Shown: positions 1 through 44,343 of the stretch, piece after piece | How the letters are laid out: each line of letters starts with the position of its first letter | Numbering within the stretch: the stretch's first letter is position 1 | Position numbers and translations under genes: made by a program | The notes under the pieces: generated by a model | Databases searched by the model: none | Told to the model about the DNA's origin: nothing | Seen by the model: only the letters and a program-made list of their open reading frames with translations | Assembly (NCBI GenBank): GCA_032251435.1 | Contig: JAVVEH010000036.1 | Coordinates: 1-44,343 of the forward strand | Length of the DNA: 44,343 bases | Source of the DNA: Lentisphaeria bacterium | Lineage (GTDB): Bacteria; Verrucomicrobiota; Lentisphaeria; Oligosphaerales; MVZH01 | Reading direction: 5' to 3'

Positions 1-268
1 CCTTTTCCCTTGAAAATACTGACGGACATGGCGGGTGGATGGCGACAGGATGACTATTGACCCATGATGTGCGCGTTTTATGCGCATGACTGTGCGTAAA
101 ATGTCTGAAGACGCTTTTTTAGCACTATGTTTAGGGCCTTAAAAAAAGCCATAACCTATTTTTAATAATTTGGTTATATGATTTACCATTCATTTGGCAT
201 CTCTTTGGCTAATGTGTTGCCGATGCCGCGGTGGCATCCGTAACCGGAAAAAACTAAGGAGTTTTCAC

Positions 269-715
269 ATGAAAAAAACAATCAGTCTCATCGTCTTTTT
301 ATCCCTTACCGTTCCGCTACTGGTTCCCGCTTCTCAGGGTGCCGAGGTGGATCCGGTGACCAAGGCCAATGTCAGCCGATTCTGGGGAGTCGCCGAGGAT
401 CAGTTGTCCACCAAATACGAGTATGAGCGCGCCGCGCCGCCGATCCGTTCCGCGCCAGTCTCTCTGGCCCGGCAAGCCCCCCGTTCATGCGCGCGGTCAA
501 CCCCCCCCTGCCACTCCCAACCGGCAGTTGTCTACGTGCCCCAGGTTCAATCTCGTCCCGTCGGCGGCCCGAGAATTGAAAACGAGGAAAGCAGTCAAGT
601 GAAAAATAGGCGGAAGACATTGGGTTTCAACATCCTTGGGGATGTGAATCTGTTTAATATCAGCATGGATGAAGAAGCGGAAGACAATAAAGCGGCCATC
701 AAAGGAAAGCTGTGA
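269..715 (+). CDS. secreted hypothetical protein (signal peptide, Pro/Ala-rich)
   Basis: An internal Met of ORF 194..715 is preceded by a strong Shine-Dalgarno (TAAGGAG about 8 nt upstream). The N-terminus MKKTISLIVFLSLTVPLLVPASQGA is a typical Sec signal peptide. No recognisable domain. Confidence 0.6.
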   Translation: MKKTISLIVFLSLTVPLLVPASQGAEVDPVTKANVSRFWGVAEDQLSTKYEYERAAPPIRSAPVSLARQAPRSCARSTPPCHSQPAVVYVPQVQSRPVGGPRIENEESSQVKNRRKTLGFNILGDVNLFNISMDEEAEDNKAAIKGKL

Positions 716-723
716 TCACATCC

Positions 724-3099
724 TCACCGCGCTTGAATCGCTGATGATGGACAGGCGTTCCGGCAGGCGCCGCACCGGATACAAAGGGAATCATCAATGT
801 CATGTTTACGATAAGGGGTCGGCTGAATGGCGCCAGCGGGGCAGACCTGAGCGCACCGTGTGCAGCCAATACACCGGTCACTTATCGTGAAATGAATCAA
901 GTCCCGGCATTTCCCCGCCGGGCAATGTCCCTGAATATGGGCGAGATACTCGTCCTCGAAAAAGGCGAGCGTTGACAACACAGGATTAGGCGCTGTTTTT
1001 CCAAGACCGCAGAGACTGCCGGTTCTCACAATCTCACCCAACCGTTTTAACTCTTCCACATCTCCGGGTCGGCCTTTTCCCGCGCACAGGCGCTCCAAAA
1101 TAGCCAGCATCTCCCAGGTCCCAATGCGGCAGCAGGTGCATTTTCCACACGACTCATCTTGAATAAATGTCATGAAATAGCGCGCCACATCCACCATGCA
1201 GTCGGTATTATCCAGCACCACCATTCCCCCGGATCCCATCATCGCCCCGACATGATTCAACGCGGTGTAATCCACCGGTGTGTCCAGCAGCGCCGCGGGC
1301 ACGCATCCCCCGGACGGCCCGCCGACTTGAACCGCCTTGAGAGTCCGCCCCGGTTCCACGCCGCCGCCAATATCATTGACAATTTGGCGGATGGTCATGC
1401 CCATCGGCACCTCGATCAGGCCGCCCCGGCGGACCTTTCCCGCCAAAGCGAAGGTTTTCGTGCCTCGACTGTCAGCAGTGCCCCAAGCGGCGAACGCGGC
1501 CGCTCCATGCTGAATAATCCATGGAATAACCGAGAACGTCTCCACATTGTTAACCAAAGTGGGCTGTCCGCGCAACCCGCGCTGGGATGGGTAGGGAGGG
1601 CGTAACCGAGGCTCTCCACGCCCGCCTTCCACCGCGGCGATCAGCGCTGTTTCCTCGCCACACACAAACGCCCCCGCCCCCTGGATAACGTTAAGGCGCA
1701 AACGCGCGGATGAGTCACTATTCGAGAAAGTCTCCGTGGTCTCCGCCAGTAAAATCCCGGCTTTTTCACACATGGCAATGGCGGCGCTAAGCCGACGCAC
1801 CGCCAGTGGATATTCCGCCCTGACATACACGAAGCCCTCTTGAATCCCCAGCACCCGAGCGGCGATGGCCATGCCCTCAATCAACCGGAAAGGAAAACTT
1901 TCCACCATCATGCGGTCCATAAACGCGCCCGGATCCCCTTCATCAGCGTTACAAATTAAGACCTTTTCCGCGGAGTCCGCGGCGCGTACCGCCCGCCATT
2001 TTTCAGCCGTCGGGAAGCCAGCGCCCCCCCGTCCCCGCAGGCCGGCGGCGGCCAGCATGTCAATGACATCATCACTGGTGAGTTCGTTCCCGCACTTCGC
2101 CAGGGCCTGGAATCCACCGGCGGCCTGATAGCCCGCCAAATCCAGGTTTCCGGGCTCTCCGGCCCGCGCGGTGGCGATTCGCACTTGCCCTTTGGCGAAC
2201 GCTTCCGTCCCCTCATCCACGGAGGCTGTGAGCGACCGGGCGCGGGCGCGCTCCGCACCGTCATACAGCCTGGACACTCCCCGCCGGGTGAACGCTTTTA
2301 ATTTACGCGACCAGCGCGCGGGTGAGAAATGGGCGAAAAGCACGCCCTCCGCCATCGTCTCGTCCACGCAGCCATACCGAAACCGGCGTTCATCCCCCCG
2401 CGCGGCGATCTCCACCAAGGGTGTCTCAAACGAAATTCCCGTGCAGGCTGTCTCCCGCAATCGCACAGGCAAATCAAACTCCCGGATCACGGTTTGGATC
2501 CGCGCCGCCGTCCGATCCGCGCCGGCCGCCCGGCAACTGGAACAGAGGCAGAGACGGGCCTCACCCTCGATAAGATCATCATCCGAATCAAGGGGGGCTT
2601 CCGCTTCATCCGTCTTCGCGGACTCCAGCAGGAAATCGTCAATGACCCCATCCACATTGGCGGCCGTCACAGGTCCGTAAATGAGATCTCCAATACGCAC
2701 TGCCGGGGCCAGCATGCAGCACCCGAGGCAAGCCACACCCTCGATGGTGAAGCGTCGCTCCGCGTCCGTGTCCTGGTCCGGAGCGATGTTCAGATGGCGT
2801 TTAAACGCCTCGATAAGCTGAGGGGCTCCTTTGACATGGCAGGCCGTGCCGACACAAACACTGATCATGTGCTCGCCGGCCGGTTGGAGACGGAATTGCG
2901 AATAAAATGTCGCCGCGCCGCTTATTTGAGCGGGTGTGTGATCAGACACCTCCGCCAACCGGGTCAACGCCATGACCGGCAGATAACCGAACCGCGCCTG
3001 AATCTCCTGCAGCAATCCGACTAATCCGCCGACAGCCGTGTGGCTGGCGGCCATCTGGTCAACCCATTCAATCACCTTTTCATCCGTCAGGTGGGTCAT
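724..3099 (-). CDS. NuoE/NuoF-like fused flavoprotein (diaphorase subunit of NADH-dependent hydrogenase/formate dehydrogenase type)
   Basis: The 791-aa translation has, in order: an N-terminal NuoE-like thioredoxin-fold 2Fe-2S region (CVGTACHVKGAP...GVACLGCC), a NuoF core (GLRGRGGAGFPT FMN/NAD motif, ESCGKCTCCR 4Fe-4S), and C-terminal 2x[4Fe-4S] ferredoxin motifs (CIGCTRCAQVCP, CIRCGACRNACP). Confidence 0.8.
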   Translation of the reverse strand: MTHLTDEKVIEWVDQMAASHTAVGGLVGLLQEIQARFGYLPVMALTRLAEVSDHTPAQISGAATFYSQFRLQPAGEHMISVCVGTACHVKGAPQLIEAFKRHLNIAPDQDTDAERRFTIEGVACLGCCMLAPAVRIGDLIYGPVTAANVDGVIDDFLLESAKTDEAEAPLDSDDDLIEGEARLCLCSSCRAAGADRTAARIQTVIREFDLPVRLRETACTGISFETPLVEIAARGDERRFRYGCVDETMAEGVLFAHFSPARWSRKLKAFTRRGVSRLYDGAERARARSLTASVDEGTEAFAKGQVRIATARAGEPGNLDLAGYQAAGGFQALAKCGNELTSDDVIDMLAAAGLRGRGGAGFPTAEKWRAVRAADSAEKVLICNADEGDPGAFMDRMMVESFPFRLIEGMAIAARVLGIQEGFVYVRAEYPLAVRRLSAAIAMCEKAGILLAETTETFSNSDSSARLRLNVIQGAGAFVCGEETALIAAVEGGRGEPRLRPPYPSQRGLRGQPTLVNNVETFSVIPWIIQHGAAAFAAWGTADSRGTKTFALAGKVRRGGLIEVPMGMTIRQIVNDIGGGVEPGRTLKAVQVGGPSGGCVPAALLDTPVDYTALNHVGAMMGSGGMVVLDNTDCMVDVARYFMTFIQDESCGKCTCCRIGTWEMLAILERLCAGKGRPGDVEELKRLGEIVRTGSLCGLGKTAPNPVLSTLAFFEDEYLAHIQGHCPAGKCRDLIHFTISDRCIGCTRCAQVCPAGAIQPTPYRKHDIDDSLCIRCGACRNACPSSAIQAR

Positions 3100-3371
3100 G
3101 CGCGGCGCCCGTTGTCCTTTTAGCTTTTCACGCGGTTTTCCGCCCGTCGCCTTGCTCCCCCATCCCGTTCGTGAATATATCCATCGCCACCGGGAATACG
3201 AGCCAGAAAGATCGAAGACGCGGCCAGGGGTTTGGCAGTTCTTTGTCGGCGAGCGCTGGGAATTTAGCGTTCAAAGATTACGTTACTAGTTTCATTTTAC
3301 CTAAATCCCGCCGGAACCGGGAGCGCGAACCGGAGCCCCGGCTGTTTTAATTTAAAGGATGGCGGCATCAC

Positions 3372-4388
3372 ATGAGCGACCTCGCGGAACGATTGGAAAA
3401 CGCCTTGAAAGAGGCCCGGGACCGACTTCACGCGGCCGACACACTGGACGCTGTGGAAACAGTCCGCATTGATTATATCGGTCGGAAAGGGACCCTGCCC
3501 GCCTTGATGAAGGAAATGGGCGGTCTATCGCCGGACGAGCGCCCCTTGGCGGGAAAGACAGCCAATGCCGTGAAACTCGGCATCAATCAGGCCCTCGAGG
3601 AGGCCACCGCCCGGCTGGCGGCCGCGGGCGGCGCCGCTGACACGCTTGACGTGACGCTTCCCGGGCGCCGCCGGGAACTTGGCCACAAACATCCCATCAC
3701 CCAAGTGATGGACGATGCCCTGGCGATTTTTCAGCGTCTGGGGTTTATCGCGGCGGACGGGCCGGATTTAGAAACGACTTATCACAACTTCGACGCCCTG
3801 AACACTCCCGACGATCATCCGTCACGGGATATTCAAGACACCTTCTATCTGCCGGACGGCCGGTTATTGCGGACCCAGACCTCGCCCGTCCAAATCCGTG
3901 TGATGGAAAGTCAGCAACCGCCCATTCGCATTGTCTGTCCCGGACGCTGTTTCCGCCGGGACACGCCGGATGCCACGCACAGTATGAACTTCCACCAGAT
4001 CGAAGGTCTTTACGTGGACAAAAACGTGTCCTTGGCGGATCTTAAAAGCACCTTGACCCATTTCGCCCACGAGCTTCTCGGTCCGGATGTGAAGGTCCGC
4101 TTCCGTCCCCATTTTTTCCCGTTCACCGAACCGAGTATCGAATACGATTTTTCCTGCATCATGTGCAAAGGGAAAGGCTGTAGAATCTGCAAACAGTCCG
4201 GTTGGCTGGAGATCTCCGGCGCCGGCATGGTGGATCCCGCGGTTTTCTCCGCTGTCGGCTACGACCCGGAAAAATGGACGGGATTCGCCTGGGGACTCGG
4301 AGTCGAACGGATCGCCATGATCCGTTACGCGATCAGCGACATTCGTCTTCTTTACGAAAACGACATGCGTTTTTTGAGCCAGTTTTGA
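3372..4388 (+). CDS. pheS: phenylalanine--tRNA ligase alpha subunit
   Basis: 338 aa with class II aaRS motifs (FRRDTPDATHSMNFHQIEG, GLGVERIAM). Immediately followed by pheT. Confidence 0.95.
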   Translation: MSDLAERLENALKEARDRLHAADTLDAVETVRIDYIGRKGTLPALMKEMGGLSPDERPLAGKTANAVKLGINQALEEATARLAAAGGAADTLDVTLPGRRRELGHKHPITQVMDDALAIFQRLGFIAADGPDLETTYHNFDALNTPDDHPSRDIQDTFYLPDGRLLRTQTSPVQIRVMESQQPPIRIVCPGRCFRRDTPDATHSMNFHQIEGLYVDKNVSLADLKSTLTHFAHELLGPDVKVRFRPHFFPFTEPSIEYDFSCIMCKGKGCRICKQSGWLEISGAGMVDPAVFSAVGYDPEKWTGFAWGLGVERIAMIRYAISDIRLLYENDMRFLSQF

Positions 4389-4512
4389 TCCGCGGAGGCG
4401 GGGGTTTGAAGACGGAATAGCGGCATTTCCGTGCCCCATTCCCGCCGCTGAAGAAGCCAATTTATCCGCGTCGGCGCTAAAGCATCACCTTTAAAAATCT
4501 TTTTTAGACATT

Positions 4513-6912
4513 ATGAAAACATCGCTTAAATGGCTCAGCAACTACATTGATCTGCCCTGGGATGACCGGGGATTGGCGGACAATTTAACCCTCGCCGGTT
4601 TAGAGGTCGAGGGCATTGAAACTGTCGGAGGTGTCCCGGAGGGCGTGGTCGCAGGGAAAATTCTTTCCCGTGATCCCCATCCAAACGCGGATAAACTCAG
4701 TGTTTGCGGCGTGACTGTGGGCGGAGGCGACTCCCTCCAGATTGTCTGCGGTGCGCCCAACTGCGACGCGGGAAAGATTGTTCCTGTCGCCACGATCGGG
4801 ACCGAATTTGAAGGCGGGTTCACAATCAAGAAAACCAACCTGCGGGGTGTGGCCTCCAATGGCATGATGTGCAGCGCCCGGGAACTGGGTCTTGGCGAAG
4901 GGCATGAAGGGCTGTTGGAACTGCCCGCCGACACGCCGGTCGGCAAGTCCGTGGCAACCCTGTTCGAGCCGGATGCGGTCATTGACTGGGAAATCACTCC
5001 TAATCGTCCTGACTGGGCCTCTCATTATGGCATCGCCCGGGAAATCGCCGCCGTCGCGGATTCCGCGGCGGACTTGCGCTTACCCCCCGTTTCACTGTCA
5101 GTTGTCGGTGACGAGGATGTGTCTGATCTGGCGGCCGTGGAGGTTCTCGACCCCGATTTATGCCCGCGTTACACCGCCCGGATCGTGCGCGACGTGATCA
5201 TTGGGCCGAGCCCGGAATGGCTGGCGGAGGCCCTGCGGTCGGTCGGTTTACGCCCGATCAACACGATTGTGGATATCACAAATTATGTGATGCTGGAATG
5301 CGGCCAGCCGCTTCACGCCTTTGATTACGACGCGTTGGGCGGCCACAAAATCATTGTCCGGCGGGCGGAAAAAGATGAGACATTAACCACGCTGGACGGC
5401 AGCGTCTGCGAGCTGACGGAGGACAACCTGGTAATCGCCGACGCTGACCGGGCTGTGGCGCTGGCCGGTGTCATGGGAGGCGCGAACAGTGAAATTTCCA
5501 CGGCAACCACAACCGTTTTACTGGAAGCTGCGGTCTTCAACGCCTCAAATGTGCGGCAAACCGCCCGGACGCATGGTTTCCACACCGATTCCTCCTACCG
5601 GTTTGAGCGGGGTGTCGACATTGACATGACCGACTGGGCGAGCCGCCGCGCCTGCGCGTTGATGTGCGAACACGCGGGAGGGAAAATGGTGAAGGGCGTG
5701 ATTGATGTTTACCCGGCTCCCCGCCGGTCTCCGCGCGTGACCTGCCGCGTCAGCCGCGTCAACCAACTGCTTGGCACCGCGCTGACCGCCGACGTGATCG
5801 CCGGTTTTTTCCGTCGCCTGGGCCTGGAAGTCGTGGAAAACAGCGGCGAGACCGTGACCGTCGCGGTGCCCGCGTTCCGGTTGGATTTGACCCGGGAAGT
5901 GGACTTGATTGAGGAAGTCGCCCGGTTACATGGGTTGAATAACCTGCCCGCGGTTCCCGTGCGGGCTGTGGCGGGTGGATCCCGGGCGCTTGACACCTAT
6001 GACCCGGTAAAAGAAGCCCGGGCTCAATTACTGGCTCTGGGATTATCTGAGGCGATGAATTACAGCCTGACCAGTGTCGAGGACGCGACCCTGCGCACAG
6101 GCGTCCATGAAAACGAGCTAATCAAGCTCAGCAATCCGATCAGCGCTGAAACCGGCGTGATGCGCCCCTCCCTGCTGTCGGGGTTGTTGCGGAATGTGGC
6201 GCATAACATCGCCCATCAGGTCACTGACGTGGCGTTTTTTGAAATTGGCCGAGTGATCATGACCCGTCCCGGGGTTCCCGAAGAGCGGTCACAGGTGGGC
6301 ATCGCCATGACCGGGCGCCGCCATCCTGAACGCTTCGGAACAGAACGGGAAACTCTTTTGGATTTTTATGATTTAAAAGGGATTTTGGAAAGCTGGATTT
6401 CCGCCCGCGGGCTGACCCCTGTCACCGCGGCGGCTGATCATCCGGCCTTCCGGACCGGTGCCTGCGCGGCATTGACTGTGGACGGGGCGGACATCGCGGT
6501 TTACGGGGAAGCCGCCCCTGAATTAACCGTCGGCACACGCCTCACCACCCCGCTGTATATCGCCTTGGTGGAGCTGGACGCGCTATTAGCGGCGGCCGCG
6601 CCGCGCCCGGTGTTCACGCCGTTGCCCCAGTTCCCCGGAACGACCCGGGACATTTCTCTGGTGGCCCCCGCGGCGGTAAGTGGCGGGGACATTATCGACG
6701 CGATCCGCTCGGTGAAAAACCCGCTGCTTGAGGATGTCCGTCTTTTTGATGTGTACGAAGACGCGGCTGTCCTGGGCGAAGGTCGGCGCGGTCTGTCTTA
6801 TTCATTGACCTATCGGGATCCGGCGAAAACGGTGACCGATAAAAAGGTGAATAAGGCGCATGAGTATTTAAAGAAAGCGCTGGCGGAAAAGTTGCCTGTC
6901 GAGTATCGCTAG
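4513..6912 (+). CDS. pheT: phenylalanine--tRNA ligase beta subunit
   Basis: 799 aa. N-terminal tRNA-binding domain (MKTSLKWLSNYIDL...), B3/4, B5 and FDX-ACB-like C-terminus. Conserved pheS-pheT order. Confidence 0.95.
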   Translation: MKTSLKWLSNYIDLPWDDRGLADNLTLAGLEVEGIETVGGVPEGVVAGKILSRDPHPNADKLSVCGVTVGGGDSLQIVCGAPNCDAGKIVPVATIGTEFEGGFTIKKTNLRGVASNGMMCSARELGLGEGHEGLLELPADTPVGKSVATLFEPDAVIDWEITPNRPDWASHYGIAREIAAVADSAADLRLPPVSLSVVGDEDVSDLAAVEVLDPDLCPRYTARIVRDVIIGPSPEWLAEALRSVGLRPINTIVDITNYVMLECGQPLHAFDYDALGGHKIIVRRAEKDETLTTLDGSVCELTEDNLVIADADRAVALAGVMGGANSEISTATTTVLLEAAVFNASNVRQTARTHGFHTDSSYRFERGVDIDMTDWASRRACALMCEHAGGKMVKGVIDVYPAPRRSPRVTCRVSRVNQLLGTALTADVIAGFFRRLGLEVVENSGETVTVAVPAFRLDLTREVDLIEEVARLHGLNNLPAVPVRAVAGGSRALDTYDPVKEARAQLLALGLSEAMNYSLTSVEDATLRTGVHENELIKLSNPISAETGVMRPSLLSGLLRNVAHNIAHQVTDVAFFEIGRVIMTRPGVPEERSQVGIAMTGRRHPERFGTERETLLDFYDLKGILESWISARGLTPVTAAADHPAFRTGACAALTVDGADIAVYGEAAPELTVGTRLTTPLYIALVELDALLAAAAPRPVFTPLPQFPGTTRDISLVAPAAVSGGDIIDAIRSVKNPLLEDVRLFDVYEDAAVLGEGRRGLSYSLTYRDPAKTVTDKKVNKAHEYLKKALAEKLPVEYR

Positions 6913-6922
6913 TCCCGAAGGA

Positions 6923-7088
6923 CGCTAAGTTAAGCCTCGAAAAGCCTTTCGGAAAATCGACCGTCCAACGGTCAACTTCCAACGTCGAATTTAAGAGATT
7001 TTGTGCGAGAAAACGAGCCATTTTGGTTTTCATTAGACGTTGGATGTTGGACGTTGAATATTCGCATTTTTAAACTCTTAGCTTAGCG
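6923..7088. repeat. nested imperfect palindromic element in the pheT-lnt intergenic region
   Basis: The outer arms CGCTAAGTTAAG (6923-6934) and CTTAGCTTAGCG (7077-7088) are inverted complements (11/12). The inner arms CGTCCAACGGTCAACTTCCAACGTC (6962-6986) and GACGTTGGATGTTGGACG (7037-7054) are inverted complements with one bulge. Arms contain CCAACG-type units similar to the 9-bp repeat family at 9131/11021. Confidence 0.5.
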
Positions 7089-7134
7089 CCATTCATCGCC
7101 AGTCCCGGCGGGCGGAATTAACCCTTGGAACCCC

Positions 7135-8865
7135 ATGCCAACGCGAGAAAAAGTTGTTGAACCGGTGGCACCCGGAGATAATGTGGCGTATTTAGCCGGT
7201 CCCCGGCGTCTGATCAGCATGCTCGCCGCCGCCTTGGGAAGCGGGCTGCTGCTAACGGTCGCCTACGCTCCTTTGGAGCTGGATGTGGCCGCTTGGTTCG
7301 CCTTGTGCCCCATCCTTCTGGCCCCGGTCAGCCGCCGCTGGCGGATCCGTATCCTTATCGGCTTGCTGTTCGGCTTCACGCATACTGTGACAAACCTTTT
7401 CTGGCTGAATGAAGTGGGATTTGGCGCCGGCGTGTTACTGGCTGTTTACTGCGCGGTTTTCCCGGCGGCCTGGTACCTGTTCAGCGCGCTTATCACCAAT
7501 CCCCCCTGGGCATTACGACCTCCCCACCACGCGGCTGACACCCTGCGGCCGGCTCAGGCGATTTCCCGCCTGGAGGCGTCTCCTCTGCGCTTAATGATCC
7601 TGACGTTGGAGCTGGCGGCTTTATGGGTCGCCCTGGAGTGGGTCCAAAGCTGGCTGTTTACCGGGTTTCCCTGGAACCAGTTGGCGATCACCCAATGGCG
7701 GCACACACAGTTATTGACGCTGACGCGGTTTACCGGTGTGTACGGGTTGTCGTTTGTCATTGTGGCGGCCAACATCGGTTTAGCGCGGGTGATCGGTGAC
7801 CGGTCCGGGCGCTGGATCAGAGGAGAAAAAACCGGGATTTCCTGGCCAGCCGTGACAGCCGCCGCTGTCATGTGCGTGGCCCTCGGAATCACTTGGCTGG
7901 CGGAATCCCCGCCGGTGCCGGACACCCATTTGAAGATCATCGGCGTTCAGGGACATATTCCCCAGTGCCGGGATTTCACTGAGGAGCAACTGGACGACGC
8001 CCTGACTGTCTACCGCGATCTGACCCTGGCGGCGGCGGGAACCCCTGGTCTGGACTTGGTGGTCTGGCCGGAAAGCGCGGTTCCCGCGGCCCTGCTGTGG
8101 GACTCAAAGGCGGGCGGCGTGTTAAGTGAGGTGCTTTCAGCCTTGGACTGCCCGTTACTGGCGGGAAGTGTGCAGTACGCCCCCGCCACAAACCCGGACG
8201 ATGAGAATGATTTTATCATGTTCAACAGTGCTTTACTCTTTTCCGCTGACGATAAACTCGTGCAGGTTTATCACAAAATTCGCCGTGTTCCCTTTGGTGA
8301 ATACGTTCCCTTTGGCGACTATCTTCCCTGGTTGGTGACAGCGATCGGCATGGGGCGGGACCTGACTCCCGGAAAGGAATTCACGGTGTTCGACCTGGGC
8401 CGGGGAGTCCATGCCGGTGTCAACATCTGCTTTGAGGACGCTTTTCCGGACATCAGCCGTGAATTCACCAAACGGGGGGCGAATTTACTGATCACCGTCA
8501 CCAACGACGCCTGGTACGCGGAGAGCGCGGGCAGCCGCCAGCACATGCTGCACGCGGTTTTCCGCGCGGTTGAGAACGCCCGACCGCTTTTTCGGGCCGG
8601 CAACAACAGTGACACATGCCTGATCACCCCCGACGGGAAAATACATGGCGCGCTGGTGGATCCAGTGACCGGGAATCGCTTTGTGCGCGGATTTCAGTCG
8701 TACAAGGTTCCCGTGGCCACTGAAGCGCCTCTCACCTTTTACACCCGCTATGGCGATGTCTTCGCTAAACTCTGCGCGGCGGCGGCCGCCGTGTCCTTGC
8801 TCCGGCTTCTCGTCCGTTGGCTTACCCGCAAACGGCAGCTTGCCAATCTATTTGCGGCGGACTAG
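7135..8865 (+). CDS. lnt: apolipoprotein N-acyltransferase
   Basis: 576 aa. Multi-TM N-terminal half, then C-terminal CN-hydrolase domain (VWPESAVP, NICFEDAFPD, catalytic-Cys region). Start could be a few codons downstream. Confidence 0.85.
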   Translation: MPTREKVVEPVAPGDNVAYLAGPRRLISMLAAALGSGLLLTVAYAPLELDVAAWFALCPILLAPVSRRWRIRILIGLLFGFTHTVTNLFWLNEVGFGAGVLLAVYCAVFPAAWYLFSALITNPPWALRPPHHAADTLRPAQAISRLEASPLRLMILTLELAALWVALEWVQSWLFTGFPWNQLAITQWRHTQLLTLTRFTGVYGLSFVIVAANIGLARVIGDRSGRWIRGEKTGISWPAVTAAAVMCVALGITWLAESPPVPDTHLKIIGVQGHIPQCRDFTEEQLDDALTVYRDLTLAAAGTPGLDLVVWPESAVPAALLWDSKAGGVLSEVLSALDCPLLAGSVQYAPATNPDDENDFIMFNSALLFSADDKLVQVYHKIRRVPFGEYVPFGDYLPWLVTAIGMGRDLTPGKEFTVFDLGRGVHAGVNICFEDAFPDISREFTKRGANLLITVTNDAWYAESAGSRQHMLHAVFRAVENARPLFRAGNNSDTCLITPDGKIHGALVDPVTGNRFVRGFQSYKVPVATEAPLTFYTRYGDVFAKLCAAAAAVSLLRLLVRWLTRKRQLANLFAAD

Positions 8866-8953
8866 TGCCTTGGCCAAATCGGTATCGGTATCACAATCTG
8901 ACGATTTCTTCGTCTCCGCCGCAACCCCGTCAGGGTTGACAGGTCATTGGTTG

Positions 8954-9186
8954 CATGATCCCAGGGTTGAGGCAACCCCGGGCTACATGACATAACGCCC
9001 TTGGCGTAAAACTTGGACCGATTTCTGTCTGTCCGCCTTTATCCCGCCGCAGGCTGGGGAAGACATGACGCCCGGGTCGGGCGGCTCCAACGACCCCGCG
9101 ACGACTGATGCCTGCGGGGCGCGCAAGGCGCTTCAACGACTTCCACGACTTCAACGACTTCCAACGATTTCAACGACTTCAAACGC
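8954..9186. repeat. direct repeat copy A flanking the ATPase islet (hairpin head + conserved about 150 bp + 9-bp tandem array)
   Basis: CATGATCCCAGGGTTGAGGCAACCCCGGGCTACATGACATAACGCCCTTGGCGTAAAACTTGGACCGATTTCTGTCTGTCCGCCTTTATCCCGCCGCAGGC...GGCTCCAACGACCCCGC is nearly identical to 10846-11000. It ends in about 6 units of CTTCAACGA-type 9-mers (9131-9186). Confidence 0.75.
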
Positions 9187-9268
9187 TTTTTCAGATTGAT
9201 AAATTCTTAAAATACTGTATTTTAGGAATTAGACTGTCTTAAATATCAGTTTTTAACGAGGTCTCATC

Positions 9269-10423
9269 ATGTTTCAGCGATTGCTCGCCCTGGATACAGG
9301 CGCCAGTTCGTTTCTTTTCGGTCCCCGGGGCACCGGGAAATCATATTGGCTGCATCATATCCATGCCGACGCTCTGTGCATCGACCTGCTGGAGTCCGAC
9401 ACATACACCCAGTTGCTGGCGGATCCTTCCCGCCTCCGGAATCTCGTTCCTCCCCACGTGAACCTGGTTGTCATTGACGAAGTGCAGCGGGTGCCTGATC
9501 TTCTGCATGAGGTCCACCGGCTTATCGAGCGGCAGGGGACACGCTTCATCCTGACCGGTTCGAGCGCCCGTAAGCTCCGTCGGCCCTCATCCGATCTTCT
9601 GGCTGGACGGGCCTTGCTGAACACCATGCATCCATTGGTGCCGGAGGAGCTTGGCGAGGCCTTCGATATGGCAAAGGCCCTGCGGGTCGGTCTACTTCCG
9701 GCGCTTTACGACCCGAAGCGGGGGGGGCTTGTCGCCGAGCATTATCTGTCCTCTTATGTTCAGGCGTATCTGCGGGAAGAAGTACTACAAGAAGGACTGA
9801 CCCGTAATCTGGCGGCCTTTTCGCGTTTTCTAGAGGCGGCGAGTTTTTCCCAGGGTAACGTCCTTAATATGGCTGAAGTCGCCCGTGAATGCGCGGTGGG
9901 AAGCAAAGTCGTCGCCAGCTATTTTGACATTCTTGAAGATTTGCTCATCGGTGTCCGCCTGCCCGCGTTCACCCGCCGGGCTCGGCGGCGGGTCGTGCAG
10001 CATCCAAAATTCTATTTTTTCGATTGCGGGGTCTACAGAACCATCCGCCCGAGAGGGCCGTTGGACACCCCCGAGGAAACAGACGGGGCGGCCCTCGAAA
10101 CCCTGGTTTTTCAAGTAATCCGGGCGACCGTGGATGCCCTGCGGCTACCCTTTTCACTTTACTTCTGGCGGACGGTGTCCGGCGCGGAAGTTGATTTTGT
10201 CCTTTACGGAGAAGGAGGGCTGATTGCTATTGAGGTCAAACGGAAACGGACGCTGGGGGGCAACGACTTGGCCGGGCTGAAATCATTCAAGGATGAATAC
10301 CCCATGGCCCGCTGCGTCGTTTTGGCAAATACAGCCCGACGGGAAGCCATTGGCCCGATCGAGGTCATCCCGATCGGAGACGCTCTGGCACATCTCCGCG
10401 AAATTCTCGTGCCAGTTCAATAG
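9269..10423 (+). CDS. AAA+ superfamily ATPase, COG1373-like (AAA_14 + DUF4143-type C-terminal domain)
   Basis: 384 aa. P-loop FGPRGTGKSYWL near the N-terminus, Walker B LVVIDEVQR, C-terminal region typical of DUF4143 ATPases. AT-rich 80-bp upstream leader contrasts with the surrounding GC-rich DNA. Confidence 0.85.
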   Translation: MFQRLLALDTGASSFLFGPRGTGKSYWLHHIHADALCIDLLESDTYTQLLADPSRLRNLVPPHVNLVVIDEVQRVPDLLHEVHRLIERQGTRFILTGSSARKLRRPSSDLLAGRALLNTMHPLVPEELGEAFDMAKALRVGLLPALYDPKRGGLVAEHYLSSYVQAYLREEVLQEGLTRNLAAFSRFLEAASFSQGNVLNMAEVARECAVGSKVVASYFDILEDLLIGVRLPAFTRRARRRVVQHPKFYFFDCGVYRTIRPRGPLDTPEETDGAALETLVFQVIRATVDALRLPFSLYFWRTVSGAEVDFVLYGEGGLIAIEVKRKRTLGGNDLAGLKSFKDEYPMARCVVLANTARREAIGPIEVIPIGDALAHLREILVPVQ

Positions 10424-10442
10424 GGGGCTTCAGCCCTGAAAT

Positions 10443-10500
10443 CCCCCCACATTTCGAACATTACCCATTTTTCGGCAATGTCCGAAAAGTGGGGGGGGGG
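10443..10500. terminator. long imperfect hairpin ending in G10 homopolymer, just 3' of the ATPase gene
   Basis: CCCCCCACATTTCGAACATTACCCA / TTCGGCAATGTCCGAAAAGTGGGGGGGGGG form a roughly 25-bp imperfect stem with a tiny loop. G10 run at 10491-10500, C6 run at 10443-10448. Confidence 0.4.
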
Positions 10501-10545
10501 ATGAGAAATGTGTGTCTTTTTAACCCCAAGGGGGTGGAATGAAAT

Positions 10546-10777
10546 AGGGGGCTGTCCCAGAATATACGAAAACGTGTTTTCCATAGCCCTGGAAGGGCGG
10601 CATCATCGTAGCCCCGAGCTCCGTGCCCGGGCTGAAAGATCAATGACTAATGTGTCCCTCCAGGACACATAAATCATTTTTCCGAGTCCCCAGGCTTCAC
10701 CTGGGGCTACGTTGAATTTGCCCCTCCGGGGCGCAAAGCTGTCTCCGCATCCATTTCTGGGACAGCCCCCTATATCC
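10546..10777. repeat. TIR-bounded small element (MITE-like), copy 1
   Basis: Perfect 18-bp inverted termini TAGGGGGCTGTCCCAGAA (10546-10563) and TTCTGGGACAGCCCCCTA (10757-10774). The interior is full of short GC hairpins (TGTGTCCCTCCAGGACACA, CCCCAGGCTTCACCTGGGG, GCCCCTCCGGGGC). The terminal core GGCTGTCCCRGAA is shared with 16472-16617. Confidence 0.55.
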
Positions 10778-10845
10778 CGTCGCCCCGGTGGGGCTAAAAA
10801 TGCGCATGACCCAGGCCGACAGGAAAAGGCCAAGTTAAAAACTGT

Positions 10846-11140
10846 CATGATCCAGGGTTGAGGCAACCCCGGGCTACATGACATAACGCCCTTGGCGTAA
10901 AACTTGGACCGATTTCTGTCTGTCCGCCTTTATCCCGCCGCAGGCAGGGGAGACATGACGCCCGGGTCGGGCGGCTCCAACGACCCCGCAGACAGCAGTC
11001 GTCGCGGAGCGCGCAAGGCGCTTCAACGATTTCAACGATTTCAACGATTTCAACGATTTCAACGATTTCAACGACTTCAACGATTTCAACGATTTCAACG
11101 ATTTCAACGTCTTTAACGTCTTTAACGTCTTTAACGCCTT
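10846..11140. repeat. direct repeat copy B flanking the ATPase islet (same unit as 8954-9186) with expanded 9-bp tandem array
   Basis: About 150 bp nearly identical to copy A (single-base indels only), followed by about 13 units of CTTCAACGA/TTTCAACGA/TCTTTAACG 9-mers (11021-11140). The array abuts the stop codon of the downstream aldo/keto reductase gene. Confidence 0.75.
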
Positions 11141-12259
11141 TTACGCCTTCAATGCTTCATGGGCTTCCCGGAGGCGTTCCCGAACGGGAAAATTCTGGGG
11201 GCATTTTGTCTCACAAGCGCCGCAATCCACACAGGCATCCGCCTGTTTTGCAGGACTATTCGGATTTTTTCCAATCCGCTGATAGGCATTCTTACTGGAT
11301 TCCCACAGTCCGTAAATCCGGGCTTTGTTATACAAATCGAAAATCCGGGCGATGGGGATATTCTGGGGACATGGCATACAATACTGACAGCCCGTGCAAT
11401 ACAAGTCCGCCATTTTTTTGAGTTTTTCCAAATGCGCCTCAATCGCCTCCTGGTCCGCGTCGGAGAGCGGCTCGGGGTCCGCGCATGTGCGGAGATTGTC
11501 AATCACCTGTTCCATGGTGCTCATGCCGGACAACGCGACATCGACATTTGGGTTCGCCAAGACGAAACGCATAGCCAGTTCCGGCACCGGGGTCCGGTGT
11601 GACAACGCGTCTTGCAACGCCTCGCTGGGCTCGCCTAACCGTCCGCCGCCGACGGGTCCCATGACCACCACGCCCATCCCCTTGGCTTTCGCATGGGCGA
11701 TTCCCTCTTCCATTTGGCGGTCGAGCATATTGTACTGCACCGTCACAGATTCATAAAATCCCGTGTCCACCAACTTGATCAACGCGTCATTGTTGTCATG
11801 AAACGAGGTGCAGATATGACGAATCATTCCCTGCTCTTTCGCCTTCATCAGCCATTTTGACACATGCGGCTCAACCCGCTCGCAATAGTTTTTCCAATTC
11901 ACGCCGTGGGTGTTGTAGATATCGATATAATCCGTTCCCAACCGTTCCAGACTATTCTCCAGATGGGTCCACCATTGTTTCTCGTCATCATAGCAGTGGT
12001 TTTTTGTGGAGACGACAATTTTATCCCGCCAGCCCTTCAAGGCCTCCCCCACCACACGTTGACTGTCTTGATGGCAATATCCCACCGCGGTGTCGATATA
12101 GGTCATCCCATTTTCAAACGCCTTATGGATCATGGGAATCGCCAAGTCGCGGTTAATGTGTTTTTCCCCGTCATCTCCATCCACCATAGGCAGGCGCATA
12201 GCGCCGAAACCCAACCGTGAAACCCTTAATCCTGTCCGCCCGAGTATACTGTAGCGCAT
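11141..12259 (-). CDS. aldo/keto reductase with C-terminal 4Fe-4S ferredoxin domain
   Basis: 372 aa. N-terminus MRYSILGRTGLRVSRLGFGAMRL is typical of AKR family members. C-terminal Cys motifs CTGCQYCMPCPQ and CVDCGACETKCPQ indicate an Fe-S cluster domain. Confidence 0.85.
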   Translation of the reverse strand: MRYSILGRTGLRVSRLGFGAMRLPMVDGDDGEKHINRDLAIPMIHKAFENGMTYIDTAVGYCHQDSQRVVGEALKGWRDKIVVSTKNHCYDDEKQWWTHLENSLERLGTDYIDIYNTHGVNWKNYCERVEPHVSKWLMKAKEQGMIRHICTSFHDNNDALIKLVDTGFYESVTVQYNMLDRQMEEGIAHAKAKGMGVVVMGPVGGGRLGEPSEALQDALSHRTPVPELAMRFVLANPNVDVALSGMSTMEQVIDNLRTCADPEPLSDADQEAIEAHLEKLKKMADLYCTGCQYCMPCPQNIPIARIFDLYNKARIYGLWESSKNAYQRIGKNPNSPAKQADACVDCGACETKCPQNFPVRERLREAHEALKA

Positions 12260-12272
12260 GCCTTTAAACCCT

Positions 12273-13013
12273 TTATTCCACCGTAGCGGGTGTTTTTTTC
12301 CGAACCTTCACCACCAGTTGCTGGTCCACCACGGTCACGCTTTCGAGATGACTGGCCAGATCCTGCAAGGCCGGCGCCGCCAGCACCTTCTCTTTAAACG
12401 CGTCACCCTTCAACTTATTCCGCACAAAGGCCGGAATATCATGACCGTTCAGCTTCGTTTCCGTCAGTGTGACATCCACCCCGTTGTCATTCTCATCGAA
12501 GGCGAAAACCATCTGACCGGTCAAGTGCCGACCCTTAAATCCCGGAATTCCCGTCAAGGGCAATGTGTAGGCGATGCTTAAGTGCTCGTCCAGACTGATA
12601 TCGGCCTGGCCTTTCCAATTAACCGTTTGGATGTTTTTCTGGAGCAAGGCGTTCAATTCTCTTTCCGAGAAAACGATGGTCATCGCGCCGTTGGCTTTAA
12701 TCGCGGCCCGCAGAGCGTCAACACGTTTGACCGCCTGTTCGGTCAGGGCGGTGGAGGCTCGGTAATTCCGGACATATCCTGGTTTGCCGCTGGTATAATA
12801 ATTCCGGAACTGATACAGGGCGCAGGCGACACCCACAATCACCAACAAAAACAACAAAATGACTGTTCGGCAGCCGCTTCTTCCCTCACCATCGGCGTTT
12901 TTGCGCCGGGCTTTTCCTTTTTCCGGCCCGGCACCGATGTTGAAAGCCTGATACCTTCCGTCTCCCCTCGCGGCGGCTTCTTCCTCTTTCCGTTTAATTT
13001 TCACCATAGCCAT
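12273..13013 (-). CDS. hypothetical single-pass membrane protein
   Basis: 246 aa. Charged N-terminus then one TM helix (VILLFLLVIVGVACALY), no recognised domain. 13 bp upstream of the AKR gene on the same strand, so likely co-transcribed. Confidence 0.55.
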   Translation of the reverse strand: MAMVKIKRKEEEAAARGDGRYQAFNIGAGPEKGKARRKNADGEGRSGCRTVILLFLLVIVGVACALYQFRNYYTSGKPGYVRNYRASTALTEQAVKRVDALRAAIKANGAMTIVFSERELNALLQKNIQTVNWKGQADISLDEHLSIAYTLPLTGIPGFKGRHLTGQMVFAFDENDNGVDVTLTETKLNGHDIPAFVRNKLKGDAFKEKVLAAPALQDLASHLESVTVVDQQLVVKVRKKTPATVE

Positions 13014-13107
13014 GATTGATCTCCTTTACAACTGATCGGGATTTAAGACCCGGACCGTGAATAACAGCGGGGACGCGCGCCCTCAGCCGAGTGTTCACAT
13101 CCGCGTC

Positions 13108-14820
13108 TCACCCACAGGTTTTCCGCCACCTGACGATGGTGTTACCCACCACCAGAAGAGATAGTATCAGCAAGGCCAGGCAAATCAAACCAATCAGCGC
13201 CTGACCGCCTTCATTCAACATATTCGTTTTCACCAATTGCGCAAGTCCGACAAGCGTGGTTGCGAACATAAACACCATCGGCAACCCGGCGAACCACCGC
13301 GGCCGTTTTTCTTTGCCCAACCAGATAAAAACCACCAGTAAGGCCAATGCGGCCAGCAATTGATTCGTTGTCCCGAAAGCTGGCCAAATCGCCTGCCACG
13401 CCGGCAGAAACGTCCCGGGCACTGCCCGGTTTGGCATGCGGATAAACACAATCACCGCTGGCAAGGCAATGGTAAGCGCTGTCGTCACATACCGCCAGGC
13501 TGGTTTCTTCAGATTCAGCAGCTCCGCCAGAATAAACCGGGCCAGCCGGGTGGCCGTATCCAAGGTCGTCAACAAAAATGTGCTGACCGCCAGCAGGCCG
13601 AAGAGTTCGCCGGCGGGCGGCGTAATATGGAACACACTTAAAAACCGCCCCATTCCCGCCGCGAACACCTTCACCGGGTGCGCTTTAAGTAAGGGATCGC
13701 CCGCCGGCAACAGCATGACGGCGCTGACCGCCACCAAGGCCAGAACACCTTCCACCAGCATACCACCGTAAGCGATCGGCTTCGCGTCCTCTTCCCGATT
13801 CAGTTGCCGGGCGCTGGTGCCCGACGCCACCACCGAATGAAAGCCGCTGACCGCTCCACAAGCGACTGTGATAAACAAGGTCGGGAAGATAAATACGCTT
13901 TTCCCGCCAACCTCCGCTGTCATCCGCCACGCTGACTGCTGAATGTCCGCTTGGCCAGTCAATGCCAAGACGACAATGCCGGCCACTCCCCCGAGCAGGC
14001 AACCGTACAAGAGAAAACTGGACAGATAGTCCCGGGGTTGCAGCAACACCCACACCGGTGTCACGGAGGCGGCGAAACAATAAGCCAGCAGGATCACCGC
14101 CCACGTGTATTTGGGGTGATCATAAAAGACCGCGGGAACAAAGCGGGGGGACATCGGCATTTTGACCCCGACCCACATGGCGGCGAAAATCAGGGGGACA
14201 AACACGCACGTGGCCGTTTTAAAATTAACCTTGCCTGACCGCGTCACCAATCCGAACCCCACGGCGAGAAGCACATAAATAAGCGACGATGTCGCCACCG
14301 CGCCCCCTCTGTCACAGGCTACCGCATCCGTCAGATTAGCCGGTGCGAAGGTCGCGGCGGTCAGATCTAAAAAGACAATCAACACGTACACCAGAGTGAA
14401 GAAGATGAAGATCAGGAAGGCCCGGTAGGTCAAAGGATTGAGGTGTTTTTTACAGATTTCACCGATGCTGCCCCCGCCATGGCGGATACTGGCGATCAGC
14501 GACGCGTAATCATGAACACCGCCAATCAGCACCGCTCCGAAAAGAATCCACAGCACCGTGGGTTGCCAACCGAACCAGATAGCCGCGAGGACGGGTCCGA
14601 CAATGGGCCCGGCCCCGGCGATCGAGCTGAAGTGATGGCCAAACAGCACCGGGGCGTGCGCCGGCACAAAATCCACCCCGTCGTTCACATCATGGGCGGG
14701 GGTCGGGCGACCGGGTTCCACGCCCAGCCACCGACTCAAACAGCGCCCGTAGAAGATATAACCCACGCCTAACACCAGGCACCCAGCAATAAATATTACC
14801 GCGATCATGGAGTCAATCAC
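13108..14820 (-). CDS. cstA: carbon starvation protein A family transporter
   Basis: 570 aa, polytopic. Conserved CstA N-terminal block FGHHFSSIAGAGPIVGPVLAA...GGVHDYASL. Confidence 0.9.
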   Translation of the reverse strand: MIDSMIAVIFIAGCLVLGVGYIFYGRCLSRWLGVEPGRPTPAHDVNDGVDFVPAHAPVLFGHHFSSIAGAGPIVGPVLAAIWFGWQPTVLWILFGAVLIGGVHDYASLIASIRHGGGSIGEICKKHLNPLTYRAFLIFIFFTLVYVLIVFLDLTAATFAPANLTDAVACDRGGAVATSSLIYVLLAVGFGLVTRSGKVNFKTATCVFVPLIFAAMWVGVKMPMSPRFVPAVFYDHPKYTWAVILLAYCFAASVTPVWVLLQPRDYLSSFLLYGCLLGGVAGIVVLALTGQADIQQSAWRMTAEVGGKSVFIFPTLFITVACGAVSGFHSVVASGTSARQLNREEDAKPIAYGGMLVEGVLALVAVSAVMLLPAGDPLLKAHPVKVFAAGMGRFLSVFHITPPAGELFGLLAVSTFLLTTLDTATRLARFILAELLNLKKPAWRYVTTALTIALPAVIVFIRMPNRAVPGTFLPAWQAIWPAFGTTNQLLAALALLVVFIWLGKEKRPRWFAGLPMVFMFATTLVGLAQLVKTNMLNEGGQALIGLICLALLILSLLVVGNTIVRWRKTCG

Positions 14821-14914
14821 TTTCTCTTACACACAGACCTTATTGATGTCACGACAAGACCCTTCGAGCAATCTGAGGGTAGTATAAACCATCGGCGGAA
14901 TATCCGCAATGGCA

Positions 14915-16180
14915 TCAAACAGCGGTGATGTCAAGATCGAATCCAAACCGGCCCAGGTCTTTCCCCCATCCGCGGATATCGCGGCTCAAAGATCCGCGCC
15001 AGACACCGGGACGGATCTCCGCCAATTGAATCTGCCCGCCCGTCACCCCTCGTTCCCGGGCCGCCACCCCTTCCGGCAACAGGGACACCGCCCCGTCAAA
15101 CTGAAATAAAACCAGGGTTTCAGGGCTGAATTGAGTGATCAAGTCGCCATAACTCCGACCAGTCTTTTCGATGACGCTGGCCGCTTGCTTCATCTCCGGA
15201 TCCAGGCTGCCGACGAATTGGGAACCCGCCCGGATCAAATCCACAACGGGTTCCAAAAGAGCCTGATCGGGTTGCAGGCTGAAACTCAATGTCAGAGGAA
15301 TCACTCGCCGGTCCATGGTTTTAGCCGAAGCGATCCGGAACAATTCGCACGTATCCCAATGCACGGTGTCGGGCAACGATTTAACCGGCAGCGCCACGCC
15401 ATTCCGGTGACGGCCGCTGGCGGCGCTAAAGACCCATCGCGTTATCCTCTTTTTCATCCGCAACCAGTCCTGAACCGTGTATGCCTGTCGTTGATACCCC
15501 TTTCCGGTCACCCGCCCGCGCCGGATGGAAATCTTTTTTTCCGTCCATTCAAACCAAGGCTTGTTTATCCTCACCCCCACCATGCTATGGGTGTCTCTCA
15601 CGCCAAAATCTTCCACCGTCAAGACCACCCGGGCCAGCGGTTGATCGGCCGCGCCGCCCAAGGTGAGCTCTATCGTCGCCGCATGATCGAAGGGGGCTTC
15701 AACCACGGTAAATCCAACAGCTTCGTCATCATCATCCGCGCATTTCGCCAGGACGGCTAAAAACGCTCCGACCGCCCGGGAACCATATTCAGCCGGATCC
15801 ACACCCGCCGTACCGAGCACTTTCGCCGCGGCATCCGCGAACTGACTCCCCTTAAGCATCGCGTCACGCGCTTTTTTATCCGACTCCACCACCCGTATGG
15901 CGACGGGCAACGGGCCGGGACAGGGGCCGAGGAAAGCGATCTGATCGGCGCCGGAAACATCCACGCTCCCGGTGCCGGAGTAAGGAAACAAACTGGATTG
16001 TCCGGCGATGGACAGACTGATGAATCCTTCCCGTCTCCCGGTTAAATCCTTTGATCTGAACTGGCGGGTGTCCACCCGCATGGATGTCACCGACACCGCC
16101 ACCAGGTGTTTGCGGCTGATCGCGCCCCCGGAACTTCGGACAATCGCTTGGATTTGGCCTGCCAAAGAGAGTCGTTTCAT
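14915..16180 (-). CDS. conserved hypothetical protein (421 aa), upstream of cstA
   Basis: Long ORF with non-repetitive, soluble-looking composition. No motif I can assign. Same strand as cstA, 94 bp gap. Confidence 0.55.
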   Translation of the reverse strand: MKRLSLAGQIQAIVRSSGGAISRKHLVAVSVTSMRVDTRQFRSKDLTGRREGFISLSIAGQSSLFPYSGTGSVDVSGADQIAFLGPCPGPLPVAIRVVESDKKARDAMLKGSQFADAAAKVLGTAGVDPAEYGSRAVGAFLAVLAKCADDDDEAVGFTVVEAPFDHAATIELTLGGAADQPLARVVLTVEDFGVRDTHSMVGVRINKPWFEWTEKKISIRRGRVTGKGYQRQAYTVQDWLRMKKRITRWVFSAASGRHRNGVALPVKSLPDTVHWDTCELFRIASAKTMDRRVIPLTLSFSLQPDQALLEPVVDLIRAGSQFVGSLDPEMKQAASVIEKTGRSYGDLITQFSPETLVLFQFDGAVSLLPEGVAARERGVTGGQIQLAEIRPGVWRGSLSRDIRGWGKDLGRFGFDLDITAV

Positions 16181-16304
16181 ATGCGGACCGTCCTATGGAA
16201 TCTGTTCGAACTCTTTCGTCAGGGATTCAAATGTGGAGTCGCCGACGAAGGACGCTGACATCACCAGGCCGGATTCCAATTTGTTTTCAACATGATTGAA
16301 TCAA

Positions 16305-16368
16305 TTAAGGCGAATGATTAGGAAAAAAGATTAAGGTTATGCGGATTTACCCTAATCATTCGCCTTAA
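16305..16368. promoter_or_regulatory. perfect 18-bp stem hairpin / palindromic operator-like site in divergent intergenic region
   Basis: TTAAGGCGAATGATTAGG (16305-16322) and CCTAATCATTCGCCTTAA (16351-16368) are exact reverse complements separated by 28 nt. The stretch is AT-rich relative to its surroundings. It lies between the divergent hypothetical 421-aa gene and queE. Confidence 0.5.
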
Positions 16369-16471
16369 GGTAATTCAACGCGGCATGGAGTCAAGAGATG
16401 TTCACCGAGACAGAATATGGTTCTTCTCATTATGCGGATCAACGCGTCAGCCTATCACGAATCACACGTCA

Positions 16472-16617
16472 ATCGGGCTGTCCCGGAAATGCCGGGGTCG
16501 CGATTTTTTGCAACTCCAGGGGCGCCCTCCATGTGGAGGGCTCCGCGTGCGGGACACCCGCGGCCACATCAACGCCCCCGAAACGAGGGAGAAAAAGTAT
16601 TTCCGGGACAGCCCGAT
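16472..16617. repeat. TIR-bounded small element (MITE-like), copy 2, in queE 5' leader
   Basis: Perfect 19-bp inverted termini ATCGGGCTGTCCCGGAAAT (16472-16490) and ATTTCCGGGACAGCCCGAT (16599-16617) flank 108 bp containing the hairpin GCGCCCTCCATGTGGAGGGCTCCGC. It ends about 118 nt upstream of the queE start. Confidence 0.55.
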
Positions 16618-16734
16618 CACTGGTTTTCGCCTTGACATCAGCATGTGTCCGGGTTATCTTCCCGCCGGTGTTTGGAAAAGTCAGCCCCTTTTCCCGCTTT
16701 TCACCCCGCCCTGATCGTTAAACCCGGACAGTTG

Positions 16735-17499
16735 ATGAACAAGCCTAAAGAAACAACAGCTTTCGTGAGCGAAATTTTCAGCTCTGTTCAGGGCGAGGGT
16801 GTCAATATCGGCCGACGGCAGTTGTTCGCGCGCTTTTGTGACTGTCATCGTGACTGCGTTTATTGCGACACACCCGTCATGCGGACAGACACGGCCGCGG
16901 TCGAACGGGAACCGGGCAGCGGCGTATTCGAGCAGGTGCCCAATCCGCTGTCCCCTTCATCGCTTGTGGACATTCTCCAGTCGTTCAATCAAGCGGCGTT
17001 GGCTCATGACGACATCTTTATCACAGGGGGAGAACCCCTGCTGCATGTCGACTTTCTGGCCCTCGCGCTGCCGCCGCTGGTCAAAAGGGTCCGCCTGCCG
17101 ATACACCTTGAAACCAGCGGCGACCTTCCCGAAGCCTACCGCCGGATTGCTCATCACATTGACCACACCCTGATGGATATCAAACTGCCCAGCGTCACCG
17201 GCGAGCGGGAGACCTGGAATCTTCATAAGCGCTTCATGGCCGCCATCCAATCCGCTGTCACCATCAAATTGGTCGTCAGCGCTGACACCACAGCCGAAGA
17301 TCTGGCCACGGCGGCCGGACTAATCGCCGCGTCCAAACCCAACGCCCATGTCGTTCTACAGCCGATGACGGCCGCGCTCCGCACCGACCGGGTTCCCAGT
17401 CCCCGGCAAATTCTCACCTGGCAATCGGAGATGGCGCTGGCCATCGGCGCCCCGGTACGCGTGATCCCGCAATGTCACAAACTGATGGGGCTCCTGTAA
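16735..17499 (+). CDS. queE: 7-carboxy-7-deazaguanine synthase (radical SAM)
   Basis: The internal start [22 protein letters not shown] matches the QueE N-terminus. Cluster-binding [13 protein letters not shown] is present. The longer ORF from 16645 is rejected as upstream extension. First gene of queE-queC-queD. Confidence 0.85.
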
Positions 17500-18176
17500 T
17501 GAAAAAGGCTGTCGTGTTACTAAGCGGGGGGCTTGATTCCGCCACAGCGCTGGCCATTGCCGGCCGGGACGGCTTCACATGTCACGCTCTGTCCTTCCAA
17601 TACGGCCAACGCCACACCATTGAACTGACCTGCGCCAGGCGGATCGCTGAAGCCATGAGGGTGGCCGAACACCGCATGGTGACAATTGATTTGGGCGCTT
17701 TCGGCGGCTCGGCGCTGACTGATCCCGCTATTGACGTTCCGCATTCGCCGGGGGCGGACCATGACATCCCGGTCACCTACGTTCCGGCGCGTAACACGAT
17801 TTTTCTGTCCTACGCGCTGGCCTGGGCCGAGGTGCTTGGCTGCGTGGATATTTTCATCGGTGTCAACGCGCTTGACTACAGCGGCTACCCCGACTGCCGT
17901 CCCGAGTACATCACCGCCTACGAAACCATGGCCAACCTGGCCACCAAAGCCGGCGTGACCGGGACCGAGCGATTAACCATTCACACCCCGCTCATCGACT
18001 GGACGAAAGCCCAAATCATTCAAAAAGGTTTGGAACTCGGCGTGGATTACGGGATGACATCAAGTTGTTACGACCCCGCCCCTGATGGAAAAGCCTGCGG
18101 CACCTGCGACTCGTGCCGCCTGCGACTTAAAGGATTTAAAGAAGCCGGCGCGACCGACCCGCGCCGTTATGCCTGA
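17499..18176 (+). CDS. queC: 7-cyano-7-deazaguanine synthase
   Basis: [21 protein letters not shown]-loop motif. C-terminal zinc Cys cluster [10 protein letters not shown]. The start overlaps the queE stop (TAATG). A longer in-frame start at 17472 is possible. Confidence 0.85.
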
Positions 18177-18187
18177 GGAAAGAAACC

Positions 18188-18553
18188 ATGCCCGAAATGC
18201 AAATATACAAGACACTGAAGTTTGACGCGGCCCACCGGCTGACAGGGGTTCCCCCGGAGCATAAATGCTCAGCGATGCACGGCCACGGATTCGAAATTGA
18301 AATCCATATCCGCGGAGAAGTCGATCCACAGACAGGATTTGTCATGGATTTTGGTGACATCGCTGAAATCTGCGACCCGCTGTTACGCCAACTGGATCAC
18401 GCCATACTCAATGACATCGCCGGCTTGGAAAATCCGACCAGCGAGAACATGAGTGTCTGGTTATGGAACAAGTTGAAACCGCGGCTCCCCCTGCTCTGCC
18501 AGCTCGTGATCAAAGAGACACCCACTTCCGGCTGCGTTTACCGCGGGGACTAA
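18188..18553 (+). CDS. queD: 6-carboxy-5,6,7,8-tetrahydropterin synthase
   Basis: 121 aa. CSAMHGHGFEIE zinc/catalytic motif of the PTPS/QueD family. Confidence 0.9.
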   Translation: MPEMQIYKTLKFDAAHRLTGVPPEHKCSAMHGHGFEIEIHIRGEVDPQTGFVMDFGDIAEICDPLLRQLDHAILNDIAGLENPTSENMSVWLWNKLKPRLPLLCQLVIKETPTSGCVYRGD

Positions 18554-18565
18554 CCCGTCACGGTT

Positions 18566-18979
18566 CTACTGATCGGCGGAGTCAACACGGACCTTGGATC
18601 GAATACCTCCCCGGGCGGTGAAGTCACCGGTGACGATCAGGCGTCGCGGACGGAGTAAATCTGAGAGATCTGTGAAAATCCGGTTCGTCACATCTTCGTA
18701 GAAAGACCCCTCGTTACGAAACGAGAAAAGGAAAAGTTTCAAGGATTTACTTTCCACGCAGCGCTCATCGGGGATGTAGTCAATCGTGATCCGCGCGAAA
18801 TCGGGCTGTCCGGTGATCGGACAGAGAGAGGTGAATTCATCCGTCTCGAACTGGATCCAATAGTCGCGGCTCGGATTGGCGTTTTTGAAGGTTTCCAAGA
18901 TGCTGGCGTCCGGCACCCGCGGATAGTTCATTTCGGCTTTTTTTAACAGCTTTAAACCCTCTGTGTCACTCATTATCAC
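18566..18979 (-). CDS. queF: NADPH-dependent 7-cyano-7-deazaguanine reductase
   Basis: 137 aa, type I QueF. QueF motif region SLCPITGQPDFA and the E(S/L)K(S)LKL(F/Y)L signature (ESKSLKLFL). Its start overlaps the murE stop by 4 nt. Confidence 0.9.
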   Translation of the reverse strand: MIMSDTEGLKLLKKAEMNYPRVPDASILETFKNANPSRDYWIQFETDEFTSLCPITGQPDFARITIDYIPDERCVESKSLKLFLFSFRNEGSFYEDVTNRIFTDLSDLLRPRRLIVTGDFTARGGIRSKVRVDSADQ

Positions 18980-20487
18980 TCCTGTAAATCCGTTGTCATG
19001 GCGCCCTCGTCTCCGCAGTCTTTCAGAAACGCTTCCACCTCCTCCAAATCATCCAGATGGGTTCGCACTCCGTTTATCTCCTGGTAGTCCTCATGCCCTT
19101 TACCGGCGATGAGCACAATTTCTCCCGGCAGCGCCTCCGCCAAGGCCTTCCGGACAGCCGCCCGTCTGTCCACAATTCGTTCATAATCCGCACCGTCATG
19201 AATCCCGCAGCAGATATCATTAATAATCAGTGTCGGCGGTTCTGTCCGCGGGTTATCGCTGGTGACAATCAGCTTATCGGCCCGTTCGGCGGCGACCCGG
19301 CCCATGCGGGGTCGCTTACTTCTATCCCGGTCACCGCCACAGCCAAAGACAACTGTCAGCCGTTTCGGATTGAGTTCCCGAAGTGTTTGCAAGACATTTT
19401 TCAAGGCGTCGTCGGTATGAGCGTAGTCGATCACCGCCCGGGCGTGATTTTTCAGATCGACCGTCCACATCCGTCCGGGGGCGCCGGTGAAAACCCGGGT
19501 GGCTTCCACGATCGCCTCAGGGGCGCAGCCCAGCGTGAGAGCCAGACTGGCGACCGCCGCGATATTTTCCGCGTTAAACCGGCCAGGCACTGGCGAACTC
19601 AGTGACAAGGTGCTCTGTCCGCTTATCAATTTAAACGTCAACCCGTTGATATCCGCGGCGTAATCCGCGATCACGTCATCGGCCGGCTTATTGAATCCAA
19701 ACGTCCGGACGCGGAGATCGGGGCGTTCCCGGCCGAGTAGCCGGGTGAGTTTTTTTCCCCACGGATCATCGCCATTCACCACGGCGATTCCGCCCCGCTC
19801 CAAGCCCTCGACAAACAACCGGACTTTCGCTTGAAAATAGGCTTCTTCAGTCCGATGATAATCCAAATGATCGCCGGTTAGATTGGTGAAAACGGCACCG
19901 GCGAAACGGGTGCCGCCAAACCGGCGTTGCGAGGCCGCGTGGCTGGACACTTCGGCGACCATGTCCTGGCAGCCATTCTTGCGCATGTCACTCATCAAGC
20001 GCTGTAATTCAAAAGGCGGGGGTGTCGTGCGGTCAGCCGGTTCGCTTTTCCCATCGCCAGTGTCATAATAAACCGTGCCAATCAAGCCGCAACGCCGACC
20101 GCTGGCGATGAGAATCCGCTGTAATAAAAACGCGCATGTCGTTTTTCCATTGGTTCCGGTAACACCCAGGCACCGCATCTCCCTCGCCGGGTATCCCGCC
20201 AGGATTTCGGCGACGCGGCCCGCCGCGGTGTACGCGTCATCCACGATCACCATCGGACAATCACGCAATGGCGCTGAGGTGTCCGCCACAATCGCCGCGG
20301 CGCCGCGGGCGAGCGCGTCGGGGATGAACTGAGCGCCATTCGCGACAGTCCCGGAAACGGCGATAAACAGATCGCCTTTTCGGACCTGCCTGGAATCAAC
20401 CGTCGCTCCGCGGATATCAGCATGGACATTACCGCGCACAGCGGTCACACCCGTTCCCAAAGCGGTGACAAGCTCAGCCAGTGTCAT
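18976..20487 (-). CDS. murE: UDP-N-acetylmuramoyl-L-alanyl-D-glutamate--2,6-diaminopimelate ligase
   Basis: 503 aa. Mur ligase P-loop GVTGTNGKTT and the DNPR motif (SDNPRTE) characteristic of MurE. Confidence 0.9.
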   Translation of the reverse strand: MTLAELVTALGTGVTAVRGNVHADIRGATVDSRQVRKGDLFIAVSGTVANGAQFIPDALARGAAAIVADTSAPLRDCPMVIVDDAYTAAGRVAEILAGYPAREMRCLGVTGTNGKTTCAFLLQRILIASGRRCGLIGTVYYDTGDGKSEPADRTTPPPFELQRLMSDMRKNGCQDMVAEVSSHAASQRRFGGTRFAGAVFTNLTGDHLDYHRTEEAYFQAKVRLFVEGLERGGIAVVNGDDPWGKKLTRLLGRERPDLRVRTFGFNKPADDVIADYAADINGLTFKLISGQSTLSLSSPVPGRFNAENIAAVASLALTLGCAPEAIVEATRVFTGAPGRMWTVDLKNHARAVIDYAHTDDALKNVLQTLRELNPKRLTVVFGCGGDRDRSKRPRMGRVAAERADKLIVTSDNPRTEPPTLIINDICCGIHDGADYERIVDRRAAVRKALAEALPGEIVLIAGKGHEDYQEINGVRTHLDDLEEVEAFLKDCGDEGAMTTDLQE

Positions 20488-22283
20488 TCGTCACCCCCCG
20501 CGTCAGCGATGACTCTGTCCAGCACGATGCTGTCTCCCGGCGTGCTCGGAGCCACTTGCAAATAGCGCAGCGTGCGTTCCGCGATGCGGCTGAAGGTCGG
20601 CCCCGCGACAGTGCCTCCATAATGGCTGCGCCCGCCCGGCTCATCCGCTACGACATAGAGAACGAAGGCGGGATCATCCGCCGGAGCGATACCGATGAAT
20701 GAGGCCACATACAAGCCATTATCATAGGTTTGGTTGACAAACTTTTGGGCGGTGCCGGTTTTGCCGGCCACCTCGAAGCCATCAACCGCGGCCCGGGTGG
20801 CGGTTCCACCCTCTTTAGTGACTGTTTTCATCGCCGTGATCATCTGCCGCGCGGCCGCGGCGCTTACTACCCGGTGTTTCGCCTTTGGCGGATAAAATTC
20901 CACCAAGCCGCTAGCAGGATCCTCCATCCGGTCAATCAGCCGCATTTGCATCATCACTCCGTCATTGGCCAGGGCGCAATATCCCTGGACAATTTGCAGT
21001 GGTGTCACGGCGATACCCTGGCCGATGGCGAACCGGCTGAGCGACAGGCCATCCCATCGGCTGAGCGGCCGGAATATGCCAGCCGCCTCTCCCGGAAATC
21101 CCAAATCCGTCGTCTGGCCAAAGCCAAAATTATGCAATGTCGTGTAGAGCCGGGCCGGTCCCATATCCATCGCGATTTTGGCCGTGCCGATATTACTTGA
21201 TTTCTGAACAATTTCCCACACCTGGAGATTTTCATACTGATGCCCACTGTCCCGAAGTCGGCGGCCCGCATGATACCACAAGCCTTTTTCACAATAATAG
21301 GTGCTTCCCAAATTCACGACATTGTAATGCAGAGCGCCCGCCAGGCTGAGTCCTTTCATCACGGAACCGGGTTCAAAGCTGTAAGTCAGTATTTGGTTTT
21401 CCCATTGGCGCCGGGTTATTCCTCCCCGGTGATTCGGATTAAAGGTCGGCAGTTGCGCCATCGCCATCACCGCGCCGGTTTTGGGATTAGCCATCACCGC
21501 GAAGGCGGCCTTCGGCTCTTGCTCCTCATACAAACCGGCCAGCTCCTCCTCCACAATACTTTGAATCGTCTCATCGATCGTCAAATAAACATTCCACCCA
21601 TTGCTGGGATGCCGGACCTGTTCACTGTCGTTTCGCAACCGGCGTCCACGGGGATCCCGCTCAAACATAGCCTCGCCTTCTCCCGGGATCAGTCGTTGAT
21701 TCATCAGTTGTTCGATACCCGCGCCCCCTTGGCCTTGTTCATTGAGAAATCCCAATGTATTGGCGGCTAGACTTCCCTTGGGATAATAGCGCTTTTGGGT
21801 CTCGACGAACCGGACGCGGCGCAGCTTCGGCGCGTTTTTCTCCGCGGCGGCCTCATTATAAGCCTGAATCCAGCGCTTCAGCTTGACCGCGCGATCAAGC
21901 TCCGCGTCCCGCTTCAAAACCACTTCGACTCTCCCCCGTTTGAAGCGTTGACGCAGCAGATCCAGGGGCACATCCAGTTCCTGGCTGAACACCCGCAAAA
22001 CCCGGTCAGCCTCCTCCTTGCCGAGTTTATACACCCACTTGGGTTCGGCGAAAATATCCTGACACGCGAGATTTCCCGCCAGCAAATTCCCGTGAATGTC
22101 GTAAACCCGCCCGCGCGCGCCGAGACTGCTTTTTGATTCGGTGTACTTCTGCCTCGCTTTCGTCAGCAATTCCTCATGCCGGCCGACTTGGAGCGTGAAC
22201 AGATGGTTCGCCAAAAAAACAAACGCGGCCGCCATCGTCAAAGCGACTAAAGCGAGACGGACGATATAACCTTCTTTCCACAT
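20484..22283 (-). CDS. ftsI: peptidoglycan D,D-transpeptidase FtsI (PBP3 class)
   Basis: 599 aa. N-terminal TM anchor, then SxxK (GSVMK), SxN (SSN) and KTG (KTGTA) transpeptidase motifs. Position between ftsL and murE in the dcw cluster. Confidence 0.9.
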   Translation of the reverse strand: MWKEGYIVRLALVALTMAAAFVFLANHLFTLQVGRHEELLTKARQKYTESKSSLGARGRVYDIHGNLLAGNLACQDIFAEPKWVYKLGKEEADRVLRVFSQELDVPLDLLRQRFKRGRVEVVLKRDAELDRAVKLKRWIQAYNEAAAEKNAPKLRRVRFVETQKRYYPKGSLAANTLGFLNEQGQGGAGIEQLMNQRLIPGEGEAMFERDPRGRRLRNDSEQVRHPSNGWNVYLTIDETIQSIVEEELAGLYEEQEPKAAFAVMANPKTGAVMAMAQLPTFNPNHRGGITRRQWENQILTYSFEPGSVMKGLSLAGALHYNVVNLGSTYYCEKGLWYHAGRRLRDSGHQYENLQVWEIVQKSSNIGTAKIAMDMGPARLYTTLHNFGFGQTTDLGFPGEAAGIFRPLSRWDGLSLSRFAIGQGIAVTPLQIVQGYCALANDGVMMQMRLIDRMEDPASGLVEFYPPKAKHRVVSAAAARQMITAMKTVTKEGGTATRAAVDGFEVAGKTGTAQKFVNQTYDNGLYVASFIGIAPADDPAFVLYVVADEPGGRSHYGGTVAGPTFSRIAERTLRYLQVAPSTPGDSIVLDRVIADAGGDE

Positions 22284-22285
22284 TC

Positions 22286-22693
22286 TTAATTCGCCACCGT
22301 CACCAACTGTTTGGATTTACTCGGGTGATAATCCGGCGGGTAATCCGCGATCGACACCCGGCGGACCTGCCCCGTCCGCGGACTCTGCAGGCCTAAATTC
22401 ATTTGCCGCACCAACGCGCGGATTTTCCGGCCTGTGGTTTGCGATTCCTGCATGACCTTCACATTATCGCGGGTTTTTGTCAACACATCGCATTGCTCAG
22501 TCAAGACACCCGTCCGTTCGCGGATCGTCTCGGTCTGGGCCTGCAAGCGCACATAGCAGAGCAACCCGCCCAAGCCCAGTAGCGCCAGAAACATCCAGCG
22601 GCATATCATCATTGACCCGCGGGAGTGTTCCTCATCCGGGCGGGAGCGCTCCTGCTTATAAGCTGGTATATTTTTTTTCGAGCGTGGTATCAT
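22286..22693 (-). CDS. ftsL: cell division protein FtsL-like (small bitopic protein)
   Basis: Short basic cytoplasmic tail, one TM helix (MFLALLGLGGLLCYV), then a coiled-coil-like periplasmic region. Canonical position between rsmH and ftsI. Start chosen to avoid overlap with rsmH; an alternative start is near 22612. Confidence 0.5.
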   Translation of the reverse strand: MIPRSKKNIPAYKQERSRPDEEHSRGSMMICRWMFLALLGLGGLLCYVRLQAQTETIRERTGVLTEQCDVLTKTRDNVKVMQESQTTGRKIRALVRQMNLGLQSPRTGQVRRVSIADYPPDYHPSKSKQLVTVAN

Positions 22694-22712
22694 CACTGCC
22701 TCCACATCGTAG

Positions 22713-23642
22713 TCACAATCGTTCAGCGGCCCGCAAACGGGCGCATCCCGACCGCGAATTGGCCTCAATTTCCGCGTCACCCGCTGTCACCGGTTTACGG
22801 GTCAACACCTTTAGCCGGGCGGTTTTGCCGCATCGGCACACCGGAAAATCCGGTGGACACACACATGTTTTCGCCTCATCCCGAAACGCGTTTTTCACAA
22901 TTCGATCTTCAAGCGAGTGAAAGCTGATCACCACCAGCCGGCCACCGGGTTTCAGAATATCCACCCCCGCGGCCAGCGCGTCCTCGAGTTCGTCCAGCTC
23001 ACCATTCACGGCGATTCGAAGCGCCTGAAAACACCGAGTGGGTGGCGGCAATCGCCGTCCCCGGGCCTTGTCAGCCACCTGTTCCAGCAATTCCGCGAAC
23101 TCGACCGTCCGGGAAAACGGTTTTTGTTCCCGCCGTCGGATCACCGCCCGGGCCACCGCGCCGGCGCGGGGCTCCTCACCCAACGTCCGGAACACCATTT
23201 TCAAATCTGTTTCATTCCAACTATTTAGAATCGTCGCGGCGGTGAGCCGTTGGCGCCGGTCCATCCGCATATCCAGGGGGCCGTCCTGGCGAAAGGAAAA
23301 TCCCCGAATCGCCGAATCGATTTGGTGAGACGAGACACCCACATCCAGCAACAGGCCATCCACCTTTTCCCACCCTAATTCCTCCGCGAAAGCGGCCAAA
23401 TCACTAAAACGCCCGCGGCGGAGGTGAACCCGGCCTTCAAATGGCGCCAGACATTTCTTCGCCGCTGCTAACGCGTCGGTGTCCCGGTCGATTCCCAGGA
23501 GTTCAATCTCGCTGTCCGCCGCCAATATCAGCCGCGCGTGTCCGCCACCGCCCACGGTGCCATCGATATACCGGCCGCCGGGCTGTGGATTCAGCCAGCG
23601 AATGGTTTCCTCAGGCAAAACCGGAATGTGGGCGAAGCTCAT
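22713..23642 (-). CDS. rsmH: 16S rRNA (cytosine1402-N4)-methyltransferase
   Basis: 309 aa. MSFAHIPVL...DGTVGGGGHA SAM-binding motif of MraW/RsmH. Follows mraZ. Confidence 0.95.
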   Translation of the reverse strand: MSFAHIPVLPEETIRWLNPQPGGRYIDGTVGGGGHARLILAADSEIELLGIDRDTDALAAAKKCLAPFEGRVHLRRGRFSDLAAFAEELGWEKVDGLLLDVGVSSHQIDSAIRGFSFRQDGPLDMRMDRRQRLTAATILNSWNETDLKMVFRTLGEEPRAGAVARAVIRRREQKPFSRTVEFAELLEQVADKARGRRLPPPTRCFQALRIAVNGELDELEDALAAGVDILKPGGRLVVISFHSLEDRIVKNAFRDEAKTCVCPPDFPVCRCGKTARLKVLTRKPVTAGDAEIEANSRSGCARLRAAERL

Positions 23643-24130
23643 TTTTTCCCTTTCAGCAACGAGGCGATATCCGATGTCCCTTCTTGAACTGTTTGAATAA
23701 CATCCAACCCGGCCGCCGTGTCCGCCCGGTGTTCCCGCCAGGACTCTGGCCTCCAGATTTGGATGTATGTGACCGCCCCGACCAGCGCCACTTTGCTCTC
23801 AATGCCCGCTTCTTCCATGAGCACTTGACTCAAAGCGAACCGTCCCTGCCGGTCGCAGGCGCAAACATGAGCCCGGGCACCGATATGAGCCATCGGCAAA
23901 AAAGCGTCCGGATTGGCGAAAGACAATTGCCGCAACGACGCGATCATCTCATCCACCCGGGCGGCCGGAACCAAAGCCAGTGAATCATATCGGCCCGGGA
24001 ACAAGACAAATTTATTTTCCCGCTGGTCGGCTTTCCGCCAGTTACTCGGCAAGGCGATCCGGCGCTGTTTGTCCACAACGCATTCAGATTCACCAAAATA
24101 ACTGTTGGAAAAATAGTCCAGCACAGACAA
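23639..24130 (-). CDS. mraZ: transcriptional regulator MraZ
   Basis: 163 aa with the duplicated MraZ/SpoVT-AbrB-like halves (DKQRRIALPSNWR ... DRQGRFALSQVL). First gene of the dcw cluster. Confidence 0.9.
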   Translation of the reverse strand: MSVLDYFSNSYFGESECVVDKQRRIALPSNWRKADQRENKFVLFPGRYDSLALVPAARVDEMIASLRQLSFANPDAFLPMAHIGARAHVCACDRQGRFALSQVLMEEAGIESKVALVGAVTYIQIWRPESWREHRADTAAGLDVIQTVQEGTSDIASLLKGKK

Positions 24131-24376
24131 AATCCCTATTTACACCTTTTTACACCGATTCGCCCCTAAGATACTTGAATTATCCCCTTTGCGCAAACGC
24201 GTTTTCCGTGTTTTTTTAAGAAAACCATTTTTTCATGCGGGCGGGGCCGCCGGGCTTGTTGGCTTGTTCCGCGCGGTTTTCCCCGTCGATTTTTCACAAA
24301 AGCGGATTATACTAACAGTTGTTGGTCCACTCTGAAACAAACAGCCGCGGCCATGCGGTGATCAAGGATAGTCGTC

Positions 24377-25807
24377 ATGCCTCCACTTACCCTCCAAGCC
24401 GCCCGGGAATTACTTTCCCGGCACAATCAGGCCCATGTTTTGGCCTTTTTCGACCAGCTTGATGAAGCTGGAAAACAGCGCCTGCTCAGTCAGCTCAGCG
24501 CCATCAATTGGGACCGGATTGATCGCTGGATTGATGAGTACGTCACCGGCTGTCCGGATCCAGGCATCCCTGAAGGGCTCCAACCCGCCCCCTATTTCCC
24601 CCTGATTCCGGAAACGGACAAAGACCGCCGGGTTTATGACCAGGCCCGGAAACGGGGCGTGGAGCTGCTGACGGCGGGCAAAGTGGCCGCCTTCACGGTG
24701 GCCGGGGGTCAGGGGACGCGTCTGGGGTACGACGCCCCGAAAGGCACTTATCCGATTTCACCGGTCAAGGGCAAAAGCCTGTTTCAACTCTTTTCAGAAA
24801 GCATTTTCCGCGCCGGGGAAAAATACGGCCATTCCATTTTATGGGTCATCATGACCAGCCCCATGAACGACGCGGACACCCGGGCCTTCTTTAAACACAA
24901 CCGTTTTTTCGGACTTGATCCGGCCGACATTATTTTCTGCCCGCAGGGGACCATGCCGGCGTTTGACATGGGTGGCAAACTCATTCTCAGCGCCAGGGAC
25001 AGCCTGGCGTTATCCCCCAACGGGCATGGCGGCAGCCTGTTGACCCTGCGTGATTCGGGAGCGCTTTCCCGCATGGCCGAAGAAGGCATCGAACACATCA
25101 CCTATTTTCAGGTTGACAATCCCCTGGTCCAACCCTTTGATCCCCTTTTTCTCGGATTGCATGACCAACTGGACTCGGACATGAGCTGCCGGTCATTAAC
25201 CAAAACCGGGCCATTTGAAAAATTGGGCAACTTCTGCGTTCATGACACCCACACCGTCGTCATTGAATACAGTGACATGCCCGATGATTTGGCCACGCTG
25301 AGAAATGAGCGAGGTGGTCTGGCCTTCCGCGCGGGCAGTCCGGCCATTCATGTCCTCAAGCGGTCCTTTGTGGAACGGTTGACCGCCGACGGCAGTCTCG
25401 CGCTGCCCTTCCACCGGGCTGAAAAAAAGATTCCCCACCTGTCCCTGGACGGAGAAAGCGTCATCACCCCGGAAACAGCCAATGGCATCAAGCTCGAGAT
25501 GTTCATATTTGACGCCCTTCCTCTGGCTCGGAACGTGTTGATTTTAGAGGCGGACCGGGCGGAATCTTTCGGGCCGGTTAAAAATCCGACCGGGGTCGAT
25601 TCCGTGGAAAGTTGCCGGGACTTGCTTGTCCGCCGGGATGTCCGGTGGTTAGCCGCCGCCGGTATCCAGGCGCCTCTCACCGCGGACGGCGCGCCGGATT
25701 GTTTGGTTGAGCTGTCGCCCGCGTCTTTTCTGGATCCGGAAGACGTGGCCGCGCGGGCGGACGAATTGACCCCTCCGGCGAGGGGGGAAGAAGCGTACTT
25801 CGCATGA
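24377..25807 (+). CDS. UDPGP-family sugar-1-phosphate uridylyltransferase (UAP1/UDP-GlcNAc pyrophosphorylase-like)
   Basis: 476 aa. Nucleotide-binding loop AGGQGTRLGYDAPKG and overall layout of the eukaryotic-type UDP-sugar pyrophosphorylase family. Confidence 0.8.
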   Translation: MPPLTLQAARELLSRHNQAHVLAFFDQLDEAGKQRLLSQLSAINWDRIDRWIDEYVTGCPDPGIPEGLQPAPYFPLIPETDKDRRVYDQARKRGVELLTAGKVAAFTVAGGQGTRLGYDAPKGTYPISPVKGKSLFQLFSESIFRAGEKYGHSILWVIMTSPMNDADTRAFFKHNRFFGLDPADIIFCPQGTMPAFDMGGKLILSARDSLALSPNGHGGSLLTLRDSGALSRMAEEGIEHITYFQVDNPLVQPFDPLFLGLHDQLDSDMSCRSLTKTGPFEKLGNFCVHDTHTVVIEYSDMPDDLATLRNERGGLAFRAGSPAIHVLKRSFVERLTADGSLALPFHRAEKKIPHLSLDGESVITPETANGIKLEMFIFDALPLARNVLILEADRAESFGPVKNPTGVDSVESCRDLLVRRDVRWLAAAGIQAPLTADGAPDCLVELSPASFLDPEDVAARADELTPPARGEEAYFA

Positions 25808-26136
25808 GTTTCAGCATTGCCAGTTTCAGTCCAGAGGACATCATCACCTCGCCCCAAACGGTGATTGACGCGGTGAATCACAGTTGCCGGGAGCGGGGGA
25901 TTCCTAAAAAAATTCAAGCGGTTTGCCACGTCGGCGACAGCGTTCATTTTGTCTTGCGGCATTGTGACCGGCCGACGCGGCGCGATTACACGCTGGTTGA
26001 ACTGACGGACACCACCCAAGCGGATTTCGCGGCGGCGGTCAACAGTCGTTTTCAAGGATCCACGGATATCGTCGGCGCGTTCACAGCCCGGGGCGTTTCC
26101 TTCGCAATTTTCACTTCTATCCGCGCGAACGAATGA
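25804..26136 (+). CDS. small hypothetical protein, translationally coupled on both sides
   Basis: 110-aa ORF whose start overlaps the upstream stop (ATGA) and whose stop overlaps the downstream start (ATGA). No recognisable domain. Confidence 0.45.
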   Translation: MSFSIASFSPEDIITSPQTVIDAVNHSCRERGIPKKIQAVCHVGDSVHFVLRHCDRPTRRDYTLVELTDTTQADFAAAVNSRFQGSTDIVGAFTARGVSFAIFTSIRANE

Positions 26137-27083
26137 GCACACGAAAAAAATGGCGTAAACTACGCGCCCCATTCGCCGCCGCCGCCCTGCGCGTCGTTGT
26201 CTGGGTCGTCGTGCGTCTGCGGTATTCACACTTGGCGAAACTCGCCGCGGGTCTCGGCTGGATCGCCCACCTCTCCCCCGCGGTCCGCCGCCTTATCCGG
26301 GCCAATTTACGGGTCGCTTTTCCCGATTGGGAAGACCGTGAGATTCGGACCGGCAGCCGGATCGTGATCCAAAACAGTCTCCTAACCAGTTTAGAGTTTA
26401 TTTGGTTTTCCGCCCATCCGGGGGAAGCCAAAAAGATGATTTCCCATGCGGATGACAAATCCCGTGACAAACTTCAACAAACACTGAATGACCATATCCC
26501 GACCCTGTTCATCACGCCCCATTTAGGCAATTGGGAACTCGCCGCCAGATTCGCCTGCGAGGAGGGTATCCGAGTGTCCATCGTCGCGCGGAAGCAGAAA
26601 ATTCCAGGGTTGGAAGATCTCATTTCCACGGGCCGCCAGGGAGAAGGCTTGACGATTTACCCCCAGGAGGGCGCCGCCCGGGGCATGATGACAGCGTTGA
26701 AGAAAGGAGAAGCGGTAGGCGTTCTGATGGATCAGAATGTCAAACCCAGACGGGGGGGGGTCTTTGTGGATTTCTTCGGTTTGCCGGTGCCCGCGACCCG
26801 GGCACCGGCGGCCTTAGCCCGCAAAATGAAAGCGGATGCCATCTGCTTCGCCTGCGTCCGCCAAGGCGACGCGTTTCAATTTCATATGAAAACACTGCCT
26901 AAGCCCGCGTACGAATACGGGGACGATCTGGAGTTGACGCAAGCTCTGCTAAAATTAAACGAGGAAATGATCGCTGAGTTTCCGCTTCAATACACGTGGC
27001 TCTATGAACGGTGGCGATATATTCCTGAAGGCGCCGATCAAGCCTTGATTGACAAATACCCCTACTACAAGAAACGTTCCTGA
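26133..27083 (+). CDS. lipid A biosynthesis lauroyl/myristoyl acyltransferase family protein (LpxL/HtrB-like)
   Basis: 316 aa. N-terminal membrane anchor and the acyltransferase block FITPHLGNWELAARF typical of Kdo2-lipid IVA / lysophospholipid acyltransferases. Confidence 0.8.
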   Translation: MSTRKKWRKLRAPFAAAALRVVVWVVVRLRYSHLAKLAAGLGWIAHLSPAVRRLIRANLRVAFPDWEDREIRTGSRIVIQNSLLTSLEFIWFSAHPGEAKKMISHADDKSRDKLQQTLNDHIPTLFITPHLGNWELAARFACEEGIRVSIVARKQKIPGLEDLISTGRQGEGLTIYPQEGAARGMMTALKKGEAVGVLMDQNVKPRRGGVFVDFFGLPVPATRAPAALARKMKADAICFACVRQGDAFQFHMKTLPKPAYEYGDDLELTQALLKLNEEMIAEFPLQYTWLYERWRYIPEGADQALIDKYPYYKKRS

Positions 27084-27117
27084 CTCAACCGGCCCCGGAC
27101 AACGGTGTCTCTCTCTT

Positions 27118-28266
27118 ATGCTCAGTTACATCCTCCGCAGACTTTTATTAATGATTCCGACGCTGTTTGGCATTCTCACCATCACGTTTATGATCATTCA
27201 ATTTGTCCCTGGCGGCCCGCTTGACCAGATTCGGCAAACGCTGGAAGGCGGGGGGCCCGGGGGCGCTGAAGTCGGCGGCGGCGCGGCGCCTCAGGCCGGG
27301 GGAAGTGACGGCGTCCGACGGCGGGGAATCAGCCAGGAGGACCTGGACCGGTTAAAAGCGATTTATCATCTCGACCGTCCATTGCTCGAACGGTACCTGC
27401 GCACCTTCATCTGGTTTTCCCGGTCCGACAAAAGCGTGCCGTTGCGTAAAGCCCTGTTAGACGGGGATAACTGGGATGGCATGCTGCTTTTCAAATTCGG
27501 TGACTCGTTCTACCGGAATCGAAATGTGCTGGGATTGATTGGTGACGCCTTGCCCGTCTCCATCTCATTGGGATTCTGGAGTTTTCTTCTCACCTATCCG
27601 ACGTGTATCCTTCTCGGCATCGCCAAAGGCGTTCGGGAAGGCACCAAATTCGATGCCGTCAGCAGTGTCATCATTCTAGCGGGCAACAGCATTCCCGGTT
27701 TTGTCATGGCCATCCTTCTCATTGTTTTTTTCGGGCCGGGAGAAAAAGCGTTTATCCCTTTTATTCCTCTGGACGGACTCACGTCATCCGGTTCTTTCGG
27801 CTATGAGGACTGGAGTTTTTTCAAAAAAACACTGGATTATTTCCAGCATTTAGCCGCGCCGGTTTTCTGTTTAAGCATTGGCAGTCTGGCTGTTCTGACC
27901 ATTCTCACCAAAAATTCCATTCTTGAAGAAATTCGCAAACAATACACCATCACGGCGAAAGCCAAGGGCTTATCCAACACCCAAGTCCTCTTCCGTCATA
28001 TTCTGCGGAACGCCATGCTGCCTCTGGTCACCAGTTTCCCGAGCCGGTTTGTCGCGATTTTCTTCACCGGCAGTTTATTGATCGAACGGATCTTTAAATT
28101 GGACGGGCTGGGCCGACTCAGCTATGACGCGCTGATCACCCGCGACTACCCCATCGTCATGGGCAGCTTGTTCATTATGACACTGATCGCCTTGCTCACC
28201 CAACTCATCACCGACATTTGTTATGTGGTCGTCGATCCGCGGATTTCCTTCAGCGGCTCCCAATAG
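27118..28266 (+). CDS. ABC transporter permease, OppB/DppB/YejB family (orphan)
   Basis: Start taken at MLSYILRRLLLMIPTLFGILTITFMI, the canonical OppB-type N-terminus. Long periplasmic Gly-rich insert as in YejB, and the EAA-like loop region. No cognate OppC, ATPase or substrate-binding gene follows. Confidence 0.8.
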   Translation: MLSYILRRLLLMIPTLFGILTITFMIIQFVPGGPLDQIRQTLEGGGPGGAEVGGGAAPQAGGSDGVRRRGISQEDLDRLKAIYHLDRPLLERYLRTFIWFSRSDKSVPLRKALLDGDNWDGMLLFKFGDSFYRNRNVLGLIGDALPVSISLGFWSFLLTYPTCILLGIAKGVREGTKFDAVSSVIILAGNSIPGFVMAILLIVFFGPGEKAFIPFIPLDGLTSSGSFGYEDWSFFKKTLDYFQHLAAPVFCLSIGSLAVLTILTKNSILEEIRKQYTITAKAKGLSNTQVLFRHILRNAMLPLVTSFPSRFVAIFFTGSLLIERIFKLDGLGRLSYDALITRDYPIVMGSLFIMTLIALLTQLITDICYVVVDPRISFSGSQ

Positions 28267-28296
28267 GCTGACAGCCATTTTTTCTGTTTCTGAGTC

Positions 28297-28330
28297 TTGA
28301 CAATTCCCTGTGGTGATATACTTTGACTGC
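28297..28330 (+). promoter_or_regulatory. candidate sigma70-type promoter for the pspA-flotillin-giant ATPase operon
   Basis: TTGACA at 28297-28302 followed by TATACT/TACTTT-like -10 candidates 14-16 nt downstream. Lies about 95 nt upstream of the first gene of the operon. Spacing is not ideal. Confidence 0.3.
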
Positions 28331-28421
28331 ACGACGAGGATTGGAACCCCATTCTTAACAAGATCTCCGGACCGATCCAGGCGCCGACTTTGGACATGGA
28401 TATTGGCAAAAGGAGAGCCCG

Positions 28422-28991
28422 ATGAGCAAGCTGTTCGACCAGGCGCGAGCCCGGCTCAGGAATAGTATTGACGATAAGGAGGAGGCCAAAACCGCACGGG
28501 GAGACGGTCCCGCCGACGTGAGCCAGGTCGCGAAAGACATACAGGAAGCGGCCGCGGAGGCGGTTGACAATGTGGTGGCGAGCCCTTTCCGTTTAAAAAA
28601 GGCGCTTCAGCAACGCGCCACTAAAAAGGTTTTGGAAACCCAGGAGAAATTCACGGACCTTCTCCCCGCCTTGGCCCAGGCTGGATTCCGGCTTGATTCA
28701 TGCGCTATTGACGCCAGTATGTCGCCGACCATCATGTCCCGTTTTTCAGTCACCCGACAGCTCACTGATGAAGAGGAAGAAGAATTCCTGGCTGCCAACC
28801 GGGGAAACCGGTTTGCCTATCTCCTCTTTGAAAGTCTTTTCCGAGCGGTCAACGTAGCCGAAACCCTGGATTTCCCGGGTTTACATTTCGCCGGTCTGGA
28901 GGTCCGTGTCACCGCCAGCCCAAAAGTAAGCATGCTCTACCGGAGCGTCCAGGTCCAGGAATTGGGCCAAACAGTCATCCACGGAGGTTGA
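28422..28991 (+). CDS. hypothetical acidic protein, first gene of the PspA locus
   Basis: 189 aa, no TM segment, EEEEE stretch, no recognisable motif. Ends 4 bp before pspA-like gene on the same strand. Confidence 0.55.
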   Translation: MSKLFDQARARLRNSIDDKEEAKTARGDGPADVSQVAKDIQEAAAEAVDNVVASPFRLKKALQQRATKKVLETQEKFTDLLPALAQAGFRLDSCAIDASMSPTIMSRFSVTRQLTDEEEEEFLAANRGNRFAYLLFESLFRAVNVAETLDFPGLHFAGLEVRVTASPKVSMLYRSVQVQELGQTVIHGG

Positions 28992-28994
28992 AAA

Positions 28995-29666
28995 ATGGGA
29001 AAACTAGCAAGAGCGATCAGTAATTGGTTCAAAGACAAACACGATCAAATGGCTGGACTTTTCACGGATCCCGAACGGGACACCAAAATCGCCATCGAGG
29101 ATAGTAAGCGGCTCGTTGAGGCGTTCACCGAAAAAGTGGCCCGCCTGATGGCGGAGACCAAAAAGCTCAAAAAACTTCTGGTGGACGCCGAAGCGGATGT
29201 GGAAAAATGGCGCGGGATCGCCGTCAAAGCCGCCGAAGCCCGGGACGAGGGAGATGCCCGCACCGCCCTCACCCGTAAGGCCGCCGCCGTGAAAAGAGTT
29301 GAAACGCTTGAAGCCGAAGTCGCTCAGAACGAAGAAGTGACTGAAAAACTCCGCGCTCAGATCGCCGACACCAAAGCCCGGATTGACCAGGCCGAAGCCG
29401 ACCGCGCGCGTTTAGTGGCCCGCTTGGAAGGAACCCAAATCCGCAAAGACGCCGCGAAAGCCGGGGCTAACTTTGGGGATACCAGCAATCCTCTGGCCGC
29501 TCTGGATGACCTGGAACGGGCCGTCAAGAACAGCGAGGCCGAAGCCGAAGCCTGGGAAGAACTTCTCGGCGAAGACAGTGAGGGCGAGGTCCTGGAGACA
29601 AAATACAACACGGAGAATGACGCTATCGAAGCCGAGTTGGCAGAACTCATGAAGGGGAAAAAGTGA
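28995..29666 (+). CDS. pspA: PspA/IM30 (Vipp1/ESCRT-III-like) family protein
   Basis: 223 aa, almost entirely coiled-coil. N-terminus MGKLARAISNWFKDKHDQMAGLFTDPER and the E/A/R/K-rich heptad pattern match the PspA/LiaH/Vipp1 family. Confidence 0.85.
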   Translation: MGKLARAISNWFKDKHDQMAGLFTDPERDTKIAIEDSKRLVEAFTEKVARLMAETKKLKKLLVDAEADVEKWRGIAVKAAEARDEGDARTALTRKAAAVKRVETLEAEVAQNEEVTEKLRAQIADTKARIDQAEADRARLVARLEGTQIRKDAAKAGANFGDTSNPLAALDDLERAVKNSEAEAEAWEELLGEDSEGEVLETKYNTENDAIEAELAELMKGKK

Positions 29667-29714
29667 ATCCGGCGAAAGCCCTGCCACATGTCCTGACGCG
29701 GAAACAGGTTTAAT

Positions 29715-30398
29715 ATGGAATTTCTTCATACGATATTTTCCGGCCCGATGCTGGTCTACAGCGTCTCGCTCTGCTTGATGTTGCTTTACTGGCTGATCAT
29801 TCTGATTGGCTTGATCGATATCGAGTCACTGGATGCTGTTTTCGGTTTTGGTGACGCTTTGGAGGGCGCGGGAGAAGTGGCGGGAGAAGCGGCCGCGGAA
29901 TCCGCGGGGGACGCGTTGGCTGGCGCGGCGGCGCCTGGCCCTCTGGAAGCGGTGCTCGGATTCATCGGCATCGGGACCGTTCCGGTAACCATTGTCGGCA
30001 GCATTCTGATTATCACCATGTGGTTTCTGGCTTTCTGCCTGTATTATTTTGTGTCGCCGGTCGTGACGCACCTGGCCCCCCCCCTGATAATCACCCTGTG
30101 CTTTTTTCTGCTCTCGGCCTTTGGCAGTTACTTCACCACGGGGTTGCTGACGCGCCCGCTGCGGAAAGTTTTCACGGTTGTCAGCACCCATGCCGGTTAT
30201 CACCTGGTGGGACGGACCTGCAAAATTCGCAGCAGCGAAGTGACCGAAATGTTTGGTGAGGCTGAATTGATGGTGAAGGATTCATTCATCATCATTTCGG
30301 TCCGTTGCGATGAGGAGAATAATCTGAAAAAAGGCGAAGAGGCTGTGATTATTGACTATCAAAAAGAAACCCACCTATACGACGTGCGAAAACTTTAA
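29715..30398 (+). CDS. YqiJ/NfeD-like inner-membrane protein (DUF1449-type) with C-terminal OB-fold
   Basis: 227 aa. Two hydrophobic helices, a Gly/Ala/Glu-rich linker, and a C-terminal beta-rich segment (LVGRTCKIRSSEVTEMFGEAELMVKDSFIIISV) resembling the NfeD/YqiJ beta-barrel. Located directly upstream of a flotillin gene, as in E. coli yqiJ-yqiK. Confidence 0.6.
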   Translation: MEFLHTIFSGPMLVYSVSLCLMLLYWLIILIGLIDIESLDAVFGFGDALEGAGEVAGEAAAESAGDALAGAAAPGPLEAVLGFIGIGTVPVTIVGSILIITMWFLAFCLYYFVSPVVTHLAPPLIITLCFFLLSAFGSYFTTGLLTRPLRKVFTVVSTHAGYHLVGRTCKIRSSEVTEMFGEAELMVKDSFIIISVRCDEENNLKKGEEAVIIDYQKETHLYDVRKL

Positions 30399-30461
30399 CA
30401 ACCGACCCCGACCGTTATCATTGAATCGACCGCGAACGAAGCGCTTAAAAACAGGAGAACG

Positions 30462-32504
30462 TTGCGCATGATCACTCCATTCATTCCCTTGGGAGCCCTG
30501 TCCATTCCAGAACCCCTTCTGGCCGTACTGATTGTCATCGGGTCACTCATCGTCATCGTCTTTGGCTTGATGATCCTGGCCGTCCAATTTTACCGCAAGG
30601 TGGAACAGGGGCAAGCCTTGATCCTGAATAAATTGCGTGACAAAGTTCAAGTCAGTTTCACGGGTGGCATTGTCCTGCCGATCATCCACAAAGCGGAAGT
30701 GATGGACATCTCCGTCCGGGCCATGGAAGTGGAGCGTTCCGGTAAAAACGGCTTGATTTGCGAAGACAACATGCGGGCGGACATCCGGGTGACTTTCTAC
30801 GTCCGGGTGAACAAAACCCAGGAAGATGTGCTCAAGGTCGCCCAGTCCGTCGGTTGCAAACGCGCGTCGACCAAGGAAACGCTGGAAGAACTCTTCCAGG
30901 CCAAATTCTCCGAAGCTCTGAAAACGGTGGGTAAGCAGATGGAGTTTACCACGCTGTTCACCGAACGGGAGAGATTTAAAGAACAGATCATTAAAGTCAT
31001 TGGTGAGGATTTGAACGGCTATCGCCTGGAAGACGCGGCCATTGACTATTTGGAACAGACCCCGTTGTCCTCTCTCGATGACTCCAATATCCTCGATGCC
31101 CAGGGGATTCGTAAAATTGTTGACTTGACCGCCCGCGAGGCCGTTCAGACCAATGATTTCCGCCGCAACCGCGAGAAAATCATCAAGGCCCAGGATGTGG
31201 AGGCCCGCGAAAAGATTCTGGAGCTGGAGCGCCAGCAGGCCGACGCCGAAGCCAGGCAGGCCCGCGAAATCGCCACCGTGCAAGCCCGCGAACAGGCCGA
31301 AGCGGAAAAAGTGGAAGCTGAAGAACGCCTGAAATCTGAAAGCGCCCGCATCGCCACCGACGAGGAACTGGCGGTCGCTGAGGAAAATAAACTCCGCCAG
31401 ATTGAAATTGCCGCCAAAGCCAAGGAGCGGACGATCGCGGTCGAAACCGAACGCGTCGAACGCGACCGGCAATTGGAAGCGGTCGAACGCGAACGGGCCG
31501 TGGCCATCAAGGACATGGAAAAGGCGAAACAGGTCGAAACAGAAAAGAAAGAAGTCGAAGATATCATCCGTGAACGCGTGATGGTCCAACGCACCGTGGC
31601 CGAAGAAGAAGAGAAGATCAAAGACACCCGCGAAATCATGACCGCCGAGCGGGAACGCAAGCGGCAGGTGATCGAAGCCGAACGGGAAGCCGAACAGGAA
31701 CGCGTCAAAGAAGTCGTGGCCGCCAAGGCTAAAGAAGAGGCCGCTGAAAGCCTGTTCGCCGAAATGGTCAAAATGGCCGAAGCCGAACGGGTTAAATCCG
31801 AAAACATCAGCGAAGCCAAAAAAGTGTTGGCTGAAGGGGTCATCGCCGAGGAATCCGCTTTGGGCTTAGCTCAAGTCAAGGTTAAAGAGGGCGAGGCGCG
31901 TGCCATTGAACTGACCGGGAAAGCGGAAGCTCTGGCTCAGACGGAAAAACACAAAGCCACCGCGTTCGGTCTGGAAGCCGAAGGCGAATCTGAAGCTAAA
32001 GCCATGGCCGCCAAGTTCCATGCGGAAGCCGAAGGCATCAACGAAAAAGCCGCCGCCATGAAGGAATTTGACGGGGTCGGCCGCGAACATGAAGAGTTCA
32101 AACTGGAACTCAATAAGGCCAAAGAAATTGAGCTGGCCGCCATCGATGTCCAGCGCAAGGTCGCCGAATACCAGGCTGATGTCCTCGCCGAAGCCATGAA
32201 ACAGGCGGACATCGACATCGTCGGCGGCGACGGAAAATTCCTGGAAACCTTTTTCCGCTCCATCAGCCTAGCCAAGAGTGTTGATGGATTTGTTGACAAG
32301 AGCAAAGAAGCCACCAAACTGGTGGCAGGCGACAGCGCTAACATCATGACCAAGCTGTCCAACGTTCTGGCCGATAGCGGGATCAGCAGCGAAGATGTGA
32401 AAAATCTGAGCATGTCTCAGATGTTAAACAAACTCAGCAAAACTGAAAATCCTGACACCGCCAAACGGCTCGAAGAGATCATCGGCTGGCTGGCGGAACA
32501 ATAA
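30462..32504 (+). CDS. flotillin (SPFH/Band-7) family protein, YqiK/FloA-like
   Basis: 680 aa. N-terminal membrane anchor, SPFH domain (QALILNKLRDKVQVSFTGGIVLPIIHKAEVMDISVRAMEV), then a very long E/A/R/K-rich coiled-coil typical of bacterial flotillins. Confidence 0.9.
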   Translation: MRMITPFIPLGALSIPEPLLAVLIVIGSLIVIVFGLMILAVQFYRKVEQGQALILNKLRDKVQVSFTGGIVLPIIHKAEVMDISVRAMEVERSGKNGLICEDNMRADIRVTFYVRVNKTQEDVLKVAQSVGCKRASTKETLEELFQAKFSEALKTVGKQMEFTTLFTERERFKEQIIKVIGEDLNGYRLEDAAIDYLEQTPLSSLDDSNILDAQGIRKIVDLTAREAVQTNDFRRNREKIIKAQDVEAREKILELERQQADAEARQAREIATVQAREQAEAEKVEAEERLKSESARIATDEELAVAEENKLRQIEIAAKAKERTIAVETERVERDRQLEAVERERAVAIKDMEKAKQVETEKKEVEDIIRERVMVQRTVAEEEEKIKDTREIMTAERERKRQVIEAEREAEQERVKEVVAAKAKEEAAESLFAEMVKMAEAERVKSENISEAKKVLAEGVIAEESALGLAQVKVKEGEARAIELTGKAEALAQTEKHKATAFGLEAEGESEAKAMAAKFHAEAEGINEKAAAMKEFDGVGREHEEFKLELNKAKEIELAAIDVQRKVAEYQADVLAEAMKQADIDIVGGDGKFLETFFRSISLAKSVDGFVDKSKEATKLVAGDSANIMTKLSNVLADSGISSEDVKNLSMSQMLNKLSKTENPDTAKRLEEIIGWLAEQ

Positions 32505-32633
32505 CACGAACAGGCCAAAGCCTGAACCGCGCGCCTGACGAAAAGTATTGCTGACGGCAAAGCCTCATACGGGGCGAGCCGCTTCGGCGCATGCGCATTG
32601 GACACCTGACAAAACCGCGGATTTTTTGATCCT

Positions 32634-35600
32634 ATGCCCGACGAAAAAAACACAACTCACCCGGACGAACTGACGAACACCGCGGGAACCGCGGTGGAGG
32701 AGAAACTGGAGGGGGGGGCTTACGAGGTGCTGCGCAAGCGTATTGAAGCGCTTGACGGCAAACTCTGCGCGGCGCTGGCAAGCCTGAACGGGCGCCGTAA
32801 AGATATCTTCGGCAGTCACGAGAGCAAGCTGATTGGCACCCAGCGGGTCACCACCGACAACAACTGCGTTCCCCGTGACATTGTCGCTGTCGATGGACAC
32901 ATGCTGTTCGGCTATAATGTGTTCATCGGGCTGAAAACCGAGACAGTGGTCGAGGACGTGCTTTGTCTGATGAAATTCGACGGGGAGCAATTCGGGGCTT
33001 CGGAGCTTCCGCTTCTCGACACTCCCGCCTTTCGCCGGGACTTCCAGGAACTTTACAAATACTATCGCGACGCCCGGTTTCTCCAGTTCGTGAAAACGGA
33101 ATCACGCCTGTTGGTCATCTTCCAGATTGGCCGGTCGGTCACCGATGTGAAAATTTTCCGCTGGCAGGTCGAGAAAGGTGGAGGATTTAAATACATTGAT
33201 GACCGCGGGGATATGGAGTACAAGCTGCCGCCCCAGCATGATTTTGAATGGACAGCCGCCACCCGCGACAATCAGGTGCAAGGCGCCCACCCCCATTTTT
33301 CCATTCTCGACCAGCTGTTTGTGGAATGCATCGGCGGGACACTGACCATTAAAATAGAAAACAACACCAAAACCGGAGAGGGGATTTTCAATGAACCCGT
33401 CGACAACCCCGATCAGACCCTGGACGACGCCGAAATCTATTACGCCGAAGTCGGCCCGTTAATTCTGCTCAAAGTTAAACCTTACCGGGAAGAAAAATAC
33501 CGCTACATCGTCTACAACAGCCGTTTGCAGACGGCCATCCGCATCGACGCCATTGACCAAGCCTGTATTGAACTGCCGGAAGATCACGGCATCATCTTCC
33601 CCCGTGGCTATTATCTCATCGATGGACGTTCCCGGGTCTTTGACGAAAAAGTGGACAACATGCGCTATCTCCAGTGCAAAAAAAGTCCCAACGGTGAGGA
33701 CTTTCTCTACGTGTTCTATCATGAGGAACAGGGCCTGCACATCCTGCTTCAGTACAACATGATTTCCAAGGAACTGTCCACGCCGATCACCTGCCATGGG
33801 TGTTCTCTGTTCAAAGACGGTCGCATGATCGTCTTCAACGCCCCCGATAACGAACCGCGGCGGAACCACCCCATGCAGCTGTGGAAGACACCCTTTTACA
33901 GCGATGATTACGAAGCTCCTGTCACCAGTGATTCCCCCTTGGCCCGAATCGGCAACCGGGATTTAGTCCGCGGCATTTCCGAAGGATATGGAATTTCCCG
34001 GCTGATCAACAGTGACATCATCACTCTGGATGTTTACGCGGACTTGCTGAAATCCACCACCAATCTGCTGGACGGCTACCACTGGATCAATGAACCTGAG
34101 TGCGGAGATCTTAAGACCATTGTCCAAGAGATTAATCAGACGGCGGTGGCCGCCATCGACGAATTCGAAAAAGTCGTGCGGATGAAAGAAAACACCGCCA
34201 AGCGGATCGAAGAGAGTCGGCAGGCCGTGCATCGGGCCATGTTGGATCTACGTCCGGATCAGATGCACGACATCAATGACTTTGTCAACGCGATCAGCGA
34301 ATACCGCGCACGCCGCGGGATTGTCATCGGCCTGCGTGACTTGCGTTACGCGGACATGGCCCTGATTGACGAAATGGATACTCAGCTGGCCCGAGGAACC
34401 CAGGACATTTCTGAGGCGTGTGTCGAATTCCTGCTCAAGCCGGATTCCCTCAAACCATACAGTGAAAAAAATGCCGACTTAGATAAAAAAATCGCGGCCG
34501 TCAACAAAGTCGCCGATCTTGAAAAACTCGCTGGGGAACTGGAAAAATTAGCCGTCCAACTGGACCTGCTGACCGATGTCGTCGGCAATCTGAACATTGA
34601 CGACGCCACCAAAACCACCCGCATTGTCGAAGCCATCACCGATGTCTACGCGGGGGTCAACCGCACCCGTTCCATGACCCGCAACCGCCGACTGGATATT
34701 GGCCGGGAGGAAGCGGAAGCTGAATTCGCCGCGCAATTCAAACTCCTCTCCCAAAGCATCACCAACTACATTGGCATGTGCGATAGCGCCGCCAAATGTG
34801 ATGAGCTCCTGACCAAGATCATGGTCAGCATCGAGGAACTGGAAGGGCGATTCGCTGATTATGAGGAATTCACTCTGCAAATCGGGGAAAAACGCGAAGA
34901 GGCTTACAACGCCTTCGCCGACCGCAAACAGGTCCTGGAGGACAGCCAGAAAAAACGGGTCACCTCTCTAGCCAGTTCCGCGGAGCGGATCCTCAAGGGC
35001 GTTGTCGCCCGGTCGGGAACCTTCAAGGATGTTGACTCCATTAACGCCTACTTCGCCAGCGACTTGATGGTCTCGAAACTGCGTGATGTCACCCGGCAGC
35101 TCTACGACATGGGTGAGTCAGTCAAAGCCGATGAACTCAATGGCAAACTGAAAACCGCGAAAGAAACCGCCGTCCGCGGACTCCGCGACAAGCTGGAACT
35201 GTTCACCGACGGCATGGACATTATCACATTCGGGGACTACTCGTTCTCCGTCAACACGCAACCTCTTGAGTTGACCACTCTCCACCGGGATGGCGACATG
35301 TTTTTCCATCTTACCGGAACCAGCTTCTACGAAAAAATCACGGACCCGGAGTTTCTCGCCACCCGCGCCATCTGGCGGCAGGAACTGATCAGCGAAAACC
35401 GGAATGTCTACCGGGCGGAATATCTCGCGTATCAGGCCTTGGAAGCCGCCTTGAACCATACCGGCGACTTTTCCATGGATGACCTCCGGAAAGCCGCGGG
35501 ACACGTTAAAGATCTAGGCACACTGGTTCGGGATTTTGCCGCTCCCCGTTATAACGAAGGCTACGACAAAGGCATTCATGACCATGACGCCACTCTCATC

Positions 35601-37826
35601 CTCAACGAACTGATCCGCTTCTACGACTCCACCGAACTGCTGCGTTATGACTCCACCAGCCGGGCTCACGCCATTATTTTCTGGCGCTACTACGGCAATC
35701 AAGCGCATCGCCACATTCTCCGCAACCGTATGCGCAGTTTCGGCTCTTTGCCCCGCGTCTTCGGCTGTTCCGCCATCCGCCGGGATTACATCGACGAAAT
35801 CCGCGCCGCCATGTGTGTCTTCTTCGAGGCGTTTGGACGGGTTATCGACCCGGCAGTTCTCAGCCAGGCCGCCGAATTTCTCTATTATGAACTCCAGGAT
35901 GCCGACGAGCTCGAATTCACCATCAACGCCCTTGCCTATGACCTGCACAAGCAATTCATGAGCTACCTGAAAACAAAAAAAGCTGAAAAGGCTTTCCTGC
36001 AGGACATTGACGAACTGTGCTCCGACTACATCAGTCGGATCAATTTGATCCACGACTGGGTCTCGGCTTTCGTGAAACAAAGCGGGAACGACCCTTCAGA
36101 ACACTTCATCTGGGAAGTCGTGGCCTTGATCTCCTCCGGCGAAGTCATCAACCACGATGTCACCTCGGTCGGCACGTACGTTGAGATAAAGGGCCTGTTA
36201 GGGCAGCATCACTTGGTGCGGGACAACCGGCTGGATCTCCACTTCGATCTGTTCCTGCTGAAGATGAAAGAGTTCGTTTCCGTTCAGGTCCCCAAATTCG
36301 AAGCCTTCACGCGTCTGCGCAAACAGCTGATCGACCGCCGCCGCGAGGAAATCCGCCTGGCCGAATTCCTGCCCCGGGTCATGGGCGGCTTTGTCCGAAA
36401 CAAACTGATCAGCGAGGTGTATCTGAATCTTGTCGGCGCGAACTTCGCGAAACAACTTGGTGTCATCGGCGACGCCCGTCGGACCGACCAGATGGGCCTG
36501 CTTCTACTTATTTCCCCGCCGGGATATGGCAAAACCACGCTCATGGAATATGTCGCCAACCGCCTGGGCCTCGCCTTTATGAAAATCAACGGGCCGGCTA
36601 TCGGCCATTCCGTCACCAGCCTGGATCCGGTCGAAGCCCCGAACGCCACCGCCCGTGAGGAACTCCAAAAGCTCAACCTGTCCCTGGAAATGGGCAATAA
36701 TGTGATGATCTATCTGGATGATATTCAGCACTGCCATTCCGAATTCCTCCAGAAATTTATCTCGCTCTGCGACGCCCAGCGGAAAATTGAAGGGGTCTAT
36801 CGCGGGAAAACCCGAACCTACGACCTGCGCGGGCGCAAAGTCGCTGTCGTCATGGCCGGCAACCCCTACACCGAATCCGGAGAGAAATTCCGCATCCCCG
36901 ACATGCTCGCCAACCGCGCCGACACCTACAACCTCGGCGACATCAGCTCCTCATCCAGAGACGCCTTTGAGCTGTCCTTTATCGAAAACAGCATGACCAG
37001 CAATCCCGTTCTCTCCAAAGTGGCCACCCGTGGGCATGCCGACATCTATAAATTCGCCGAGGCCGTCCGGCGGAATTCCACCGAAGGCATTGAATTTGAA
37101 CACAATTATTCCGCCGAAGAGGTAAACGAAACCCTTAATGTCCTCCGCAAACTTTTCATGGTGCGCGACACCGTCCTGAAAATGAACCGCCAGTACATCG
37201 ACTCCGCCGCCCAGCAGGATGAATACCGCGCCGAACCCCCGTTTAAACTCCAGGGTTCCTATCGCAACATGAACCGGATGGCCGAGAAAGTCTATCCTAT
37301 CATGACCGATGAGGAAGTCAACCAACTGATCATCGATCACTACACCAACGAAGCGCAAACCCTGACCACAGGAGCGGAGGCCAACCTGCTCAAATTCAGT
37401 GAAATTCTCGGGATACTCACGCCCGAACAGACTGACCGCTGGCAGCGAATCCGCGATGAATTCCAACGGCGGCAGACATTGGGCGGGGTCGACAATGACG
37501 ACCAACTGGCCCAGCTCATGGCCCAGCTCTCCACCTTGGGTGTCGGTGTCAAGAACATCACAGCCGCGATCGCCGCCCGCCCGGACATTGACCTGTCCCC
37601 ACTGGTCAAAGCCCTCCAGGCCGCAGGTAAAAAGCCATCACCCATCCAGGTCAACGCCCAGTTCCCGCCGGAATATGCCGAAGCCTGGGCGCGTCAGAGC
37701 CAGTCACACGATCAGCTGGCCGAAATCCTTAACGGCATGCGCCAGCGTAGCGACGACTTTGTCAAGCTCGGGGATCTTCTGGATGATATCATCCATGGAA
37801 AAGTGACCTTGCAGATCACAAAATAA
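32634..37826 (+). CDS. giant (1730 aa) protein with single MoxR/AAA_5-like AAA+ ATPase module near the C-terminus; N-terminal about 1200 aa of unknown function
   Basis: Uninterrupted 5.2-kb ORF. Walker A LLLISPPGYGKTTL, Walker B MIYLDDIQH, and the MoxR-like sensor/arginine-finger region VMAGNPYTESGEKFRIPDMLANRADTYNL. Nothing recognisable before about residue 1200. No TM segments obvious. Confidence 0.85.
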   Translation: MPDEKNTTHPDELTNTAGTAVEEKLEGGAYEVLRKRIEALDGKLCAALASLNGRRKDIFGSHESKLIGTQRVTTDNNCVPRDIVAVDGHMLFGYNVFIGLKTETVVEDVLCLMKFDGEQFGASELPLLDTPAFRRDFQELYKYYRDARFLQFVKTESRLLVIFQIGRSVTDVKIFRWQVEKGGGFKYIDDRGDMEYKLPPQHDFEWTAATRDNQVQGAHPHFSILDQLFVECIGGTLTIKIENNTKTGEGIFNEPVDNPDQTLDDAEIYYAEVGPLILLKVKPYREEKYRYIVYNSRLQTAIRIDAIDQACIELPEDHGIIFPRGYYLIDGRSRVFDEKVDNMRYLQCKKSPNGEDFLYVFYHEEQGLHILLQYNMISKELSTPITCHGCSLFKDGRMIVFNAPDNEPRRNHPMQLWKTPFYSDDYEAPVTSDSPLARIGNRDLVRGISEGYGISRLINSDIITLDVYADLLKSTTNLLDGYHWINEPECGDLKTIVQEINQTAVAAIDEFEKVVRMKENTAKRIEESRQAVHRAMLDLRPDQMHDINDFVNAISEYRARRGIVIGLRDLRYADMALIDEMDTQLARGTQDISEACVEFLLKPDSLKPYSEKNADLDKKIAAVNKVADLEKLAGELEKLAVQLDLLTDVVGNLNIDDATKTTRIVEAITDVYAGVNRTRSMTRNRRLDIGREEAEAEFAAQFKLLSQSITNYIGMCDSAAKCDELLTKIMVSIEELEGRFADYEEFTLQIGEKREEAYNAFADRKQVLEDSQKKRVTSLASSAERILKGVVARSGTFKDVDSINAYFASDLMVSKLRDVTRQLYDMGESVKADELNGKLKTAKETAVRGLRDKLELFTDGMDIITFGDYSFSVNTQPLELTTLHRDGDMFFHLTGTSFYEKITDPEFLATRAIWRQELISENRNVYRAEYLAYQALEAALNHTGDFSMDDLRKAAGHVKDLGTLVRDFAAPRYNEGYDKGIHDHDATLILNELIRFYDSTELLRYDSTSRAHAIIFWRYYGNQAHRHILRNRMRSFGSLPRVFGCSAIRRDYIDEIRAAMCVFFEAFGRVIDPAVLSQAAEFLYYELQDADELEFTINALAYDLHKQFMSYLKTKKAEKAFLQDIDELCSDYISRINLIHDWVSAFVKQSGNDPSEHFIWEVVALISSGEVINHDVTSVGTYVEIKGLLGQHHLVRDNRLDLHFDLFLLKMKEFVSVQVPKFEAFTRLRKQLIDRRREEIRLAEFLPRVMGGFVRNKLISEVYLNLVGANFAKQLGVIGDARRTDQMGLLLLISPPGYGKTTLMEYVANRLGLAFMKINGPAIGHSVTSLDPVEAPNATAREELQKLNLSLEMGNNVMIYLDDIQHCHSEFLQKFISLCDAQRKIEGVYRGKTRTYDLRGRKVAVVMAGNPYTESGEKFRIPDMLANRADTYNLGDISSSSRDAFELSFIENSMTSNPVLSKVATRGHADIYKFAEAVRRNSTEGIEFEHNYSAEEVNETLNVLRKLFMVRDTVLKMNRQYIDSAAQQDEYRAEPPFKLQGSYRNMNRMAEKVYPIMTDEEVNQLIIDHYTNEAQTLTTGAEANLLKFSEILGILTPEQTDRWQRIRDEFQRRQTLGGVDNDDQLAQLMAQLSTLGVGVKNITAAIAARPDIDLSPLVKALQAAGKKPSPIQVNAQFPPEYAEAWARQSQSHDQLAEILNGMRQRSDDFVKLGDLLDDIIHGKVTLQITK

Positions 37827-38077
37827 TCCCCTTGCTAAGAAGACTGTTTTGCGACGCCGCCCTCGACAGGTGATTGTTGGCTTCCGTCTTCGGTCTGCCT
37901 CGTTGTCGTAATCGTTCTCGTAATCGATTGCCTTCTTCCTCGCTATCCGTATTTACCGAGGGCCGATCTCGATTAGGACAACGACAACCGTTCTCACGCT
38001 ATGCGGGATCACTGACAAGGACAACAAGCGGGTTCGGCCGCGCGGTCAGGCGCTCAGATCATCGATCAGGCGACAGG

Positions 38078-38560
38078 TTATTCATAGACCATGACCGTCA
38101 CTGTTTGCCGGCCCCATTTCACGGCGTCCCCGTGGCGGGGAAAGAAAACATCCAGCCGCCGCGGCCCCTTAATATCTCTCCCGCGGTCCCGGACAACAAC
38201 ATCCCCGTAGCCAGGCACATGCAGACGCGTGCCAAAGGGATAATACGCGGTGTCCGCGGCGGCGACACCTTTTTTGGCCCGACTGCCGTCGGCGCAAACG
38301 CCCACCTCCTTCCGCTCTCCTTTACGCGGTCCGGAGACATGAACCGGTTTCCCCAGCCACGTCCGCCGCCAGCCGCAGCATGTCCCGCAGGAACAATAAG
38401 CGGTCACCTCCATCCGGACCGGCCGTCCCCCTCCATCTGTGCCGGCGCAGCCGTTCAGAAACACAGTCAACCCCGCGGGCATCAGAACAAGAACACAGCG
38501 GCGGAAGAAAACCGTCCATTCACGTGATTCCAGCGTCGGAGAAACCATGCGGTCGTCCAC
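38078..38560 (-). CDS. 3D-domain lipoprotein (MltA-like lytic transglycosylase domain)
   Basis: Lipobox LTVFLNGCAG after a signal peptide. 3D-domain block VTAYCSCGTCCG...VAADTAYYPFGTRLHVPGYGDVVVRDRGRDIKG...LDVFF with the three conserved Asp. True start may be the second Met (38548). Confidence 0.75.
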   Translation of the reverse strand: MDDRMVSPTLESREWTVFFRRCVLVLMPAGLTVFLNGCAGTDGGGRPVRMEVTAYCSCGTCCGWRRTWLGKPVHVSGPRKGERKEVGVCADGSRAKKGVAAADTAYYPFGTRLHVPGYGDVVVRDRGRDIKGPRRLDVFFPRHGDAVKWGRQTVTVMVYE

Positions 38561-38605
38561 CTTTCACAACTGTCACTGATTGGTTCCCCGGCATGACGGG
38601 AGCGT

Positions 38606-38647
38606 GTGACTCGTGACTCGTGACTCGTGACGCGTGACGCGTGAGTC
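38606..38647. repeat. heptanucleotide tandem repeat (GTGACTC x3, GTGACGC x2, GTGAGTC x1)
   Basis: Six contiguous 7-bp units read directly from the sequence. Located between the pilT stop and the start of the 3D-domain lipoprotein gene, i.e. in the latter's promoter region. Confidence 0.85.
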
Positions 38648-38662
38648 GTGGCCTGAACGTCG

Positions 38663-39757
38663 TTAGATAATGCTCCCTTTATCCGCGTTCAGGAAAATAC
38701 CCTGCAAGTTCATCTGCAGAGCTTCCGGGTTCGTCGCGTAATCCAATCCATCCTCCCGGGAGACTTGTTTCGCTTGAATCAAGTTGTAAATCGACCGGTC
38801 AAACGACAGCATGCCATCGTCAGCGCTGGCATTGATCGCGGCGGACAGTTTGTCTGTCCGGTTTTCAGAGATCAACTTGCTGATGATAGGCGTGTTGATC
38901 ATCACCTCGCAGGCCGGCACGCGCTTTTCGGACCCTTTGCACGGCAGCAACCGCTGGCAAATAATGGCCTTCAAATGCCCGGCCAGACTTTTACGCACGA
39001 CTTCCCGTTCACTCTCGGCGTACATATCCAGAATGCGGATAATTGACTGCGAGGCGTCCATCGTGTGCAACGTGGTCAAGACCAAGTGACCGGTCTCCGC
39101 CGCGCTCAGCGCCGTTTCAAAGGTGACCCTGTCCCGCATTTCCCCGATGACAATCACATCCGGATCCTGTCGCAACACATGCCGCAAAGCCGAGGGAAAC
39201 GACACCGTGTCAATCCCGATTTCCCGCTGTTCTATCACACAATTATTGTCGTCAAACGAATATTCGATGGGATCCTCCACCGTGATGATATGACGTTGCT
39301 GGGTGTTGTTCATATGCTCGACCATACAAGCCAGCGTGGTGGATTTCCCTGATCCGGTGATCCCCGTCACGAAGATAATGCCGCGGGCGGTATGGGTCAA
39401 ATCATGAATAATCGCCGGTAAGCCCAGCTCTTCGCGCGGGGGGATTTGGTCTTTCACATGGCGGAGTGTCAAAGCCAGGCGCCCCCGCTCCTGATGCATG
39501 TTCGCGCGGAACCGGCCCACATCGGGCTCTTCAAAACTGAAGTCCGCGTCGCGATTGTCCCGAAACTCCAGAATTTTCTCCTTGGACATGATGTCAGTCA
39601 TCAACTCTTCCATAAACGCCCGGGTGACAAGAAAGTCCACCTCGGCCAGCGTTCCGCCCACCCGGAGGCTCACATTCCGCCCCTCGATGATATGCCAGTC
39701 GGAAGCTTCCCCCACCACTCCCATTTGCAAAATCTCAATTAATTCCGGACTTGGCAT
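38663..39757 (-). CDS. pilT: type IV pilus retraction ATPase PilT family
   Basis: Start taken at MPSPELIEILQMGV, preceded by AAGGAG 8 nt upstream. Walker A GITGSGKSTT, Asp box, Walker B, and the His box typical of PilT/PilU. Confidence 0.9.
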   Translation of the reverse strand: MPSPELIEILQMGVVGEASDWHIIEGRNVSLRVGGTLAEVDFLVTRAFMEELMTDIMSKEKILEFRDNRDADFSFEEPDVGRFRANMHQERGRLALTLRHVKDQIPPREELGLPAIIHDLTHTARGIIFVTGITGSGKSTTLACMVEHMNNTQQRHIITVEDPIEYSFDDNNCVIEQREIGIDTVSFPSALRHVLRQDPDVIVIGEMRDRVTFETALSAAETGHLVLTTLHTMDASQSIIRILDMYAESEREVVRKSLAGHLKAIICQRLLPCKGSEKRVPACEVMINTPIISKLISENRTDKLSAAINASADDGMLSFDRSIYNLIQAKQVSREDGLDYATNPEALQMNLQGIFLNADKGSII

Positions 39758-39855
39758 AAAAACTCCTTGAACATCTGATTGAACATAGGTGCCGAAAAGC
39801 GTGTGGAACAGCGCGGGAAATATACATTCGACCGACGGGCGCGCCAACAATCCGA

Positions 39856-40656
39856 CTAGGGTTTCCGGTAGTATTTCAGCGCTTCAGGAAGCGCTTCCTG
39901 AATCCGTTCGATCCGGGTTTCGTGGGCCGGATGCGTGCTTAAAAGTTCCGGCGGAGATTGACCGGCGGACAGGTCAGACATCCGTTTCCAAAAATCCACC
40001 GCCGCATGCGGATCATAGCCCGCCATGGCCATGAAAATCAGGCCCATCCGATCCGCTTCCGACTCGTGATGCCGACTGTAGGGCAATAACACACCGACAT
40101 TGGCCCCCACGCCATAAGCCGCCAGCCAGGCCGCCTGATTCTCGCTGTCTTTCGTCGCCGCCCCCACGGCGAGGCCGCCAGCCGCGGCCAAAATATTCTG
40201 GCTGTAGCGTTCCGACCCGTGCTTGGCGACCACATGCGCCACCTCATGGGACATCACCACCGCCACGCCCGTCTCATTTTCACAAACGTCCATGATGCCG
40301 GTGTAAAACGCGATTTTTCCGCCCGGCATCGCCCAGGCGTTGGCCTCGTCTTTTTCAAATAAATTATACTCCCACTGGAAATGCTTAATCCGATCCCCCA
40401 TCCCGTTCGCCTTCATATACTCTTCAACCGCCCTAGATATGCGGTCGCCCGCGTTTTTCACCATTGCGGTTTGACCCTTATTGGCGCTGATCGGTGTCGT
40501 ATTCTTCACCTCCTCATATTGGCTGACAGCCATCGTGACCATCTGAGACTCAGGCATGAATGTCAGTTGCGACCGGCCAGTAAGAGGAACCGTCGAGCAT
40601 GACGCGCAGAGGACCGCGAGCGAGACTAAAAGTGGAACAGAATAATATTTTTTCAT
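39856..40656 (-). CDS. M48 family zinc metallopeptidase (lipoprotein)
   Basis: Start at MKKYYSVPLLVSLAVLCASCS (signal/lipobox) with a GGGGG ribosome-binding site. HEVAHVVAKH zincin motif. Confidence 0.8.
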   Translation of the reverse strand: MKKYYSVPLLVSLAVLCASCSTVPLTGRSQLTFMPESQMVTMAVSQYEEVKNTTPISANKGQTAMVKNAGDRISRAVEEYMKANGMGDRIKHFQWEYNLFEKDEANAWAMPGGKIAFYTGIMDVCENETGVAVVMSHEVAHVVAKHGSERYSQNILAAAGGLAVGAATKDSENQAAWLAAYGVGANVGVLLPYSRHHESEADRMGLIFMAMAGYDPHAAVDFWKRMSDLSAGQSPPELLSTHPAHETRIERIQEALPEALKYYRKP

Positions 40657-40816
40657 GACACCCCCATCGGTTTTAACCATTGACTGTCGCAACACCTGTC
40701 CACACCGGCCCGTCACGACCGCCGCCCGGGCCAGAGGCGGTGAGTTTTCACTCTGTCAACTTATCGCCTGCCCGAAAAAAGTAAAGCCCGGTTTTACACC
40801 AGGGGGCGCGGATGGC

Positions 40817-41770
40817 TCATTTTTCCCGCCGGGTTCCCGCGCGTGTCTCCCGTAAAAAATCCGCGTATGTTCGCGTCAACCCTTCCTGAAGCGATATGCG
40901 GGGGTTCCAACCGCTCTTCCGAATGCGGGACGAATCCATGAGCTTACGCATCGTGCCGTCAGGTTTTGAAAGATCAAAATGAATCTCGCCCTGATAGCCG
41001 ACCACCTCAGCCACACGGCGAGCCAGTTCCGCGATCGTGACCTCTTCGCCGCTGCCGACATTCAGCAGCGCGGCTTCCGGGGTCTGGTCCAGGCAATGGG
41101 TCACCGCGCGGGCCAGATCTTCCGTGTGCAGAAATTCCCGCCGCGGCCGCCCCGTCCCCCACAGAGTGACCGCCGCCGCCCGGCTCTCCCTGGCTTCATG
41201 GAAGCGGCGAATGAGAGCCGGAAGAACATGCGAGTTATTCACGTCATAATTATCCCCCGGACCATACAAATTACAGGGCATTAACGCGTAATAATCAACG
41301 CCATATTGGCGCCGGTAATACTCACACAACTTCAATCCCGCGATTTTAGCGACGGCATAGGCCTCATTGGTGCTTTCCAATGGACCAGTCAGCAAATCGT
41401 CTTCCCGGATCGGTTGCGGGGCCTGTTTCGGGTAAATGCACGAACTGCCTAAAAACAGCACCGTGGAAACCCCCGCGCCAAATGATTCATGGATCAAGTT
41501 TAAAGCGATGCTCAGATTGTCCCGCACGAATTCAGCGGGATACATGCTGTTGGCCATAATGCCACCGACTCTGGCGGCGGCGATAATGACCGTGGATGGT
41601 TTTTCCCGCTGTAAAAACGCCCGCGACGCGGCCTGATCAGTCAAATCAAGTTCGGTGCGGGGAACCGTCAACACATCCACTGGCATCCCGCGCAGCCGCT
41701 CTAATACCGCTTGTCCCACCATGCCCCGGTGTCCAGCGAGAAAAATCCGCTCATGCCGACTCTTGTTCAT
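40817..41770 (-). CDS. fcl: GDP-L-fucose synthase
   Basis: 317 aa. N-terminal Rossmann motif IFLAGHRGMVGQA and overall match to GDP-4-keto-6-deoxymannose 3,5-epimerase/4-reductase. Immediately downstream of gmd. Confidence 0.9.
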   Translation of the reverse strand: MNKSRHERIFLAGHRGMVGQAVLERLRGMPVDVLTVPRTELDLTDQAASRAFLQREKPSTVIIAAARVGGIMANSMYPAEFVRDNLSIALNLIHESFGAGVSTVLFLGSSCIYPKQAPQPIREDDLLTGPLESTNEAYAVAKIAGLKLCEYYRRQYGVDYYALMPCNLYGPGDNYDVNNSHVLPALIRRFHEARESRAAAVTLWGTGRPRREFLHTEDLARAVTHCLDQTPEAALLNVGSGEEVTIAELARRVAEVVGYQGEIHFDLSKPDGTMRKLMDSSRIRKSGWNPRISLQEGLTRTYADFLRETRAGTRREK

Positions 41771-41794
41771 ATCGCCCCTTTACATTATCTTTTC

Positions 41795-42808
41795 TTAAAA
41801 ACCGGCCTGGACCGACGCATATTCTTTCCGGGCTTTTTCCAAATCAGCCTCCACCATCATTCGGACCAAGGCTTTGAACGAGACCTTTGGCTGCCAGTCC
41901 AAGGCCTTTTTCGCTTTGGAGGAATCACCCATCAGCAAATCCACCTCCGCCGGCCGTTCATACCGAGTGTCATGCTTCACATAGTCCCGCCAGTCTAAAT
42001 CCAAAAGCGAAAAAGTTTCCTCACAGAACTCCTCCACTGAATGGGTCTCACCGGTGGCGATCACATAGTCATCCGGGTTGTCCTGCTGCACCATTAACCA
42101 CATCGCCTCAACATAATCCCCCGCGAATCCCCAGTCACGCTTGGCGGTCAGATTGCCCAAATGCACATGTTCCTGTAGCCCCAGCTTAATGCGGGTCGCG
42201 GCCCGGGTAATCTTGCGGGTGACAAATGTCTCTCCCCGGCGGGGAGATTCATGATTGAACAAAATCCCGTTACTGGCATGCAAGTTGTAGGCTTCCCGGT
42301 AGTTCACTGTCAGCCAATATGCGTAAACTTTGGCGCAGGCGTAGGGCGACCGAGGCCAGAAAGGTGTGGTTTCCCGCTGCGGAACCTCCTGAACCTTGCC
42401 GAACATCTCCGATGAGGACGCCTGATAAAACCGCGCTTTACGGGTTAAGCCAGTCTCCCGGATCGCTTCCAAAATCCTTCCCGAACTTAGCCCCGTCACG
42501 TCGCCCGTGTATTCCGGAATATCAAAGGACACCCGCACATGACTTTGGGCGCCCAGGTGATAAACTTCATCCGGGTTAAGTTGATAGAGCAACTTCACCA
42601 ATTGCACGGAATCGCTCAAATCCCCGTAATGAAGAGTCAGCGCCCGGTCCCCCGCATGGGGATCCGTGTAGATATGATTGATCCGCCCCGTGTTGAAGGA
42701 CGACGCGCGCCGAATAATCCCGTGCACCTCGTATCCTCTGGCGAGCAAAAACTCGGCCAGATAAGAGCCATCCTGTCCTGTGATACCGGTAATCAATGCC
42801 TTTTTCAT
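41795..42808 (-). CDS. gmd: GDP-mannose 4,6-dehydratase
   Basis: Start at [30 protein letters not shown] (canonical Gmd N-terminus). Catalytic region and C-terminus conserved. The longer 42877 start is rejected. Confidence 0.9.
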
Positions 42809-43000
42809 ATGATCAATGATCCCAAATAAACTCTGATGACGCCATTCCAAGCATTTTCCTTGCGTGTTTATGACCAATGTAATGACCCTGGCCGCTCTTG
42901 CATTTTCGTTTTTACGTATATTTTATTTATTAATTTACGCAAAACAAGCCCCGGTTTTCATGTGCGCTCCGCCATCTTACACATCGCCGTTTTATTCGAC

Positions 43001-44107
43001 ATGCAGCTTGACATCGCCACGGCGATTTACCGGGGGGTCACCCGTTACGCGGAGAAACAGGGGAATTGGCAGTTAACCCCTCTGCCCGCCGGACAGGAAA
43101 CCATGCTGCGGAAACTGGCCGAGGATGACCTGCTCGACGGCATCATCGCGGCTTTCGTCAGCGACGGCTGGGCGGCCTCGCTGCCCCGCCATATTCCGAT
43201 GGTCAACACCTCCTCCCTGTCACGGATGTCAACGATGGACAGCGTGACTGTCAATGACCACGCCGTCGGCGAACTGGCGGGCGCGCATTTGGCGGGTGTC
43301 GGTCTCAGCCGCTTCGCCTATGTCGGCGTGCCCGCCGCCGTATATTCACGGGATCGTCGAGCGGGCTTTGACGAGATCGTCAGGCGGCAAGGGCGACAGT
43401 CACCCGTTTCCACCTTTGACTTCAGCCCTGACAAACTCCCGTCGTTAACGCGTTGGCTGGCGGATTTAGCCTGTCCCGCGGGTGTGTTTTGCGCGACCGA
43501 CATGATCGCCAGGCGGGTGGTTGAGTGCTGTCGGGAGCTTGATTTGGCGGTGCCTGGGGATATCGCGGTTCTGGGTGTCGGCTGCGACTCCACCGAATCG
43601 CTGTTGTCCTCTGTTCAGCTTTCCAGCATCATGCTGCCCCACCAACAGGTGGGACAACGGGCCGCCGAGTTATTGGATCAACACCTGAAACATCCCGGAG
43701 GCCAGACAGAAACAGTGTCACTTTCCCCCCTTTATGTCAAGTCGGCGGGTTCCACCGCCCGTGGGGAGACCGGCAAGTCGCTTTCCGCCCGGGCCATGGC
43801 GATATTGTCCGCGGGGTTAAGCGTGGGCATGACCGTGGAAACAGTGGTCAAGCGACTCGGGGTCTCCCGCCGGTCTCTGGAACTGAAATTCCAACGGGAG
43901 ACTGGCGTGAGTCCCTACCGGTGGTTGCAGCGCCAGCGGGTCCGGCGGGCGAAAGAATTGTTGAAAGATCCCGCCTTGACCATCGCCGAGATCGGCGGCC
44001 GCTGCGGTTATCCTGTTCAACAGCAGTTCAGCACTTTTTTCCGCCGTGAAACCGGATTCACTCCGCGGTCTTGGCGGGCCACAAGCCAACCTGACGCGGG
44101 AGGATGA
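43001..44107 (+). CDS. XylR-type transcriptional regulator (periplasmic-binding-protein-like sensor domain + AraC-family HTH)
   Basis: C-terminal AraC HTH (TIAEIGGRCGYPVQQQFSTFFRRETGFTPRSWR). N-terminal LacI/PBP-like sugar-binding fold (GIIAAFVSDG...VGVPAA). Start taken at MQLDIATAIY; the ORF-track start at 42836 would add about 55 residues. Divergent from gmd-fcl. Confidence 0.75.
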   Translation: MQLDIATAIYRGVTRYAEKQGNWQLTPLPAGQETMLRKLAEDDLLDGIIAAFVSDGWAASLPRHIPMVNTSSLSRMSTMDSVTVNDHAVGELAGAHLAGVGLSRFAYVGVPAAVYSRDRRAGFDEIVRRQGRQSPVSTFDFSPDKLPSLTRWLADLACPAGVFCATDMIARRVVECCRELDLAVPGDIAVLGVGCDSTESLLSSVQLSSIMLPHQQVGQRAAELLDQHLKHPGGQTETVSLSPLYVKSAGSTARGETGKSLSARAMAILSAGLSVGMTVETVVKRLGVSRRSLELKFQRETGVSPYRWLQRQRVRRAKELLKDPALTIAEIGGRCGYPVQQQFSTFFRRETGFTPRSWRATSQPDAGG

Positions 44108-44216
44108 TAAATGATAAAGGTGATAAAGAGCAGATAAAGGGACAGATAAAGGGACAGGTTGTTTATAGATTGCATGATAAAGGTGATAAAGGGACAGGTT
44201 GTTTATAGATTGCATG
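44105..44216. repeat. cluster of GATAAAG heptamer repeats plus a 32-bp exact direct duplication
   Basis: GATAAAG/GATAAAT occurs 7 times. GATAAAGGGACAGGTTGTTTATAGATTGCATG occurs at 44145-44176 and again at 44185-44216, separated by ATAAAGGT. Confidence 0.8.
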
Positions 44217-44343
44217 TGAAAAATCATGGGGTATGGTAAGGGAACAGTCTCAGAATCGTGGATTGTTTTATCGGTCTCAAGGAAAAAGAAGTGAAAAGAC
44301 GTGCGGAGGTGACATGATGCGGGCGGCCCGTATGCGTTATGAT

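Follow-up and report, generated by a model that had tools for sequence, protein, structure and literature searches.

Does a lone ATPase gene bracketed by long, nearly identical direct repeats mark the insertion of a mobile islet, or can the same arrangement arise around a gene that has long been in place? The question is raised by the window, by which we mean the whole 44,343-nt stretch analysed, an entire 44-kb metagenome-assembled (MAG) contig from a Lentisphaeria bacterium. The ATPase gene lies between two core genes: on the left lnt, for apolipoprotein N-acyltransferase (7135-8865, + strand; Pfam LNT_N and CN_hydrolase), and on the right a gene for an aldo/keto reductase (AKR) with a 4Fe-4S dicluster domain (11141-12259, - strand; Pfam), which is convergent with it. 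A Pfam scan covered 26 of the 27 open reading frames (ORFs) of at least 200 aa (a 1730-aa ORF was left out); 20 match housekeeping-type families or the ATPase and 6 have no match. No integrase, recombinase, or transposase was identified among these 26, in agreement with the first-pass annotation, which had reported neither integrase nor transposase. No tRNA or tmRNA was found in the contig, nor was a RAYT-like gene found in the window.

Self-BLAST of the window aligns 8954-9182 with 10846-11071 as direct repeats (92.2% over 230 nt, E = 6e-88); the contig has no other long repeat. Compared base by base, the copies match at 99 of 100 positions between 8961-9060 and 10852-10951 and at all 38 positions between 9062-9099 and 10952-10989. 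Over the first 145 nt they are ~99% alike, the differences being a starting C indel, a T/A substitution, and an A indel. Each copy is composed of a 177-bp hairpin-rich body (8954-9130 in copy 1, 10846-11021 in copy 2) and a 9-bp minisatellite, the length of which sets the size of the whole block, from ~235 bp in copy 1 to ~300 bp in copy 2. The body of copy 1 contains an opening hairpin (8961-8982), the 16-mer CTGTCTGTCCGCCTTT (9025-9040; 10916-10931 in copy 2), a loop hairpin (9094-9119), and a GC hairpin just before the array. The opening hairpin, CCAGGGTTG-AGG-CAACCCCGG, is identical at 8961-8982 and 10852-10873 and was matched in none of 100 shuffles, even with 3 mismatches allowed. The 1656 bp between the copies (9190-10845) hold one ATPase gene, a 290-nt palindromic element, and a G10 tract. 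The first-pass description of near-identical direct repeats around a 1.66-kb insert, each copy opening with a hairpin and closing with 9-bp tandem repeats, is thus borne out by self-BLAST, the base comparison, the shuffle test, and Tandem Repeats Finder (TRF).

One detail does not appear in that annotation. The 14-nt loop at 9100-9113, flanked by CCCCGC and GCGGGG, is inverted relative to 10990-11003 of copy 2, with 12 of 14 positions matching as reverse complement and 2 of 14 directly.

Several readings of the unit itself were considered. It does not fold clearly better than its shuffles (z of -1.1 on the + strand and -2.0 on the - strand), no canonical terminator was detected in it, and Rfam gave no match in the whole window at the gathering threshold; a permissive search of 8800-11250 returned chance-level matches only, such as Acido-Lenti-1 at 15 bits where 37 are needed. 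A structured RNA was rejected, with fold z values of only -1 to -3.8. In a six-frame translation, the frame following the AKR stop is open for 89 codons of LKT/LKS repeats, an openness to be expected because the frame is made up of the 9-bp array plus ~45 ordinary codons. Neither terminal inverted repeats nor target duplications were seen at the ends of the unit.

TR1, next to copy 1, extends over 9131-9189 with ~6 units of the TTCAACGAC type (TRF reports 5.7 copies over 9131-9185), and abuts the ATPase promoter, ending 6 nt before the -35 hexamer. TR2, next to copy 2, has ~14 units over 11022-11149, resolved by TRF into 9.8 copies of TTCAACGAT and 4.9 of AACGTCTTT. Toward the AKR gene its units change in steps, from TTCAACGAT through TTCAACGTC, TTTAACGTC, TTTAACGCC, and TTTTACGCC to TTCAATGCT, and the array grades into the stop and last codons of that gene. 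Copy 2 abuts the AKR stop, and the AKR ORF is not duplicated; there are only array units that resemble its last codons. The C terminus in question, LKEAHEAL, is kept in distant AKR homologues, which themselves lack arrays. As TR2 grades into these conserved codons, the lnt-side block is probably a secondary copy of the AKR-side block. Since the array derives from the neighbouring AKR 3' end, moreover, the repeat is local DNA and not the DNA of an element.

No copies of the unit were found in ~1.1 Mb of related loci, viral contigs, plasmids, and phages, the viral contigs being scanned with three unit or array patterns and one palindrome pattern and the plasmids and phages searched by BLAST. The idea that the unit belongs to a phage, a plasmid, or a wider element was rejected on these scans and searches. 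Both copies visible in the 44 kb are at the lnt-AKR locus. The first 25 nt of the unit, along with a similarly placed second hairpin, recur in one unrelated JGI metagenome contig (L090), which is likely a chance match or a generic hairpin.

The gene between the repeats (9269-10423, + strand) encodes a 384-aa protein with an AAA_14 domain (PF13173, E = 5e-19) and a C-terminal DUF4143 (PF13635, E = 1e-31), bearing Walker A (GPRGTGKS, residues 18-25), Walker B (VVIDE, 66-71), and C-terminal D...EVK motifs. In PADLOC it matches PDC-S01 (PDLC04790, E = 6.8e-56, and six more PDC-S01 models). PDC-S01 is a widespread single-gene defence candidate, an ATPase fused to a PD-(D/E)xK domain, that awaits experimental validation (PMC12988326), and DUF4143/COG1373 has been placed in a survey of the PD-(D/E)xK superfamily (PMC3424549). 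A sequence search of the PDB gave no match for the ATPase, NCBIfam has no model for it, and none of the three proteins Lnt, AKR, and ATPase is on record in exactly the form encoded in the window; relatives were therefore sought by homology searches and contig look-ups. Judged by its domains and motifs, the ATPase is a known kind of candidate defence gene, with nothing distinctive found in the protein, and any role in defence is putative. Its first-pass identification as a single AAA+ COG1373/DUF4143 ATPase agrees with Pfam, and its accessory nature is indicated by the PDC-S01 match, the unrelated contexts of its orthologues, and its near-loss in the sister species.

A promoter guessed at TTGATA/TATTTT in the first pass was recovered by a promoter scan: the AT-rich leader (9190-9268, + strand) has a sigma-70-like promoter with TTGATA at 9196-9201, a 16-nt spacer, and TATTTT at 9218-9223. 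The motif TTGnnn..AAAA..CTGTATTTTAsGAA is invariant in four orthologous loci (L081, L082/L083, L084), and homology among the orthologous loci ends upstream of it. Close orthologues are found in unrelated contexts, and the family is patchy and multi-copy. Although the promoter motif is present, no flanking direct repeats were found at the orthologous loci elsewhere, and flanking repeats were rejected as a family-wide signature. The insert had also been called atypical in composition. This stands for the leader, of ~80 nt, the AT-rich part being limited to 9100-9299 (GC 0.43), but not for the gene, whose GC (0.581), GC3 (0.639), and codon-usage distance (0.075) are within the range of the window's other 26 long ORFs.

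Downstream of the gene is a 3' spacer (10424-10500). Here 10416-10473 is conserved in the sister species, and 10441-10500 forms a hairpin, the right arm of which is an inverted duplicate of the left and ends in the G10 tract (10491-10500); the sister species carries the left arm alone. Next comes an imperfect palindromic (MITE-like) element of 290 nt at 10517-10800, with nested inverted repeats and terminal inverted repeat (TIR) arms of 46 nt that are 80% complementary (10517-10562 and 10755-10800). Both the TIR element and the G10 tract had been recorded in the first pass. The 427-nt stretch containing the palindrome (10424-10850) has fold z values of -7.2 (+) and -10.5 (-). The element is known from a single copy: it is absent from L085 and L091, no second copy was found in the window, in 94 loci, or in viral contigs, plasmids, and phages, and no target-site duplication was recognised at its ends.

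Two relatives are informative, and the state of copy 1 is visible in neither, as the conspecific contig starts within TR1 and the region is deleted in the sister species. GTDB representatives did not serve for an empty-site comparison (best Lnt 54% identity, no lnt-AKR synteny), and neither the next Lnt relative (60%) nor the next AKR relative (76%) is syntenic. The sister species, with ~81% nucleotide identity in the core, is represented by two contigs from the same sample, both collinear with the window: L089, syntenic over pheS-pheT-lnt (Lnt 83% aa identity), and L085, syntenic over CstA-hyp-AKR (AKR 91% aa identity). Their ends overlap by 24 exact nt, and the putative join gives a 337-nt lnt-AKR interval with the order lnt, 76 nt, 3' ATPase remnant, AKR, and no long repeat. 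The remnant comprises the last 38 codons of the ATPase gene (105 nt at 91%, 34 of 38 aa) and is followed by the 58-nt post-stop spacer at 86%. As these codons are retained between lnt and AKR, the gene predates the species split. The unit's 16-mer is found directly against the AKR stop, and the junction CCGCCTTT|TACGC is what a deletion between the CGCCTTT 7-mers at 10925-10931 and 11135-11141 of the window would leave; its sequence fits a deletion. The remnant is more similar than 96.5% of core 105-nt windows, which could hint at a more recent exchange of the gene between the lineages. The unit's first hairpin also matches the sister lnt-proximal spacer, though too weakly to be relied on (p ~0.02-0.09); on this match both copies could be ancient, which would favour gene conversion over recent duplication.

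The conspecific contig, L091, is 98.6% identical over 9159-10452 and keeps TR1, the promoter, and the ATPase gene. It then jumps from 10452 to 11106, so that 10453-11105 is absent, a 653-bp indel that removes the hairpin arm with G10, the palindrome, copy 2, and most of TR2. Because the window and the sister species have 10453-10473 and the 16-mer in common, L091 is the deletion derivative. AKR-side array units number ~14 in the window, ~4 in L091, and 2, as seed units, in the sister species. The first-pass annotation had proposed looking in related genomes for an empty site that carries one copy of the repeat. No such allele was found in the two relatives; the sister species has a truncated ATPase gene without long repeats, and L091 has the ATPase gene without copy 2.

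We consider it probable that the non-coding DNA between lnt and AKR evolves fast and has undergone a duplication within the locus, around a single gene that is a long-standing resident, that the repeats are neither attachment sites nor insertion scars, and that nothing at the locus is self-mobile. The minisatellite would have grown by replication slippage from two quasi-repeats that are the last codons and stop of AKR (GCGTTGAAA GCGTAAAAG). The AKR-side block, copy 2, would be the source of the duplication, and the lnt-side block, copy 1, a secondary intralocus duplicate set just upstream of the ATPase promoter. Both copies may instead be old and held ~99% alike by gene conversion; the present relatives do not separate this from recent duplication. 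Core identity between the genomes is ~81%, in contrast to ~99% between the repeat copies, which makes the ATPase gene older than the likeness of the repeats would imply. The repeats would then act as passive substrates, RecA-type recombination between the copies deleting or converting the ATPase segment, slippage changing array length, and fold-back template switching flipping or duplicating hairpins. We infer the direction and mechanism of the duplication from sequence, and no one-step mechanism that would place copy 1 has been demonstrated.

The geometry is also what a mobile islet would leave, if a circular ATPase cassette with one unit and array had recombined, homologously or site-specifically, into a chromosomal copy, from which an enzyme acting in trans could excise it again. 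Cargo between repeats of ~145 nt at ~99% agrees with this, as do the patchy, multi-copy distribution of the ATPase family in unrelated contexts, the match to a defence-candidate family known for horizontal transfer, the sister remnant, which exceeds most of the core in similarity, and the structural polymorphism within the species. Yet the ATPase was on site before the split from the ~81%-identity species, its composition is native, the repeat holds an AKR-derived array and hence chromosomal DNA, and orthologues elsewhere have no flanking repeats. Nor was a single-copy empty allele found, recombination between the repeats does not account for either variant allele, and no recombinase or tRNA was found in the 44 kb. 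The first-pass proposal that the repeats mark cargo acquisition by novel or in-trans mobilisation is accordingly not upheld, and we regard such an islet as unlikely. Still less probable is a cassette that dispenses with an integrase, in which RecA recombination of the ~145-nt copies releases a promoter-ATPase circle with one copy that re-enters related chromosomes having a single copy by AKR. Were this so, a defence gene could be gained and lost rapidly within a population with no dedicated recombinase, and the above-core similarity of the sister remnant and the structural variation between strains would be traces of that traffic.

An error of assembly is about as unlikely as the islet, or slightly more so. 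The window is an entire metagenome-assembled contig that could merge strain variants, one repeat copy and its neighbours being misplaced or duplicated; a conspecific variant without copy 2 exists, a near-identical repeat of 145 nt is close to read or k-mer length, and the Logan contigs of relatives break exactly at the repeats. Against this, closely spaced differences (one indel at 6 nt from the left edge, the substitution, a second indel, the inverted loop, and the arrays) tie each copy to its own flanks, L091 independently confirms the TR1-promoter-ATPase junction and the sequence to 10452, and the sister species independently confirms 10416-10473 and the copy 2 16-mer beside AKR. We give a similarly low weight to a functional block, whose hairpins and array would serve as a terminator, an insulator, or, much as at a contingency locus, a regulatory tract of variable length that tunes the expression of the ATPase. 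A gap of 6 nt separates TR1 from the -35 hexamer, the AKR-side array varies in length between strains, the ATPase is a defence candidate, and phase variation is common in defence-type genes. However, the array is outside both the -35/-10 spacer and the ORF, so that gaining or losing units would switch neither the promoter nor the reading frame; the unit lacks a detectable canonical terminator, folding significantly better than shuffles, and an Rfam family match; and the sister species and the orthologues do without the block. The least probable reading makes the unit a small dispersed element, REP/BIME- or MITE-like, that landed twice independently at the locus. Its richness in hairpins, the L090 match with its similarly placed second hairpin, and the separate palindromic element adjoining copy 2 would suit such an element, but the two copies in 44 kb have the same orientation, are 1.9 kb apart, and each run into the same 9-bp array of local origin. 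The unit is moreover absent from the related loci and from the viral, plasmid, and phage sequences searched, its ends show no terminal inverted repeats or target duplications, and by our estimate a single 22-mer match is compatible with chance, given how very many GC-rich hairpins the collection contains.

The locus is foremost a caution, as long direct repeats around a lone accessory-looking gene are easily mistaken for an insertion scar. In the three genomes it is the gene that has long been in place, while the non-coding DNA around it changes: a minisatellite has grown from the last codons of a gene, a block has been duplicated, hairpins have flipped, and deletions have occurred at microhomologies. 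No long-standing question is opened by it.

Comparison with known systems places these features. Like att-bounded islets and integrative elements, the locus has direct repeats that bracket an accessory-type gene beside the 3' end of a conserved gene; unlike them, it has no integrase or tRNA, its repeats are ~240 bp of local DNA with a minisatellite derived from a host gene, its cargo is native in composition and older than the species split, and no empty-site allele was found. Bacterial minisatellites (VNTR), which arise by replication slippage, resemble the arrays in their head-to-tail 9-bp units, degenerate edges, copy numbers of ~14 versus ~4 between strains, and two quasi-repeat seed in the sister species, whereas here the array also stands at a second site 1.9 kb away, duplicated there together with the 177 bp of unique DNA next to it. 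In comparison with REP/BIME dispersed repeats, the 177-bp unit has two copies, both at one locus, and one 25-nt match in L090, with no RAYT-like gene in the window. The element at 10517-10800 shares with ERIC-, Correia-, and MITE-like palindromes its 46-nt TIRs, an enclosing 427-nt stretch that folds into one long hairpin, and its absence from the two relatives, but it has one known copy and no recognised target-site duplication; an inverted duplication formed by fold-back could account for it equally well. Small hairpin-associated inversions, by loop flip-flop or intrastrand template switching, occur in plastid and bacterial genomes, and the 14-nt loop, reverse-complemented between 6-bp inverted repeats, is alike, except that the inversion here separates paralogous copies and not orthologues. 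Finally, the ATPase resembles PDC-S01 (COG1373) genes in its two-domain architecture, strong HMM matches, single-gene organisation with its own promoter, and patchy multi-copy spread. The locus is a further example of a PDC-S01-type candidate that is eroded or kept in close relatives, and is usable as a natural presence/absence contrast if the family is tested experimentally.

The two direct repeats that bracket the ATPase gene, copy 1 on the lnt side (8954-9182) and copy 2 on the aldo/keto reductase (AKR) side (10846-11071), are 92.2% identical over 230 nt (E 6e-88); self-BLAST of the window shows no other long repeat. Within their initial ~145 nt, a C indel, an A indel, and a single substitution set the copies apart, and the two gap-free stretches match at 99/100 and 38/38 positions. 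Both copies open with the same hairpin, CCAGGGTTG-AGG-CAACCCCGG, matched by none of 100 shuffles, and end in 9-bp arrays of 5.7 units at 9131-9185 (TR1) and ~14 units at 11022-11149 (TR2). Self-BLAST, base comparison, and shuffles thus bear out the first-pass annotation, which had described near-identical repeats with a hairpin start and an array end, and the 1656 bp between the copies hold what it had listed for a 1.66-kb insert: the ATPase gene, a leader promoter, terminal inverted repeats (TIRs), and a G10 run. It had overlooked that a small hairpin within the repeat (9094-9119 and 10984-11009; stem CCCCGC/GCGGGG) has a 14-nt loop that is reverse-complemented between the copies, with 12/14 positions agreeing in inverted orientation versus 2/14 in direct. 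This inversion is a flip of the type produced by intrastrand template switching.

The gene itself (9269-10423, plus strand) encodes a 384-aa protein with Pfam AAA_14 and DUF4143 domains, Walker A (GPRGTGKS) and Walker B (VVIDE) motifs, and a C-terminal D...EVK. DUF4143/COG1373 is included in a catalogue of the PD-(D/E)xK superfamily (PMC3424549), and the PADLOC PDC-S01 models match the ATPase with an E value of 6.8e-56. PDC-S01 is a very common single-gene putative defense candidate, a fusion of ATPase and PD-(D/E)xK, with validation pending (PMC12988326). Homologs with 55-60% identity are spread over many phyla, and close orthologs occupy differing gene neighborhoods. Two DUF4143 ATPase paralogs lie on opposite strands less than 5 kb apart in a Victivallales MAG (L082, 5548-6819 and 10001-11158), an example of how this family tends to occur in several copies. 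Given this spread, the varied neighborhoods, and the paralogs, the ATPase is an accessory, horizontally exchanged kind of gene, and a known kind. Flanking direct repeats were found at none of the orthologous loci examined. At the locus of another ortholog (L094, ~1420-1455), a 9-bp tandem repeat, GACAGGTCC x3, lies 3' of an ortholog with 79% amino acid identity; the sequence of this repeat is unrelated to the array in the window.

The first-pass annotation had considered the insert to be cargo of atypical composition with an AT-rich leader. The leader part holds, as 200-nt windows around it, and only these, have low GC (0.43-0.46, against 56.3% for the window overall). The cargo part does not: the ATPase ORF (GC 0.581, GC3 0.639, codon-usage distance 0.075 from the rest) falls inside all three ranges of the other 26 long ORFs (0.525-0.605, 0.596-0.705, and 0.051-0.135, respectively). 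A promoter scan places a promoter-like TTGATA-16-TATTTT in the leader, which we aligned with four orthologous loci in unrelated contexts (L081, L082/L083, and L084; 76-86% amino acid identity). The aligned leaders have in common a TTGnnn -35 element, AAAA, and an invariant CTGTATTTTAsGAA (window 9196-9232; L081 9925-9975; L082 ~9930-9975; L084 110-150), and their homology stops just upstream of the -35 element, at window ~9190, the exact end of copy 1. The leader is accordingly predicted to be the ATPase gene's own promoter, and since the motif is more strongly conserved among orthologous DUF4143 ATPase genes than their coding sequence is, it may also contain an operator.

The window is one complete contig from a metagenome-assembled genome (NCBI, Lentisphaeria bacterium). 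Gene content is housekeeping throughout the contig (NuoF-like, PheS, PheT, Lnt, CstA, QueC, MurE, PBP, MraW, and others), which also carries lipid A acyltransferase and GDP-mannose dehydratase genes. As the first-pass annotation had stated, there is no integrase or transposase, nor any recombinase, among the 26 of 27 ORFs of at least 200 aa scanned against Pfam (6 without a match; the 1730-aa ORF at 32634-37826 was left out), and the 44,343-bp window has no tRNA or tmRNA. ORFs without a Pfam match include those at 14915-16180, 29715-30398, 30462-32504, and 37874-38527. Short tandem arrays occur in an intergenic gap at 38606-38650 (GTGACTC x6.4) and, close to the contig end, at 44104-44216 (12-nt GATAAAGGGACA-type repeats plus a 32-nt exact duplicate).

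GTDB representative genomes were too distant for a locus comparison, with Lnt at most 54% identical and no synteny, and closer relatives were reached by protein searches and Logan assemblies. In a sister species (R, sample SRR22808019), pheS-pheT-lnt is found on contig L089 (Lnt 83% identical in amino acids), which stops 234 nt past lnt, while L085 carries hyp-CstA-hyp-AKR (AKR 91%) and stops 127 nt past AKR. Their free ends have a 24-nt exact overlap, and each is collinear with consecutive window segments. Joined via this overlap, the lnt-AKR interval of R is 337 nt, versus 2275 nt in the window, and reads lnt stop, 76 nt, an ATPase remnant, 34 nt, a 58-nt segment (86% identical to window 10416-10473), 45 nt, the 16-mer CTGTCTGTCCGCCTTT, and AKR stop. 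The interval is without long repeat, palindromic element, or array; the 16-mer is present in both window copies (9025-9040 and 10916-10931). The remnant comprises the last 38 codons of the same ATPase (L089 9936-10040 versus window 10304-10408; 105 nt, 91.4%, 34/38 aa), which argues that the ATPase resided between lnt and AKR before the species split and that R later lost most of it. The core DNA of the two genomes is on average 81% identical, and just 3.5% of core windows of 105 nt reach the similarity of the remnant; this high similarity may stem from a deletion that was recent, from constraint acting locally, or from exchange of the ATPase gene at a later date. The R junction, CCGCCTTT joined to TACGC, is the expected leftover of a deletion between CGCCTTT heptamers (window 10925-10931 and 11135-11141), which suggests that the unit-plus-array adjoining AKR is also old.

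A conspecific strain (S) was found via a further sequence in the 90% cluster of the ATPase, on a 1405-nt Logan contig (L091, SRR29699997). This contig matches window 9159-10452 at 98.6% identity, from the last part of TR1 through promoter and ATPase to 29 nt past the ATPase stop; it then resumes at 11106-11215, a segment that comprises four diverged 9-bp units and the 3' end of AKR. As its start lies inside TR1, its coverage begins downstream of the copy 1 unit body. Absent from S is 10453-11105, that is, the right hairpin arm with G10, the palindromic element, copy 2, and most of TR2, leaving ATPase and AKR convergent and 65 nt apart. As the window and R have 10453-10473 and the 16-mer in common, it is the S allele that derives by deletion. 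A comparison of the lnt-AKR interval in relatives, proposed in the first-pass annotation, thus yielded no single-copy empty site (lnt-unit-AKR) in R or S.

The array can be traced to the AKR gene. TR2 runs through TTCAACGAT (x9), TTCAACGTC, TTTAACGTC (x3), TTTAACGCC, TTTTACGCC, and TTCAATGCT and merges unbroken into the AKR stop and last codons. The AKR C terminus (...LKEAHEAL...) is kept in array-free homologs down to 63% identity, and R keeps just two quasi-repeat seed units, GCGTTGAAA GCGTAAAAG, which form the AKR terminus. Together, these observations indicate that the array grew by slippage from the AKR 3' end; TR1, 1.9 kb off beyond the ATPase, would then have to be a copy. Because the array directly adjoins the unit in both repeats, the entire lnt-side block is most simply read as the secondary copy. 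The ~99% identity of the copies, versus ~81% between species, would fit a duplication that is recent as well as one that is old and has been homogenized by gene conversion. The unit's first hairpin has a weak match in the lnt-proximal spacer of R (p ~0.02-0.09), which leaves open an older duplication. On the minus strand, the AKR frame stays open for 89 codons beyond its TAA stop (10874-11143; KALKTLKTLKTLKSLKSLKS...), for which the 9-bp array offers the simplest explanation.

Right after the ATPase stop lies a hairpin (10441-10500) whose right arm, ending in the G10 run (10491-10500), duplicates the left arm in inverted orientation; R has the left arm only, and the hairpin therefore originated through an inverted duplication in the window lineage. 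Beyond it lies a 290-nt imperfect palindrome (10517-10800) with 46-nt TIRs (10517-10562 and 10755-10800) and nested inner repeats, and the 427-nt stretch containing it (10424-10850) forms a single long hairpin when folded, well beyond what shuffles give (z -7.2 and -10.5). No copy of the palindrome was found in the R interval, the S contig, or any collection searched, making this the single copy known, perhaps a MITE-like element, perhaps the result of a fold-back duplication. Within it, a sub-threshold Rfam match to Acido-Lenti-1 RNA (10585-10630, minus strand; 15 bits versus 37 needed, E 3.3) is probably chance.

We consider it probable that a PDC-S01-type candidate defense gene has long resided here and that the non-coding tract surrounding it is hypervariable. 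Slippage would account for array growth and shrinkage, microhomology deletions for the R and S alleles, and fold-back or template-switch events for the flipped loop, the inverted duplication behind the 10441-10500 hairpin, and perhaps the palindrome, while a single block duplication would have given the direct repeats. The repeats would be passive, yet would expose the segment with the ATPase to loss or conversion through RecA. The first-pass annotation had instead taken them as marks of acquired cargo, a view not supported by the R remnant, which places the ATPase before the split, by the native composition, or by the R and S alleles, which show no single-copy empty site; a Campbell-type cassette, although repeats do flank an exchangeable kind of gene, is unlikely. 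Neither the R nor the S allele is a product of recombination between the two repeats, and integrase-free pop-out and pop-in of a candidate defense cassette via them is very unlikely.

An assembly artifact has little chance of explaining the arrangement, as the differences between the copies are phased and several junction-adjacent segments are independently confirmed in S and R. A regulatory tract would be compatible with the hypervariable-tract reading and is just as doubtful; the unit folds with z scores of -1.1 to -3.8 against shuffles, no notable gain, and no Rfam family reaches threshold anywhere in the window. Least probable, in our estimate, is a dispersed small element. Unit, array, and palindrome have no match in ~1.1 Mb of fetched Lentisphaerota loci, in IMG/VR viral contigs, or in plasmid or phage collections. 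A JGI metagenome scan with the 22-nt hairpin gave one match, on an unrelated contig (L090, Ga0307411_10141967), where 25 nt (1364-1388) are identical to the unit's first hairpin and are followed, at a comparable distance, by another small hairpin (AACGCC...GCGT), with nothing further. This match lies in an intergenic region rich in similar hairpins and, given the many GC-rich hairpins in such a collection, is probably chance, or else a generic hairpin module. The repeats are thus ordinary products of known mutational processes around a gene from a known candidate family, and the arrangement is a new instance rather than a new kind.

Follow-up and report, generated by a model that had tools for sequence, protein, structure and literature searches.

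Small palindromic repeats are common in bacteria, and the elements presented here, found in a little-studied phylum, introduce no new principle. REPINs were reportedly described by Bertels and Rainey in 2011 as doublets of REP sequences that form hairpins and are mobilised by RAYTs. In the Tn3-derived miniature elements (TIMEs), 38-bp ends of the type GGGG...TAAG are accompanied by 5-bp target duplications. The names TIRtron and TIRYT stand for RAYT-like genes with inverted repeats on both sides (Di Nocera et al., 2013, PMC3733652; subclass 2.1, Quentin et al., 2018, PMC6006769), and the arrangement of inverted repeats around a Y1 gene is already published. The repeats of TIRtrons often contain a common GGGGWSAS motif and are moderately abundant in some genomes, with copies standing alone, as dimers or in clusters (Di Nocera et al., 2013, PMC3733652; Quentin et al., 2018, PMC6006769). 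Among bacterial MITEs, the Correia/NEMIS elements of Neisseria, Nezha and RUP can serve as examples (Di Nocera et al., 2013, PMC3733652).

Genomic Context

Both elements, E1 and E2, are located in a complete contig of a Lentisphaeria MAG, and the term window refers here to this whole stretch of 44,343 bp. It represents ordinary core chromosome, bearing pheS, pheT, lnt, cstA, queE-queC-queD, queF, murE, ftsI, mraW and mraZ, along with a lipid A acyltransferase gene and a gene for a large DUF3686 ATPase. QueE of the window is 100% identical to MDT8391310.1 and its nearest relatives belong to the Kiritimatiellales. The sequence-only reading had envisaged a matching transposase; none (Y1, DDE or other) and no integrase is encoded on this 44-kb contig. 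There is no tRNA or tmRNA gene near the elements, and the window as a whole is without a tRNA gene.

E1 is established between the 3' ends of two convergent genes, encoding a DUF4143/AAA_14 ATPase and an aldo/keto reductase-ferredoxin protein, while E2 is found between a 421-aa gene with no assigned function and the divergent queE (Table 1). Two outward-facing promoter-like matches flank E2, each of its ends carries an inward-facing hairpin-plus-T-run match, and the element is situated upstream of the predicted queE transcript and outside it. The only ORFs overlapping E1 and E2 are short and unsupported.

Table 1. Positions of E1, E2, their parts and the neighbouring features in the window.
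Feature	Position	Strand	Length	Remarks
DUF4143/AAA_14 ATPase gene	9269-10423	+		convergent neighbour of E1
Hairpin neighbouring E1	10441-10498			conserved in contig L001
E1	10545-10772		228 nt	perfect inverted arms of 18 nt, interior of 192 nt
E1 left arm	10545-10562		18 nt	TAGGGGGCTGTCCCAGAA; core GGGCTGTCCCAGAA at 10549-10562; perfect reverse complement of 10755-10772
E1 interior	10563-10754		192 nt	imperfect long palindrome with nested hairpins
E1 tagged stem	10608	+		GTAGCCCC; inverted pair with the following tagged stem
E1 central stem-loop	10650-10670			
E1 tagged stem	10703-10710	-		GTAGCCCC
E1 right arm	10755-10772		18 nt	TTCTGGGACAGCCCCCTA; reverse complement of the left arm
Aldo/keto reductase-ferredoxin gene	11141-12259	-		convergent neighbour of E1
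421-aa gene, no assigned function	14915-16180	-		divergent from queE
Hairpin neighbouring E2	16305-16368			conserved in contig L001
E2	16472-16617		146 nt	perfect arms of 19 nt, interior of 108 nt
E2 left arm	16472-16490		19 nt	ATCGGGCTGTCCCGGAAAT; 100% complementary in the inverted-repeat scan
E2 interior	16491-16598		108 nt	string of separate GC-rich hairpins
E2 right arm	16599-16617		19 nt	ATTTCCGGGACAGCCCGAT; from the inverted-repeat scan
queE	start 16735	+		

Structure of the Elements

The stretch common to the arms of E1 and E2 is 14 nt long (GGGCTGTCCCRGAA). The 13-nt core GGCTGTCCCRGAA is matched perfectly at exactly four places of the 44-kb window, each of them an arm of E1 or E2, and the paired-arm pattern was recovered in 0/100 shuffles. 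The initial observation of two loci bounded by perfect inverted repeats with the same core is thus real, and E1 and E2 can be securely assigned to a single family of small repeat elements that are non-coding and form hairpins. As for their limits, the sequence-only reading had placed E1 at 10546-10777 with an interior of 196 bp; the locus stands, and both figures are replaced by those of Table 1, which for E2 bears out the coordinates and the interior length proposed. Beyond the four arms, no further copy, even a degenerate one, was detected in the window by searching for the core with two mismatches, by short-word blastn or by searching for GGGNNTGTCCC. Outside the core, the arm ends differ between E1 (TAGG/CCTA) and E2 (ATC/GAT) and are complementary within each element. 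One purine/pyrimidine (R/Y) position of the arms is A-T in E1 and G-C in E2.

Concerning the flanks, TA is present on both sides of E1; the same TA is part of the palindrome and is therefore ambiguous as a target-site duplication. The 5-nt flanks of E1 differ, being AAATA/TATAT if TA is counted as flank and TGAAA/TATCC if it is counted within the arm. For E2, the flanks can be read as AT/AT or CA/CA. E1, E2 and a third member found in a metagenome (L146, see below) have no flanking direct repeat of the same length or sequence in common, and the check for target-site duplications accordingly gave no consistent result (TA/TA for E1, AT/AT or CA/CA for E2, none for L146). This fits HUH-type rather than DDE elements.

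The interiors are a different matter from the arms. No similarity was detected between those of E1 and E2, in agreement with the earlier remark that they differ, and the GTAGCCCC-tagged stems of E1 have no counterpart in E2. Both elements fold far more stably than their shuffles, with z = -8.5 (E1) and -6.9 (E2) for RNA and z = -8.0 (E1) and -4.6 (E2) for DNA, and in the predicted folds the arms close one long stem. The interiors had also been described as packed with GC-rich hairpins containing CCCTCC. This motif is indeed locally enriched, with four occurrences in the 374 nt of E1 and E2 against 19 in the whole window; since it occupies differing places in different hairpins, it is not a positional motif.

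Compared with REPINs, E1 and E2 have two inverted short repeats that form one long hairpin, an intergenic and non-coding position, no target duplication and a presumed Y1 transposase acting in trans. Unlike E1 and E2, though, REP units are palindromes tagged with GTAG or CGTC. Neither tag is present in the arms of E1 and E2, which can form at most a mini stem of 3-4 bp, GGG(G)-CTG-(T)CCC. Furthermore, REPIN copies have a common spacer, whereas the spacers of E1 and E2 are unrelated. REPs and REPINs reach tens to hundreds of copies per genome; the 44 kb of the window contain two copies. Similarities with MITEs such as Correia/NEMIS, Nezha and RUP include a size within 70-300 bp, terminal inverted repeats within 15-30 bp, the lack of coding capacity, a location beside genes and a robust secondary structure; in contrast to MITEs, E1 and E2 have no consistent target-site duplication, no known parent IS and no homologous interiors. 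Unrelated interiors are not expected of a unit copied whole, as a REPIN is, and are unusual for a MITE or REPIN family.

Three further classes were considered and rejected. For ends of the TIME/Tn3 type, the perfect complementarity of the arms stops at 18-19 nt, there is no TAAG inner end and the 5-nt flanks differ. By inspection, there are no RYYYAAC/GTTRRRY cores or cassettes as in integron attC sites, and no TGGCAC-N5-TTGC as in sigma-54 promoters.

Presence and Absence in Relatives

Synteny study was possible with the Logan contig L001, which corresponds to the window over four genes with 79% nucleotide identity. The distance from the reductase stop codon to the conserved hairpin is 55 nt in L001 versus 662 nt in the window, and E1 is missing from L001; E1 forms part of the extra spacer material of the window, to which a 9-bp tandem array and a single copy of a 230-nt duplication also belong. 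The two hairpins neighbouring the elements (Table 1) are conserved in L001, and E1, being absent from the spacer there, is unlike them not conserved. When E1 is excised with one TA kept, the resulting junction (tatatttcatt) aligns to tatattcatt of L001; an equal match is given by 4.6% of shuffles, so that a clean empty site for E1 is only faintly hinted at.

For E2, L001 ends ~30 nt short of the relevant position. More distant relatives, represented by five contigs on which QueE is 66-71% identical, have queE after queA with a spacer of 48-150 nt, and because queA adjoins queE in them they provide no true empty site for E2. No E2-like element was found upstream of queE in these five contigs, which indicates that the queuosine operon does not have E2 as a conserved regulatory element. 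In ~40 kb from relatives (L001, L148, L153-L156) there was no copy of the core. Among these, L148, a closer relative (QueE 71% identical), has RAYT genes with REPs of their own, meaning that the lineage does host Y1 systems. The REPs flanking these RAYT genes (CTGTAGGTGCGGGCG...) are absent from the window.

Searches in Public Collections

A scan of metagenome contigs for paired 13-nt cores with a gap of 101-161 nt led to 24 loci. Of these, 21 represent one AT-rich family with 3-bp TNA flanks from assembly JAAUYA01 and another one is a 75%-GC element of actinobacterial type; all of them were set aside as unrelated. Two JGI contigs (L125 and L146) carry the same locus, with arms of the type CGGGGCTGTCCCRGAAAT. 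In L146 the arms are CGGGGCTGTCCCGGAAATCC and CGGGGCTGTCCCAGAAATGC, which match those of E1 and E2 over more than the 13 nt that the search called for, and the arm ends outside the core (CG/CG) are again complementary within the element. Its interior is unrelated to those of E1 and E2 and includes a perfect stem of 25 bp (DNA fold z = -10.9). The element is established in 59%-GC DNA, between convergent FGE-sulfatase and sulfatase genes, and this gene content alone suggests a PVC-type host. It has no flanking direct repeat. Judged by its arm sequences, the L125/L146 locus is accepted as a third member of the family.

Genome contigs (596 Gb) were scanned with 11-nt cores and a gap of 81-141 nt, resulting in at least 120 loci; the genome of the window itself is not among the matches listed. 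A 160-bp element of Streptomyces, also present in 75 plasmids, accounts for ~95 of the at least 120 listed loci. At its ends the sequence reads cTA followed by AGGGCTGTCCCGTAATCC... and, on the other side, TAg. It resembles E1 and E2 in its small size, its inverted ends and an arm that opens with the identical 10 nt (GGGCTGTCCC), the sequence reading TA and then AGGGCTGTCCCGTAATCCCTGG..., and it differs from them by a conserved length and interior, by CTAA/TTAG (TA) flanks and by very many copies in one genus. Beyond the 10-mer, its arm continues with GTAATCC against RGAAAT in E1 and E2. The 10-mer in common was demanded by the search and is therefore no evidence of common descent. Among the matches listed there are also ~25 scattered loci from many phyla. 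These were rejected as homologues, because a 10-11-mer is expected in many unrelated inverted repeats of 596 Gb; collections of this kind comprise ~10^8 inverted repeats, of which tens to hundreds should contain any given 10-13-mer. Contig L145 carries TA followed by GGGGCTGTCCCAGAACC.

No full-length IS or long arm pair with the ends of E1 and E2 was detected in ~1.1 Mb of retrieved loci. Viral contigs gave no paired match, their single-arm matches being within coding DNA, and BLAST of E1 against plasmids returned no match. A text search of the literature for the core led only to irrelevant human and primer sequences.

Repeats Flanking a Y1 Transposase Gene

One match of the genome scan, in a Pseudomonadota MAG (L117), is accompanied by a 227-aa gene that matches Pfam Y1_Tnp. 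Its product scores 76.5 bits on the NCBIfam model of the REP-associated tyrosine transposase, for which the cut-off is 80 bits. A 116-nt hairpin with GGGGGCTGTCCCA arms is located 45 nt past the Y1 stop codon. Matches of this type came from a pattern demanding GGGCTGTCCC, and in collections as large as these such a 10-13-mer is to be expected in many inverted repeats that are unrelated. The L117 hairpin is flanked by two direct copies of the Y1 gene's own repeat, GGGAGTGTCCCTAAT. The protein belongs to a highly conserved family of 226 aa, present in Geobacter, Desulfuromonadales and Thermodesulfobacteriota.

Five loci of this family (L117, L149, L152, L157 and L158), whose members are at least 68% identical, were reached via the protein and not via the DNA pattern. 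In 5/5 of them, copies of (A)AAT[AT]GGGG(G)[AG]GTGTCCC[GT]A[AG]T stand in inverted orientation on either side of the Y1 gene, and the right-hand repeat overlaps the Y1 stop codon. The arms of E1 are like these inverted repeats (AAATAGGGGGAGTGTCCCGAAT), which flank the 226-aa IS200-like/RAYT-like gene in Desulfuromonadales and Geobacter. Specifically, the repeats of L158 (GAAATAGGGGGAGTGTCCCGAATGG) and L157 (GAAATAGGGGGGTGTCCC) closely resemble the E1 arms GAAATAGGGGGCTGTCCCAGAAT and ATATAGGGGGCTGTCCCAGAAATGG. Aligned without gaps on TGTCCC as the anchor, the E1 arms agree with the repeats of the five loci at 14/20 and 12/20 positions, which makes them first and joint second of the 52 TGTCCC sites of the window and its relatives, one control site also reaching 12. 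The arms of E2 and of L146 have one base fewer before TGTCCC and stay at background in this comparison (6-9 of 20).

Regarding the published TIRtrons, their TIR repeats are likewise short and G-rich with a core of the GGGG... type, show no evident target duplication and are moderately abundant at most. They occur between genes as singles, dimers or clusters, and E1, E2 and the L146 member are intergenic inverted dimers. The alignment of the E1 arms to the Y1-flanking repeats of L157 and L158 (GAAATAGGGGG.TGTCCC..GAAT) adds to the resemblance. On the other hand, no TIRYT gene is present on the contig, the arm core of E2 is one base shorter, and the spacers, at 108-192 nt, are long and have unrelated sequences. 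The arms are also turned the other way round from the copies that flank the gene: the AAATAGGGG end points outward in E1 and E2 and toward the gene in TIRtrons. The GGGGWSAS motif is never exact in the arms, where the best agreement is 7/8 (TGGGACAG / CGGGACAG). The window contains 16 exact GGGGWSAS sites versus 13.3 expected, none of them in the arms, and is not enriched in the motif.

A Y1 homologue with 43% identity in a Sumerlaeia MAG is without such flanking repeats. No PVC-labelled member of the Y1 family was recognised by cluster name among the ten looked up (the representative library holding 36,895 clusters). The idea of an IS200-like or REP-associated tyrosine transposase, put forward from the letters of the window, has thus gained indirect support from the likeness of the E1 arms to RAYT-flanking repeats and from the identical core in the L117 hairpin beside such a gene, and it is not backed by a transposase on the contig.

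Proposed Origin and Alternative Explanations

The best explanation that we can offer, with a rough probability of 0.4, regards E1 and E2 as non-autonomous: both would be inverted dimers of a repeat of the tyrosine-transposase type (TIRYT/RAYT-like), on which the enzyme works in trans, leaving no target duplication. Each element would be an inverted pair of one ~20-nt unit, with the consensus ~ATnGGGGCTGTCCCRGAAAT, around an unrelated hairpin-rich spacer. This unit would be of the type that flanks RAYT-like Y1 (HUH) genes, i.e., the TIR repeats of TIRtron/TIRYT, close cousins of the REP/REPIN-RAYT systems. The arm may be recognised, possibly via a GGGG-CTG-TCCC stem-loop in single-stranded DNA, by a Y1 transposase whose gene is located elsewhere in the genome, and by cutting and rejoining without target-site duplication this enzyme could have seeded or moved the arms. 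Settled elements would then act as strong intergenic stem-loops of DNA or RNA, and may incidentally block transcription or stabilise transcript ends. The mobility, the enzyme and the single-strand mechanism of E1 and E2 are what we infer here. That the two elements are or were mobile is likely, considering the absence of E1 in a relative, the third member in another genome and the architecture. The mobile architecture of the MITE or REP/BIME type recognised by the sequence-only reading is partly sustained by the related ends, the lack of coding capacity, the hairpins, the E1-free spacer of the relative and the third member, and it is weakened by the lack of a consistent duplication, of a transposase on the contig and of common interiors.

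The same features bear on other explanations. E1 and E2 could be classical MITEs, that is, deletion derivatives or chance captures between the ends (GGGGCTGTCCC...) of an IS with a DDE transposase (e.g., IS630/Tc1-like at TA), moved in trans by cut-and-paste. The perfect inverted repeats at the ends, the total length of 146-228 nt, which falls within the 50-500 bp of MITEs in general, the non-coding and intergenic nature and the TA on both sides of E1 are all in line with this, and unrelated families starting with GGGCTGTCCC and having TA or TNA flanks do exist (Streptomyces, L145 and JAAUYA01). The TA of E1, however, lies within the palindrome and is ambiguous as a duplication, and neither E2 (AT/AT or CA/CA) nor L146 (none) has TA or a common duplication. 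Given, in addition, that the contig has no DDE transposase, that no full-length IS with such ends appeared in the ~1.1 Mb of retrieved loci and that the interiors of the three members are unrelated, we find a MITE origin somewhat unlikely. Selection for structure, with no mobility at all, would make the elements transcription barriers, terminators or transcript-end stabilisers, or else a small structured RNA family with a conserved closing stem. The very stable folds would be accounted for, and the arm ends that vary yet stay paired (TAGG/CCTA, ATC/GAT, CG/CG; A-T versus G-C) look like compensatory change. E1 and the L146 member are placed between convergent genes, and E2 has the inward hairpin-plus-T-run matches at both ends, as such a role would have it. 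Nevertheless, the elements are full palindromes of which both strands fold alike, neither strand being marked as a gene, and their interiors are unrelated. Rfam had no match in the window at gathering thresholds, and even at an E-value of 5 both regions gave only chance-level hits (E-value 0.2 or worse). E2 is outside the predicted queE transcript, upstream of it, and is missing before queE in the five related contigs with their spacers of 48-150 nt, while a relative in which both neighbouring hairpins are conserved lacks E1 in its spacer. A purely structural role is therefore unlikely in our view, and the regulatory RNA family suggested early on is disfavoured by the lack of an Rfam match, by the non-conservation of E2 before queE and by the differing gene contexts.

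It is highly improbable that the arms are operator sites of a DNA-looping regulator binding two inverted sites. The conservation of a 14-nt motif in inverted pairs and the position of E2 between two divergent promoter-like sites would suit such a regulator, but the spacing varies (108-192 nt), E1 and L146 adjoin the 3' ends of convergent genes, a position with nothing to regulate, the neighbouring genes have no common function and no regulator gene is adjacent. A variant of the tyrosine-transposase reading has a slim chance of being right. In it, the arms would be the sole heritable part, and the tyrosine transposase would set inverted single units around pre-existing hairpins (terminators, REPs). 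The products would be 'clamped' hairpins with arbitrary interiors, inside-out with respect to the gene ends (right-end-like unit, spacer, left-end-like unit). Heritability of the arms alone would explain why the three members are alike in their arms only, and, if true, it would be a way of repeat formation distinct from the copying of a REPIN or MITE as a unit.

If the link of E1 and E2 to a tyrosine transposase is true, the Lentisphaeria/Kiritimatiellia branch of the PVC group would be added to the range of the TIRYT/RAYT-type repeat families. The arm sequence would also provide a handle for finding the cognate enzyme and for tracking insertion polymorphism in MAGs. Apart from their origin, strong palindromes break assemblies, seed spurious ORFs and can alter the transcription of their neighbours, for example of the queE-queC-queD operon. 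A spurious ORF seeded by the palindrome of E1 is found at 10603-10884.

Repeats and Hairpins around E1

Two intergenic hairpins of the window are kept in L001, the syntenic contig of a relative at 79% nucleotide identity (86% identity for hairpin 1 and 83% for hairpin 2), while E1, the small hairpin-forming repeat element with perfect inverted arms, is not. These conserved hairpins may represent a terminator and a leader structure, respectively. The interior of E1 harbors an inverted pair of stems tagged with GTAGCCCC, one example being GTAGCCCCAGGTGAAGCCTGGGGAC on the minus strand. Because these stems have the same form as the classical GTAG REPs, E1 may combine two types of repeat, one nested in the other.

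E1 lies, together with the DUF4143 ATPase gene and a conserved hairpin, between two directly repeated copies of a roughly 230-nt sequence, which are more than 95% identical, and copy B begins only a few nucleotides from the right end of E1. Both copies lead into a 9-bp tandem array with the units CTTCAACGA / TTCAACGAT, reaching up to about 13 units. A GTAG-tagged stem (GTAGCCCGGGGTTGCCTCAACCC, minus strand) and a possible small ORF (ATG at 10955, MTPGSGGSNDP...QRFQRF...) are also located within the repeat. Just 16 nt of it are present in L001.

Concerning the rest of the window, a gene cluster was observed which encodes a PspA/IM30 protein and several proteins without a match in Pfam. Another of its products, 1730 aa long, unites an AAA domain with DUF7902 and DUF3686 ("ATPase involved in DNA repair"). 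A T2SSE-type ATPase gene adjoins the region of the DUF3686 protein.

Coordinates of repeats, hairpins and genes in the window and at the other loci
Feature	Location	Remarks
Hairpin 1	window 10441-10498	directly past the stop of the DUF4143 gene
Hairpin 2	window 16305-16368	23-nt arms; presumed leader of a 421-aa gene of unknown function
Tagged stems in E1	window 10608-10615 (+), 10703-10710 (-)	
Direct repeat, ~230 nt	window 8960-9190, 10851-11080	
9-bp tandem arrays	window 9131-9185, 11021-11149	
DUF3686 gene cluster	window 28422-38527	
7-bp tandem repeat, GTGACTC x 6.4	window 38606-38650	intergenic
37-nt direct repeat, GATAAAGGGACAGGTTGTTTATAGATTGCATG...	window 44122-44221	12-bp sub-repeats; intergenic, close to contig end
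226-aa Y1 gene	L149:9890-10720; L152, L157, L158 around 9940-10700; L117:3800-4820	
Two RAYT genes	L148:1-2000	149 and 153 aa
Composite hairpins, 150-165 nt	L056:1957-2104, L067:3316-3480, L092:7076-7230, L117:4597-4760	
Streptomyces element (example)	L024:1770-1929	
Legionellaceae element	L093:4425-4570	

Y1 Genes and Their Flanking Repeats

A Y1 (RAYT-like) gene of 226 aa is highly conserved in Geobacter, Desulfuromonadales and Thermodesulfobacteriota. It is always bracketed by inverted repeats of the AAATrGGGGAGTGTCCCTAAT type (L117, L149, L152, L157, and L158), in some cases with two tandem copies on each side, and the right flanking repeat encodes the final residues of the protein (...GECP*). 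Additionally, a head-to-head dimer without spacer (GGGACACTCCCAGGGAGTGTCCC) is located 1.5 kb downstream in L158. In L148, the contig of a relative with a 71% identical QueE, the two RAYT genes adjoin queH and tgt. REPs of the GTAG type, CTGTAGGTGCGGGCGYTGACCGCGCC and, on the opposite strand, GTAGGGCGGGTCACCTGACCCGCC, flank these genes; none of these REPs was found in the window.

The composite hairpins belong to Desulfuromonadales-like and Pseudomonadota MAGs, and each of their arms bears two tandem motifs, GGGACTGTCCCC and GGGGGCTGTCCCA, separated by about 10 nt. Those of L067 and L092 flank capsule genes as an inverted pair of copies, with 4.1 kb between them.

Other Inverted-Repeat Element Families

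The scan of genome contigs for paired arm cores also led to a uniform 160-bp Streptomyces element whose ends are AGGGCTGTCCCGTAATCCCTGG and whose flanks are CTAA/TTAG (TA). At least about 95 loci among the 120 matches listed (most of L004-L123) contain it, as do 75 plasmids of Streptomyces or Embleya, with up to 13 places per record, and it looks like an abundant MITE. From metagenome contigs, an AT-rich family (36-42% GC, 133-186 nt; L124, L126-L144, and L147, assembly JAAUYA01) was obtained, whose ends (GGGCTGTCCCAGAAAAAAAACTATAGG) and 3-bp TNA/TWA flanks fit MITEs of the PIF/Harbinger or IS5 type; it may stem from a eukaryote present in that metagenome. Finally, a Legionellaceae MAG (L093) bears a 114-nt element with GGGCTGTCCC arms and an identical 14-nt direct repeat (tagcgtcttgtcca) on either side; target duplications are seldom that long.

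Follow-up and report, generated by a model that had tools for sequence, protein, structure and literature searches.

A five-gene PspA, YqiJ-like, flotillin and AAA+ ATPase locus in a Lentisphaeria bacterium elaborates a conserved three-gene core

Described relatives of the Lentisphaeria locus

The operon type closest to the present locus was reported on computational grounds by Ravi et al. 2024 (mSystems, PMC11237479), who described CesT/Tir-PspA combined with YqiJ/YuaF, a Band-7/flotillin protein and an AAA+ ATPase, as exemplified by ANH61663.1 of Dokdonia, and who also mention an 'abbreviated' YqiJ-flotillin-ATPase version. At the level of gene pairs, E. coli yqiJ-yqiK and B. subtilis yuaF-floT, each a gene for an NfeD-type membrane protein with one for a flotillin, are homologous to the two middle genes of our locus and show the same order, although in E. 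coli K-12 no ATPase follows yqiK, unlike in the triad described below. NfeD proteins are partners of SPFH proteins, PspA localisation in B. subtilis requires the SPFH protein YdjI, and the AAA+ protease FtsH sits inside the SPFH cage formed by HflK/C. HflK/C-FtsH, with an SPFH scaffold and an AAA+ ATPase at the inner membrane, thus offers a functional analogy for the mechanism proposed here. ESCRT-III/Vps4 of archaea and eukaryotes and PspA-PspF of Proteobacteria provide a further parallel, in that an ESCRT-III-superfamily polymer (PspA) is encoded beside an AAA+ ATPase, as it is in the present locus. In agreement with the initial annotation, the literature yielded no experimentally characterised Psp or flotillin system with a giant ATPase; the same annotation's description of the system as undescribed does not stand, because the operon type had already been reported computationally (Ravi et al. 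2024, PMC11237479).

The window analysed here is a stretch of 44,343 nucleotides of a Lentisphaeria bacterium, in which an ORF check recovered, as first annotated, five co-directional ORFs on the plus strand (28422-37826), separated by gaps of 3, 48, 63 and 129 nt, in order. The locus belongs to the PspA-YqiJ-flotillin-AAA+ operon type of Ravi et al. 2024 (PMC11237479): gene content and order are the same from PspA onward, and the ATPase (DUF3686+DUF7902+AAA) and flotillin families are common to it and to the CesT_Tir_1-bearing Bacteroidota loci. It differs from that operon in its first gene, which is not CesT/Tir-like, in its PspA, which falls outside the YjfJ family lineage, and in being devoid of an HKD phospholipase. 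It is, then, a variant in which an unrelated small protein, ORF1, fills the slot held by CesT/Tir-like genes in other lineages; the operon type itself has been known from comparative genomics since 2024.

ORF1 (189 aa; 28422..28991, plus strand) belongs to an unnamed small-protein family. A confident structure model, which has no PDB match, predicts a long N-terminal helix followed by a compact ββ-αα-ββ domain (aa ~87-175). Its description as acidic holds only marginally, D+E amounting to 14% and K+R to 13%. Identity as a CesT/Tir-like chaperone was rejected, as ORF1 has no similarity by sequence, profile or predicted fold to CesT_Tir_1 (PF22550), DUF2170/YjfI or solved CesT-type chaperones.

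Upstream of the cluster, and on the same strand, an ABC permease, UDPGP and a lipid A acyltransferase are encoded. Downstream comes a stretch of 836 nt in which no ORF is credible, and beyond it a convergent gene for a PilT-like T2SSE ATPase, together with one for an M48 peptidase. These flanking genes are unrelated to the cluster, and a second copy of any of the five components was not found in the window. The GC content is uniform, and the genes that surround the cluster within the window have housekeeping roles in the envelope. A tentative promoter-like element, read directly from the sequence 5' of ORF1 (28297..28322, plus strand), consists of TTGACA (28297-28302), a 14-nt spacer and an extended -10 TGnTATACT (28314-28322), and is followed, ahead of ORF1, by the Shine-Dalgarno AGGAG at 28411-28415. 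Its spacing is non-canonical and it was not among the matches of a consensus promoter scan; a promoter at this position is suggestive only. Between the five genes, including the flotillin-ATPase gap, no terminator-like structures were detected, and from the spacing alone we infer that the five genes may be co-transcribed.

A conserved core and its PspA additions

Gene neighbourhoods were surveyed in 80 species genomes, loci with enough upstream DNA being counted as informative. In 64 of 68 informative loci the gene immediately 5' of the ATPase is a flotillin (four of the 68 have no flotillin nearby), and a YqiJ-like gene is present in 57 of 64; the median gaps are 120 and 20 nt, respectively, and all genes share a strand. 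The conserved unit is YqiJ-like, flotillin and ATPase, in this order, in approximately 12 phyla; the flotillin-ATPase gene order is far beyond chance, and the linkage suspected in the initial annotation is thus borne out in other genomes. The loci come from Planctomycetota, Bacteroidota, Verrucomicrobiota, Myxococcota, Gammaproteobacteria and Desulfobacterota, as well as from Clostridia, Actinomycetota, Acidobacteriota, Omnitrophota, Kiritimatiellota and Lentisphaeria. This core triad corresponds to the 'abbreviated' version of Ravi et al. 2024 (PMC11237479).

The two membrane components of the core were identified solely by profile-profile comparison with E. coli YqiK and YqiJ. The YqiJ/NfeD-like polytopic inner-membrane protein (227 aa; 29715..30398, plus strand) belongs to a family whose profile aligns with E. 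coli YqiJ over nearly its full length (hhalign 94.9%, E=4e-8, columns 30-221). Hydropathy predicts TM-like segments at ~aa 16-34, 91-109 and 116-134 and a soluble C-terminal domain. With a predicted TM region, a soluble C-terminus, homology to YqiJ and a gene directly upstream of the flotillin, it has the expected features of a YqiJ/NfeD-type SPFH partner. The next gene (30462..32504, plus strand, TTG start) encodes a 680-aa protein with a single TM segment near the N-terminus (aa 20-38), followed by an SPFH domain and an extended coiled-coil region rich in E, A, K and R; its family profile matches E. coli YqiK at 99.95% in hhalign (E=1.6e-37; ~390 columns, 31% identical) and the coiled-coil region of QmcA (E=0.0013), and the protein is, by these predictions, a YqiK-like SPFH protein with an N-terminal anchor. 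Direct Pfam recognition is a different matter: YqiJ_N is matched by 4 of 19 YqiJ-like family members and NfeD by 1 of 19, the Lentisphaeria protein itself scoring sub-threshold against YqiJ_N (E=0.04), while Band_7 is reached by one of 20 flotillin family members and has no direct match in the Lentisphaeria flotillin. The original labels of both proteins therefore hold by hhalign, but not by Pfam. In missing Band_7 (19 of 20), the ATPase-linked flotillins are divergent from those of yqiK/floT-type pairs.

PspA, which the initial annotation had counted among the five genes of the system, occurs in only 18 of the 80 loci and is absent from 62; the five genes are hence a lineage-specific elaboration of a three-gene core, with PspA as the lineage-specific addition. 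The Lentisphaeria protein (223 aa; 28995..29666, plus strand) belongs to the PspA/IM30 family of the ESCRT-III superfamily, matching PF04012 at E=1e-16 (61.7 bits, cutoff 33.9; profile positions 21-216 of 220). A canonical PspA orthologue is ruled out by its scores against the NCBIfam PspA equivalogs (53.8 and 35.6 bits), which are far under the cutoffs of 243 and 336. It is nearer to E. coli PspA (E=2e-9) than to YjfJ, and a YjfJ-type protein is likewise ruled out, as the YjfJ match is not significant. Nor is this a canonical Psp system, the neighbours of PspA being ORF1, the YqiJ-like gene and the ABC permease, without PspB, PspC or PspF.

Most triad loci lack PspA, distant members of the ORF1 family are stand-alone genes, and the PspA-YqiJ gap is 48 nt, co-transcription across it being putative. 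These points would fit an arrangement in which the five genes are not one functional unit and ORF1-PspA is an independent stress dyad merely adjoining the triad. We consider such a chance juxtaposition improbable. PspA genes of at least four unrelated lineages, in separate clades (Bacteroidota, Pseudomonas, Kiritimatiellota and the Lentisphaeria genome), lie directly 5' of yqiJ on the same strand, a repeated convergence for which chance is hard to invoke, and ORF1-family genes also touch the system, in other arrangements, at two further loci (L083 and L074). The small partner of PspA varies as well, being CesT_Tir_1 in Bacteroidota, DUF2170/YjfI in Pseudomonas and ORF1 here. Since the PspAs of different clades can barely be aligned to one another while their ATPases are 43-47% identical, these data suggest that PspA joined the triad by repeated independent recruitment.

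The accessory genes found in the loci all point to the membrane. They include an HKD phospholipase D in six loci and a rhomboid protease in five; on pQBR103 a yjfJKLMC-type polyamine operon accompanies the system, and the nearest Lentisphaerae relatives encode near it a TerB protein, a PspA-like protein and an AAA of the classical type. The phospholipase and rhomboid genes could also serve anti-phage or abortive-infection defence, in which envelope perturbation would be sensed by a flotillin/PspA scaffold and the effector would be the ATPase, joined in some loci by PLD or rhomboid; the initial annotation had raised such an effector role. The patchy distribution of the system is consistent with horizontal transfer, phage-type regulators (CII-like HTH and HTH-S24) adjoin some loci, and both the 'phage shock' name and the B. 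subtilis dynamin precedent for membrane-based phage resistance lend themselves to this reading. It nevertheless appears a poor prospect: PADLOC-DB 2.0 returned no significant match for any of the five proteins (marginal matches were LmuB, E=0.003, to the PspA coiled coil, and IetA, E=0.004, to the P-loop), ATPase homologues were absent from 50,697 phage records and, among 72,556 plasmid records, were present in only 13, most of them megaplasmids or chromids, and the conservation of the ATPase across phyla (70% mean identity in the AAA+ module, 43-60% over the whole protein) is unusually high for a defence gene. The housekeeping envelope neighbours and uniform GC of the window also speak against it.

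Domain architecture and AAA+ type of the giant ATPase

The last gene (32634..37826, plus strand) encodes a giant AAA+ protein of 1730 aa, predicted to be soluble as hydropathy indicates no TM segment, with more than 5,234 homologues of the same architecture in at least 568 species genomes. We found no experimental data on any member of the family in the literature. By Pfam domains and conservation, DUF3686 comes first, followed by DUF7902, a conserved region that has no name, one AAA+ module and, at the C-terminus, a tail that varies; this corrects the earlier statement that a MoxR/AAA_5-like ATPase is the only recognisable module. DUF3686 (aa 46-483; 32769..34082, plus strand; PF12458, E=1.4e-188) has 51% mean identity across phyla and many invariant polar residues; it has no PDB sequence match, and an internal repeat was not detectable. 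Ravi et al. 2024 (PMC11237479) assign beta-propeller repeats to this domain. DUF7902 (aa 604-686; 34443..34691, plus strand; PF25472, E=2.3e-25) is present in 120 of 120 among the matches listed.

The AAA+ module (aa 1241-1600; 36354..37433, plus strand) was delimited by invariant motifs and an AF2 model of aa 1201-1730 (pLDDT 78.5). Walker A (SPPGYGKT, aa 1294-1301), Walker B (IYLDD, aa 1359-1363; DD, not DE), sensor 1 (N1410) and a candidate Arg finger (R1428) are invariant in alignments of 12 and 55 sequences. Foldseek analysis of the model against the PDB gave 940 matches at E<=0.001, the best 50 of the 940 all being AAA+ proteins, among them RuvB, NorQ/CbbQ, FtsHi, Cdc48 and Lon (E~1e-6, 11-19% identity). 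As modelled, the module is a genuine AAA+ fold with intact predicted catalytic motifs.

The model also places a beta-hairpin (aa 1384-1397) ahead of the sensor-1 strand. Members of the RuvB/Lon/MoxR superclade typically have such a hairpin in this position, and the predicted module may be placed among them on this feature. The MoxR-type proteins NorQ, CbbQ and RavA share the hairpin and have the best TM-scores to the model (TMt ~0.5), and the AAA_5 match, just over its cutoff (26.3 bits against 22), is a further shared trait; however, they share 12-17% identity with the module, RuvB does just as well (in Foldseek it ties with NorQ at E~1e-6; RuvB_N reaches 26.4 bits and generic AAA 32.1), a partner VWA gene is found neither in the window flanks nor among conserved neighbours, and ~1,240 extra N-terminal residues of the giant ATPase are not seen in MoxR proteins. 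A membrane anchor and a protease domain set FtsH apart from the giant ATPase, which is soluble, lacks a protease domain and is homologous to FtsH only in the AAA+ fold; nor does the giant ATPase have the sigma-54 activator domains of PspF.

A Vps4-like disassembly ATPase was rejected for want of a MIT or Vps4 family match. The likeness to classical AAA proteins is confined to ~35 residues around the P-loop, the module being closer to the RuvB/MoxR type than to the classical clade of Vps4, and the separate AAA beside the PspA-like gene in the nearest Lentisphaerae relatives is a classical-clade one. No aromatic residue occurs in the segment that aligns with the pore-loop-1 region of p97/VAT, which weakens a simple threading-disassembly model.

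NCBI names the protein 'DNA repair ATPase', and the Pfam text for DUF3686 reads 'ATPase involved in DNA repair'. Were the name correct, adjacency to membrane genes would reflect membrane-tethered DNA processing; the weak RuvB_N matches, RuvB among the top structural matches and the LexA/CI-like HTH-S24 regulator found divergently upstream in Bacteroidota loci could be read in this way. We regard this as very improbable, given that the literature searched contains neither a mention of DUF3686 nor data behind the name, that sequence likeness to RuvB is confined to the P-loop region with all RuvB scores under curated cutoffs, that the structural match to RuvB is no better than those to several other AAA+ families, and that the conserved partners are membrane proteins, with no DNA-binding or nuclease domain detected in the ATPase. 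The LexA/CI-like regulator and the database label leave some room for a DNA-damage connection. Neither the 'DNA repair' label nor a defence role is supported by the present analysis.

Possible function of the module

We propose, with moderate confidence, that a widespread membrane module of three genes occurs here in a lineage-specific form with five, and that its role is to maintain the inner membrane when the envelope is under stress. An N-terminal TM helix would anchor the flotillin, to which the YqiJ-like partner would bind, and the flotillin would assemble at the cytoplasmic side of the inner membrane into a large oligomeric scaffold of the SPFH type. Through its conserved N-terminal domains the soluble ATPase, which probably forms a ring by way of its single AAA+ module, would dock on this scaffold; it would spend ATP on remodelling or disassembling either the scaffold or a client that the scaffold holds. 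In the Lentisphaeria bacterium, co-expression of the ESCRT-III-like PspA and its partner ORF1 may couple membrane sealing or repair to the scaffold site. This explanation is preferred because of the core linkage, the YqiK, YqiJ and PspA identities, the ATPase motifs, the membrane-linked accessory genes, the SPFH precedents and the similar conclusion that Ravi et al. 2024 (PMC11237479) drew from gene context. Counted against it are the AAA+ module, which is not Vps4-like, the 62 of 80 loci without PspA and the four of 68 without flotillin. The most likely function would be that of a flotillin/NfeD membrane scaffold with a dedicated AAA+ remodeller, PspA having been recruited for membrane repair.

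The strict gene order and tight flotillin-ATPase spacing are compatible both with remodelling of the scaffold and with an arrangement in which the flotillin/YqiJ scaffold corrals the ATPase at the membrane, there to act on other membrane proteins or lipid-associated complexes in quality control or as an assembly chaperone. The latter has a precedent in the corralling of FtsH by HflK/C, is in line with the MoxR-type chaperones NorQ and CbbQ, and also FtsHi, among the best AAA+ matches, and could engage a separate client through the large conserved N-terminal domains with their many invariant polar residues. Ravi et al. 2024 (PMC11237479) favour 'assembly of membrane-linked complexes'. That the ATPase serves such clients is possible, if on the doubtful side: among the 80 loci no conserved fourth gene able to encode a client was found, and the ATPase has neither a protease domain nor a VWA partner.

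As a more specific form of the scaffold-remodelling proposal, we tentatively suggest, as an unlikely but conceivable case, that the DUF3686-AAA+ ATPase is a dedicated ATP-driven motor that disassembles or remodels flotillin (SPFH) scaffolds and, where PspA has been recruited, its ESCRT-III-like polymers, with ORF1 as an unrecognised adaptor fold linking PspA. Recent reviews describe bacteria as lacking Vps4; if the suggestion is true, the giant ATPase would be its non-homologous functional counterpart in bacteria.

Layout of the locus and identity of its products

The five co-directional ORFs placed by the initial annotation at 28422-37826 of the window, a contig of 44,343 bp from the MAG of a Lentisphaeria bacterium, are all present on the + strand at those coordinates. 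They comprise ORF1 (28422-28991, 189 aa), PspA (28995-29666, 223 aa), a YqiJ-like protein (29715-30398, 227 aa), a flotillin with a TTG start (30462-32504, 680 aa) and a giant ATPase (32634-37826, 1730 aa), separated in this order by 3, 48, 63 and 129 nt, and the GC content of the region is uniform. Genes for a UDP-sugar pyrophosphorylase, a lipid A acyltransferase and an ABC permease precede the pentad on the same strand; it is followed by 836 nt and then by convergent genes for a PilT-like ATPase and an M48 peptidase. The 836 nt between the ATPase stop and the PilT-like gene (37827-38662) hold no Rfam match and no credible ORF, the 217-aa ORF found there being R/P/S-rich and not credible, and an Rfam search of the whole window returned zero matches.

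The spacing of the five genes and the absence of terminator-like structure between them suggest that the pentad may be co-transcribed. After the ABC-permease stop, a short GGCT-GAC-AGCC hairpin precedes a T-run (28266-28292), and a TTGACA hexamer, a 14-nt spacer and TGnTATACT (28297-28322) are followed by a strong AGGAG Shine-Dalgarno sequence 5' of ORF1. Both elements fall below the scan thresholds; they are consistent with a putative transcription-unit boundary 5' of ORF1. The sigma-70 and terminator scans gave counts close to shuffle expectation and are uninformative for this phylum.

The second gene product matches PF04012 above the curated cutoff (E=1e-16), in agreement with its annotation as PspA; it scores far under the NCBIfam PspA equivalog cutoffs and is nearer E. 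coli PspA than YjfJ. Single-sequence Pfam and PDB searches returned no match for the flotillin, the YqiJ-like protein or ORF1. Family alignments built from related loci were thus compared, profile to profile, with the E. coli archetypes, and these bore out the proposed identities of both the flotillin (YqiK, 99.95%, E=1.6e-37) and the YqiJ-like protein (YqiJ, 94.9%, E=4e-8). For the flotillin, hydropathy predicts a single TM segment, at the N-terminus; the YqiJ-like protein has three to four such segments, and ORF1, PspA and the ATPase have none.

A conserved flotillin-ATPase core

The ATPase family exceeds 5,234 proteins (E<=1e-10) of one and the same architecture and is encoded in at least 568 species-representative genomes. 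We surveyed the neighbourhoods of 80 fetched loci using iterative HMMs. In 64 of the 68 loci with sufficient upstream DNA (~94%), a co-directional flotillin gene immediately precedes the ATPase gene, and a YqiJ-like gene lies 5' of that flotillin in 57 of 64 loci, with median gaps of 120 nt (flotillin-ATPase) and 20 nt (YqiJ-like-flotillin). These loci cover ~12 phyla, so that the enrichment of ATPase homologues near flotillin and YqiJ genes, on which the initial annotation had staked its proposal, does hold in other genomes. The ATPase-flotillin linkage is robust, and a conserved three-gene module exists. All-vs-all clustering of the neighbours in the 80 loci revealed no fourth gene that is broadly conserved. 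The conserved neighbours of the ATPase are each a membrane protein, and the accessory genes of the loci are all membrane-related. Three loci (818-1258 in L017, one of the fetched loci, plus two others) carry a DUF559 (endonuclease-like) ORF ~40 nt 5' of the ATPase gene, probably as a selfish insertion.

Carriers include Pseudomonas (also its plasmid pQBR103), Myxococcus, Proteus mirabilis, Xenorhabdus, Hymenobacter and Streptomyces. The idea that the ATPase is a defence effector finds no support: PADLOC gave no significant match, phage matches were zero, the gene is rarely carried on plasmids and its product is very highly conserved. A literature search on flotillin with anti-phage defence returned nothing relevant, and we regard a role of the system in anti-phage defence as improbable.

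The system had also been proposed as undescribed. The operon type is, however, already known from comparative genomics (Ravi et al. 2024, PMC11237479) as a combination of CesT/Tir-PspA, YqiJ/YuaF, Band-7/flotillin and AAA+ ATPase genes, where abbreviated flotillin-YqiJ(-ATPase) operons were reported to be more widespread and some Proteobacteria to add an HKD phospholipase. The present survey reproduces and quantifies these observations, and the locus in the window is a variant of the known type, with a different PspA lineage and a non-CesT partner.

Accessory genes from lineage to lineage

PspA is not the regular partner of the ATPase that the pentad had suggested. A profile seeded from the window alone found it in 10 loci, and a broader profile in only 18 of 80. 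In Bacteroidota loci, PspA follows a CesT_Tir_1 gene. In Pseudomonas loci, a YjfJ-type PspA follows DUF2170/YjfI, and the genes downstream encode an HKD phospholipase D and, in some cases, a rhomboid protease. On pQBR103 (NC_009444.1, 85395-104527), the triad is appended to a PspA-rhomboid-DUF2491-DUF350-DUF1190-glutathionylspermidine-synthase-like operon which, minus the rhomboid gene, is the E. coli yjfJKLMC arrangement.

The closest Lentisphaerae relatives (L083, 4177-9989; L084, 3796-9784) encode a ~60% identical ATPase. In the slot 5' of their YqiJ-flotillin-ATPase genes stand a PspA-like protein of ~258 aa, a 592-aa AAA protein and a TerB protein. This PspA-like protein is divergent (PF04012 E~1e-3, under the cutoff) and the AAA protein is of the classical clade, VAT/p97-like (E=1.6e-28); this is a bacterial case of an ESCRT-III-like gene pairing with an AAA of the classical clade. 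Between clades the PspAs can hardly be aligned, while the ATPases keep 43-47% identity, from which we infer that ESCRT-III-like modules may have been repeatedly recruited to the conserved flotillin-ATPase core.

The partner gene in the window, ORF1, retrieved only itself in a word-indexed homology search, but an exhaustive HMMER search gave 104 relatives with a common ~115-aa domain, and its status as an orphan was therefore rejected. No Pfam family covers these relatives, and the AF2 model of ORF1, though confident, has no match in the PDB. The ORF1-PspA dyad recurs in L085 (48% identity for ORF1, 78% for PspA). An ORF1-family gene also adjoins the PspA-like operon of L083 divergently (3512-3994 (-)), and another follows the ATPase gene by ~54 nt in the Verrucomicrobia locus L074 (~14961-15513 (+)). 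The link of ORF1 to the system within the PVC superphylum, in three arrangements, is thus real. Four distant relatives, located on long contigs, occur as stand-alone genes; in a few members of the family the N-terminal helices are of apolipoprotein- or LEA-like type. We assign little probability to a merely coincidental adjacency of PspA dyad and triad.

Regulatory genes flank the system in some lineages. A divergent HTH_3 + Peptidase_S24 gene, LexA/CI-like, is found in Bacteroidota (L056, 3847-4644 (-), and six other loci), and a divergent phage-CII-like HTH gene in Verrucomicrobiota (L068, 6543-7022 (-), and five others). In a Kiritimatiellota locus (L025, 6131-6646 (+)), inspection by eye suggests a co-directional HTH gene immediately 5' of pspA. 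The flanking regulators hint at stress-inducible, possibly SOS-like, control of the system.

The giant ATPase and its possible role

The AAA+ module had been taken as the only recognisable part of the giant protein; Pfam also places DUF3686 at aa 46-483 (E=1e-188) and DUF7902 at aa 604-686. The DUF3686 profile found no match among PDB sequences, and self-alignment for internal repeats was negative; these results speak neither for nor against the beta-propeller repeats that Ravi et al. report for this domain. Residues 687-1010 (34692-35663 in the window) lack a Pfam domain and are conserved like DUF3686, with ~50% identity across phyla and invariant motifs including FSVNxQPLxLT and HLTGT; they probably form an unrecognised domain. 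The single AAA+ module is 70% identical across phyla, with invariant Walker A (SPPGYGKT), Walker B (IYLDD), sensor-1 N1410 and R1428. Judged by its sequence, the ATPase is a catalytically intact, soluble protein.

Modelled with AF2 (pLDDT 78.5), aa 1201-1730 take up a genuine AAA+ fold. The model's structural matches to RuvB, MoxR-type NorQ/CbbQ, FtsHi, Cdc48 and Lon are about equal (E~1e-6, 11-19% identity); a close match to any solved family was rejected on these identities and ties, and hence the module belongs to none. Sequence likeness to p97/VAT is confined to the P-loop surroundings.

The name "DNA repair ATPase", like the Pfam description of DUF3686 ("ATPase involved in DNA repair"), stands on thousands of proteins. 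Our literature searches turned up neither a source nor a supporting paper for it; those on DUF3686 and on SPFH together with "DNA repair ATPase" gave nothing relevant, and no experimental study of the family was found. The propagated name has no traceable evidence behind it, and a true DNA-repair ATPase is, in our view, very improbable indeed.

Makarova et al. (2024) point to an ancient SPFH-ESCRT-III connection and draw attention to B. subtilis YdjI, by which PspA is localised. In the model we propose, the flotillin and the YqiJ-like protein would assemble into a scaffold of SPFH type at the inner membrane; the ATPase would dock on this scaffold and spend ATP on remodelling it or whatever it holds; PspA, plus ORF1 in this organism, may contribute membrane sealing. 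We give about even chances to the ATPase acting on the flotillin/YqiJ scaffold itself. Weak points of the model are an AAA+ module unlike that of Vps4 and the lack of an aromatic residue at the module's pore-loop-1 position. By analogy with FtsH in HflK/C, the ATPase might instead be a scaffolded chaperone for other clients, which we consider possible, if rather unlikely.

A 2025 review regards a Vps4-like ATPase as apparently absent from bacteria and the roles of Band-7 partners as undetermined. With an operon type that is already published and an uncultured MAG as host, the window is in itself of modest value; the module is a good experimental target for which better hosts exist, such as P. 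fluorescens SBW25, whose megaplasmid pQBR103 carries the triad and which is thus tractable for genetics. An AAA+ protein with so conserved an ATPase module, encoded beside flotillin in nearly all informative loci, offers a concrete, testable candidate for a role in the disassembly or regulation of flotillin microdomains and PspA/Vipp1 polymers in bacteria.
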